In this document: positions 1-64,000 of the stretch, one piece after another
Position numbering within the stretch: the stretch's first letter is position 1
How the letters are laid out: each line of letters opens with the position of its first letter
Source: Phyllobates terribilis
Taxonomy: Eukaryota
Length of the DNA stretch: 64,000 nucleotides
Assembly: GCF_046119375.1 (NCBI RefSeq)
Contig: NW_027362764.1
Location: forward strand, 163,246,001 to 163,310,000
Direction of reading: 5' to 3'
Position numbers and translations under genes: made by a program
The notes under the pieces: generated by a model
The model's input: the letters and a program-made list of their open reading frames with translations, nothing else
Told to the model about the DNA's origin: nothing
Database searches by the model: none

Positions 1-497
1 GTCCATCTATACTGACCTCCATCAGGTTGCAAATTGAATATAATTTTTTTCTGCATCTAGCTCTGAAAAAATATTTGGGCTTCTAGCAGTGTGGGACTTG
101 TTCTATTAGTCCATCTATACTGACCTCCATCAGGTTGCAAATTGAATATAATTTTTTTCTGCATCTAGCTCTGAAAAAATATTTGGGCTTCTAGCAGTGT
201 GTGGGACTTGGTCTATTAGTCCATCTATACTGACCTCCATCAGGTTGCAAATTGAATATAATTTTTTTCTGCTTCTAGCTCTGAAAAAATATTTGGGCTT
301 CTAGCAGTGTGTGGGACTTGGTCTATTAGTCCATCTATACTGACCTCCATCAGGTTGCAAATTGAATATAATTTTTTTCTGCATCTAGCTCTGAAAAAAT
401 ATTTGGGCTTCTAGCAGTGTGTGGGACTTGGTCTATTAGTCCATCTATACTGACCTCCATCAGGTTGCAAATTAAATATAATTTTTTTCTGCATCTA
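1..497. repeat. Tandem array of ~110-bp units (~4.5 copies), internal to the hAT element
   Basis: Unit starting GTCCATCTATACTGACCTCC recurs at 1, 109, 219, 329 and 439. Units are near-identical with no spacers. Confidence 0.95.
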
Positions 498-613
498 ACC
501 CAGCCAATAGTTTTGGCCTAATACCACAGTTTGGCCACTGAGCTCTGCTCGGTTCCCATCCATTGTTTTTTTGTGCAAACAACTCCAGAGTTGTGAATTA
601 GTTAACCACCAAA

Positions 614-3600
614 ATGAGTGGAAAAAGGCCTGCTGCTGGTGGAAAGGGGAATAGGCGTGTTGGGTAGGGGAAAAAAGTTTGTGTCCGTGGGGTAGGTGTT
701 AAAGCAACAGTAACATCTGCAGAAGAAAGACCATCTTCCAGCCAAACTAAAATGTCTACTTCTTTTAGCGGACAATGTGATAAGATCCCTTTCTTACGGC
801 CACGCCAATTGCTGCAAATTCCAGATGAGGCACAAAAACAGCAGGTGCTTCAACGGATATCAAGTGCTCCTTTAAGTGGGCTCTCCTCCACATCAACTTC
901 AACATCACAAATACTCCAGTCCTCAGAGGTGTCACCCCAATCGCACTTGCTTCCTCACAGCTCCCAGATCTCCAGCTGCCCGTCTGAGTATGAGGTAGAA
1001 CAGATGGTTGAGTCTGCAGAGCTGTTTACTCATACTATAGCCTGGGAATCAGAGGTCGGCTCCAGCGCTTCTGTGAATCCAGATGAGGAAATGATCTGCA
1101 CTGATGCCCAGAATCTTTATGAGTCGGATCCAGGACCAGACGCAGAAGGTTCTGACCATAATGTAGACCCTCATTCCCAAACTGTAACTCCTGTTGGTGG
1201 AGACAATGAGGAAGACGATGATGAGACTCAAATACTTGATTGGAGCGACAACTTTAGTTTTTTGTCAGGGCAGGAACAGGTTGGCTCTGAGGACGACGGG
1301 TGTGATAACACACAGGGGGATGATGATGAGGTTGGAGATCCCACTTACTGTCAACCCACAGTCAGCCAAGAGATGAGGTCAGCAGAGGAGGTGGAGGAGA
1401 ATGCTAGTGACAACGAGGTCAGGTTGCGCCTTCCTGGACAGAGACGTAGTACTGGAAGCACGTCAACAACTGCATCCTCAAACACAACTCTGCCTCTCAC
1501 CACAAGTCGTGGTGGCTCTTCAGGTCGCATGGGTGCTAAGCCTTGCATAGCCTGGGCATTTTTTCAGATCGATAAAGATGACCCAACTCGTGTTATCTGT
1601 AACATTTGTCAGCAAAAGCTAAGTAGAGGCCAAAAAATACATAGTTTGAGTACTTCATGCATGAACCGGCACATGGACATGAAGCATAAGTTGCAGTGGG
1701 AAGCTCACTGTGCTACAATGCGGCCTAGCCGGCCGGGCCAACCACCGTCTGGCACATCTTGTACATCCGCGGCCTCTTCAACCTCTGTGACTGGGGGGAC
1801 AGCAGTCTCACATGTTTTGGGACGCAGACCTGCCACCTCTTTACCCGCAACAGCCAGCGTGATTGGCAGGTCATCATTTTCTTTGGAGGTGGTAACACCA
1901 GCTGGTGTTGAGCACTGTCAGACATCAATAGCACCACCTTTGGATCAAGGCAACCTAACATGTCCGCCTGCATCTTCCTCACAGACCGGCAGTTTGCCGG
2001 GGACACCCTTATCAACCCCGTCTAAGCACAACAGCCAGCCCTCGGTCCCTCAGATGTGGACAAGTAAAAGACCATTTCCTCCTAGCCAAGAGAAAGCTTA
2101 GAGGTTGAATTTCACCATCTGCAAGCTCTTGGCTACAGAAATGCTGCCTTTCCGCCTGGTGGACACAGAGGATTTTTGAGACCTTATGTCCGTCGCAGTG
2201 CCCCAGTACCAGATGCCCAGTCGGCACTACTTCTCAAAGAAAGGTGTGCCTGCGCTCCACCAGCATGTTGCACACAACATCACCGCTTCTTTTAGAAACT
2301 CTGTGTGTGACAGGGTGCATTTCACCACAGACACTTGGACGAGTAGGCATGGACAGGGGCGTTACATGTCGCTGACTGGGCACTGGGTAACTATGGTGAC
2401 AGCAGGACAAGGGGCTGCTGTCCAAGTCTTGCCGTCCCCACGAGTTGTGCATCAATCCTCTTTATCTCAAAATTCCTCCACTGCTTCTGCCTCCTCAACC
2501 TCCTCTCGGTCCTCCACCTGCACCCAAAGCCTGTCTGGTCATGCCACAAGCTTTCTAACTGCGCAGAAGGGATCCTGCACACCTCCTTACGATGCTGGCA
2601 GTAGGGCTCAATGTCATCAGGCGGTTTTTACTTGGAAATGTCTGGGAAATGTGAGTCACACAGCTGAGGAGTTGTGGTCAGCTCTGGAGAACCAATTTCA
2701 TGAATGGTTGTCTCCACTGGACCTGAAACCAGGGAAGGCTGTGTGCGACAATGCTGCAAACCTGGGTGCGGCCCTTCGCCGGGGCAATGTCACACGCGTG
2801 CCTTGTATGGCTCACGTGTTGAACCTGGTTGTCCAGCAATTTTTAGCCCACTATCCCAGACTAGATGGCCTTCTGCAGAGGGCACGGTCGCTGTGTGCTC
2901 ACTTCCGCCGTTTGCATCCCGAAGCTCAGCGACTTACATCTCTACAGAAGTCGTTGGGCCTGCCACTTCACCGGCTAAAATGCGATGTGCCTACCTGGTG
3001 GAATTCAACTCTGCACATGTTGCAGCGACTGTGGCAGCACCGACAAGCCCTGGTGCAATACGTTCCGACGTATAGCCTGGGCCAACGAGATCCAGAGGTG
3101 GGGCAAATCACGCTGGAGGAGTGGTCTCAGATCAGGGACCTATGCACCCTTCTGCACAGTTTTGAAATGGCGACGAAGATGTTTAGTGCTGACGATGCCA
3201 TTATCAGCTTGACTATTCCGGTGATTTACATGCTGGAGCACATGTTAAACAGAATTCGGAGTCAGGTGGTGGCACAAGAGGAGGTGGAGGAAGTAGAGGA
3301 GGTGGAGTTGTATGCGGAAGAGCTAACATCTGCAAGGTCCAGACGGTCGGCAGCACCAAGGCGGCAGGCATGTGAGGGTGGGGGAGATGGTTTTACCAGG
3401 GCGCATGGCAGCAGCCAAACTAGTGAGGAAGGTGCAGGAGCCCAGGAAGAAGTGGAGGACGAACTGATGGAAGACTCATCAGATGAGGGAGACCTTGATC
3501 ACATTTCTGTTGTGCGAGGTTGGAGGGAGAGGACAGAGGAAGGAAGCATGATTGTTACCTCGCCACCAACACAACAGGGACTTGGTGCTCCTGGATGCGC

Positions 3601-4314
3601 AAGACACATGAGTGCCTTCTTGCTGCACTACCTGCAACATGACCCTCGAATTGTGAGAAATAGAAACAATCCTGACTACTGGGTTGCCACACTGTTAGAT
3701 CCCCGTACAAAAGTAAATTTGCAGAAATTATTCCTGCCATAGAAAGGGATGCACGCATGCAGGAGTATCAGCAGAGACTGTTGCAGAATCTTACATGTGC
3801 TTTTCCACAAAACACCAGTGGTGCACGTAGTGAATCTCACAGTTCCAACTTGCCAACCGTGGGACCGTCGAGTGTTCAGCACTCAAACCGTAACAGAAAC
3901 ACAGTATCTGCTGGTAACATCAATTTTGCGGAATCATTTCACCACTTTTTTAGCCCATCCTTCGCAAGGCCACAGGAGACAAGAAGTCTGACACATAGTC
4001 AACGCCTAGAGACGATGGTACAGGAGTATCTCCAAGTAAACATTGAAGCCATGACTGTGTCACTGGACCCTTGCTCTTTTTGGGCTTCCAATCTGGATAA
4101 ATGGCCGGAGCTAGCCACTTACGCCTTGGAGATCTTGTCATGCCCCGCAGCCAGCGTTCTGTCTGAACGTGTGTTCAGCACTGCTGGTGGTGTGCTGACA
4201 GATAAGCGCACGTGGCTCTCCACTGATAATGTAGACAGACTCACGTTCATAAAGATGAAGAAATCATGGATCCGAAATGACTTTTCTACCCCTGTGTCAT
4301 CCTGGGGAGAGTAA
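614..4314 (+). pseudogene. hAT transposase (ZBED-like), disrupted
   Basis: ATG at 614 is in frame with ORFs 752-2101 and 2186-3742. BED finger WAFF..CNIC..CMNRHMDMKH; catalytic motifs FTTDTWTS, VCDN, CMAHVLNL, CDVPTWWNS; dimerization domain WPELATYALEILSCPAASVLSERVFS. In-frame stops near 665, 2099 and 2177, and a 1-bp frameshift near 3706. Confidence 0.95.
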
Positions 4315-4525
4315 AAGCTTGATGATTGGTTAAAATCACCTCACCAACCGTTTTAAGCTTTCAAATTACTAATCATGTTTATCTGTATCTTGGCTGGAAA
4401 ATAATTTGGGCTTTGTAGCAGTGTGCAGTACTGATTCTATTAGGCCATCTATACTAAGCTCCACCAGATTTAAAATTAATAATAATTTTTAGCTGCATCT
4501 AGCCCGGAAAATAATTTTGGGGCTC

Positions 4526-4640
4526 CAAGATGCGCAAGACACATAAGTGCCTTCTTGCTGCACTACCTGCAACATGACCCTCAGATTGTCAGAATTCGAA
4601 GTAATCCTGACTACTGGGTTGCCACACTCTTAGATCCCCC
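4526..4640 (+). repeat. Fragment of a second, diverged copy of the hAT transposase (matches ~3595-3705)
   Basis: GATGCGCAAGACACAT..GCCACACTCTTAGATCCCC aligns to 3595-3705. The same copy resumes at 6012-6082 (matches 3793-3862). Confidence 0.9.
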
Positions 4641-6011
4641 ACACTCTTCGATCAACCTTTTCATTTTAATAAAGACCAAAAAAATGGTCATTTTTTAAAT
4701 TATAAGCATTAGCACGTTATTAGAAACTGAAATCAAACAGTTTTCAACTCAAAACTTTATTCTAGGTGATGTTACATTTGCACATAGGACCCCTTGTTCG
4801 AAAGGAGCTTCTGAACTCTCTCGTCCATTGAATTTGTCAGGTTTTGGATGGTTTCTGCTTCAATTGTTTTGCATGAGGACAGAATACCCTCCCAGAGCTG
4901 TTGCTTCGATGTGAACTGCCTCCCGCCATCATAGACACTCCTTTTGATGATGCTCCAGAGGTTGTGAATGGGGTAGAGGTCAGGGGAGCATGGGGGTCAC
5001 ACCATAAGTTTGTCCTCTTTTATGCCCATATCAGCCAGAGATGCAGATGTGTTATGTGCAGCATGAGACGGTGCATTATCATGCATGAAAATGACCTTGC
5101 TGTGGAATACACGGTTCTTCTTCTTGAACCATGGCAGGAAGTGCTGTTTGAGAAACTCCACATACATTATGGAGTTCATCTTTACCCCTTCAGTGATCCT
5201 AAAGGGGCCGACAATCTCTCTCCCCATGATTCCAGCCCAAAACATTACTCCACCTCCTCCTTGTTGGCGCTGTAGCCGTGTTTGCGTGGGGTGTCCATCA
5301 ACCAGCCATCCTCCACTCCATCCATCTGGACCATCGAGCGTTGCACGGCACTCATCCGTGAACAAAACAGTTTTGAAATCAGTCTTCATGTAATGTTTGG
5401 CCCACTGGAGCCGTTTCTGCTTGTGTGCAGTGGATAGAGGAGGTCGACAGGATGGCGTACGCACAGCTGCAAACCTCTGAAGGACCCTGCATCTTGTTGT
5501 TCGGGGGACGTTGGAGGCACCAGCAGCTTCAAAAACTTGTCTGCTGCTATGACAAGGCTTTTTTGCCGCTGCTCTTTTAACCTGACTTAATTGCCTGCAG
5601 GAAAGAGTCCTCTATTTGCCCTTATCAGCACGCACACGTGTGTACTGTGAATCAGCTACATACTTCTTGATTGCCAAGACACTTCATCCTGATCATCGCA
5701 CAATGCTGATTGTAGTCATGCCTTGACCTAAACACTCCACAATTTGTTGCTTCTCAGCAGCCGACACATCCTTTTTCTTTCCCATTTTGGCAGAAAATGT
5801 AGGCTGCTTAATAATGTGGGACAGCCTTCTTAAGTAGTCTTGCCTTTCATTGGACACACCTGCCAAACTAATTAGCACAGGTGTCTGCAATTGCTTACAG
5901 TGATATAAAGAGCCCTGACACACATCACCATCAATGAGTTTAACTGACAAACAAACAAATTCTTCACTTATCACTCCTAAACACTTTTTGCATAATAATT
6001 TGGAACACAGT
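4641..6011 (-). mobile_element. Tc1/mariner element of DD37E (TRT-like) type; one TIR lost
   Basis: TIR ...CATAATAATTTGGAACACAGTG ends at 6011, followed by TA. No matching TIR at the left end. Confidence 0.85.
4772..5785 (-). pseudogene. Tc1-like transposase remnant, DD37E spacing
   Basis: MGKKKD start at 5785; VLFTDE; MHDNAPSH; W(stop)PPCSPDLYPIHNLW. 37 residues lie between the second D and the Glu position (now His). Stop TAA at 4772-4774. Confidence 0.9.
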
Positions 6012-6082
6012 GTACATGTGCTTTTCCACAAAACACCAGTGGTTCACGTAGTGAATCTTACAGTTCTAACTTGCCAACCGTG

Positions 6083-7897
6083 GTCTGTATGGAGTTGTTC
6101 AATAAAGGGCCCAAAATTAAGATAACATAGACGGGAGAGGTCTCTATGATTAGGAATCCCTAAGTATTTGATACCCTGTGAGGGCCAGGCAAAGGGAAAG
6201 TTGGACTGGATGGAATCCTGTATGGATTTCGGGAGGGAGACATCGAGGGCCTCAGACTTCGCTGCATTGATTTTAAAATTTGACCATGTAACAAAGTGAT
6301 ATATTTCAGCCATAACAGCAGGGATGGATATATGTGATTGAGTGATATATACTAGGACATCATCAGCAAATAGAGAGCACTTGTACTCAGTGCCTCCCAC
6401 CTCAATCCACCTAATATTGGGGTTATGGCGAATTGATGAGAGCAGGTGCTCCGTCACTAGGATGTATAAGAGACGGGACAGAGGACATCCCTGCCTTATC
6501 CCATTGGTGATTATGAAAGGTGATGAAAATGTTCTGACGCGCCCCCTGGGACTTGGGACACCCAGAGATGGACCCTTTTTGGTGGATGCTGGTGGTTGTA
6601 GTCTCCGTGGCGGCGACCCGGTTCCGTGGCTCAGGGCGGTCAAACCAGTGACGGAACTATTTATGTGGTTTTGATGTTTAAATGTCCGACTACGCCACCC
6701 GTGGATTGCGGTCAGAGTGAACCGCCGCTGCAGGGCAGACCGCTGAGGCTGGTGTTGTGGGTGCAGCAGAGCGTAGCATAACTCCCCACGGGAGGAGTAT
6801 AGCCTCAGGGCAGTGTATGCGGAGGATGGGGGTGATGGTGCAGGGCAGCAGCAGTAACGACACGGAGTCAGTGATGCAGTCCAGGGCCTTTACTCACAGT
6901 TCTTATTATCCAGACCACTTCTGCAGGTAACGGCTGCCCACGTCGTACTGTGCTCACCAGGTGAGGGGCTCAGATAACTCCCAGATAACTTTGGAGCGCT
7001 TCACAGGACCCCCTTTGTGTGTCCTTTGTCTGGCCTTTCTTACCAACCCTTCTGTCCGGCTGCCTCGGGCCTCCTCTTGGTAAACTTGGCGCCAGTTTCC
7101 CTGACCCTATGTGGTGCCTTCCTAGTGGGTGTAGCGAGGGGCTGCGCCACATAAAATGTCACAGCCTCTGGTTTCAAGCTGAGGGTCGTTTCCCGCCTCC
7201 ACTAGTTTCGGGGACCGGTCTCCCCCTTTGGCCTGACCCCTCCACGCAGGTGGATTCGGGCGTGCGGTGGCGACTCGCCCGTCCGCACCACTGGGATCCC
7301 TTAGTTCCTTGTTCCTGGAGCCTTCTCCGCTCCTCTTCCTTCCTTCTCCCTCTTCCAGGCCTGGGCCTCTGTTACTAGGCCCGCCTCCGGAGCAGAGCTC
7401 ATGCAGAGCCCCTGCTCCCTGTCACTTCTGCTCAGACTTCTCTGCACTGAACTAAGATGGTGCCCACCTTTTATACTCCCTTCTCAATGCACCCAGGAAC
7501 TGCTTCCTCCCTGCTCCTGCACTACAGGGTTCCCCTTCCTCAGTGTTCCCTCCCCCCACTCCAGCCAGGGACAGGGACTGTCGTGCCCATTTCAGGGGCA
7601 TATTGGTCGCCCTGCCCCACGGCAATGTGGTGTAATGCATGCAGGTGTCGGGTCCTGATCCACACTCCATCCTTACCTGAGAGTGAGATATCACACCACT
7701 GGGTGAGGTGCAATACCTCTGCAGCAACCGAGCCCTCAGGGTGCTACAGTTCCATTTATCTTCAGCCTAGGTGACGTATTGCGATACAGGGCCATGATTT
7801 TGGCTATAAAAGGGTCCCCTACCCCAAGCTTTTTAAGAGAATAGTATATGGCGTGCCAGGAGACTCTATGGAATGCTTTTTCAGCATCCAACGAGAG
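6083..7897 (-). mobile_element. L1-clade LINE ORF2 reverse-transcriptase fragment, split by a solo LTR
   Basis: LSLDAEKAFHRVSW (7753-7897) continues across the LTR into NGIRQGCPLS, LFADD and IKYLGI (6083-6534). Confidence 0.92.
6535..7748 (-). mobile_element. Solo LTR related to the LTRs of the 47210-52001 element
   Basis: TGACGCGCCCC...CTCAGGGTGCTACA termini are shared with the 47210/50808 LTRs. 4-bp TSD GTTC at 6531-6534 and 7749-7752. Confidence 0.92.
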
Positions 7898-8004
7898 TAT
7901 CTAATTACATATTTTTAACTGCATCTAGCCCAGGAAATACTTTGTGCCTAGTAGCAGTGTCTGCTAGTCAGCGGATTATCCTGGCTGTTAAGCAAGCTAC
8001 ACCA

Positions 8005-8275
8005 CCTGTAGTTTGGACACTTAATTTTTTCAAAGGAAATGCTTCGGGACCACGGGATACTCAGTGAAGAGCATCAGGAGGCACCCCAAGGCATAGGGGC
8101 TGGGACTGGCGGTAGGATGCCTTGCGGTGGACAGCCGAGCTCGATCCTTATAAAAGCTTTTTAACTGCAGCAGCTTTAGTGGGCGCTACTGGAGCTGGAA
8201 TTACGCGGCTGCTGGCATGAGACTTGCCCTCCAATAGATCCTTGTAAAAGAATTTAAAGTGTATTCATTCAAATT
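8005..8275 (-). pseudogene. Degenerate ~270-bp fragment of nuclear 18S rDNA
   Basis: Reads as the reverse complement of vertebrate 18S around GTGCCAGCAGCCGCGGTAATTCCAGCTCCAATAGCG..GCAGTTAAAAAGCTCG and the following variable region (TTTTTAACTGCAGCAGCTTT, GGAGCTGGAATTAC-GCGGCTGCTGGCA, GACTTGCCCTCCAAT). Many substitutions. Matched from recalled 18S sequence. Confidence 0.9.
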
Positions 8276-10894
8276 AGAGAGACAATTTAAATGAAAAAGC
8301 TTAGAGCTGCCTCCACCACAGGGGGGCTCGCTCGACCCACCAGCGGACAGGCACCAGTATTGGGAGAGGGGGGCTGGCCGTCAGGGTCCACCGCGGCTCT
8401 GGCACAAACCCGGTGACACGGAGGTGGCACGGGCAGGAACGGACTTTTTGGATTTTAGAAGGGCATGACATGCCTATATCTGTGTCTCCCCCTCCTTTTA
8501 CTCCTCCACCTCTTTTCTTTTCGCATGACTATATGTACTTGTCAGTTTTCCATGTGTTAGTTATGTCTTCTGAGCAGTTTGTCAGCTTTTGGACACCTTT
8601 GAAGGTGTTTTCTATGTGTTTTTGTTTGCCTGCCATTGGTTTTAACGGTGTTCGAAGGTGTTTGACAAACAGTTCAACGAACAGTTCGGCGAACACACGG
8701 GTGTTCGACGAACCGAACCGAACTCGAACACTACGGGGGTGGCTCAACACTACTCCTTACCAAGGTAACCAGCCATTCTCAGACTACAAGGTGGCCAGTA
8801 ACCTAGTCATCAAGCAGTACACTAGGAATAAAAATCCTTCTTATTTTGAGATTGTCAAAGATTTTAAAATCTAAACTGTATAATTGCTAGTTTTTACAAT
8901 AGCTTTGTAATTTTAACCACATAAAAACTGAAGATAACTCCAAGGCAGAGTTACGTTTTAATGATGACAACAAATTAGGATTCTTTTTCTAAAGGTTTAA
9001 TAAATCAAAAGTTTGAAGCAGAGTTTAGCTGGAACGATCACATAATAATGATATATCTAAGATATCAGAGGATTAGGTCATGTATTTCCCTGTGCAGATC
9101 TGTATGCTGAATAGTTACATCAGTGTTTTTTCTGCAATGTCATTTTAATCCTCTCAGATCACTCTTCTGTAGTATCAATCTGCTACAACAGATGTTCCTA
9201 TTTAAATGTCAGCAATACTGACTTACTCCCTTTATGACTAGGTGTATTGTGCATATTGTAAAGCCTAAGAAAAAATATGATTACAAGTGGTGAAAAAAAC
9301 CAGAATGAATTAGTACTGATAGAAATGTGGATTTACATGAAATAATTTAACTCCTTTACCTCCCAAGCCTGTTTTCACCTTAATGACCAGGGAAAATTTT
9401 TTACAATTCTAGCCAGTATTACTTTATGTGGAAATAACTCTAGAACGCTTCAATGGATTCCAATGATTCAGAGATTGTTCTTTTTTTTCATGGCATATTG
9501 TACTTCATGATAGTGGTAAAATTTCTTACATTTATTTGTGAAAAAAACAGAAATTTAGTGAAAATTTTGCAATTTTAAAACTCTTAATTTTTAAATCAGA
9601 GAGTTATATCACACAAAATAGTTCATAAATAACATTTCCCACATGTTTACTTTACACTAGCACAATTTTGTCGGAGTTGGAGAGCCCCTGATGTGCCTAA
9701 ACAGTGGAAACCGCTCAAAAGTGACACCATTTTGGAAACTAGACCCCTCAGAGAACTTATCTAGATGAGTGGTGAGCACCTTGAACCCCCAGGTGCTTCA
9801 CAAAAGTTTATAATGTTGAGCCGTAAAAATAAAAAAATCACATTTTTCCCACAAAAATGTTCTTTTAGCCCCAAATTTTGCATTTTCACAAGGGTAAAAG
9901 GAGACATTGCACCACACAATTTATTGTGCAATTTCTCCTTAGTATGCCGATACCCCATATGTGGAGGAAAACTACTGTTTGGGCGCACGGAAGGGAAGGA
10001 GCGCCATTTGACTTTTTGAATGTAAAATTTGCTGGAATAATTAGCTGATACAATGTCGCGTTTGGAGAGCACCTGATGTGCCTAAACATTGGAAACCCTC
10101 CAAAAGTGACCCCATTTTGGAAACTAGACCCCTCAAGGAATGTATCTAGATATGTGGTGAGCACTTTGAACCCCACAGGTGCTTCACAGAAGTTTATAAC
10201 GTGGAAAATGGGTTAAAATGGCACTAAATATTGTCCCACAACTTCTGCAGAATGTAGAAATACCCCGTATGCAGCTGTACAGTACTGCTTAGCCATACTG
10301 TGAGACTTTGGAGGAACGGAGCGCTATTTGCCTCCTGGAGCGCAGATTTTCCTACAATAGTTTGTGGACTTGATATACAAAATCCCTAAGTGCTAGAAGA
10401 GCAGAATACCCCCTCAAGCAACCCCATTTTGGAAATTATAGCCCTTGGTGAATTTATCTACATTACTAGTGACAATTTTGAATCCAAAAACAAGCAGTAA
10501 TGGATGTTGCTGAGTGAAAATTGCAAACTGCCGTTGTAGTGACCAGTACGTTGCAGTCATCAATACGTTGTAGTGACTGTATATTGTGCCGAGCTAATGC
10601 TTTTGGAGACACGCACCCATAAATTAGGCGGGCTCTCATCGCTACAGAAATGCCAAACATGTGGACACTAAATGTGGTTTAGGCACACTGGGGCTCAAAA
10701 AGGAAGGGGCATTTTGATTTGGGAGGGCAGAATTCCCTGGATTTCTTTTGGGGGCGAGGAGCCATTTCGCTTTTACAGAGCCTTTGTACTACCAGTAATT
10801 TGGTTAAACAGATTAACAGATGGCGGACCTGAGTGGGGGATATTTTGGTGGATTGATTTGAAGCTTTTGTTGGGAATATTTTACATAACATTTT

Positions 10895-11280
10895 GGATCA
10901 CGTTTTTCCTGCGCTCTACGCTGAGCATTTACATTGAGGTTTTCAACTAAATCTCCGAGTGACGTGATTCAGATGAAACCCCCGATGGATCCATTTACCA
11001 TAATGAGGCATCAAAGTTACTCTGGACTCTGTCTGGCCTCTGTTCAGCGGTGTCCTTCTTTACAGAAGTGCACAAAACTGTGGCCGACGGAACTTTTATG
11101 CACGCATGAAAAGATTGACGCTGGATAACAGGTCAGGCAGCGTCCACAGTGTCCCCATCTGCCTCATTATAGGGAATCTTCTGCTGGGGGTTCCATCTGA
11201 ATCACGTATTTCAGAGATTTACACGGAAACCCCGGTGTGAGCGCTCAATGCAGAGTACAGGACAAATGTGAGCCAAGCCT
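10895..11280. mobile_element. Fold-back MITE (PIF/Harbinger-like)
   Basis: Imperfect ~85-bp inverted arms (ACGTGATTCAGATGAAACCCC vs GGGGTTCCATCTGAATCACGT). Right end GAGCCAAGCC|TTA. Confidence 0.6.
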
Positions 11281-11377
11281 TACTGCGATCTTTGGGAAGC
11301 AGATCAACAGCAGGTGAAGAATTGGTTTTATTTGTCTTTTTACACTGCTCCTCATGCGATATAAGCGATTAGACGAC

Positions 11378-11612
11378 TTTATTCTTCAGGTTGGTGCCAT
11401 TACAGCGATACCAGATTCATATCTTTTTTATGTTTGTTTGCTGTCACACACTAAAAGACACTTTTTTTTGCAAAAAATGCATTTTTTATTATTTATTATT
11501 TATTTATTTATTCTTTATTCTTCGGGTTGGTGCCATTACAGTGATACCAGATTTATATCTTTTTTTTATGTTTGTCTGCTGTCACACACTAAAAGACACT
11601 TTTTTTTTTGCA
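11378..11612. repeat. Tandem duplication of ~135 bp
   Basis: TTATTCTTC(A/G)GGTTGGTGCCATTACAG..CACACTAAAAGACAC occurs twice, with a partial third copy near 11870. Confidence 0.85.
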
Positions 11613-12286
11613 AAAAAAAAGTTTTTGCATTGCCATATTTTGAGAACTATAATTTTTACATATTTCAGTGGACAGAGTTATGTGACCGTTCATTTTTTGT
11701 GAGACGATTTGATGTTTTTAATGGTACCATTTGTGGGTACATGACCTTTCTTGATCGCTTTCTATATTAATTTGTTCATTCTGGAGGCAGAATGAACAAA
11801 AACCAGCAATTCAGGAATTGTTTTTTTTTTTTAATGCCTTTCTGCGTATGATAAAATTGATAAAGCAGCTTTATTCTTCGGGTCAGGACGATGACAGCGA
11901 TACCGCATTTATGTTGTTTTTTTTTGTTTGGATGCTTTTACGCATTTAAAACTATTATATAGAAAAAATAATTATTTTTGCATCGCTTTATTCTGATAGC
12001 GATGCAATTATTTTTTCCTGTGGATAGAGCTATATCATGGCTTATTTTTTGTGAGACATGATGACCTTTTCAGCGATACCATTTTATTTAAATTTGTCTT
12101 TTTGATCGCGATTTATTGCTCTTTTTGTTCGGCGGTATGATGAAAAAGCATCATTTTTTGCCTAATTTTTTTTTACAGTGTTCACTGGTGGGACAGTTTT
12201 ATAAGTCAGGCTGTTCCGGACACGGTGATACCAAATATGTGTATTTTTTTGTTCATAAAAATATTTATTTATGGGTACAGTATATA

Positions 12287-13904
12287 CAGTTGAAACCAGT
12301 TTACATACCCTATATAAAAAGACACATATGCATGTTTTTCTCAATATCTGACATGAAATCAGAATAAACCTTTCCTGTTTTAGGTTAATTAGGATTACCA
12401 TATTTTTTAATATATGCCAAATGCCAGAATAATGAGAGAGAGAATGTTTTAAGGCATTTTTATTACTTACTGCAAAGTCAAAAGTTTACATACACTAAGA
12501 TTACTATGCCTTTAAGCAATTCTGTACTGTCCATATGATGATGTCATGCATTTGAAGCTTCTGGTAGGTTTTTTTGCAACATCTGAGTTAATTAAGAGAC
12601 ACACCTGTGGATGTATTTTAATGCACACCTGAATCACACTGCTTCTTTGTGTAGCATCATGGGAAATTCTAAAGAAATCAGCCAAGATATCAGGAAGAAA
12701 ATTGTGGACTTGCACAAGTCTGGCTCATCCTTTGGTACAATTTCAAGATACTTGAAGGTGCCTCGTTCATCTGTACAAATAACTATACACAAGTACAAAC
12801 AAGATGGGAATGTCCGGCCATCATAGCGATGAGGAAGGAGACGGGTTCTGTGTCCCAGAGATGAACATTCTTTGGTCCGACATGTGCATATTAACCCAAG
12901 AACAAAAGCGAAAGACCTTGTGAAGATGATGACAGAAGCTGTTAAGATGGTGTCAATATAAGCAGTGAAACGAGTACTGTATCAACATGGTCTAAAAGGC
13001 CACTCTGCAAGGAAGAAGCCATTATTCCAAAAGAAACATAAAAAAGCCAGATTAATGTTTGCAAATGCACACAGGAACAAAGACCTTAATTTTTGGAGAC
13101 ATGTCCTGTCGTCTGATGAAACTAAAATGTTACTTTTTGGGATTAATGACCATTGTTACATTTGGAGGAAAAAGGGAGAAGCTTGGAAGCCTAAGAACAC
13201 TATCCCAACTGTGAAAACGGGGGTGGCAGCATCCTGTTGTGGGGTTGTTTTGCTGCAGGAGGGATTGGTGCACTTCACAAAATAGATGGCATCATGAGAT
13301 AAGAAGATTATGTGGCAATACTGAAGCAACATCTCAAGACATCAGCCAAGAATTTAAAGCTTGGACGTAAATGGGTCTTCCAAATGGACAATGACCCAAA
13401 GCATACTGCCAAAATGGTAACAAAGTGGCTTAAGGATAACTACTGTAAGTCAATGTTTTAGAGTGGCCATCACAAAGCCCTGATCTCAGTCCTATTGAAA
13501 ATTTATGGGCAAAGCTGAAAAGGCAGGTGCGAGCCAGGCGACCTACAAACCTGGATCACTTACACCAGTTTTGTCAGGAGGAATGGGCCCAAATTCTGAC
13601 CAACTGTTGTGAAAAGCTTGTGGAAGGATATCCCAAACGTTTGACCCAAGTCATTCAGTTTAAGGGTAATGGTACCAATTACTAATGAAATGTATGTAAA
13701 TTTTTGACTTTGCAGTAAGTAATAAAAAATTCCTTAAAACATTCTCTCTCCCTCATTATTCTGGCATTTGGCAAATATTAAAAATTATGGTAATCTTAAT
13801 TGACCTAAAACGGGAAAGGTTTATTCTGATTTCATGTGAGATATTGAGAAAAACATTCATATGTGCCTATTTATATAGTGTATGTAAATTTCTGGTTTCC
13901 ACTG
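12287..13904 (+). mobile_element. Tc1 element of the Sleeping Beauty-like group with long (~230-bp) inverted repeats
   Basis: TA|CAGTTGAAACCAG..TTTACATAC at 12287 and GTATGTAAA..CTGGTTTCCACTG|TA at 13904. TA TSD. Confidence 0.95.
12659..13685 (+). pseudogene. Tc1 DD34E transposase remnant
   Basis: MGNSKEISQDIRKKIV (paired-like HTH), SARKKP, SDETK, QMDNDPKH, WPSQSPDLSPIENLW. Several stops and frameshifts. Confidence 0.95.
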
Positions 13905-14820
13905 TATATATTATAATATAATATATATTATTTTGTGATTAGTCCAAGGTCGGTAAGTACCTAACGACCTTGATGTATGGATACATTGAAGGTCGTGAAG
14001 GGGTTAATGTCATTGTAATTTAGATATTTTTGTGATTTTGGTGCATGCTCGTTAGAAATCGTGAATACAACAACACAGAAAAATGCAAAAACCCCAATAT
14101 GATTCCCAGTAGTGACGAGCGAACGTGCTCGCCACTGCTCAGTACTCGCCCGAGCATCACGGTGCTCCACAAGCTCGGTGCTCGGCGAGTATTTCCGGGT
14201 TGCTCGGGCGGGAACTTGGTTCCCCACTCTGCATGTTTGGCACTCTTTAGAAAACCAATGAACATGCAGGGATTGCTTGGCATGTACTGTAATGCCGTAG
14301 CCATGTTGGTTGTGGGCATTACAGTGATTGGTTGGCCGCACAGCATCGTCAGGTTTATATAAGCCCTGGCGCCGCTATGCTCGTCACAGTCTATCCCAGA
14401 ATCAGGCAGAGTAGGGAGAGCTGCTGCTGAGTCAGGGAGAGATTTGCTTGTTTAGAGTTAGTATAGGTATTCCACAACATATATCTATATATCCATCTGA
14501 ACTAACAGTCCTTCTGAGGACTAATCCGGGTGCATATTTTCAGTGGTGAAGGTGATAGCAGGAGTTAGGCAGGCAGGCAGTGTATGAGGCAGACTGCAGT
14601 GCATATAGTGCAAAAGGGTCCATAGCATGTTCCTGCTGCTGCTGTTCTGTACAGATATTTGTAGGCATAGCCCCATATATCAGGGGCCAGGGCCAATTTT
14701 TTCTCCTCCATTTGCTTGTTAGCACTGCAGAATACAGCCAGATCTTTTCAGTATTACAGAGATAAAAATCCAGAAATTTGAACTGAACGTGGAAAATATT
14801 TGCTTACATTTTCATTTTGT

Positions 14821-15110
14821 TGCAATGTGTCGGTCAATCTATTCAAACTAAGTCTCTGAGAAGAATAGTATTAGTAAATTACAGGCCTGCTATTTAAAAC
14901 CGTGGTTCTCTGTCAGACGTATCACATATAACTGTGTTCCAAAATCAGTCATTTCTGCCTTCCATTTCATTGCAGTGTGTCAGTCAAGCTATTCACACTA
15001 GGTCTCTGTGAAGAACAGTATTAGCAAATTACAGGCCTGCTATTTAAAACTGTGGTACTCTGTCAGACGTATAACATATAACTGTGTTTCAAAATCAGCC
15101 ATTTCTAGTG
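14821..15110. repeat. 150-bp tandem duplication in the hAT left arm
   Basis: TGCA(A/G)TGTGTC..GTATTAG..ACAGGCCTGCTATTTAAAAC at 14821 and 14971. Confidence 0.9.
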
Positions 15111-16232
15111 AACGTGGAAAATATTGTCCTCCATTTAAAATGGGTAAGATGCGTGGCAAGGGACGGGGAAGTGGATGTATTGGTGATGGTGCATGAGGAC
15201 GTGGGCACGCTGAAATTGTGCCACAACTAACACCCACATCTTATCGCCCGATCTTCCTCTCCCAATTGAAGGGGATCGCCCTGCCAGCTTCAAGTGAGTC
15301 AAGAGGAGAACGTGTGTAGCAATGCCCAAATATTTGAGCAGCCACGGTCACACGAAGGCAACGGTGGGAAAGTGCAATTACTGTTGCAAGAGGTGGATAA
15401 TGATGATGATGAGACACAATTGCCAGAAAGTCAGGAGGAGAACCAGGGAGCGGAAGTGGAAGACGAGGTGGTGGATGATATAGTAACTGACCCAACCTGG
15501 CAGGGAGACATGCAGAGCGAGGAAAGCAGCATACAGGGGGAGGGAGGTGTAGCACCACAACAGGCAGGAACTGTCACGGGTGTGTCGCCACGAAGATCGT
15601 CACGAGTACACAGCCTGACTTCTCGCAGCTGACTTGTTGGTGCTTTGTGTTTTTCGGCAGTGAGGGAGTTAATTCTCTCTCTCTCTGTGCTAGACGAGGT
15701 CCAGCCTAGCCCAGCTGCAATCAATACTTCTGTAGTGAGACTCCTTCAAATGCCTGCTGGTCTGTTTGGGAAGTGTCGGTGAAAGCATTTCATTCAGACT
15801 TACAGAGCGGATCGTGGTGTTTGGAGTTTCTGAGATAAGTGTACTTGGAGTGTATTTTCCCTTCCTCGCTTTATCATTTATCTCCTTTCCCGTTGGTGTT
15901 CCCTCTGTTGTAGTTGTGTAGTTGTTGTATGCAAGGTGGTTTTGGTTTTTCCCTTGTACTGTCTCGTTCGTCTAAGTACTGTGTGTGGGCATATTATTTT
16001 TTGTCCCCTTTTGTTGTGATCGGGGTCCTTCTCAGGACTAGATTACTTAGGTGCAGGGATCCTCAGGAGGTAGGGGTTACGCTGGCGGCCTGGACCTCTG
16101 TACCTTTAACAGTACCTCCAGGTTGAGGGATTAGTCAGGGCCCCAGCTTAGGGTCAGCTTAGGCCCCCTACCTCCAGTATACTGAGACAGCGTGACATTT
16201 TCACCGACCCACTTAGTTTTTCTCCAGCTACC

Positions 16233-17072
16233 ATGGATCCAGTAGCCGGTCTAGCTTGGCAGTTGCAGAGTTTGTCCATGGAGCTGGCGGACGTTAGGTC
16301 CAAGGTTTTGCATCCTCAGGAGCAAGCCGGACCAGAACCTAAAGTAGCTCTCCCTGACAGGTTCACTGGGGGGCGGGACAAGTTTTTTGTTTTCCGGGAG
16401 GCATGCAAGTTGTACTTTCGGCTGCGGCCTCGGTCATCGGGGAGTGAAGAAGAAAGGGTGGGAATTGTCATCTCGCTCCTACTAGGGGACCCACAATCTT
16501 GGGCGTTCTCTCTTCCCCCGGGCTCCCCGGCTCTCCAGTCAGTGGATAGGTTTTTCGCTGCTCTGGGACTCGTATATGATGACCCAGATCGGATCTCCCT
16601 TGCTGAGTCTAAGTTACGTAGGATCCAGCAGGGAGATCGTCCGGCGGAGGAATTCTGTTCGGAGTTCCGTAGGTGGGCCACGGACACCCAGTGGAATGAC
16701 CCGGCTCTTAGGAGCCAGTTTTGTCATGGTTTATCCGACAAATTACAGGATGTGTTGGCACAGTATGACTCTCCCGCGTCACTGGAAGCCGCTATGGCCC
16801 TTGCTATTCGTGTTGACAGACGGCTTCGGGAGAGGTGCGGGATAACTCTACCCGCTGTGATGACTCCACCTCCTACAAGGTCCCCTCATATGGTGGTTCC
16901 CCTGGTCAGTCCAGAGGAGCCTATGCAATTAGGAGGGACATCATTTCGGGGGAGGGGACCGGTGGTGCGCCATAAGACAGGAAGGTGTTTCTTCTGCGGG
17001 AGAAAGGGACATTTTATTGTGGGGTGTCCATCCCGTCCCTTGCAGAGTGAAGAGTCGTCGGAAAACTGTTGA
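16233..17072 (+). CDS. gag: Gag (Ty3/PEG10-like capsid plus CCHC zinc knuckle)
   Basis: Intact 279-aa ORF: LPDRFTG, capsid region, CFFCGRKGHFIVGC. Confidence 0.95.
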   Translation: MDPVAGLAWQLQSLSMELADVRSKVLHPQEQAGPEPKVALPDRFTGGRDKFFVFREACKLYFRLRPRSSGSEEERVGIVISLLLGDPQSWAFSLPPGSPALQSVDRFFAALGLVYDDPDRISLAESKLRRIQQGDRPAEEFCSEFRRWATDTQWNDPALRSQFCHGLSDKLQDVLAQYDSPASLEAAMALAIRVDRRLRERCGITLPAVMTPPPTRSPHMVVPLVSPEEPMQLGGTSFRGRGPVVRHKTGRCFFCGRKGHFIVGCPSRPLQSEESSENC

Positions 17073-17119
17073 TCCCAGGTTGTGTGGTGGACGGCAATCT
17101 GGGAGTAGGTATTTCGTCC
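17060..17119 (+). other. -1 ribosomal frameshift signal: slippery G_GAA_AAC plus H-type pseudoknot
   Basis: Heptamer 17060-17066; 6-nt spacer; stem 1 17073-17082/17095-17104; stem 2 17089-17094/17114-17119. pol is in the -1 frame. Confidence 0.8.
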
Positions 17120-20100
17120 CTAGGTTCGTCTCAGTTTCTCGTACCGGCGGAGGTGGTGGTGGGTACGAGAACTGAGAGGATATCTGTTCTTCTGGATAGT
17201 GGGGCCGGGGCTAATCTGGTTGATGCTCGGTTTGCCCGGGTTCAAGGTATGCGATTGAGTGAGTTGGCTAAACCCATCCCCATATTCTCGATCGATGCCA
17301 GGCCTCTCGGTCAGGGAAGTTTTTTGCAAGCTGTGCATGACGTAAAACTTCAAGTGGGGGCGATACATAAAGAACTGTTGTCTTGCTACGTGTTGGAGGG
17401 TCTTCCCACTCCTATAGTGTTGGGCCTTCCCTGGTTAGCTAAGCATAACCCGGTTATTAATTGGCAAACCAGAGAGATAAGCCAATGGAGTAAATTCTGT
17501 AATAAAAACTGCATGAACACGGTCATCGGTGCGGTTACTCCTTGGGTCTTACCTCCATTTCTGGCGGACTTTGAGGATGTATTCTCGGAGAAAGGGTGTC
17601 AGGAACTACCTCCTCATCGCGAGTATGACTGTTCTGTAAAACTGCTCCCTGAGGCCAAGTTACCTAAAGCTAGGTTGTATAACCTTTCTGGTCCTGAGAG
17701 GCAGGCCATGAAGGATTATATTTCAGAAAGTCTGGCTAAGGGGCATATTAGACCTTCATCTTCACCGGTGGCTGCGGGGTTCTTCTTTGTTAAGAAGAAA
17801 GATGGAGGCCTACGCCCTTGCCTGGATTTCCGTGAACTTAATCGGATTACGGTCCGAGATCCGTATCCGCTCCCACTTATTCCCGATCTCTTTAATCAGA
17901 TCGTGGGCGCCAAATGGTTCTCTAAGTTGGATCTCAGGGGGGCGTACAATCTGATTAGGATGAAGGAGGGGGATGAGTGGAAGACGGCGTTTAACACTCC
18001 GGAGGGGCATTATGAGAACCTTGTCATGCCATTCGGTCTGACTAATGCCCCGGCGGTGTTCCAACACTTTGTTAATGACATTTTTTGCTGCCTGGTGGGA
18101 CAGTTTGTTGTCATATATCTGGATGATATCTTAATTTACTCGCCGGATCTGGTGTCTCATCAGGAGCACGTTAGGCAGGTGTTACAGATCTTGCGGGATA
18201 ATAAACTGTATGCCAAATGGGAAAAGTGTGTGTTCGCCGTACAGGAACTCCAGTTTTTAGGCTTCCTGGTTTCAGCGTCCGGTTTTCGTATGGACCCTGG
18301 GAAAGTGCGGGCAGTTCTTGAGTGAGATCGGCCAGAGAATCTTAAGGCACTACAACGTTTCCTGGGGTTTGCTAATTATTACCGGAAGTTCATTCGTAAT
18401 TTCTCGTCCATGGTTAAGCCTCTCACAGACATGACTAAAAAGGGGACGGATTTTTCTAGGTGGTCTGACAAGGCTTGTCAAGCATTCTCCTCCTTGAAAA
18501 AATGTTTTGCCTCGGCACCCATACTCATTCAACCTGATGCGTCACAGCCATTCATTGTAGAGGTAGACGCTTCCGAGGTAGGGGTGGGAGCAGTATTGTC
18601 ACAGGGTTCGTCTCCTGGTAAGTGGCATCCGTGCGCCTTTTTCTCTAAAAAATTGTCGTCCGCTGAGAGGAATTACGATGTCGGCAATAGGGAACTCTTG
18701 GCCATTAAGTTAGCTTTTGAGGAGTGGCGCCATTTTTTGGAGGGGGCAGTCCATCCGGTCACCGTCATCACCGATCACAAGAACCTGCTATATCTGGAGT
18801 CCGCGAAACGTCTGAATCCCAGACAAGCTAGGTGGTCATTGTTTTTTACCAGGTTTAATTTTGTCGTTACATATCGTCCTGGGTCAAAAAATGTAAAGGC
18901 GGATGCCTTATCTCGTAGTTTCCCTGGGGCCGGGAATACGGACGACCCGATTCCTATCCTTCAGGAGGGGGTGGTGGTTTCGGCAGTATGCTCTGAGCTG
19001 GAGGAGGAGGTATTGGAGGCTCAGGGGGACGCCCCTGTTGGACCTCCGGGGAGACTGTTTGCTCCAGATCAGTTGCGACAAAAGGTGATCGAGGCACACC
19101 ATAACTCAGTTTTTGCAGGACACCCGGGGAGTAAAGCAACTGTGGATCTCCTCTCGCGTCGGTTTTGGTGGCCTAACTTACATAAGGAGGTGGTAACTTT
19201 TGTCGCGTCCTGTGGGGTTTGTGCGCGCTCTAAGACCTCACATACCCGTCCGTCTGGGGCCCTCTTACCTTTGAAGATCCCGGAGCGTCCTTGGACTCAT
19301 CTGTCTATGGACTTTATTACGGACCTCCCTCCGTCTTCGGGTAAAACGGTCATACTCGTTGTAGTGGACAGGTTCAGCAAGATGGCACATTTTATCGCTC
19401 TTCCGGCTCTCCCTAATGCTAAAACTCTTGCGCAGGTGTTCATTGGGGAGATTGTGAGGCTTCACGGGGTACCCTCCGAGGTGGTGTCTGATCGGGGGTC
19501 TCAGTTTGTGTCCAAGTTCTGGAAGGCGTTTTGTGCACGGCGGTGGATGCATTTGTCATTCTCATCGGCTTTTCATCCTCAGACCAATGGTCAGACGGAA
19601 CGTATGAACCAGAGCTTGGAGACATATCTCCGGTGTTTTGTGTCAGAGAACCAGGAGGACTGGGCTTCTTTCTTACCTCTGGCAGAGTTTGCTCTTAATA
19701 ATAGGCGGAGCGAGTCCACTGGTAAGTCCCCGTTTTTTGGGGCATATGGTTTTCACCCCCAGTTTTGTACTTTCAGTAGGGGGGGCTCTTCGGGGGTTCC
19801 TGAGGAGGAACGATTTTCCTCATCACTCGCTTCAGTATGGAGAGGGGTGCTGAAGAATCTGAATACTATGGGGAACCGATACAAACGTATGGCTGATAGG
19901 AGGAGAGTGTCTGGTCCGGACCTAAGTGTGAACGATCGGGTATGGTTGTCTACCAGGAATATTAAACTTAAGGTTCCCTCCTGGAAACTGGGTCCCAGGT
20001 TCATCGGGCCGTACAGAATCAGTTCTATTATTAATCCGGTGGCATTCCGTCTTGACCTCCCCCCTACGTTTAAAATTCACAACGTGTTCCACAGATCATT

Positions 20101-20443
20101 GCTTAAGAGGTATGTGGCGCCGGTGGTACCGTCACCTTTACCTCCCCCTCCAGTGGTGGTCAATGGTAACTTGGAGTTCCAGGTATCGAGGGTCATCGAT
20201 TCACGCTTTAATCGCCGGTCCCTTCAGTACCTGGTTCATTGGAAAGGGTATGGTCCTGAGGAGAGGATGTGGGTTCCTGCGTCGGATATTAACGCAGACC
20301 GATTAGTTCGGGCCTTCCACACGACTCACCCGGATAAACCTGGCCCTGAGGGTCCGGAGGCCCCTCGTAGAAGGGGGGGTGCTGTCACGGGTGTGTCGCC
20401 ACGAAGATCGTCACGAGTACACAGCCTGACTTCTCGCAGCTGA
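17069..20443 (+). pseudogene. pol: Pol (protease-RT-RNase H-integrase-chromodomain) with a single TGA at a Trp position (18323-18325)
   Basis: LLDSGA, YLDD, VDAS, GHPG..CGVC, SMDFI, SDRG, GPY, chromodomain QYLVHWKGYGPEERMW. ORFs 17069-18325 and 18410-20443 are in frame. The ORF reads into the 3' LTR. Confidence 0.96.
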
Positions 20444-21279
20444 CTTGTTGGTGCTTTGTGTTTTTCGGCAGTGAGGGAGTTAATTCTCTCTCTCTCTGTG
20501 CTAGACGAGGTCCAGCCTAGCCCAGCTGCAATCAATACTTCTGTAGTGAGACTCCTTCAAATGCCTGCTGGTCTGTTTGGGAAGTGTCGGTGAAAGCATT
20601 TCATTCAGACTTACAGAGCGGATCGTGGTGTTTGGAGTTTCTGAGATAAGTGTACTTGGAGTGTATTTTCCCTTCCTCGCTTTATCATTTATCTCCTTTC
20701 CCATTGGTGTTCCCTCTGTTGTAGTTGTGTAGTTGTTGTATGCAAGGTGGTTTTGGTTTTTCCCTTGTACTGTCTCGTTCGTCTAAGTACTGTGTGTGGG
20801 CATATTATTTCTTGTCCCCTTTTGTTGTGATCGGGGTCCTTCTCAGGACTAGATTACTTAGGTGCAGGGATCCTCAGGAGGTAGGGGTTACGCTGGCGGC
20901 CTGGACCTCTGTACCTTTAACAGTACCTCCAGGTTGAGGGATTAGTCAGGGCCCCAGCTTAGGGTCAGCTTAGGCCCCCTACCACCAGTATACTGAGACA
21001 GCGTGACAGGAACAAGCAGTGTGGTGGCCGCAGACACAAGGCAGGAAAGCGTTCCCAGTAACACTAACACAACGGAAGTTGCCAGTATAACTGTTAGGTC
21101 TTTCCGAGTCTGGTTATTTTTTAAAGACTCTGCAGATAACCCCAAAATAACCCCATTTGCACCATCTGACTGGCCAGCATCAGCAGGGTAGCAAAACTAG
21201 CAGCCTGACCACCACCTGCATGATCAGGCACATGGCAGCAAAGCACCCTACTAAGTGGGCCGAACCCCAAGGTGCAGAA

Positions 21280-24200
21280 TGTTACGCTCGCGCCCGGACT
21301 GACTGGCGTGAGCGTGATCCTACTGTACCATGAACCGAGGAGTGCCTGGAGGGGCGTAACTAAGTATCAACCCGATCCGACCAAGGTCGCACGGCGTCTC
21401 AGTCGACTCCGTGAACCAAGGAGGAACCGAGCAGAGGGACCAGGTGCTACTCCAGGTCAGACCCCGGTCACAGCTGTTGACCCACACCGGGGAATGCAGG
21501 AACAGGCGGATACTGGTAAGCACGGCCGGTATGCAGACAGGTGGGTACTGGCAAGTACGGCTGGTATGCAGACAGGTGGGTACTGGCAAGTACGGCTAGT
21601 ATGCAGACAGGTGGGCACTGGCAAGCACGGCTGGTATGCAGACAGGTGGGCACTGGCAAGCACGGCTGGTATTCAGACAGGTGAGCACTGGCAAGCGCAG
21701 CTGGAATGCAGACAGGGAGGTACTAGCAGGTTGGAGCACAGGCTGGATAGGGTCCAGTACAGACTAGTAGACAGGTACAGAGCCGCAGATGGGGTAGACA
21801 AGCAGAGTAAAACGAAACCGCTGGAGCGGAGGACAAGGCAGAGCAGAGAGGAACTGCTAGTGCGGTGAGCAAGCAGAGCGGAGCGAAAACCGCAGGTGCG
21901 GTGGGCAAGGCAGAGCAGAGAGGAACCGCCGGAGCGGAGGAAAAGGCAGAGCAGAGCGAAACCGCAGGTGCGGTGGACAAGGCAGAGCAGAGCGGAACCG
22001 CCAGAGCGGTGGGCAAGTCAGAGCAGAGAGAAGCCGCCGGAGTGGTGGGTAAGGCAGAGCAGAGGGAAGCCGCCGGAGCGGTGGGCAAGTCAGAGCAGAG
22101 AGAAACCGCTGGCACGTTGAGCTAGGCAGAGCAGAGAGAAGCCGCCGGAGCGGTGGGCAAGTCAGAGCAGAGAGAAGCCACCGGAGCGGTGGGTAAGGCA
22201 GAGCAGAGGGAAGCCACCAGAGCGGTGGGCAAGTCAGAGCAGAGAGAAAGGGTTGGCGCGGTGAGCAGCAGAGCCGAACAGGGCTGAAGGTGCAGGCAGA
22301 GAGGACAGGGCTCTGTTCACATGGAACAGACTGGAAAATACAGGAAGATGGCTAGAACACAGGAGGAAGATACGGAGGAAGGGAAAAGGGACAAGCAGAA
22401 CCAGATACACACAAGGTACTTACTATGAAGTAGCGAGTGGACACAAAACTCACAAACAGAAGTACAGAGACAACGAGTTGGAGTTAGGTGCAAGTTCAGA
22501 TACTGTAGGAAAAGGGAAGGTATGGACAGAGAGACAAACAGGTAACAGGCTAGGATACAGTTCAGACAGGAACTGCTACTGCAATGAGATACAAGAACGA
22601 GCCTGGGTATACAGCCCCCAGAGTGGTGGAAACAGACTAGAAGTCACATGTAACAGGCCTGGGTATAGAGCCCCCAGAGTGGCGGTAACAGACTAGAAGT
22701 CAGAGATAACAGGTCTGGGTATGCAGACCCCAGAGTGGCGGAAACAGACTAGAAGTCAGAGATAACAGGCCTGGGTATGCAGCCCCCAGGATGGCAGAAA
22801 CAGACAAGATACAGGACAAGACCTGGCAATTCAGTTGCAAAGACAAACTGAATGAAGGTGTTGCTCAGGCACCTCCTTCTGGGTGGAGGGGGTTTAAATA
22901 TCCAGTGACTCACAGCAATAGACTGGAGACGCATTAGGGGTGCGCCCACAGCAGCTATAAGAATCAGGAAGTAACCGGGCTGCCGCCCTAAGCAGTCAGT
23001 CAAGAGACATGCACACAGCATGAACTGGAGCAAGGTTTGCAGGCTGGACTGACAGGTAAGATTGCGGTCTTGCATAGTGGGAGGTGGTGCACTATGCAAG
23101 CTCGCCGCCAGGGATGTTACAGTACCCCCCCTTTTACGCCCCCTCTTCTTCAAGCCTGCAAGGGTCTTCTGTAGATAATTTGGAGGCCAATCCTTCTCTT
23201 CAAGAGGATTACCTCTTCAGTTCATTAGAGGAAACGAAACTGATCTCATCATCTTGGTGACTAGGATGCTTCCTCCTATCAAGCCATCCTCAGCAACAGA
23301 TGAAGTGGGTGCAGTACCAGGAACAGCACACAGGAAAGTCTCTCTCCATTTGTTATCAGGTAGCACCCTGGTGGATTCAGGAGACAACTGGAGGTCCTCC
23401 GCCTGGTTGGAGGGGTGCAGAGACAAGGGGGTAATCACTGCTTCGAAGTACACTTTGCCAAGCTTACTGGATGAAGTGGACAAAGTACCAGGTACAGGGT
23501 TGTAGGAAAGTCTCTCTCCATTTGTTATCAGGTAGCACCCCGGAGGTTTCAGGAGACAACTGGAGGTCCTCCGCCTGGTTGGAGGGGTGCAGAGACTCGG
23601 GGGTAAACACTGCCTTGATGGACGTAGGACCAGATTTATTAGAGACGGAGGGTCCTTGCTTTAGGACCATCTTCAGACTTTTTTCAGAGATGACATGACT
23701 GTAAGGCGGGACGGTACCTGAAGCCAGATCATTGGTACAATCGTCGAGACTGTGGGGAAATCGCCTCCGCTTCTCTTCCTTCGGAGACTTCAGCGCACAG
23801 CAAGTCAGCGACTAGCAGATCTGGTGAATAAGAAGAAACTGATGACTGTCCTGAAGATGTGGGGACTGGACACCCCTTGTACCTTAGCAGTCCCCCAGGA
23901 TGCACCATGCAGGATCTCCAGACCTGGGCACTAGATCTCTCGGCTCTGAACGACCTGTGGGTAAGCCAGTCAGCACCTGGAATGTGAACTTCTTCATGTG
24001 TAATGCTCCAATCTGGAGCTTAATTTGTACAGACATATTTTGACTGTTTCTGAGTAGGGCTCATCCTTCTGCTGACAATGCCCAAACCGGCTTCTGGAGT
24101 TGTCGGACGGGAATCAGACACCGACTCTTCAAGGCTTTAAGCCTGAAACTTCCAGTTAATCCAAGGCCTTCACTTGCCACGGAGACAGTCATGGTCATCT

Positions 24201-26951
24201 GTGGAGAGGAAACACTAACGCCAATGGAAACCTCTCCTACAGGCCTAATGTCTTGGGATTCTCCAACCTTCACTGGACAAAGACTGTCAGGGGGTCCCAA
24301 ACCACCGCAGTGGGACCGCAATCCAATTTTGTGACTGAGTTCTAGCTTCTGCTTTTCCTGACGAACATAGTCATCCTTCATGGATTCTGTGCAGAAAGCT
24401 GCCTCTACAGGCTGGGGAACAGGAGGTCTTTGGGAGGACAGAACATGGCGTGACGGTTTACCTCTACGCCTTGCACGTCTGGACTGCCTCTTGAGGTTGG
24501 GAAGAGAAGTATTCTGTGGAGCATAGTCATCCTGTGTGGATTCTGGGTGGGCAGCAGTCTCTTCAGGCTGGAGGACTGGTAGGCTACCTACACACATTAC
24601 CCATCGGGTCTGCTCCGGGATATTGGGAAGGGAAGCTTTAGCAGAGGCTTCAGGATTAGGGTCATCGAAGACCATTAGAAAGGCCACCAGGAAGGCCTGC
24701 AGGTCAAAGACGATAGGATCCCATGCTTCCCATAGGGGGGTGATCCATTTCAAGGCGTCACCCACTAGGTATGACATCATAAATGCCACTTTAACCAGAT
24801 CGGTAGGAAAATAGTGAGCATAGAACTTGAAATGCAGCATGCATTGCTCCAGAAATGCACGGCTTCATTTTGGATCCCCATAGTACCGTGGTGGATCCGC
24901 AGGAACGAGTGCTGATAGATCCATTTGGGCTGGTGCGTAAATCGCCTGGGCCATAGCTTGAGAATTTTTTTTTCTTGGTGCACGTATTCGCCAGACAAGG
25001 ATTCAAAATGTCTCTGAGAGCGAAAGGCCGTGGGGCTCAACGAGAACCATGGACTGAGCAAACTGTTACGCTCGCGCTCGGACTGACTGGTGTGAGCGTG
25101 ATTAGTGATCCCACTGTACCATGAACCGAGGAGTGCCTGGAGGGGCGTAACTAAGTATCAATCTGATCCAACCAAGGTTGCACGGCGGCTCAGTCGACTC
25201 CATGAACCAAGGAGGAACCGAGCAGAGGGACCAGGTGCTACTCCAGGTCAGACCCCGGTCACAGCTATTGACCCACACCGGGCAATGCAGGAACAGGCGA
25301 ATACTGGTAAGCATGGCCAGTATGCAGACAGGTGGGTACTGGCAAGTACGGCTGGTATGCAGACAGGTGGGTACTGGCAAGTACGGCTGGTATACAGACA
25401 GGTGGGCACTGGCAAGCACGGCTGGTATGCAGACAGGTGGGCACTGGCAAGCATGGCTGGTATGCAGACAGGTGGGCACTGGCAAGCATGGCTGGAATGC
25501 AGACAGGGAGGTACTAGCAGGTTGGAGCGCAGGCTGGATAGGGTCCAGTACAGACTAGGAGACAGGTACAGAGCCGCAGATGCGGTAGACAAGCAGAGTA
25601 AAGCGAAACCGCCGGAGCGGAGGACAAGGCAGAGCAGAGAGGAACTGCTGGTGCGGTGAGCAAGCAGAGCGGAGTGAAAACCGCAGGTGCGGTGGACAAG
25701 GCAGAGCAGAGAGGAACCTTCGGAGCCGTGGACAAGGCAGAGCAGAGCGAAACCGCAGGTGAAGTGGATGAGGCAGAGCAGAGCGAAACCGCAGGTGCGG
25801 TGGACAAGGCAGAGCAGAGTGGAACTGCCAGAGTGGTGGGCAAGGCAGAGCAGAGAGTAGCCGCCGGAGCGGTGGATAAGGCAAAGCAGAGGGAAGCCGC
25901 CGGAGTGGTGGGTAAGTCAGAGCAGAGAGAAGCTGCCGGAGTGGTGGGTAAGGCAGAGCAGAGGGAAGCCGCTGGAGCGGTGGGCAAGTCAGAGCAGAGA
26001 GAAAGCACTGGGGCGGTGAGCAGCAGAGCCGAACAGGGCTGAAGGTGCAGGCAGAGAGGACAGGGCTCTGTTCACATGGAACAGACTGGAAAATACAGGA
26101 AGATGGCTAGAACACAGGAAGAAGATACGGAGGAAGGGAAAAGGTACAAGCAGAACCAGATACACACAAGGTACTTACTATGAAGTAGCAAGTGGGCACA
26201 AAACTCACAAACAGAAATACAGAGACAACGAGTTAGAGTTAGGTGCAGGTTCAGATACTGTAGGAAAAGGGAAGGTACGGACATAGCGACAAACAGGTAA
26301 CAGGCTAGGATACAGTTCAGACAGGAACTGCTACTGCAATGAGATACAAGAACGAGCCTGGGTATACAGCCCCTAGAGTGGTGGAAACAGACTAGAAGTC
26401 ACAGGTAACAGGCCTGGGTATACAGCCCCCAGAGTGGCGGAAACAGACTAGAAGTCAAAGATAACAGGTCTGGGTATGCAGCCCCCAGAGTGGCGGAAAC
26501 AGACCAGAAGTCAAAGATAACAGGTCTGGGTATGCAGACCCCAGAGTGGCGGAAACAGACTAGAAGTCAGAGATAACAGGCCTGGGTATGCAGCCCCCAG
26601 GATGGCAGAAACAGACAAGATACAGGACAAGACCTGGCAATTCAGTTGCAAAGACAAACTGAGTGAAGGTGTTGCTCAGGCACCTCCTTCTGGGTGGAGG
26701 GGGTTTAAATATCCAGTGACTCACAGCAATAGGCTGGAGACGCATTAGGGGTGCGCCCACAGCAGCTATAAGAATCAGGAAGTAACCGAGCCGCCGCCCT
26801 AAGCAGTCAGTCAAGAGACATGCACACAGCATGAACTGGAGCAAGGTTTGCAGGCTGGACTGACAGGTAAGATTGCGGTCTTACATAGTGGGAGGTGGTG
26901 CACTATGCGGGAGGTGGTGCACTATGCAAGCACGCCGCCAGGGATGTTACA
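21280..26951 (-). mobile_element. Non-autonomous gag-only LTR retrotransposon with ~1.85-kb minisatellite-rich LTRs
   Basis: LTRs 21280-23121 and 25064-26951 (TGTTAC..GTTACA). 5-bp TSD CAGAA. PPT AAAAGGGGGGGTAC on the minus strand next to 23121. The 1.94-kb interior has no pol motifs. Confidence 0.93.
24061..24954 (-). pseudogene. gag: Ty3-type gag remnant
   Basis: MAQAIY..PPRYYGDPK(stop)SRAFLEQC..KVAFMMSYLVGDALKW..VFDDP. Degenerate knuckle LRSHCGGLGP..LCP. Confidence 0.8.
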
Positions 26952-29049
26952 CAGAAACAGTGTCTGTGGGTGACACCACTGCTTCTTCCACTGTTGTGCG
27001 TGCACGCCAATCCCCTGTCCATGGCGCATGTGAAGATGCCTCTGTAAGCCAGGATCCAGTCGAACCTTGGGACGGACAAGTCCTCACGCCGCCGAGTATT
27101 GCGGGCCCTGGGTCAATCAGGGTTGCCCCCACATTCTACAGCTCCTGCATTTCCTCCTCCTCTTCAACCTCCATTTCCGAAATGACCACATCAGTCAGAA
27201 GCTGGAAGCACTGCAGCACTGCCTCAGCCAAGTGGCAGCAGGCTGTGCTGAAGCTAATATGCTTAGGTGACAAACTGCACACCGCTGAAAAGTTGTGGAC
27301 AGCTCCGAAAGAGCAGGCAGATCTGTGGCTGGCATTGCTGAACCTACAGCCAGGCATGGTCGTGTGTGACAATGGCCGGAACCTGATGGCGGCTCTGAAG
27401 CGAGGTGAGCTCACACACGTACCATGCCTGGCCCATGTGCTTAACCTCATGGTTCAGCTGTTTCTCAAAACCTATCCAGATCTGTCTTATCTGCTTGTTA
27501 ATGTACTCCGCGTGTGTGCCCATTTTAGAGAGTCGGCTACAGCTTCAGCCGCCCTTGCCATGCTTCAGCAGCGTTTGCAGCTTCCAGCTCACTGACTGGT
27601 GTGCGATGTCCCCACACGTTGGAACTCTACATTGCAGATGTTGGGAAGGATTTGTGAGAAGAAGAGGGCAGTTGTTGACTACCAGCATCAACACCGCCAT
27701 CGGTATTCAGGTCAGACTCCACACATTAGACCTCAGGAGTGGACATGGATGTCAGACATTTGTACCATACTCCAAAACTTTGAGGAATCCACCAAGATGG
27801 TGAGCGTCGATGACGCCATACTTAGCGTCACCATCCTGCTTCTCTGTCTTCTGAAATGCTCCCTGCTCACAATTAAAGAGGATGCATTGCAGGCAGAGCA
27901 CAATGAGATGGAGCAAATAACCATACAGGGTGATTCCACACAGCCCAGCCTTATCTCATCCCAATGTGGATTGGGTGACAATGAAGAGGAGGATGAGGAG
28001 GAAGAACAGGAGCTAGTTTCCTGCACTTTAGACGGTAATACCTGCACAACTGTCATACCGTGTGTTCAGCGTGGATGGCCTGAAGACAGGGAGGAGGAGG
28101 AAGAGGAGGATGAGGAGGATGAGGAGGATGAGGAGCAGAGGATGGTCAGTCGTCCTCTTGGTGAGGACATGGAAGTCTTGCCTTTTTGCAGTCTGGCACA
28201 CATGACTGAGTTTATGTTATGCTGCCTTTCCCGTGACCCTCACGTTGTCCAAATTTTGGGTGACAGTCATTACTGGTTGGTGACACTTCTAGACCCACGC
28301 TACAAGGAGAACTTTCTCTTATTTCCACGCAGGACAGGCCTAATAAATGGGTCAGTAGCAGAAGGCCCTTGTTGCGTAATTATTTAAAAAATTCACATCT
28401 GAAAACGCTGGTGGCAGAGGTCATAGTTCGTTGGACAACCAAGGAGTACAGGCGAGAGAGACACAAATGCAATTCAGAAGAGGCAGGGGAACACTGTCAA
28501 ACTTCTGGGACAGTTTTCTCAGACCCTCCCATCGCACAGGCCCTGAGGCGTAGGGTACTCTCACAATGAGGGAAAAGTTTCGGAAGATGGTGAGGGAGTA
28601 CCTTGCCGACCATACCAACGTCCTCTGTGATTCCTCTGTGCCTTATAATTATTGGGTATCCAAGCTGGACACGTGGAATGAACTGTCTCTCTACGCCTTT
28701 GAGGTCCTGGCCTGCCCTGCCGCTAGCGTTTTGTCAGAGCGAGTTTTTAGTGCTGCTGGTGGAATTATAACCGATAGGCGCATCCGCCTGTCAACTGAAA
28801 ATGCTGACAGGCTGACTCTTAGAAAAATGAACAAGCACTGGATTTGGCCAGACTTTTCAACACCACTGAATGATAGCAGCGTAGCACTGTCTTTTTTTGG
28901 GAGGTCTAACTCTATTTGCATGCACTTTTGTCTTCACACCCAGACATGGGTATAAGCTTCCTGATTTTGTCTATTTGCTCTGGTCCTCCTCCTTCTCCTC
29001 ATCCTCATCCTCTACCACCATATCACCACAATATCTACCATATCACCAT

Positions 29050-29945
29050 ATCTACATCTCTTGCAAGGGGCATTGTAGTTCCTCCAAATTTTTTGCAGCT
29101 GTTGCATTTATTGCATAGGCAAACAGTATGGGAGACCCACTTCCTAATAATGGGAGCATTGTTTTCAGGAGGCTCTCTGACCTCTGCGTCTCTTGCAAGG
29201 GACATTGGAGTTTCTCCAAATTTTTGGCAGCTGTTGCATTCACTGCATAGGCAAACAGTATGGGAACCCACTTCCTATAAATGGGAACATTGTTTTCAGG
29301 AGGCCCTCCGACCTCTACGTCTTTTGCAAATGACATTGGAGTTCCTCCAAATTTTTGGCAGCTGTCTCATTCACTGAATAGGCAAACAGTATGGGAGACT
29401 CACTTCCTAATAATGGGAACATTGTTTTCAGGAGGCCCTCTGACCTCTATGTCTCTTGCAAGGGACATTGGAGTTCCTCCAAATTTTCGTCAGCTTTTGC
29501 ATTCACTGTATAGGCAAACAGTATGGGAGACCCACTCCTTTCTAATGGGAACATGACATTACTGTGGCCCAGCTCTATGTGTCTTTAAATTGTTATTGGG
29601 GGTATTTCCTAAATTTTGGCAGCTATTGGACTCACTGCATACCCTATAACTGTATAGCGGACCCGCTGCTTTCTAACGGGAAAATGTCGTTACTGTGTCC
29701 CATCTCTATGTGTCTTTAAATTGTTAATGGGGTTTTTCCCAAATTTTAGCAGCCCTTGCAGTCACTGCATGGGCATTACCACTATAGGAGACAAACTCCT
29801 TTATAATGGGAACATTTTTTTTTACTTAGACCCTCCTCATTGTCTCTTCAAAGGGGTATTGGGGTGCGTCCACATTTTTGGCAGCTCTTGCAGTCACTGC
29901 ATACGCAATAACAGTATATGAGACCCACTCGTTAATAATGGGAAC
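29050..29945. repeat. ~132-bp subterminal tandem repeat of the hAT (~7 progressively diverged copies)
   Basis: CC(TC)CAAATTTT..GCAGCT..GCATAGGCAAACAGTATGGGAGACCCAC near 29081, 29213, 29344, 29476, 29606, 29738 and 29870. Mirrored at 63540-64000. Confidence 0.9.
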
Positions 29946-30833
29946 AACAAAGCATAGCCGACTGCTGGCCCTTTAAGAATAGTAAGGGCTGCCTGATGGC
30001 CCTATAAGAATAGGCTTTGTGACTTGCAGAGTCCTTCCTTCATAAATGAAATAGGATGTGTCTGATCATGTCTCACACACCACATGGCCAGATAAGGTAG
30101 TAAAATGATAAAATGACATTTCCCGGTGAATGCATTTTTCACCGTTGAAAGCAATGAAAAAGTGCAAAAACGCATCAAAAACCCTAAGTGTGAATATAGC
30201 CCAAAGTGTGGAGGAGAATTTTTGGTTATTTATTTTGCCTTATATACAAGTCATTACCCTGGAAAGGATGTTCCTTAACATTTTTCCTAGGAAAATCCAT
30301 TTTGGTTTCGTTTTTGTATGTTTTATTGTGAGTCTGTAAAAGCGGCGTAATACCTCTGACAACGTTGTTGACAGCAGTGACCTGGGAGTCAGAGATGCTT
30401 CCAGGGGTCTTCCCCATGCTGTTCCCATGTAATTTGAGCACTGTTCCCATCGACTTGGGCAATTTTTATGCCCTCTGCAAACTGCTGGGGGGAGCCACCT
30501 GAAAAATGCTCAAGTTTCCCATAGACTTACATTGGGCTCGTTACTTGGACCAAGCACTCAAGCATTCCAATTTGCTCGACCCGAGCAACGAGTACCCGAG
30601 CATTTTAGTGCTCGCTCATCACTAATCCCCAGTCCTCTTTATAGATCCAGTAGAAGCAAAATGCTGCAATATGGCTCTATGGACGCTCCAAAACCTATAG
30701 AACGTGTAAAAGTCTATAAGGTCCACATTGTACTTCTATAGGGCCACAAGGATTGATACTGATATTATCCAGATTGTGTGGTTTATTCTTTCAAATTGTT
30801 CTCTTCTATAAGTTTCTGAGGCCCTTTCTTTAA

Positions 30834-31232
30834 GGGTTCGTTCACACAAGCATATAAAAAATCTGTCCCATTCTCATCCAGAAAAGTGGTATGATTTTTT
30901 TCTCACTTGTCATCCGTGTGCTGTCCGTATACAATCCGTTTTTTTACTCATCAGTTATTTAATCTTTTACAGGACCATTTACAGTTTCCTATGCTACAGA
31001 ATTGTAATGTAAATCGGATGCCATACTGATGGTCCATTTAACATCTGTTTTTTTTCCTCACACCTATCTGATTTCGAAGTCAAATCACAGCATGCTGTGA
31101 TGTTTTTGCGCATAGAGCTGAGAAAAAATACGCAGATCTGCACTGCATTATTGAATAACATTGGTTCGAGTGAAATACCATTTTTTTCTTGCATTGCACT
31201 CGTCTGATTTACATGCAAGTGTGCGCGAATCC
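30834..31232. mobile_element. PIF/Harbinger-like MITE
   Basis: TAA|GGGTTCGTTCACAC ... GTGTGCGCGAATCC|TAA. Confidence 0.65.
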
Positions 31233-32174
31233 TAAAAGTTAAAATATTTATTCCATGGCCTGTTATATTCTAGAGTTGGTACGAATCAATTTGCAGGACC
31301 CGGTGCATTGGCCAGGTCAGGCAGGATTCGGTTCTCAAGGTTCCCATCCAGCACTCTGTGATTACTGATCTGGTCGATGGACCTGGTTCTGCGAATAGCT
31401 TTGCATCAGCTCTATTATATTCCCATGATTACTTGGTGAGGAGAAGCCTTGAACAATATGCAAAATCATGTCAAATGGCAGCAATGAGCAATCGGTTTCT
31501 GTACTGTAGTTAGGTGATGGTGAATTATTGGACATCAGTGAAATCCAGGGTAATGCAAAATTCATACATAGTATATTGCAAAACTGTTTATTTTTACATT
31601 TTTGGAACACTGTGTTCAGTTTTACAAGCCCAGGAAACCACTTTATGGTACAATTGTCAGTTCTATTAATATATAAGCAGTGCACAAGTCAGAAATGTGT
31701 ATTTGTGAGATGTTTTTCTTCCTACTTTTGCATTATAACATCTATTTTGGACATTAGCAAACGTTTGGTTTTAGTAATATTTGCCTTTTATAAGTATTGC
31801 ATTCTCAGAAATTGCAGAAATAAAAAAATAAAATATGGACTCTACCTAGAGTGATATCACTTGGTCCTGTTGGTCCTCCCTAACTATGATTCAGACATAC
31901 TATCATGGAGGAAAGTCTCTTTCATTTTTCCTTCTGGCTGTGTTGCCATTATTTGCACAGAATTTTTCAGTGTTGCATGATGTTTGATAGAATAGGAGCA
32001 TCTTAAGATATTACACTTTGCCTCCTGCCTGAAATGAGTTTGCAACTTTTTTGCGAATTCTTTGAAAACTCACAATTTATAAATCTGGCTCCAATGAAAC
32101 CTCACATCTGATACATTTTGCATGATCCATGGGCAGCATGTATCAGACACTGGCTGTATGATCTCATCCATGTA

Positions 32175-32345
32175 TAATAATAATAATAATCTTTATTTAT
32201 ATAGTGCCAACATATTCCGCAGCGCTTTACAATGCAGAGGTTCATATACAACAGTCATAAGTAACTTAGCTAAAGATAATACAATAATTAAAGCAAAAAT
32301 AATGACGACCCTGCTCGTAAGAGCTTACAATCTACAATCTACAAT
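32175..32345 (-). mobile_element. Probable L2/CR1-type LINE/SINE 3' tail
   Basis: (AAT)n followed by CTTTATTTATATAGTGCCAAC..GCAGCGCTTTACA, i.e. a GGCACTATATAAATAAAG(ATT)n tail on the minus strand. Family assignment is from recall only. Confidence 0.45.
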
Positions 32346-34471
32346 ACATACTATCATGTATGTTTGACTCTGAAACGCTGTGATGTTTCGGAGAGAAATA
32401 TAGTTTAAAAACTGCCGGGACCCGAGTGGTGCTGCAGACTAGTCAGACAGGTGTGTCCATGGCGGCTTCTCCCCGCCCTGGAGTAATAGGCCTCTCCTTA
32501 TTCCCGCACATAGGAAGAGACCTGTTAATCCAGGACACCGGGCGAGGAGAAGCTTTTAAAGTATGTTTTAAAACCTGTGGGGTGGCTTTTAAAATATGTT
32601 TTTCTCTGAAATGCTGCAATATTTCAGAGTAATACATGCCTGACTGAGATCATACAACCAGTGTCTGATACATGCTGCCCGTATATCGAGCAGCATGTAT
32701 CAGCTGTCAAGTTGTCTGTAAAGGGATTGTTTTGTGTCTGTTCTTCAGGACTGCACTGCTCTCTTGCCTCTTAGCTTCCTGCTTATCAGGGGGCGGTGCA
32801 CTTCCGAAGATGGGCAGTTTGGCTGGCAGCATGGCTGAGTTGCTGGGCTGAACTACGTGTTCTCTAGGGCTATGTTCACACAAGTTTTTTTTTGTCTGCA
32901 GCAAAACCTGATCTCCTGGCAGGAAAGAAAGCTGCATCAGAAATGCAGATTTTGGTGCATTTTTTGGTGCGTTTTTCAGCATCCCAAAAGTTCAGCTTTG
33001 CTTCCACCACAGAAGCATGAACACAGGTCACCAATGCAAGACATATGTGAAAACATATTAACCAGAATTTCAAATGTATCAGTCTGGGGAGGTGAATTGT
33101 TCAGGAATAGTTTTTCTAAGACACTGGCAGTGCATTGACTTTGTATGACACTATTTACTTTCACATTGTGGTCTGCCATTCAGTTGCACAGGCATTGTTC
33201 AATTTCACACCTCCCTGGGCCACAAGTATTGTTCAATATCACAGGTAGCTCAGCCAAAGTTTACACTGTACACATCACTAATTTAATTAAACTCTCCTAA
33301 TACAAGCTACCATCTCAGTGACCAAGACAAGATGATAAAATAACAAAAATAAATGTGTTTCTGTCATGGGTGTGTCAGGTTTGACAGACAGTCATTTTGG
33401 ATCCAGCTGTAGAATGTCGCTGCGGTGATCCAGCGGTGATCTCCTCCTTCTGCCGCTAATTAACACACCCTTGCTAGATCTTTAAATACCCTCAGTTTCT
33501 CCAGAGAGTTGCTGGCGATAGAGTTAATTCCCCTGTTCAGTTCTATAGTTCTGGCAGTCGGCTGGATTCTTCTTGGAGTTCCTTTGTAGATTCTGGTCGT
33601 CTTCTCTCTGGTGTCTTCTCAAAGCTAAGTGTATCCCCTTGTATGTTTCCCTTGTTTGTCTTTAGTTGCAGTGGGGCTGACTAGTGCTCACCCCTCCCAC
33701 TCCCAACCTAGGGCCTAACTCTAGGGTCAGCCAGGGCTAAGGTATCCTGTTCGGCTCAGGTATCCCAAGTCCAATCTTTCTGGCCCTGAGAGACAAGCTA
33801 TGAATTATTTCATTGCTGAGAGTCTGGAGAAGTTACATATCAGACCCTCATCTTCACCCGTGGTGGCAGGATTCTTCTTCGTTAAGAAGAAAGATGGGGT
33901 TCTCCGTCCCTGTTTAGATTTCCGGGAATTGAATCAAATTACTGTCCGAGATCCTTATCCTGTTCCACTGATTCCAGTTTTATTCAATCAGGTTGTGGGA
34001 GCTAAGGAGTTCTCCAAGTTGGACTTAAGGGGAGCCTACAATCTGGTAAGAATCAAAGAAGGGGATGAATGGAAAATGGCATTCAATACCCTGTGGGGCA
34101 TTTCGAGAGTCTGGTTATGCCTTTTGGTTTAACCAATGCACCTGCGGTGTTCTAACATTTCATAAACAATATTTTCCATCATTTAGTGGGCAGGTTTGTG
34201 GTGGTCTATCTGGATGATATTTTGGTTTACTCACCTGATTTTGAGACGCATCAGGGTCATGTTAAACAGGTACTACAGACAGTAAGAGATAAACTATATG
34301 CCAAACTTGAGAAATGTGTTTGTGCTGTTCAGGAGGTACAATTTTTGGGATACCTGTTGTCATCATCAGGTTTTTGGATGGATCCGGAGAAGATCCATGC
34401 TGTACTTGATTGGGACCGTCCAAGAACCTGAAGGCATTACAGTGCTTTCTGGGATTTACTCATTTTTACCA

Positions 34472-35012
34472 TAGGGAAAATATATATTCTTGTACCGTGC
34501 TAGCCAGTAGGTAGAAAAATATTTACATTTGAGAGTCCTCAGTGGTTGATACCTTTTAATGGCTAATTGAAAAGATGGTAACAAATTGCAAGCTTTCGAG
34601 ACTACTCAGGTCTCTTCATCAGGCAGAGTATACCACAAAAGCTGTAGAGTCACATATTTATACACAATAAGACACACAAGAAAAAAAAAATGAAATAGGT
34701 AAGACAGGTGATGAAAAACAGAGTTATTATGGAAGAGATAAACAGTTCTGGCTATAAATATTTTAGCAGTTAATAGATAAGGAGTGTGAAGGTTTTATTG
34801 TCCTGTGACCAGGTCCAGTGTTGTGATGGCCTCACAATTCTGAGGAGCACATTCCTTGATGTAGAATGACATAAATCCATGCGACACATTCATTCCTGCT
34901 CTGAAAGTGTTAAAGGTCATCATCAGTTTATATTCTGAGATTCTTCTTTCTCTTTGAGATTTGAAGTTACCTTTTAATACTAGTAATTTCATATCTTTTA
35001 TGCTGTGATGAG
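34472..35012 (-). mobile_element. Penelope-like element 3' fragment (GIY-YIG C-terminus plus pseudo-LTR)
   Basis: HHSIKDMKLLVLKGNF..RERRISEYKLMMTFNTFRAGMN resembles the PLE endonuclease C-terminus (R..E..GLN type). The downstream region carries a hammerhead core. Confidence 0.75.
34587..34625 (-). ncRNA. Minimal type I hammerhead ribozyme motif
   Basis: UGC-CUGAUGA-A-GAGAC-CUGAGUA-GUCUC-GAAA-GC-UU-GCA: intact core boxes, 5-bp helix II, palindromic AAGCUU helix III, 3-bp helix I. Confidence 0.75.
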
Positions 35013-35015
35013 GGG

Positions 35016-35617
35016 AACATCGCTGCTGAGTCACGGTTTTGGTGACGCAACAGTGACCTCACCAGCGATGTCGCTATATGTGACACTTTGCAGCGATCAG
35101 GCCCCTGCTGTGAGGTCGCTGATCGCTGCAAAATGTCCTGGACCATTTTTTGGTCTTTGCCCTCCCGCTGGTCAGCACACATCACTGTGTGTGACCAGCG
35201 GGACCAGCGATCAGGCTGGTAACCATGATAAACAGCGGGTTACTAGGGGCACACGCGCACTTAGTAACCCGCTGTTTATCATGTTTATCATGGTTACCAC
35301 TCTGCTACGGTGAGCGGTAACCTCCCGCTCACCGTAGCAGAGTGGTAACCATGATAAACAGCGGGTTACTAGGTGCGCGTGTGCCCCTAGTAACCCACTG
35401 TTTATCATGGTTACCAGCCTGTTCCTGCTTCAGCAGGCTGGTAACCAGGAGCAGGACATCGTGGAAAGATTCTTTCCATGATGTCGCTGCTCCACTGATC
35501 GCTGGTGAGCCTGCCTGTTTGACAGCTCACCAGCGATCACATAGCGACGCAGCAACGATCCCTGACAGGTCGTATCGTTGTCGGGATTGCTGTAGCATCG
35601 CTAAGTGTGACGGGGCC
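35016..35617. mobile_element. Harbinger-like fold-back MITE with nested palindromes (left end truncated)
   Basis: Right end GTGTGACGGGGCC|TTA. Perfect 36-bp inverted arms around 35315. Confidence 0.75.
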
Positions 35618-35744
35618 TTAACTCTGTGCTTGCTGGTCATTAAGGTGGTAAGGCAACTGCGGACCTCCTTTCTCATCATTTTTGGTGGATGGGGTTGCAT
35701 CAGGATGTGGTTGAACATGTGTCTTCTTGCAATATTTGCGCACG

Positions 35745-36688
35745 TGTAATGGACACAAAAGGGCCTCTAAGAGGAATCTTACAGGGTGCTTCAAAGATAG
35801 AGAGAGATTGCCATCTGCTGGTCAGGCACAGTCATGCGGAACCGAGATGTACAAGAGAAGTTGAAGGGGGAGCAGATTTAGACGCTGGACTCAGTCAGGT
35901 GACTTCCAGGAAGGTACAAGAGGCCAGCGCGCCAAGCCTGAGGGGTTTGTGGTGCCAAGCAGCAGAGAGGAGCAGACGTGCTCCCTGCGTGCTGAGAAGC
36001 CCCGCGTGGCAGGTTTAAGCCTGAGGCCTGCGAGGTGCCACAGCCGGGCACCGGTGAATGAGCTCCGGATCCCTCACAGATGTGACTCGAGTGTTGTGCC
36101 TACTGAAGAGAGTCGGAACCTGCTTGCGGTGCTGAGTGAGTTTGCGGAACCCGAAGTCGCCCGCCGACAGACAAAGTCTGGACCCCCCTACCCTCGGCTT
36201 GAGAGACTGCCTCCAACGGCCAGGAAGAGAGGAGTTGGGAGACTGCTGAGCCAGGAAAGTCACGCCAGTGAAAGCAAAGGAGCTGCATGCGTGAACAGGG
36301 CCGTCACTTCTACTGTTCACTCACGGTACCAGGGTCAGTTGGGTTTAGGTACTCAGGTTGGGTGGGGAGCAGTTGGGGCGGAAGAAGCTAAACTTGTTCT
36401 AATTGATTTTGTCCGGAAGAGACTTGCAGCCTAGCGGGAATAACCGGTGACCCCCACTAGGGCCCTATACAGAGATAAAGAACTGACGTGGTGACTCCCC
36501 TGACTGGGTGCACCACATTACTTTGAGAGACTTTGTATTTTGCTAATATTTCAAATTACCATTCAATACCCTTGTTGTTATCCCCTTGTTAAGAATACCT
36601 GTTTTATATATACATAAACTGTTTATAATCATCTCCCACTCTCCTTGCCTTGTGTCTGTGTGCGTTGCATTCCGGCACCTGCATTACA
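35745..36688. mobile_element. Solo LTR (944 bp)
   Basis: TGTAAT...ATTACA termini. 4-bp TSD CACG. The integrase frame (CNICAR|SNVSH) resumes after it. Confidence 0.9.
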
Positions 36689-37812
36689 CACGTTCTAATG
36701 TATCGCACAATCGTCTGTCTGGTCCTTTTCTGCCGCTGTCTATTCCTAGCAGACCATGAACACACTTGTCCATGGATTTTATTACTGACCTACCGGTATC
36801 TGCAGGCAAGATTGTGTTACAGGTGGTTTTAGATAGGTTCAGGAAAATGGTTAATTTCATCACATTACCAACACTTCCGAATGCCAAGTCTCTTACTCAG
36901 GTAATCATTAACCCTACAATGCGTATCGAGGGCCTTTTACGCCCCGGTGCTTACTTTTTTGCAATTATCTGCAAAATTACTTTAGTTAGAATTTTGAAAC
37001 TCTAGGTATTCCTCAAGTATGTCGTTGTTGGTAATATCCAGTTGTTCATATAATTTTTTTGATAGGCATTTTGGTGTAACAATGGTTTTTTGGGGAAAAC
37101 CATATCTGTACGGAACTGGGGCCTTTCAGGCCCCCGCTATTTTTATCATGTACTCAGCAGTGTTTGTGTCTCAAGCTACTTTATTTGTAGTCAGAGTTGC
37201 TGGTGGAGGGGCCAGGGGGTGGATCATGCCATGTGAGGATGTCATGTGATTTTGGGAGGGAGTGATAAGGTCTAAAAGGAAGACGTATCGCTTCTGCAAA
37301 AAATAAGTCCTGGAAAAATATCTCAAAAGAGGAACTTTATGCATATATTGGACTTTTACTGCTGGCAGGGAGTCAAAAATCGTATGCTGTTCCAATAAGA
37401 GAATTATTTGTGGACCCACTTTCTGATCCACACTATAAAGCGACAATGGCAGTGGACAGATATGAGGAAATTAGAAGAAACATTCGATTTGATGATAAGC
37501 GAACTTGTGCAGCGAGGTTCCAAACAGACAAATTAGCCCCTATCAGTTATATCTGGAACATATTTATCAAAAATTGCACCAAACTTTATAATCCTAGTAC
37601 TAATGTTACAGTAGATGAGCAACTTGTACCCTTCAGAGGACGTTGCAAGTTCATACAATACATGTCCAGTAAACCAGCCAAGTATGGAATAAAAATCTTC
37701 TGGATGTGTGATTCTGCAAATTATTATGGCATAAATGGCCTTATCTACTGTGGCAAAGAAGTTGATGCTACAGTACAGAAAGATCTAGGGTCTCAGATTG
37801 TGAAAACACTTG

Positions 37813-39110
37813 TGTGGCGCCCCTGAGGGTTCAGTCACCATAGGGGTACTGCACCTCAGTTCGAGGTGTGGTATCTCCTCTCCCAGGTAAGGATGGAGCA
37901 TCTCACAGGACCCCACTTCACCATTCAACACTACACCACTCCTGTCCTGAAGGGGGCCTAAATGCACCAGGGTGCTGCCCCGGCCCGGGATAGAGGGGAT
38001 GGGGGGAACCAAAAGATAGGGGGAACCATGTAGTGGGTGAGGGTGGAGGACACACTTTTAGGAAACACTTATTTTTTTATATTTAATCTACGGCCATCTT
38101 AAGTTCAAGGTCTTTGATTGTGATATTCGTCTGTGATTGTGGTCTTCGTCTCTGATTGTGGTCACCCGCCAGAGTCCAGCAGGCCGCAGCCGACTGAAGA
38201 TACACGGTCCTTGTTCTCTGGCCTTGAGACGAGGAGCAGGTCAGAGTTAACCACTGTCTCTACCCGGTCAAGGTCCTTACCTAAGAAGGCCTGGAGGGGA
38301 GCGGAGGAGACAGGCTCCACAGGCAAAAGGATCTTAGGGGGATACGGACGGAGCGGCCTACGCCACCTGTATTCTTTATTCTGGCCTAGTCAGAGGTATT
38401 CCTGCTGCAAAAGGGGTGACCGGCCCCCGATATCTGACTTTGTTACTTCACGTCTCAGCCGGAAAAGCCCGGAGGATTAGTGGATCCCAGGGGGGATGCG
38501 GACGGAGCGGCCTACGCCACCTGTATCTCTCTACCTGTGTTTTATCCAGTGGGACCCGGCTTTACACCTTGTTCTAACCACACACAGTCAGGAGAAGACT
38601 TAGTGGGAGAACAACCTTACAAAGGAGAGGAACACACACCAGAGGGGTCTCGACAGGTGCTCCTGATCTAGCTGGAAAGTGCTGAACCCCCTTCCCGGTG
38701 GCCGCAGTACGCCGTGTGTATCAGAGGGAAGCTTTGCGGCTAAAGTTCATCTGAATGTGAGTAAAAACCCTGGATGACTTCACACACCGCCTCAGCCTGT
38801 TATTTCCTGCATGGCACTGCACCCACCACTCTTCCTCACACTGCCCTGAGGCCTGCTCCGCCTGCGGGGAGCCGTATTCATCTAAGCTGCCCGTAACACC
38901 GGCCTCAGTGGACTGAAGCAGCGCTGGTGCTCATCACCGGAAACCGTAGGTGGCGTAGTTGAAAAATACCACTCTTACTTGAAAGCCCATTAAAAGCCTT
39001 TTATGTGACCGCCCTGGGCATGGACCGGGTCCAGGCCACGACTGCCTCCCCCGCTGCCCCTGCACCGACCCGGCTCCAAGTAACCCCATTTCTCAGGGAG
39101 GGCCTCACAC
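37813..39110 (+). mobile_element. Solo LTR (1298 bp), related to the 47210-52001 LTR family
   Basis: TGTGG...TCACA. 4-bp TSD CTTG. The start (CCCTGAGG..GGGGTACTGCACCTC..GAGGTGTGGTAT..GGTAAGGATGGAG) aligns to the minus-strand start of the 47210 LTR. Confidence 0.88.
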
Positions 39111-39510
39111 TTGAAGTACCAATATACGATTCAGGTAGAAACATTACCATGGACAATTATTTTACCAATGTTGCGCTGGGCAATTTTCTGCTTGAAAAAG
39201 CTGTTACACTTGTTGGTCCTATGAAGCAAACTGATGAGAAATTCCTCAAGCAATGAAACACAATCCACAGCGAGCACTTTATGAGAGTGTATTTGGTTTC
39301 AATAACAAAGCGACACTGGTATCTTACAAAGCGTAGAAGGAGAAATCCATTATATTACTCAGTAACATGCATTATGACAGCAGTATTGACATCAATGACA
39401 GGAAATTGAAACCAGAAATCATCCTGTATTACAATAAGACTAAAGGACATGTAGACAAAATGGATGAATTGGTGGGAGAATATTCATGCAAGAGGCAAAC
39501 AAGACGTTGG

Positions 39511-40660
39511 TGTAACGGGTCGGGGAGGTGGAACCTCTGAGCAACTATACAAGGGGGCAGTCCTTGTAAGGAAGCGGGTGGCTCCCAGGGAAGGCGGGCA
39601 GGTAGTCACGGCTAGTGACGGGGACAGTCTCTGGGTAGAAGGGCAGGAGGACACGGCAGGTGACAGGGACAGTCTCTGGGTAGAAGGGCAGGAGGTCACG
39701 GCAAGTGACGGGGACAGTCTCTGGGTAGAAGGGCAGGAGGACACGGCAGGTGACAGGGACAGTCTCTGGGTAGAAGGGCAGGAGGTCACGGCAAGTGACG
39801 GGGACAGTCTCTGGGTAGAAGGGCAGGAGGTCACGGCAAGTGACGGGGACAGTCTCTTGACAGGCGGGTGGTCACGGCAAGTGACGGCAGAGCCTCCAGG
39901 TAGGCTAGCAGGCAGGTAGCAGGTGGACGCTCCCAGGTGAGCGGACAAGAGTCTCTGGACAGGCAGGTGGTCACAGCAAGTGACGGCTCCAGGTAGGCTA
40001 GCAGGCAGGTAGCAGAGGAGCGCTCCCAGGTGAGCGGGCAAGAGTCTCTGGACAGGCAGGTGGTCACGGCACGTGACGGCAGAGCCTCCAGGTAGGCTAG
40101 CAGGCAGGTAGCAGGTGAGCGCTCCCAGGTCAGCGGGCAAGAGTCTCTGGACAGGCAGGTGGTCACGGCAGGTGACGGCAGAGCCTCCAGGTAAGCAAAC
40201 AGGCAGGTAGCAGGTGAGCGCTCCCAGGTGAGCGGGCAGACTGATCCATAGACAGACTGGCAGGGCTGGTAGGCAGACTGTCGGACCGCAGATAGATAAG
40301 TAACAGGCAGGAATCTGGCAGGTGACTGGCAGGTGACTGGCAGGTAACTGGCAGGTAACTGGTAACGGGACCTGAGGGCTGAAGCAGAATTGAAAGGCTT
40401 TGCAACAACATTGCTTGGGCATCTCCATTTTGGAGGAGGTGCCTTATATATGGTGAGGTCCTCCGGCCATTGGCCGGGGACTCCTTAGGACGGCGCGTGT
40501 GGCCCCTTTAAGAGAGGGGGAGCGCGCGCGCGCCCTAAGCACAGAGGCCGGGAAGCAGCGCGCGCTGCCAGCAGAGCGGGAGGAAGCCGCCGGGCACGGA
40601 GCGGAGAGGTGAGGGGAACGGCGTCCCTGCCTAGCAGGAGGCAGGGACGCCGACGCTACA
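39511..40660 (-). mobile_element. Solo LTR (1150 bp) with ~60-bp internal tandem repeats
   Basis: TGTAAC...GCTACA. 5-bp TSD GTTGG. Orientation inferred from a TATATAA on the minus strand near 40445-40451. Confidence 0.88.
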
Positions 40661-42849
40661 GTTGGTCTGTAGTAATTTTTTCAAATATGCTTGATCTAGC
40701 AGCCCTGAATTCATTCATTATTTATACAGAAACTCATCCAGAATTCCATGCAAGGAGGAAGGACAGGAGACGCCTATTCTTGAAGGACCTTTTCCATGAA
40801 CTTGTAATGCCTCACACGATGGAGTGAAGCAACATGAAATGCTTGCCAAAGCAAACTAAAGAAGCAATGAAATGGTGTGGCGTACAGTTTCAGGATATTC
40901 CAGGGCCAGGAGAAAGAAAACGAAAGCGTTGTTTCATTTGTCCAAGAAACTTAGAGAGGAAAACTGAGCGATATTGTACCACTTGTGGGGAAAATGTCTG
41001 TAAAGAACATTCTTCAGAAAAGATAACATGTGAAAATTGTTTGGAAGACCAATAAAATTGAAAAGGAAAAGTTAGAAAAGAAATGTAGCTGCAGCTAGTT
41101 TACTCTAGATTTATATACCTTTGTGTGTTTTTCATATCTTTGTTTGAAATTTGGAAAAAAAAATGTTTTTTGGTGTTTTCTACAAAAAATTATAATTAAA
41201 ATGTTGTGTATTATTCATATCTTATTTTGCAATTTTGAAATAAACTTGTAAAAGTTATTTATGTGAGTTTCTCCATATGATTTGCACGGGGACCTAAAAG
41301 GTGTAGATTTGTGATGTCACGCATGCTAGGGTTAATGAGATTGTTAAGCTTTACGAAGTTCCTTCCGATGTAGTGTCAGATTGGGGGACCCAGTTTGTTT
41401 CTAAATCCTGGAAAGCTTGCTGTACTCGACTGGGGGTGCAGTTGTCTTTTTCTTCTGCCTTACATCCTCAGTCGAATGGACAGAGCTCATTAATCATAAT
41501 TTGGAGACTTACCTCAGGTGTTTTGTCTCCAATAACCAGGAGGATTGGGCATCCTGCTTACCATTGGCTGAGTTTTCTATTAATAATCATCATCAAGTAT
41601 CTACTGACAGGTCACCTTTCTTTGGTGCATATGGTTTTCATCAATAGTTTGGTACCTTTAGTGCGGGATTGGCTTCGGGAGTTCCTGAGGAGGAACATTT
41701 TGCTTCGTCGCTCTCTTCTGTGTGGCGGGGGGTTCAGAGTAATTTGAAGATCATGGGAGACAGATACAAATGTCTACCAGGAATATCAAGTTGAAGGTTC
41801 CTTCCTGCTTGGACCTAGATTTATTGGTCCCTATAAAATACCAGCCATCATTAACCCAGTAGCGTTTCGTCTTGAGTTACCTTCGGCTCTTAGGATCCAC
41901 AATGTGTTTCACAGGTATCTGCTCAAGAAGTATGTTGTACCTCTTGAGTCCTACCCCCTGCCGCCACTCCCAATCATGGTTGGTGGCAATTTGGAATTCC
42001 AAATTTCAAAGATTGTGGATTCTCATCTTCAACGTCGTTCCCTTCAGTACTTGATGCACTGGAGGGGTTATAGTCCAGAGGAAAGGATGTGGGTTTCAGC
42101 ATCAGAGGTGAATGCCCCTAGGTTGGTTCATTCTTTTCATGCCTCTCATCCAGGGAAACCTGGTCCTGAGTGTCCGAAGGCCACTCGTAGAAGGGGGAGT
42201 ACTGTCATGGGTGTGTCAGGTTTGACAGATAATCATTCTGGATCCGGCTGTAGAAGGTCTCTGCGCTTGGCCTTGCATACACCTTCTTGATCTTTTCATC
42301 ATTCCTCCTTCTCTAGGATGCAGCAGTGATCTCCTCCTTCTGCTGCTAATTGACACACCCTTGCTGGATCTTTAAATACCCTAATTTTCTCCAGAGAGTT
42401 GCTGGCGATAGAGTTAATTCCTCTGTTCAGGTCTAGAGTTCTGGCAGTCGGCTGAATTCTTCTTGGAGTTCCTTTGTAGTTTGTGATCATCATCTCTCTG
42501 GTGTCTTCTCAAAGCTAAGTGTATCCCCCTGTATGTTTCCCTTGTTTGTCTTTAGTTGCAGTGGGGCTGACTAGTTCTCATCCCTCCCCTTCCCTCCTTA
42601 GGACCTAGCTCTAGGGTCAGCCAGGGCTAAGGTATCCTGTTCGGCGATAGGTGCGTAACCTATTTAGGGACGATATGGGAGTCAGGGTGTTGTTAGATCT
42701 GCTTAGGGCTCTCCAATCCCCCTTTCCCTAGTTACAGGGCTTCCCCCCTTTTCCCATCATTGTATGCTGTGTTCTTCCCATAGCTAGCATGACATTTTCA
42801 CAAACTGTTGTACTTGCTTATTTTCACTAAAAACGCAGCAAAACCTGAT

Positions 42850-43099
42850 AGCTATGTTCACACTAGGCGTTTTTTCACTACTGATTACTTCCAATGGGTG
42901 AAAAACGCTGAAAGAAGTGACATGTTCGATTCTGCAAAAAAACATGCAAAGCACAAAATACTGATCAAACAAAAACCAAGGTGTGTGCATGAGATTTCTG
43001 GAATCTCATAGACTTTACTGGTACTATAAAACGCAGCTGAAAATTTGCATAAAAAAAGCATAAAAAAACGCTGAAAAAACGCAATGTGTGAACATAGCC
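42850..43099. mobile_element. PIF/Harbinger-like MITE
   Basis: GCTATGTTCACAC ... GTGTGAACATAGCC|TAA. Confidence 0.75.
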
Positions 43100-43355
43100 T
43101 AATACTGTACTGCTCGCAAAGGCAACTTAGCCTCTGCAGCATTGGAGAAACGCAGGAACTCTGAAGATCTAGTCATCTGGTCAGCTTCATAGAAACTCTG
43201 GCAAGCTGTATAGCAAACACATTGCAAGCGTGAACTTCTTGCCTAGGAAAGCAGTCACCTCATAAAAGGTAATAACCTAGGCAACAAACTGTAAAATATG
43301 AAATTAACATTCAGTCTGTTTTTGAGAATGGGGAGAATTTTGAATAGCCCTTTAA

Positions 43356-43554
43356 GGCTGTGTGCACACTTTGCATTTTTGCTTTGTTTTTTCAGTGCAG
43401 ATTTGTCACAAAACCTGAAGGGTTTCCTGATGCCAGCAAAGTGAATGAGAATCCTGAAGTCTCATGCACATTTTTGACCTGCGTTTTTCCTGCCAAGAGA
43501 TGCAGAAATGATGCAGAAATTTCTGCATCAAATACTTAACATGTGCACATACCC
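43356..43554. mobile_element. PIF/Harbinger-like MITE
   Basis: TAA|GGCTGTGTGCACA ... TGTGCACATACCC|TTA. Confidence 0.7.
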
Positions 43555-46329
43555 TTAAACCCTTTTAAACCCTTTTGAAGTTTATTAGTATTACAACTTT
43601 CTCACGGAGATCTCACTGACATCAGTGAGGTGAACAAGGCATCTAGATGTAGCAAAGCTAGACTTATCGTGTGACAAATGGATTATCTTCTCGTCGGACA
43701 GGTGAAGAATATGGTGGTTTATTATTTTTCCTTTTTACATAATAAATGGGTAAAAGAGGGGAGTGTTTATTTTAATAAAGGAGTCTGTGTCATTATTTCA
43801 AATAAAGGACTTTATTCTGGGTGTTTTTTATTTACAATATAACAATGGGGTTACTAATAGGGACATCTTATAGACACCTCTCCATTACTAACCTCTGGGC
43901 TTGATGTCAGCTGGCAATTCAAAACTGACATCAACCCCAGTACTATTACCCCACTTGCCAACGCACCAGGGCAAGTGGGAAGAGCCAAGGCTAAGCACCA
44001 GAATTGGCGCATCTTATGGATGCGCCACTTCTGGGGTGGCTAAGAGCTGATGTTTGTAGCCTGGGAGGAGGCCAATATCCATGACCCTTACCTAGCCTAT
44101 TAATATCAGCCCACAGCTGTCAGCCTAGCCTTTGCTGGTTATTAATTCTTGGTGGGACCCAACGTAATTTTTTTTGGGGGGGGTCCCCCATTTTAATAAC
44201 CAGTAAAGGCTAAGTATACAGCTGTGAGATGATATTAATAGCCTGGGAAGCTCCATATGCATTGCCCCCTTCACTAGGCCACTAGGCTGTAAACATCAGC
44301 CCCCAGCTGTCTTCTTTCCCCCAGCTGGTTAACAAAATTTCGGGGGATTCTACATCATTTTTTTTTGTAATTTATTTATTTATTACTAAAATACATATAC
44401 ATTAAGCTACAAACGCACTGTACTAATTATGTCACACATATTTCTATCTATTCTATGTATATTTATCTATTATATCGTGACGGGTCACACTGTGAATTTA
44501 CTGTACTGATGAAATGTTGAGTTTTCTAGGAGATGGGTCTGAGTGCTAAGCGATTTTTTTTCTTATCGCACCCATTGATTTGCATTGGCGAGTCTCGTCC
44601 GATATATGCGGCCACTTGCAGCATGCTGCGATTTTTTTCTCAATCAGATCTGAGCTGAGAAAAAAAATCGCAGATGAGCCGGGAATTATTGAATAACATT
44701 AGTCAGCAATCCAATTTTTTATCGGATTGTTCTCGTCCATTTCTCTCTCGAATGAGTATGAGCCCATTTCTGAATAACTGGATCACTGACTAAAGCAGTA
44801 AGTACTTTATATAGCTCTCTGATGTAATAAAGAGTGTATTTGACTCACCGTAACAGCACCAATCTTGTCCATGGGCTATATTTGATAATACAGCTTAATC
44901 CCGTTTATTTTAATGGGTATGAGTGGCAATATTATACACAGCCAGTGAACAAGAGTCGCAACGTTTTGGTTAACAGTTCATTTCTAGTTTTGGGTATTCC
45001 ATTTTAAGCCATTGTCCCTTATAGATACTTGTATTGGACTCGTTTACTCATTGCTTACTTTCAAATTGTTCTTTTTGAAAGTAATTACATTAAAATAAAC
45101 CTTTTCATCAGGAAAAATAAGGTTCTGGCAGGCAGACATGAGTTCTCAGGTCAGTTTAAAGTGGACGTTTCCCTTTAGCTGGCAGCGCATTGTACGTTGT
45201 GAATGTGAAAATGTGAGAGGAAAAATGAAAATAAATGCAGATCCCCATGAGGCTAGGCTTATTATGGGGCTACTGTATGAACAGAAAAATCAGCATTTGT
45301 TGCCGAGTCAGGGAAACCACAGTTGAATGATACCACGTCATAGTCGCTGGCCAGAAAAAACACGAGTAGCAATAGTATCCTATGTCTGCCCTCTTGCAAA
45401 ACCCCCCACCCAATTAAAATATCCTATTTGGAGAAGCCTAGTATTCAGAAGAGCTAAAGTACAGCATGTAACTAAAACATGGCAATGCTGTTTGGGGTTT
45501 TTAATCCTAATTATAAGCAGTTGTAATGAATGCATTTTATAATGGAAATCAGTGGAAATGTTGGGAATAATTTCCCCCCTTTGATTTATAGAATAGTTTC
45601 CTTCATTGACTTTCGCTAACTGACAGAGCTAATGTTTTTCTGTACTGCACACATAGGAATTTTCTTGAGGTTCTTTGACAGGTTCCTGAGAGGTCTTTGG
45701 CACAGATACTTGGCTATGTGACAGACTCAGGATGGAATAAGTGATAGGCTGCGCATGAAGTGTGTCTTTCAAAAATTCAGCATTCAAGGAAACCTTTTAA
45801 TGGTATCATCGTGTAATGAAATACTATAGGTAGTGATTTTCCATGTCTGCGAGCTAAGCCATTCACAACTCATATGTTATATTATTATTTACAGATGATA
45901 CCAACACTTTCAAATAATGGAAAAGTTACATTTCTTGTTTATAGGAAAAATGTATTTATTTATATACATCAAGAGACATTTTCATCAGGGGTATAACAAT
46001 CACAGTCTAGGGAATGTGACTGCAACCCGGCCCGAAAAAGAGGAAAGTGGGCTGGCAGCATGGGCTGGCAGCATGGCCTGGCCCTCCACAGAGATGCTGT
46101 AGTACTATCCTGAGACTCATTTGGAGTCCAGCGCAACACTGCGCAACACCATCAAATAAGAGATAGGGGAGTCCCCATTTGATCCGAGGCACAACCCTTG
46201 TGCACTTTTGCCATTTTCAGGCTCCTTTGCCGGCTCTGTTCTGTGGACTCATTCGCTGTGGACTTCTGTGCCCTGCCTGTGTGAATGTGAGCTTTGTTGT
46301 TTAAAGAATACTGGCTACATGAGCCAACT

Positions 46330-46640
46330 CTCTACAACTAATGCAAACATGGACAAAACAGAACTCTTCATCTATCTTCCATCTTACTAATCACGTTCAC
46401 CAGACCTATCTATCACAGTTAATGATACTATAATTTCCAGTCTCACAAGTCTGCTGCCTCAATGTAACTTCTGCTTTTGCACTATCCTTCAAACTATACA
46501 TCCAAGCTATTACCACCTCATCCTGAAAACATTTAGCCAATCAACTCAAATTCAGCAAAAATTTTATTACATACCTTCATCATCTCTTACCTAGACTACT
46601 TCAACAACCTCCTCTGTGGTCTTCAATTTAATACTGTTGC
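46330..46640 (+). mobile_element. L2-clade LINE RT C-terminal fragment
   Basis: NMDKTELFIY..PDLSITVN..SFK.YIQAITTS, frameshifted. Confidence 0.65.
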
Positions 46641-48847
46641 CATAGTTCCCAATCTTCCACAATCCAGTGGGATAATACCAGCTTTAGGTCTCTGAGCCGC
46701 TGTACCAGGCGGTGAGCCAAGTGTCCCACCCTGACATCATCAGGGTAGTGCTGCACAATATGAGCACTGACCTGCTGAGCTCAAACTGAGCAGCGCTGTA
46801 CAGGTGAGCCGCAGTATCCCCGGAGAAGACAGAAGCGGTTTATCACCACTATCTGTCTTCTCTTCTGCAGCCACAAAGCAGTCAGTGAGTGCCATGTGCT
46901 GAATGGAAGCTTAACAAAGCCAAGGATTCTGTTACACCTAGTGATCACATGATCGATGGGTCTCTGCCTGACACATGCACCTGGGATAAAATGATCTTTA
47001 TTCCTCCTGAGAGCCACCAACTTAAAGCCTCGCTGACACATCAGCATGACTGATAGTCGGCGACTCCAGGGAAGAATAAAGCTCATTTTCTCCCGGGCGC
47101 TTTCATAACACTCTTAACCTGCAGAATAACCCTATAGTGCATATGCAGATTAATAGTGTTATCCAACTTGACAAGTTCCCCTTAAATAGCAAATACATAT
47201 TTATTATAATGACGCGTCCCCTGGGCCAGTGTTGTTTGGGGGATACCCGGAGCCGGATCAGATGGGGGTTGTAGTCTCCGAGTGGCGGTGACCCGGTCCG
47301 TGCCCAGGGTGTCAAGCTCAGTGTGTGGCAGTCCTACGGATGTTACTGGATGTTCTTTAGTGTCGACTACGCCACCCGTTGATTTGCGGTCACTACGGCC
47401 GCCGCTGCAGCAGGGTCCGCTGAGGCTGGTGGTGTGTGTGCAGCTCAGGTAGTATAACCCCCAACGGGAGGGGTATAGCCTCAGGGGGTCAGTTGCAGAG
47501 GATGGTGGTTGTGGAGGTGCAGTGAGGATGGTAATGAAACTCAGAGTCGGGCTGTGCAGTTCAGGGTCTTTACTTACTGCTGTTGTTCTGGTCACTCCGG
47601 CCTTGAGTGACCACCCGAGCCGTGCTGCGTCCACCAGGTCCTGGACTCGGCCAACCCCCAGGTGATTCTGGAGCGTGGTCCTGAGCTCCCTTTCTGACTT
47701 GTCCTTCTCCCTGGCCTTCCCCACCAGGGATCCACCTAAGTCCGGCTCCCTCGGGCCTCTTGTTGGTAAACCCTTGTCTCTGGGTTCCCTGACCCTATTC
47801 TTGGTTTGGCTTCCGGGTGGATTTAGTGGGTGGTCGTGGCAGATCCTGCCCACGACCTCCGGTCTCTGGCTAAGGATTAGGGCCCTCCACCAGCTTGGGA
47901 TCCGGTACCCTTGTGCCAACTCTTCACCCTCTGATCTAATTTTGGGTTCTTGGAGTTCTCTCTTCTCCCCCTCTGGGTCCTTCTTTCTCCTCTCTCTCTC
48001 TCTTGGCCTTGGAGCTGGCTGAGCTGCTCTGCTTGTCTGACCAAACCTCTACAAAAGACCCTGTTCTAAGATGGTTCCCACCTTATATACTCCCTCTATG
48101 TGTGAGCTCAGGTGACCAGCACCCAATGAGCTCCTAGCTTTACCCAGACTGCTCCCCCTATCTGCCCCTACACTACTGGGATGTTCCACCCCCCCTCCCA
48201 CTCCAGCCAGGGACAGACACTGTCGTACCTGCACATTTCTCTAGTGGGAGTACCATTGATCTGTCCCCCGGAAATGGGATGTATGTAGTGCATGCAGCCT
48301 ACTGAGCTCAGTTCCACACTCCATCCTTACCCGGGCGTGGAATACCACACCTCTGGCTTGAGGTGCAATACCCCTGTAGCAGCCGAATCCTCAGGGTGCT
48401 ACATTCCCCCCTGGTAAATCACACCACGTCCTCGGGCTGTTAAAGATAAAAACATCCAAAACCATACAATTATTTTTCATAAACATAAACATATAAAACA
48501 TCACATATATTATCAGCAATAAAACTTTTCATATAAATAACATTCTTGTAAACATTCCTGTCTCTGGTTCCTCCGGTCACGGTGCAACTTGTGACCGGGT
48601 AAAGTGCGACAGTCTCTTGAAGAAACACGGTTTTCCTATAAAACCAGTAGAGGGCGCTTTAGGAAGCGCAACTATATACAAAGGGGATATGGCCGCTCTC
48701 AGTCCTCGGCCAGGTAATAGGGACACACGGGTTAACAGTTCACACTTTGTCCCAACGGGGAACATATTTTAAATAAGTAACAGTTCTTGGTACCCCGACG
48801 GGCAACTTTATACAGTCTCTCTTTACCGTACTTCAACGACGGCGTCC

Positions 48848-50626
48848 TCATGCTCTTTCTTGTTGGTTGGTTTCAGTTTCAGACCCGTCCGGGTCCTCTT
48901 GCTCCTCCTCACACCGCAGCTCCTCCTCCGTCAGGCGATGTACATGGAGGGCGTAGGGTCCTTTGGCACACTTGTGCCGGGTGAAGGTGACCTCGTCCCC
49001 TACATAAAGGTCACGACCTCTGTGTCCCTCCGGCAGATGGCTTTCTACGTCTCTGCGGGTGACAAAGACGTCGCCGGGGGTATGAGGGTCTCTTATGAAG
49101 CCCCACCCATGCTGCAGGTTGAATTTGATCACAGTCCCGGTGGTACGGGGACCATGAGCTGCACGGGGATTCCTCCTGGTCCGGCTCTTCTGCCCTGCGC
49201 TCTGTTCTTGCAGCCGCTGCTCTCGGACCCGCCTCTCTCTCCGTTCTCGCTCGAAGTCTGCCAACTGCTGGCGGCAGCACTCCACTCGCTCTGCTGCGGC
49301 TGCCCGCGTTTCTTGAGTGAACCCCATGAGATCTCCTCCGGTGGGGTCCCACTCGAATTGTGCTTCTTCTAGCGGGAGCGGGGTTCTCCTGACAGGCTTC
49401 GGAACCGGAATCAGGGGCTCATCTAGGGGTCTTTCTTTCCGGAGTCGGGGATGGTGAAACTCCGGTGGCCACACAAAGGGCTGCCCATCCGGGCACGTAT
49501 GCTGGGCGAACAGGTCCTCACCCAGGTGCGGTACTTTAGGTGTTATGGGCGCTGTGGTGGTAGCGGCGCCCGGGTTGACCAGGCCTTGCGACCAGGCTTG
49601 GGGCACGCTAAAGGAAAAGGGCACCGTAAGAACGGCGGCGCCCGTGGTTACTCGGCCCTGCGACCAGGCTGGTGGCTCCGCGGAGGTAGGGGGCGCTGTT
49701 GGAATGGCGGCGCCCGGGTGTACTAGGCCTTGCGACCAGGCCGATGGTATTTCCTGCTTTGCCGCGCTCAGGGTTGAGGCGCGTGACGTCACAGGGGTCG
49801 CGGCCGCGGTTTCCGGTTGAGGCCTAGTCGGCGGCGGTGACGATGCAGCGACGGGCACGGCAGGGGGAACTTCGGGCTCTGCGACGGGGAGCTGGGGCAG
49901 GCACGCGGTTTCCCGGCTCGGGGTAGAAACGTCCCCTTTACCTGCCTCCGTCCGTTCAGCTCCCTTCTCGGCGCCGTCTCCGGCCTTCAGTCCTCCTGCA
50001 CCATCCTCAGAGGCGGTCTGTCTCCTCGTCTCGGGTGGCGTGCTCCGCTGACGGGTTTCGGTCTGCTGGGCCATCTCTCGGCTCCACTCCGCCAACGTCT
50101 CTCGCTGTACCCGGGCCATCCTCCGTGCGAGGCGCTCCAGCGCAGTCTGTGCACACTCCCGGTCTCGGGGGAGCTGTGCCAGGACCTCCACTAGGCCTAG
50201 TGGGGTTGTGGCTTGTAGCAGGCTCCTGACCACTGGGTCGGTGCTGCCTGATTCTCCCTCCATCTCCGGGTAGGCTTTCTCTGGACTCCTCTCCAGACTT
50301 GTCTCCGGGTGCGCTCTCTCCAGACTGCTCCAGGCGGCACCCATCTTCGTTCGTTTGTTTAGTCTCCGCCCACATTGAGGGTGGTCCCGGGGCAACTTAG
50401 TGATTGTCAGTTCCAGGGGCAGTTCTCTTACGCTGATGGACACTTCCAGCATCACAGTCTCTGTTGGTGGGCGCGGTTTCCGCTTTTGGCGCCATTCTTC
50501 GACCTGGCCCACGATGGGAGGTGACCTCTTGCCACCCTCTGGCACGCCCATAATGGCGTCCGCTCTTCCAAGGCGGGAAATCTTCGGAAATGGCGGGAAT
50601 CGTCTCCCAGTGGCGGGAAACTCCAT
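48848..50626 (-). CDS. 592-aa protein (first in-frame AUG; frame open from 51517) with a C-terminal cold-shock domain at 48932-49138
   Basis: Uninterrupted ORF. GTVIKFNLQHGWGFI (RNP1), GDVFVT (RNP2-like), LYVGDEVTFT..KGPYALHV match the CSD pattern of Y-box/Lin28/CspA proteins. The rest is Pro/Ala-rich or coiled-coil-like. The start codon is uncertain; the AUG at 50551 has a better Kozak context. Confidence 0.8.
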   Translation of the reverse strand: MEFPATGRRFPPFPKISRLGRADAIMGVPEGGKRSPPIVGQVEEWRQKRKPRPPTETVMLEVSISVRELPLELTITKLPRDHPQCGRRLNKRTKMGAAWSSLERAHPETSLERSPEKAYPEMEGESGSTDPVVRSLLQATTPLGLVEVLAQLPRDRECAQTALERLARRMARVQRETLAEWSREMAQQTETRQRSTPPETRRQTASEDGAGGLKAGDGAEKGAERTEAGKGDVSTPSRETACLPQLPVAEPEVPPAVPVAASSPPPTRPQPETAAATPVTSRASTLSAAKQEIPSAWSQGLVHPGAAIPTAPPTSAEPPAWSQGRVTTGAAVLTVPFSFSVPQAWSQGLVNPGAATTTAPITPKVPHLGEDLFAQHTCPDGQPFVWPPEFHHPRLRKERPLDEPLIPVPKPVRRTPLPLEEAQFEWDPTGGDLMGFTQETRAAAAERVECCRQQLADFERERRERRVREQRLQEQSAGQKSRTRRNPRAAHGPRTTGTVIKFNLQHGWGFIRDPHTPGDVFVTRRDVESHLPEGHRGRDLYVGDEVTFTRHKCAKGPYALHVHRLTEEELRCEEEQEDPDGSETETNQQERA

Positions 50627-50785
50627 GGATGGCGGGAAAAAGCTGCAAATGGCGGACAACCGGCGGGAAACGACCTGTGATGGGGTCCGTTGGCGGGGAC
50701 CCTCCGGAACCGGCGGGAGACTTCTTTTTAAGGTAACGGTGAACTTCTCTTCAGGCACGCAGTACCCGGTTGTTGCGGGCACGTT

Positions 50786-50803
50786 ATCCTGCCGACTACG
50801 CCA
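50786..50803 (-). other. Primer-binding site complementary to tRNA-Ser (AGA/TGA) 3' end
   Basis: TGGCGTAGTCGGCAGGAT, 18/18 complementary to ATCCTGCCGACTACGCCA (vertebrate tRNA-Ser 3' end, from recall), 4 nt from the 5' LTR. Confidence 0.9.
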
Positions 50804-51680
50804 AAGTTGACGCGCCCCCTGGGCCAGTGTTGTTTGGGGGATACCCGGAGCCGGATCAGATGGGGGTTGTAGTCTCCGAGTGGCGGTGACCCGGTCCGTG
50901 CCCAGGGTGTCAAGCTCAGTGTGTGGCAGTCCTACGGATGTTACTGGATGTTCTTTAGTGTCGACTACGCCACCCGTTGATTTGCGGTCACTACGGCCGC
51001 CGCTGCAGCAGGGTCCGCTGAGGCTGGTGGTGTGTGTGCAGCTCAGGTAGTATAACCCCCAACGGGAGGGGTATAGCCTCAGGGGGTCAGTTGCAGAGGA
51101 TGGTGGTTGTAGAGGTGCAGTGAGGATGGTAATGAAACTCAGAGTCGGGCTGTGCAGTTCAGGGTCTTTACTTACTGCTGTTGTTCTGGTCACTCCGGCC
51201 TTGAGTGACCACCCGAGCCGTGCTGCGTCCACCAGGTCCTGGACTCGGCCAACCCCCAGGTGATTCTGGAGCGTGGTCCTGAGCTCCCTTTCTGACTTGT
51301 CCTTCTCCCTGGCCTTCCCCACCAGGGATCCACCTAAGTCCGGCTCCCTCGGGCCTCTTGTTGGTAAACCCTTGTCTCTGGGTTCCCTGACCCTATTCTT
51401 GGTTTGCCTTCCGGGTGGATTTAGTGGGTGGTCGTGGCAGATCCTGCCCACGACCTCCGGTCTCTGGCTAAGGATTAGGGCCCTCCACCAGCTTGGGATC
51501 CGGTACCCTTGTGCCAACTCTTCACCCTCTGATCTAATTTTGGGTTCTTGGAGTTCTCTCTTCTCCCCCTCTGGGTCCTTCTTTCTCCTCTCTCTCTCTC
51601 TTGGCCTTGGAGCTGGCTGAGCTGCTCTGCTTGTCTGACCAAACCTCTACAAAAGACCCTGTTCTAAGATGGTTCCCACC

Positions 51681-51687
51681 TTATATA
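51681..51687 (-). promoter_or_regulatory. Putative TATA box (TATATAA) of the 5' LTR
   Basis: Motif match; an equivalent TATAAAA sits at the same position in the related solo LTR (~7469-7475). The TSS is not demonstrated. Confidence 0.55.
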
Positions 51688-52009
51688 CTCCCTCTATGTG
51701 TGAGCTCAGGTGACCAGCACCCAATGAGCTCCTAGCTTTACCCAGACTGCTCCCCCTATCTGCCCCTACACTACTGGGATGTTCTACCCCCCCTCCCACT
51801 CCAGCCAGGGACAGACACTGTCGTACCTGCACATTTCTCTAGTGGGAGTACCATTGATCTGTCCCCCGGAAATGGGATGTATGTAGTGCATGCAGCCTAC
51901 TGAGCTCAGTTCCACACTCCATCCTTACCCGGGAGTGGAATACCACACCTCTGGCTTGAGGTGCAATACCCCTGTAGCAGCCGAATCCTCAGGGTGCTAC
52001 AATTATGTA

Positions 52010-53360
52010 TTACACGCACGCCGCTAGGTTCAGATAGGGCGAGACGGGTTTCATGAATTCTTTGGAATCCTGGCGGAACCGTTACTCAGGGCGACCATAG
52101 GCTGCAGCTTCTCTCAGGCACACGATAGATTCAATTGCTGACCAGACACATCTGATAAGAGTGTTTTTTAACAGTTTAACAGTGGAATTTAATCTGAAGC
52201 ACGGCCAGTGCAATTCAGGGATATTACGGCCACAATCTTCATTACAGTACAGAATAATAAAGCAGGCACAGTAACGTCAGTCTCTTTAGTAGCATAATTC
52301 AACACAGATTAGATCTCTTTGCAGGACACTTCTATGCATACACAACTATAGGCTTTTCCTTCACAAGGACACAATAGTACACAGAATTCTTTATCCAGCA
52401 TGGAGATGGGGGGGGGAGGGTTTGATGAAGGAGATGATCCCTGTGACACGATTCCTTTCAGTCCTTATCTTCCTGTCCAATAATACTCTGCACTGTTAGT
52501 TCAGGGAGTTTATCTGACCTGGGTTTAGTTTCTCTCCTGATCTGAATCCTGTTCAGTTGCCTTCTGTCTGATCCTGATCGTGACATGCAGAAGTAGCGCT
52601 GTTGCTTAAAAACAACCAGCAACTAGAGGGGTTAGCACAGTCACAGGAGACAGGGAGGGTTTTAGCAGAGCCCCAGGGGGGTTGTGGGGAAGTTGTTTAC
52701 TGTCTGGCTGGAGCCGAAGAGAAAGGTGGTGTATGTGTTCTGTATCTCACAGAAACACCCCTGCAAGTAAAAAGGATTCAAGTCAAGAGTGAAGCTAAAC
52801 ACAGGTCTGGTAGAGTTCTTGAACTAGCAGTGCAGAGTATTGTCAGGCAGAAAGATAAGGACTGGAAGAAATGATGTCACAGGGATCATCTCCCTCAGCA
52901 AACCCTCCCCCCCTCCTACATCTCACTGTTCTGTAAAGAATGCTGTGTTCATTAATGTGCCTTTGCATTAGAACTGTGCTGTCCTGTACTACTGGGAAGA
53001 CTGTGAACTGCTGTGCTGCTAAGGAAACTGTACTGCAATGTATGGTCGCCCTGAGTAACGGGTCCCCCAGGATTCCAAAGAATTCATGTAACCAGTCTTG
53101 CCCCTATCTGAATCTAGCAGCGTGTCTGTAGCAAGATAACACACCACCTTTCTCTTCAGCTTCAGCCAGACTACAACAACAAGTTCTCCACAATCCCCCT
53201 GGGGCTCTGCTAAAACACTCCCTGTCTACTGTGACTGTGTTAACCCCTCTAGTTGCTGGATGATTCTGAAGCACAACACTTCCTGTCTCCTGTGCTTGTG
53301 TTATTTGTAACAGTTGCTGGATGCTTTTGAAGCAACAGCACTACTTCTGCATGTCATATA
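52010..53360. repeat. Block of three interleaved inverted repeats (A B C B' A' C')
   Basis: A 52010-52105 / A' 53040-53135; B 52403-52500 / B' 52822-52925; C 52580-52740 / C' 53135-53360. Confidence 0.75.
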
Positions 53361-53799
53361 TGTATCCACACAACATTAATAACCTGAAAGTATCCCTATT
53401 AAGACTTTCCTCTCTTCCATTAGTCCAAGGCAAATTGTGACACTGTTCCAACATGCCTTGGTCTGAGGGCAGAGAGGAACATTGAGGAGACAGACTGAGG
53501 GCAGAGAGGAATGCCGAGGAGACAGAAGAGACAGTCCAAGAACAGAGGTATACTGAGGAGACAGCATGAGGGCAGGGAAGAATGTTGAGGAGACTTCCTG
53601 AGGGCAGAGAGCACTGAGGAGATAGGTAAGAATAAGAACTTAGGTTTGAAATGTGATGGACACCTGGACAGAAAATGGACAGAGCTCATTATAGTTAGTG
53701 GGGACAGTCGGGCTCTGCTCTGTGTTTGATGACAAATTCATCCCCATCGGTTTTATTGTCTGCTTCTATAATGGACAGGACTGCAAAAGCTTTTAGTAG

Positions 53800-56778
53800 T
53801 GTTGGAATATGTTTAGTGCAACTACTCCATTCCTGTGTATGTAAATGTTCTATTGCTAGGTTTGTGTATTGTCTATAAAGTTAAAAAAAAAAAAACTCCC
53901 ATAGGCTCACACACAGAAAAGACCATGTGACTGTGTTCAGTTTCCTGTGTCTGTGCATGAGAGGAGAAGCAGCCTGCTGATGCTGCACAGAGACACTTAA
54001 GATATGTATATTCCAGATTACACACATATCCTATCATATCTGTACCTGTTTATAGCTAATTAAAGCTTTGTTATGTTGTCAACACACTTTGAGAGTATTC
54101 TGAATGATCCGCTGCCAAGAGTTTTTGGGCCCAGCGTGACACAGAACCCTGGAGTGACACAGAAGAGTAATACAGCAACAGAAGTGCAAAGCAAAAGCAG
54201 CACAGAGCAACAGAGAAGATATCCACAAGCAGGGATCACTGCAAGTTCTCAGTGCAACGTCTCACCAATCAGAATTATCAATCTTAGGAATTTAAGGTGA
54301 AAATGCTGCTCATAAGAGAAGGTATGTGGAAATATACGCAGGAACAAGTGCATCATCCATTACCAGATGTTTGGCTAGAGAAGGATCAGAAAGCACAAAG
54401 CACTATCACCCTCAGTGTAGATGATGATCAGATTGTGCATATATGCAAATGTGCAACTGCAAAAGAGATGTGGGATGAATTACAGAAAGTGCATGAAAAA
54501 TCAAATCTCAGCAATAAGCTTTATCTCATGATGAAACTGTATTAGTCAAAGCTAAGTGATGGGCAGAATATGCAGGACTATATAAGAAACACCCTAGAGA
54601 TTGTGGAGCGTTTCAGGGGCATTGGAGAAGAAATTAAAGACTTTAATGTTGCAGCACTACTATTAAGTGGTCTTCAGAAAGTGATGACACACTTGTCACT
54701 GCACTAGATGCACGGCCAGATGATGAGCTCACACTAGAATATGTCAAAGGCAAGTTTGTAGATGAATTCAAGCGAAAAACACACAATGTAAGCAGCAGTA
54801 ATGAATCTAGAGCAGAAACAGCATTAAAGACAAAGGACTTTCCTAAAAATAAGAGCAATCTAAGGGAAACTCATGAATGTTTTGTATGTAGAAAGCCCGG
54901 CCACCTTAAAGCAGACTGCAGAATTTGGAAAGCAAGAATGAGTCAGCTTAAAAAGCAGAACAGTGATCAAAAGGTGAAAACAGCTGTAGGGGAAAAGTCA
55001 GCATGTGTTGAAACTGCATTTAATACCAGTACAGGCTCATCTACAAAGCATATGTGGTGTATAGACTCTGGTGCTAGCAGTCATATGACGAATAACAAGG
55101 ATTTCTTCACTGACCTTGATGAATGCAAGTCAGAAAAGGTCATCTTAGCTAATGGTCAATATGACTTCAGAAGGAGTAGGAGACGGCAACCTCCACTGTC
55201 CAGTTTCCTCAGCACAAAGCAGAAAGATCCCAGTAAAGGATGTTCTCTATGTTCCTAGTCTTGAAAGCAATCTTCTGTCAGTAAAGAAGCTTATGCAAAA
55301 AGGGACTGTAGTTACTTTTAAAGACAACAGCTGCATTATATCAAAGAAGGGTCACACTCTTGCAGAAGGAAAAATCCAAAATGAACTTTATCAGCTAAAA
55401 TGCAAAGAAAGAGTGTACAGTGCTAGACAAGATCTGCATAAGAACTGTATCCTTATATGGCACAGACGTCTTGGGCACAGAGACCCAGAAGCAATAAGGA
55501 AGCTAGGTCAACTTGCAAATGGTGTGGAAATCAAGCAATGTAGTCAAATGGTGAAGTGCACTAGCTGTCTTAAAGGGAAAATGTCCAGAAAATCCTTTCC
55601 TAAAGTAAGCACCACTACATCTGCACAGCCACTGAATTTGATACACACAGATGTTTGCGGTCCAATGAGTGTTCAAAGGATATTTGGAAGCAAAACGTTT
55701 GTGTATGTTCCCAAAGAAAAATGTTCCAAGTGGGAATCACTTGCAAAGCAAGGAGTCCTGGTGGGCTATAGCGAAACTCAAAAGGGATACAGAATCTTGC
55801 ACCGAGAGACCAACACAGTAACAATCAGCAGAGACGTAATGATTGATGAGAACTCAGTTTCGCTCAAATTCCATGAAGTTACACCAATCATTCAAGCCAA
55901 GAAACAAGATCAAGAATCTCAATCACCAAACCCAGACACTGAAAAAGAAAACACTGAAGTCTGGATAAGCTCTGAAGCCAGCAAGAAAGAAACAGAAGAA
56001 CCATGTCAACCTCCAGTCAGGAGATCAGAAAGACCAAACAAAGGTATCCCAGCTCAATGCTTTTCTTATATGGTCAGAACACTTCCTGAGCCAGAGCCAC
56101 AGTCATGGCAAGAGAGGCAAAAGCTTCCTGTCCACGAGAAGCAGAATATGTGTCAGCTGCTTATGCAAGTCAAGAAGTTATTTGGTTGAAACAACTTTTG
56201 GAAGATTTCGGCAAGCCACTAGCTCAGCCAACAGTTATCTATGAGGACAACCAAGGATGTATTAAACTTGCCAGCAGTGAGAAGATTAGTGCAAGGACTA
56301 AACACATCGACATTAAACATCACAACTTATGTGACTTAGTAGAACGTGGTGTACTAGAGTTTGTTTATTGCGAGTCTGACAAGATGTTAGCTGATGGTAT
56401 ATCAAAAACCATTGCCAAGAGCCAATTTTGAGGACCTCAGAACCGCAATGGGACTAACAGGATAAGTAGTTGTTTAGTGGGGGTGTTGTAATATGTTTAG
56501 TGCAACAACTCCATTCCTGTGTATGTAAGTGTTCTATTGCTAGGTTTGTGAATTGTATTGTCTATAAAATTAAAAAAAAAAAAACTCCCAGAGGCTCACA
56601 CACAGAAAAGACCATGTGACTGTGTTCAAGTTTCCTGTGTCAGTGCATGAGAGAAGTTGCCTGCTGATGCTCCACAGAGACACTTAAGATATCATATCTG
56701 TACCTGTTTACAGCTAATTAAAGCTTTGTTCTTTTGTCAACATGCTTTGAGAGTATCCTGAATGATCCGCTGCCAACA
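53800..56778 (+). mobile_element. Ty1/Copia LTR retrotransposon with internal deletions
   Basis: LTRs 53800-54120 and 56484-56778. 5-bp TSD AGTAG. PBS-like GTTTTTGGGCCCAG at 54121-54134. PPT AGTGGGGG. Confidence 0.95.
54250..56431 (+). pseudogene. Copia gag-pol remnant: Gag/CCHC, protease, partial integrase, RNase H tail; RT absent
   Basis: CFVCRKPGHLKADC, WCIDSGASSHM, WHRRLGH, IHTDVCGPM joined directly to RIFGS, then EAEY..IYEDNQG..RTKHIDIK..LADGISK. Confidence 0.92.
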
Positions 56779-58680
56779 AGTAGTAGTGCAAATAAATCCT
56801 TCAAAGGTTTATCTAACACTTTCTAAACTTTTCTTAATATGACTAGGAGAGAATAAAATGGTAAATTGGTGTGGCTGTGGGTGTGGTTAAGGGTCAGTTT
56901 CTCACGGGACCTCATTCTTTTCTCCGCCCTTGTAAGATGCTTTCACAACCATCTCCAACAATTTTTCCAAACATCAACCATCCTCTGGAATTTATGGAAA
57001 AACATTCAGACTGAGGGGACGGAGAGGAAAGATATACTGCAGAAAGTGCTGTATATAGAGTGGACATAAAAGAGAGATATACTGCAGGATGGGCTGTACG
57101 CAGGGGGCTGAGAGGATATATTGTTGTATGGGGCTCTGTGTAAGGTGCTGAGCTGTGTTTGTTGCCTGCTGATGAGTGATCAGTGAAGTAAAATTGCAAA
57201 TACCAACCTATTGATGCATATGACAGAGGATTATACCTGTGATATGTATCAGTAGAGCTGCGTTTGCAGTTTCACATCACTGGTCTTTCAGCAGCAGGCA
57301 ACAAAAGCAACTCTGCACTGCTGTTGTGGAGAATTGTAGGAGAGTTGAGCGCTGCTATAACCAGCTAATGATGTAAAACCACACAGACAGCTACAGTGAT
57401 CTAGATGACAGAAGATAAATCAGTCAGGCAGGGAACTGTAGAGGAGCAAAGAGTGCACAGAGGCATAAGGTCTATCTACCCTTAGACTTGCTTGGTGATA
57501 GCCTAGAGAAGTGGGGCTACTCAGTAGGACACATGGGAGGGAGAGTTATGCAGCATTGAGGAGAAGCAAGTTCTGCTGGGAAATGTAGTTTAATTCAAAT
57601 TACAGAAGGACCGCCTATTCTGCTGTGAGAAGCTGGTTCCACCAAGTAACAGATAGAGAAAAAAGGCAGAAAAAAAATGTAGATTTTAATTAGTATGTAT
57701 ATTAACAATATGTATACATTTACTATTCTTTATGAAAAATAATGTGGTTCTAGAAATAACCCTTTAAATCAAGAAAATTGAGACATTTAAGCTGTGCACA
57801 GCGACACTAACTTCTGGGAGGGATTTGTATAAATTGAACCCCTTTTAAAGTTCCACTTGTGAAATTGCCCCACAAGAATTAGGACTGTTGGCCAGTATTC
57901 AATTATTACTGGCTTTCTTATTTTGAAAGCTCAATCTATTGTTGGTAGGCCTGAAACTCACTTTAAAATTAAAAAAGCATGCCTCATCTGGAGTGAAATA
58001 ATATTTTTTTGCTAGATATTTTAAGAACATTAGGTGTCACTTCAGCGTTTTATGACCTACATAAATAGACTCAGCCTGGGGCTTTATGCCATTACATGGA
58101 CATAGAGCTCCTTGTTGACTACTAATATTCATTATCCATATATTATTCCCATTTATTATTATCAATTATTTAAACTAAAGATCATAAGCCAGTGGAAAAC
58201 TGCAATGAGTCCTTTATTTCATAAAGCAAACAGAAATAGAGGTTTTAATAATTAAAGCTGTTTATTCAGTAAATGCAACAATAAATGTCAAAATTTCACC
58301 CATAAAAGACGATCATTAACATTTGCTGTTACATTTATGGGACTAAAACAATTGGCTGAGATTGAAGGAAATATATTTATAATTGGGCAAGACTAGTTTA
58401 GGTATTGCAATAACTTTTTCTAGATTATGATTGATTAAATACACAATACCTCTATACCTCCATACAAGTGTATGGAGAGAGGCGGCGCCCACTGGCCAGG
58501 GGTATGTGTAACTCATATATACCCTCTGGTCCTGGGTCAGAAACCGGCAAATCCCCACAGCGCCCAGTGCGTGGGCTGGGGGGATTTATAAGTCTGCAGT
58601 CACACAGAGTGACTGACCTTTAAAGCAGATCTGTCCTGTTCAAGGATACCATTTTATGGGCACAGGCAATAGATGGTAAC

Positions 58681-61600
58681 TAGTGATGAGCGAGCACTAA
58701 AATGCTCGGGTACTCATTGCTCGGGTCGAGCAAATTGGAATACTTGGGTGCTCGACCCGAGCAACGAGCCCAATGTAAGTCTATGGGAAACTCGAGCATT
58801 TTTCAGGCGGCTCCCCCCGGCGGTCTGCAGAGGGCCTAAAAATTGCCCAAATCAATGGGAACAGTGCTCAAATGACATGGGAACAGCATGGGCAAGACCC
58901 CTGGAAGCATCTCTGACTCCCAGATCACTGCTGTCAGCAATGTGGTCAGAGTATTACACCACTTTTACGGACTCACAATAAAACATACAAAAACGAAACC
59001 AAAATGTATTTTCCTGGGAAATATGTTAAGGAACATCCTTTCCAGGGTAATGACTTGTATATAAGGCAAAATAAATAACCAAAAACAAAAATACTCCTCC
59101 ACAACTTGGGCTATGTTCACACGTAGCGTTTTTGATGCGTTTTTGCACTTTTGAATTGCTTTCAACCAAGACAAATGCATTCACCAGGAAATGTCATTTT
59201 AACATTTTACAACCTTATCTGGCCATGTGGTGTGTGACACATCATCAGACACTTGCATACAGTGCTGAAAAGACATGGGAACAGCATGGAGAAGACCTCT
59301 GGAAGCATCTCTGACTCCCAGGTCACTGCCTAAAAGTGTGCCCATCATAAGTGATCCTTGCCGCATGCGAAGATGCCTCCCGCCATGCACCTGTCATTGC
59401 AGACTTGCAACAATCACCATAAATGGCCTTTTCCCACTGCAGAGTTCAGTTGTCCCTACCCCATTCCTTGGAATGCAAGCGCAAGTATGCAGGCAGCCAG
59501 CCACCCACCCACAGGCTGCAATACTATACTGCCAAATTTTTGACAGCTGCTTGCACTTGAAATGTGGCCTTTTAGGCTCGTGGAGGCGGAAGCTTTTCAC
59601 AACCTCATGCCGGCGGCGGCCGGGTGTCCATACTCGGTCCCCAGCTGCCACTATATTTCCCAGTATCGCCTCCGCCTTCCACAAGCATGGGTCCCACAAC
59701 ATTACCCGTGCCCTTCCCAGTGCACTTACTGGGAAGGACCGTCTAACCACAAACACGTGGACAGGTGAATGTGGCCAATGACGGTATGGAGCCAGTCCAC
59801 AACTTTTTTTGCTAAGAGTTGTATTTAGCTCGGTGAAAGGACTGGCATAGGGGGAAACCGTATGTACCCTGCGTGTCATTTCTCCCAGGAAGTCCTGTAA
59901 TTGAGCTTGTTGCAGAAGCAATGGCAGCCCATCCAACATCAACTCGCACTTGTCGGTGGTGCTTTGACACAAACACACACATCTTTCTTTGCGCATTTAA
60001 TTTCTTGAATACAGAGTTGGACAATGGCCTGATCTGTAATGCATTTTGAGAAATAACATTCATAAGCATGGCCGATCCACATTAAAAAAAGTAGCCATAG
60101 AGTGTCCGGGAACCTTCCCCCACACTTTTCTTAGCCAGGGCTGCTTTTCGGCAGGGTTGGACGGGCCAATCAGAGAACCGGAGACTCCTCCGGCGGCCCC
60201 TGGCTTCTCCTTCAGGAGAGTTCATAGCGCCGAGGTGAGGCCATGATGATGATAGAGGCCACCATCTGCTTAGTTTTCTGTTACTTGGAATGCAAGTGTA
60301 AGTATGCAGCCAGCCACCCACCCACAGGCCGCAACACTAAACTGCCAGATTTCTGGGCAGCTCTTTGCACTTGAAATATGGCCTTTTAAGCTCGTGGAGG
60401 CGGAAGCTTTTCACAACCTCATGCTGGCGGCGGCCGGGTGTCCATACTCGGTCCCCAGCCGCCACTATATTTCCCAGTATCGCCTCCGCCTTCCACAAGC
60501 ACGGGTCCCACAACATTACCCGTGCCCTCCCCAGTGCACTTACTGGGAAGGACCATCTAACCACAAACATGTGGACAGGTGAATGTGGCCAATGACGGTA
60601 TGGAGCCAGTCCACAACTTTTTTTGCTAAGAGTTGTATTTAGCTCGGTGAAAGGACTGGCATAGGGGGAAACCGTATGTACCCTGCGTGTCATTTCTCCC
60701 AGGAAGTCCTGTAATTGAGCTTGTTGCAGAAGCAATGGCAGCCCATCCAACATCAACTCGCACTTGTCGGTGGTGCTTTGACACAAACACACACATCTTT
60801 CTTTGCGCATTTAATTTCTTGAATACAGAGTTGGACAATGGCCTGATCTGTAATGCATTTTGAGAAATAACATTCATAAGCATGGCCGATCCACATTAAA
60901 AAAGTAGCCATAGAGTGTCCGGGAACCTTCCCCCATACTTTTCTTAGCCAGGGCTGCTTTTCGGCAGGGTTGTACGGGCCCACCAGAGAACCGGAGACTC
61001 CTCCGGAGAGCCCTGGCTTCTCCTTCAGGAGAGTTCATGGTGCCGAGGTGAGGCCATGATGATGATAGAGGCCACCATCTGCTTAGTTTTCTGTTACTTG
61101 GAATGCAAGTGTAAGTATGCAGCCAGCCACCCACCCACAGGCCGCAACACTAAACTGCCAGATTTCTGGGCAGCTCTTTGCACTTGAAATATGGCCTTTT
61201 AAGCTCGTGGAGGCGGAAGCTTTTCACAACCTCATGCTGGCGGCGGCCGGGTGTCCATACTCGGTCCCCAGCCGCCACTATATTTCCCAGTATCGCCTCC
61301 GCCTTCCACAAGCACGGGTCCCACAACATTACCCGTGTCCTCCCCAGTGCACTTACTGGGAAGGACCATCTAACCACAAACATGTGGACAGGTGAATGTG
61401 GCCAATGACGGTATGGAGCCAGTCCACAACTTTTTTTGCTAAGAGTTGTATTTAGCTCGGTGAAAGGACTGGCATAGGGGGAAACCGTATGTACCCTGCG
61501 TGTCATTTCTCCCAGGAAGTCCTGTAATTGAGCTTGTTGCAGAAGCAATGGCAGCCCATCCAACATCAACTCGCACTTGTCGGTGGTGCTTTGACACAAA

Positions 61601-64000
61601 CACACACATCTTTCTTTGCGCATTTAATTTCTTGAATACAGAGTTGGACAATGGCCTGATCTGTAATGCATTTTGAGAAATAACATTCATAAGCATGGCC
61701 GATCCACATTAAAAAAGTAGCCATAGAGTGTCCGGGAACCTTCCCCCATACTTTTCTTAGCCAGGGCTGCTTTTCGGCAGGGTTGTACGGGCCCACCAGA
61801 GAACCGGAGACTCCTCCGGAGAGCCCTGGCTTCTCCTTCAGGAGAGTTCATGGTGCCGAGGTGAGGCCATGATGATGATAGAGGCCACCATCTGCTTAGT
61901 TTTCTGTTACTGGGAATGCAAGCGCAAGTATGCCGCCAGCCAGCCACCCACTCACCCACAGGCCGCAACACTAAACTGCCAGATTTCTGGGCAGCTCTTT
62001 GCACTTGAAATATGGCCTTTTAAGCTCGTGAAGGCAGAAGCTTTTCACAACCTTACGCTGGCGGCGGCCGAGTGTCCATACTTAGTCCCCAGCTGCCACT
62101 ATATTTCCCGGTATCGTCTCCGCCTTCCACAAGCACGAGTCCCACAACATTACCCGTGCCCTCCCCAGTGCACTTACTGGGAAGGACCGCCTAACCACAA
62201 ACATGTGGACAGGTGAATGTGGCCAGGGACGGTACGGAGCCAGTCCACAACTTTTTTGGCTGAGAGTTGTATTTAGCTCGGTGAAAGGACTGGCATAGAG
62301 GGAAACCCTATCTACCCTGCGTGTCATTTCTCCCAGGAATTCCTCTAAAGCTGCTTGCACTTGAAATGTGGCCTGAACATTACTGCTGGTACTTTTCTGT
62401 GGGAATTTGCTTGCCTCCTACCAGCCCAGAATATTTCCAGCAAACTATGGTACGACACCATTGTATTAGCACCGCCCCCAGTACCAGTAGTGAAGCCATC
62501 CCCAATTTCCTTCTTAGGAATTTTATTTGGTAGAGTGGCTGCCCAAATACATTTTCTCACAAAGGAGCTGAAGATAGAGTGGCAGTAGGTGCAAGTTATG
62601 TTCTCCCCGTGTTTGCGTATGTTTCCTCTTTAGTAAAAAAGCAGCCATAGAGTGTCCGGGAACCTTCCCACACACTTTTCTTAGTCAGGACTGCTTCTTG
62701 GCAGGGTTGGACGGTCCCACCAGAGAATCCTCTGGTGTGCCTTGGCTTCTACCTCAGGAGAGTTCATGATAGCGCTAACTTTGCAGCTGCTATGGGGCTC
62801 TTGAGCGGGGGAGAAAGGTTTGCCCTCAGAATCAAATCCTCTGGTGGGCACAATGTTTTTCAATCTGAAACAGCTTCTCAGTGGGAGTTGTATTTCACCA
62901 CAGCCATATTCTTTAGCTCGTTGAAAGGACTGGCATAGAGGGAAACTGTACCTACCCCGGCTGTCATTTCTCCGTCACCAGGTTCCGCCCATTGTCACAC
63001 ACGACCATGCCTGGCTGTATGTTCAGCGGTGAGAGCCACAGATCAGGCTGCTTTGTTACAGCTTTCAACAACTCTGCAGCGCTGGGTGGTTTGTCAATTA
63101 AGCATTAAGCATGTTATCTTCAGCACAGCCTGTTGCCGCTTGGCCAAGGCAGTGCTGCAGTGCTGTCAGCTTGTGACTGATGTGATCATTTCGGAGATGG
63201 AGGAGGAGGTACATGAGCTGAACAATGTGATTACATTGAGGTTAAATTGCTGATGCTATTTTTTATACTAAAGAAATATCCTATTGTTTTGTTTTTTTTA
63301 CGTTATTTTTTAAGATAAATGCATTCACCGGGAAATGTCATTTTAACATTTTACAACCTTATCTGGCAATGTGGTGTGTTACACATCATCAGACACATCC
63401 TTTTTTATTTATTATGGAGGGACTCTGAAAGTCATAAAGCCTATTTTTACAGGGACATCAGACGGCCCTTACTATTCTTAAAAGGCCAGCAGTCGGCCGT
63501 AGCTATTGTTAGAGAGCCATCAGCTGGCTATGCTTTGTTGTTCTCATTATTAACAAGTGGGTCTCCTAAACTCTTATTGCTTATCCAGTGACTGCAAGGG
63601 CCGCCAAAAATTTGGACACAACCCAATACCCCTTTGTAGAGACATAGAGGAGGATCTAAGTAAAAAAAATGTTCCTGTTATAAAGGAGCGGGTCTCCTAT
63701 AGTGGTAATGCCCATGCTGTGACTGCAAGGGCTGCCAAAATTTGGGAAAAAGCCCACTAAGAATTTAAAGACATATAGAGCAGGGCCACAGTAACAAGGT
63801 ACGACATCTTCCCATTAGAAAGGAGAGGGTCTGCTATACAGTTATAGGGTATGCAGTGAGTCTAACGGCTGACCAATTTTAGGAAAAACCCCACTAAGAA
63901 TTTAAAGACACACAGAGCAGGGCCACAGTAACAAGTACGACATGTTCCCATTAGAAAGGAGAGGGTCTGCTATACAGTTATAGGGTATGCAGTGAGTCCA
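58681..64000 (-). mobile_element. Second copy of the 14110-30624 hAT family, inverted and internally rearranged; extends beyond the window
   Basis: 58681-59270 is the reverse complement of ~30060-30624 (TAGTGATGAGCGAGCAC..). Minus-strand transposase piece 62960-63230 matches 27140-27400. 63316-64000 repeats the subterminal arm. Confidence 0.9.
59470..62340. repeat. Tandem array of ~813-821-bp units (~3.5 copies) containing hAT transposase fragments
   Basis: ACAGGTGAATGTGGCC at 59761, 60575, 61388 and 62209. Each unit encodes LLALEMWPFRLVEAEAFHNLM..YSVPS.HY..HNITRAL..LTTNTWT on the plus strand. Confidence 0.93.

Follow-up and report, generated by a model that had tools for sequence, protein, structure and literature searches.

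A poison-frog LTR retroelement whose single gene encodes a cold-shock-domain protein under purifying selection

In a 64,000-nucleotide stretch of the Phyllobates terribilis genome (hereafter the window), a first-pass annotation made from the letters alone had noticed what it read as an LTR retroelement, the only gene of which encodes a protein ending in a cold-shock domain (CSD). As a rule, non-autonomous LTR elements either lack coding capacity or retain gag. The locus raises the question of what kind of element this is, by what means it is propagated and what a CSD could do for it. The whole element occupies positions 47210-52001 of the window on the minus strand and is composed, in 5' to 3' direction, of the following parts:

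50808..52001, minus strand: 5' LTR of 1,194 bp (TGTA...GTCA), with a TATA-like box at about 51681-51687.
50786..50803, minus strand: primer-binding site (PBS) of 18 nt, the complement of the tRNA-Ser 3' end, same as that of the likely helper described below.
50572..50718, minus strand: leader with six TCCCGCC repeats, a candidate packaging signal.
48848..50626, minus strand: single open reading frame (ORF) with two candidate starts, the first ATG (592 aa) and Met95 at 50344 (498 aa).
48404..48412, minus strand: polypurine tract AGGGGGGAA, same as that of the likely helper.
47210..48403, minus strand: 3' LTR of 1,194 bp, with 5 substitutions relative to the 5' LTR.

The two LTRs are direct repeats with TG...CA ends, and their 99.6% identity marks the window copy as a recent insertion. 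Its 4-bp flanks, ATAA and ATTA, agree at three of four bases. Host loci ending in the complement of the PBS proved to be tRNA-Ser genes with AGA or TGA anticodons in 6/6 cases (ARAGORN), while an earlier set of loci checked for the primer tRNA had contained no tRNA gene (0/6). With LTRs, PBS, polypurine tract, target duplications and cis signals common to an autonomous partner, the element belongs to the LTR retrotransposons, and the first-pass assignment is borne out by the LTR pair, the tRNA-Ser PBS and the polypurine tract. Between the LTRs of the window element gag, pol and env were not found; it is therefore neither an autonomous Ty3/Gypsy element nor an endogenous retrovirus, and the gene for the CSD protein is indeed its only one. 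This ORF is uninterrupted (592 aa plus stop), as had been stated, but does not fill the interior, of which it covers 1,779 of 2,404 bases. The leader folded no better than shuffled sequences (z -1.08), and the element had no match in Rfam.

Further elements are present in the window. A separate Gypsy element at 15571-21008, unrelated to the CSD element, has 627-bp LTRs of 99.5% identity, frames for gag and pol and the 5-bp duplication GGAAC. Positions 53799-56692, presumably a copia-like element, comprise direct repeats of about 210 bp (91.5%) and broken gag-pol frames. We tentatively read 668-4314 and 26864-28387 as broken hAT-type transposases and 4997-5611 as a Tc1-like frame.

The protein encoded by the ORF can be divided into five regions:

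50042..50236, minus strand: conserved N-terminal helical block, about residues 131-195, two short helices and one long; dN/dS 0.20-0.37 (residues 95-190).
49367..50026, minus strand: Pro/Ala-rich linker, low confidence or disordered where modelled (to residue 309), loosely constrained; dN/dS 0.36-0.44.
49172..49315, minus strand: long charged Arg-rich helix, residues 438-485, directly before the CSD; dN/dS 0.06-0.18 (residues 421-494).
48932..49144, minus strand: CSD, residues 495-565, nearest to Y-box proteins; dN/dS 0.05-0.11.
48851..48931, minus strand: short acidic tail, 12 Asp/Glu in 27 aa.

Residues 496-563 matched the Pfam CSD family PF00313 with 33.1 bits (E 5e-8; curated cut-off 27), and the C-terminal 110 aa alone reached 37.6 bits (E 2e-9). 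The ORF matched no further Pfam family at E<=1. An AlphaFold model of the last 174 aa comprises a long helix followed by five strands, with pLDDT values of about 77-93 over the domain. When the modelled CSD was submitted to Foldseek, CspA (rmsd 1.8 A), YBX1 and YBX2 were recovered with TM scores of 0.77-0.88 over the target; bacterial CSDs ranked first, and YBX1/YBX2 were about 31-32% identical in the structural alignments. The presence of a CSD, as originally noticed, is thereby confirmed, and only its extent, given as 48932-49138, had to be corrected to about 48932-49144. The Arg-rich helix in front of it is a possible coiled coil, judging from the model. The acidic tail of the window copy stops a few residues before the ends of sister copies, which have a GGRRR-like motif there.

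To which CSD family is the domain related? On its own, the window sequence gives similar scores for bacterial and for Y-box domains (23-27 bits). A profile built from eight element-type proteins scored YBX1 with 43.7 bits and YBX2 with 41.9, followed by CspA (35.1), Lin28A (22.4), CARHSP1 (15.3) and CSDE1 (11.1). Alignment of the window CSD needs gaps of 1 residue against YB-1 and of 5 against a Csp, and the CSD of a second lineage of elements (see below) aligns with YB-1 ungapped over 69 columns, scoring 30 as compared to 19 or fewer for other CSDs. The phenylalanines of RNP1 and RNP2 are kept, while the strand-1 Trp and the RNP2 His of YB-1 are replaced, and nucleic-acid binding may thus be weak or altered. 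An Arg two places after the former His position is invariant in eight aligned sequences, and strand 5 of element-type CSDs usually carries an aromatic residue. Y-box proteins are defined by a near-invariant CSD followed by a long alternating basic/acidic tail. By profile score the element CSD is closer to YBX than to other CSDs, but with about 32% identity and an acidic tail of 27 aa the protein is not itself a member of this family. Lin28 proteins are defined by a CSD followed by two CCHC knuckles; given the lack of a zf-CCHC match in the ORF and the weak CSD score, this identity was rejected, so that of the earlier "Y-box/Lin28-type" label the first half stands and the second does not. Taken together, sequence and profile comparisons strongly suggest a captured and remodelled Y-box-like CSD.

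CSDE1 was also considered as the source of the domain and dismissed, since it reached only 11 bits in the profile comparison and fell outside the element group in a tree. In this rough tree, which contains no YBX sequence, element-type CSDs cluster separately from CSDE1-like proteins and others with several CSDs, at a support of 91/95 (unstarred; bootstrap not settled). The top PF00313 matches in the genome are intronless CSDE1-like multi-CSD copies, which we take to be CSDE1/UNR from their multi-CSD layout. At G000:C1:734432000-734451999 (L154-L155), such intronless copies are partly duplicated and resemble CSDE1/UNR retrocopies.

A gag remnant could still reside in the N-terminal part of the protein. 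However, the N-terminal helical block matched neither a capsid nor any other family, and searches of Pfam and the ESM Atlas for a hidden capsid in the N-terminus were negative; otherwise the Atlas returned only CSD-type clusters, all below 0.8, which serve as leads only. The ORF matched neither the gag of the likely helper nor Pfam gag or zf-CCHC families. Among 1,578 ORFs from helpers and other loci, a profile of the N-terminus matched solely another CSD ORF, and a single-sequence model of residues 95-309 contained no capsid-like bundle (pLDDT 60, a weak test). As neither a capsid nor a CCHC knuckle was found by Pfam, helper-gag and model comparisons, a hidden capsid and an identity as a TR-GAG element, i.e. 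a gag-retaining one-ORF LTR element, were rejected.

Is the window copy a solitary curiosity? A search of the 10.6-Gb genome with the last 130 aa returned 40,146 first-look candidates, and the best 150 scored were 95-100% identical. All 20 close copies that were fetched match in LTR and interior; 15 have both LTRs whole, with 2-9 LTR substitutions, and their target duplications are perfect in 15/15 (14 of 4 bp, one of 5 bp). In a second set of sister copies the duplication is perfect in 15/16, the remaining one being unscorable. The exact pattern of LTR end plus primer site occurs 65,013 times, and the reversed control not once. The first 38 listed junctions, which derive from the first 4.8 Mb of one chromosome and are not a random sample, were inspected together with two rare spacer variants. 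Of these 38, 16 have a CSD match (2 partial), 2 are family members without detectable CSD, 17 carry gag-pol and 3 fit no class clearly; both spacer variants carry gag-pol. Scaling by 16/38 yields about 27,000 copies, which is of the same order as the 33,000-40,000 first-look candidates and which, at about 4.8 kb each, amounts by rough extrapolation to the order of 130 Mb or about 1% of the genome. Older subfamilies, whose CSDs are 48-77% identical, have the same build wherever an LTR pair is visible. No pol was present between the LTRs in 20 close copies, 20 divergent loci and 16 junction-sampled copies; where pol was encountered near divergent loci, it was situated outside the LTR pair, belonged to a separate nested element or accompanied a locus at which no LTR pair was detected. 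In one case (L073), pol beside the element was rejected as a part of it for lying outside the LTR pair. Tandem arrays of the CSD element at about 3.6-kb spacing with shared LTRs were observed at G000:C2:157472384-157483562 (L014-L017) and also in the second lineage.

The CSD is under strong purifying selection. For dN/dS, a comparison that the first-pass annotation had proposed, we used eight copies chosen by primer site with an open frame spanning the ORF (8/16 with CSD match); the window copy is one partner in every pair, and the values are not independent. At synonymous distances of 0.2-1.6, the ratio for the CSD was 0.05-0.11 in 8/8 copies, with bootstrap upper bounds of 0.10-0.29, and the second lineage gave 0.09 and 0.16. 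Values for the CSD of close copies were not relied on, because these copies were picked by protein identity and their dN is biased low. Across subfamilies, the CSD is kept at the 48-77% identity given above and the flanking parts diverge. The annotation had regarded disruption or neutral evolution of the ORF in most copies as evidence against its reading; instead, 128 of the best 150 copies have an open frame of at least 500 codons without stop in the matched part, and selection on the CSD is purifying. Could the ORF nevertheless be a captured host gene fragment that is carried along without function? Many older copies are broken, as this would predict, but the low ratios at such synonymous distances already contradict it, as does the conservation of the CSD amid diverging flanks, and we consider it scarcely credible. 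The element is a real, abundant and recently active non-autonomous LTR element of the Ty3/Gypsy type with a selected CSD gene.

Of the 19 copies with gag-pol, 12 were extended, and those with both LTRs measure about 7.9-8.1 kb. They encode a PNMA-like gag (Pfam PNMA) with a CCHC knuckle, followed by PR-RT-RH-IN, and their LTRs are 94-99.8% identical, indicating an age similar to that of the CSD element. The last approximately 365 bases of the element's 5' LTR are about 71-74% identical to the LTR of this Gypsy family, with a common terminal GGCCCAGGGG(G)CGCGTCA-like motif, and the first 58 leader bases are 91-95% identical in most comparisons. TCCCGCC repeats are present in 2-6 copies in the Gypsy leaders and absent from the coding regions. 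PBS, polypurine tract and 4-bp target duplication are common to both, the duplication being found in 8/9 Gypsy copies. A CA follows the target duplication in 13/15 CSD elements vs 3/8 copies of the Gypsy family (flanks of L079-L116; small sample), and owing to this mismatch the true helper may be only part of this family or a different one. From the shared cis signals, we infer that this Gypsy family is the likely helper that mobilises the CSD element.

The helper also bears on the start of the CSD protein. Upstream of the ORF, its frame continues without a stop into the LTR, giving 932 codons between stops. The leader repeats overlap with residues 1-94, for which dN/dS is 0.20-0.85 and six of eight intervals include 1, and Met95 sits at the position of the helper gag ATG, both in AAGATG context. 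These observations suggest a 498-aa protein. In the closest copies, dN/dS in residues 1-94 is about 0.15-0.5, and the upstream ATG may accordingly be used in the window subfamily. On this mixed evidence, translation may begin at Met95 (50344) instead of at 50626. In comparisons of L084-L113 with the window ORF, synonymous distance climbs within pairs from the 5' end (about 0.2) to the CSD (0.2-1.6); this gradient suggests mosaic recombination or a constraint at the RNA level near the leader.

Via a distant homologue, a second lineage was found that has the same PBS, 4-bp duplications and LTRs of about 1.03 kb unrelated to those of the window element. Its one ORF can be aligned with that of the window element in the CSD only, at 37% identity over 84 aa. 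Exact junctions number 591, and of three copies fetched two are whole and one is degenerate. The leader lacks TCCCGCC repeats, and a helper for this lineage was not found. A third, divergent CSD type at L156:4326-5108 is close to database protein P0135; inspection of 10 kb revealed no LTR pair. Relatives in the database carry the labels Phyllobates terribilis, Ranitomeya variabilis, R. imitator and Anomaloglossus baeobatrachus, and there is one further cluster. These homologues are filed as uncharacterised host genes, one being auto-labelled "CSD domain-containing protein" in UniRef with no link to an element; by their similarity, the relatives from three poison-frog genera are probably elements as well.

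One might ask whether the ORF is the accessory gene of an undiscovered autonomous CSD-bearing Gypsy element, or a second segment that supplies a protein needed by the helper. The near 1:1 ratio of element to helper in the sample would fit, the occurrence of one CSD type in two lineages whose LTRs are unrelated points to a module that is old and mobile, and related metaviruses have an RNA-binding domain in Gag, according to the portions of PMC11011659 covered. Yet a CSD was found in 0/12 extended helpers. The candidate autonomous element with CSD at L059/L076 was rejected, because the gag-pol upstream of the CSD there is a nested insertion with its own 960-bp LTR pair. Moreover, no pol-fused or longer CSD homologue was present among 7,998 scored candidates of 962-2,745 aa, a weak test. 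We therefore regard this explanation as very improbable.

How could the CSD protein serve the element? We propose that the element takes capsid, reverse transcriptase and integrase from the co-resident PNMA-type Gypsy family of about 8 kb and that, in place of gag, it would contribute one protein built around the captured Y-box-like CSD. This protein would act preferentially on its own encoding RNA, binding and coating it, possibly as an oligomer by means of its helices, and the coated RNA would be kept stable or delivered to helper particles better than that of a non-coding parasite. Long-term purifying selection in a helper-dependent element would mean that copies are more prolific if their protein works, and this argues for action mainly on the own RNA. 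A freely shared protein would be expected to breed CSD-less cheaters. Of the 18 members of the family at the 38 junctions, about 7 are broken or deleted, but the three internally deleted copies belong to different subfamilies and have different breakpoints and thus do not represent a spreading CSD-less family in the sample, which we count in favour of cis action. Two of them have nearly identical LTRs and intact target duplications, and RNA without a CSD may therefore have been mobilised at least once. In HIV, the metabolism of viral RNA and the output of virions are supported by host YB-1 (PMC6040738), and a private copy of the domain could plausibly be useful. Overall, we give an even chance to the proposal that the protein, through presumed binding and cis preference, coats or delivers the element's own RNA in a helper-dependent cycle, where it may act in the germline. 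Contigs from sequencing runs cover the element; these runs may be DNA and have no bearing on expression.

Four roles for the protein had been suggested initially: to replace the nucleocapsid, to protect or route the RNA, to recruit the particles of a helper, or to counter host silencing. The first cannot be upheld. An element unable to make particles has no Gag of its own whose nucleocapsid could be replaced, a hidden capsid in the N-terminus was not found, and the likely helper keeps its own CCHC knuckle and lacks a CSD. Protection or routing of RNA and recruitment of helper particles fit best. As to the fourth, the protein might shield transcripts from piRNA or decay, or store them in the oocyte like maternal mRNPs, with no recruitment of particles. 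Y-box proteins mask maternal mRNA in frog oocytes, and the CSD is akin to theirs by profile and alignment. Gypsy RNA is also abundant in ova of Oophaga pumilio, as stated in the sections of PMC6278860 covered. A general suppressor, however, is a shared good that should decay into cheaters, yet selection is strong. Furthermore, Y-box proteins use their alternating basic/acidic tail for masking, and the element protein lacks it, making this explanation unlikely in our view.

Alternatively, the protein could act as a satellite-style hijacker that binds helper RNA or Gag and represses helper packaging or redirects capsids to the small genome. The conserved N-terminal helical block without family match could be a module for protein binding, and in the sample element and helper occur in almost equal numbers (16 to 17). 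Still, the helpers are abundant and young and any interference must be incomplete; we rate this possibility as decidedly unlikely. Co-folding of the N-terminal block with helper Gag scored 0.00, which has no bearing on binding either way.

In a more far-reaching view, the elements would form a satellite-like class of LTR elements, old enough to comprise lineages whose LTRs are unrelated. Such a class would have taken up a Y-box domain of the host as a dedicated adaptor for winning packaging into the particles of another retrotransposon; it would be a parasite equipped with a hijacking protein, and one that contributes some 100 Mb of DNA to the genome of a poison frog. We put this forward tentatively, as a possibility somewhat against the odds. 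A host-derived RNA-binding domain under strong selection implies that a limiting step of retrotransposition, such as RNA survival, routing or choice in packaging, can be improved by a parasite. In the repeat annotation of poison frogs most repeats are unclassified, according to parts of PMC12208295, and the homologues are filed as host genes; the finding therefore bears on the evolution of genome size and on gene annotation in these frogs.

Among known CSD proteins, YBX1/YBX2 (FRGY2) provide the best-scoring match to the element profile; unlike them, the element protein has its CSD at the C-terminus, lacks a long basic/acidic tail, shares only about 31-32% identity and is encoded by an intronless, mobile gene. 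ORF1p of LINE-1, an autonomous non-LTR element, combines a coiled coil with an RNA-binding domain of the RRM fold and acts on its own RNA. On the best reading, the frog protein would work alike, a functional resemblance for which no homology is claimed. We found no CSD-encoding LTR element in the literature searched, including the covered parts of PMC6278860, PMC6431247, PMC12822217, PMC12208295, PMC13570524, PMC4585706 and PMC11011659, which agrees with the initial remark that no such described family was known to its author; Repbase and Dfam were outside this search and may hold a catalogue entry. The word "cold" is absent from the main texts, as far as covered, of the frog and transposon papers checked, including PMC4585706, with the sole exception of a publisher's name in one reference list. 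TR-GAG and other one-ORF non-autonomous LTR elements of plants likewise have the order LTR-ORF-LTR, lack enzymes and need an autonomous partner, as described in portions of PMC13570524; TR-GAG retains gag, whereas the frog ORF has no detectable link to gag and encodes a host-type CSD. Xenopus 1A11 and Xretpos are also frog LTR elements, and 1A11 encodes one 71-kDa protein that is expressed in embryos. By its description in the sections of PMC4585706 covered, 1A11 is set apart by a Gag-like protein and tens of copies, in contrast to a CSD and tens of thousands. PNMA-type Ty3/Gypsy elements (Metaviridae), to which broad group the helper belongs by its Pfam PNMA match and CCHC knuckle, have a Gag of the order RBD-CA-NC (parts of PMC11011659). 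There, the RNA-binding domain is RRM-like and fused to the capsid, while the frog CSD stands alone in a separate, non-autonomous element; the arrangement of this Gag shows that elements of this kind can profit from an additional RNA-binding domain.
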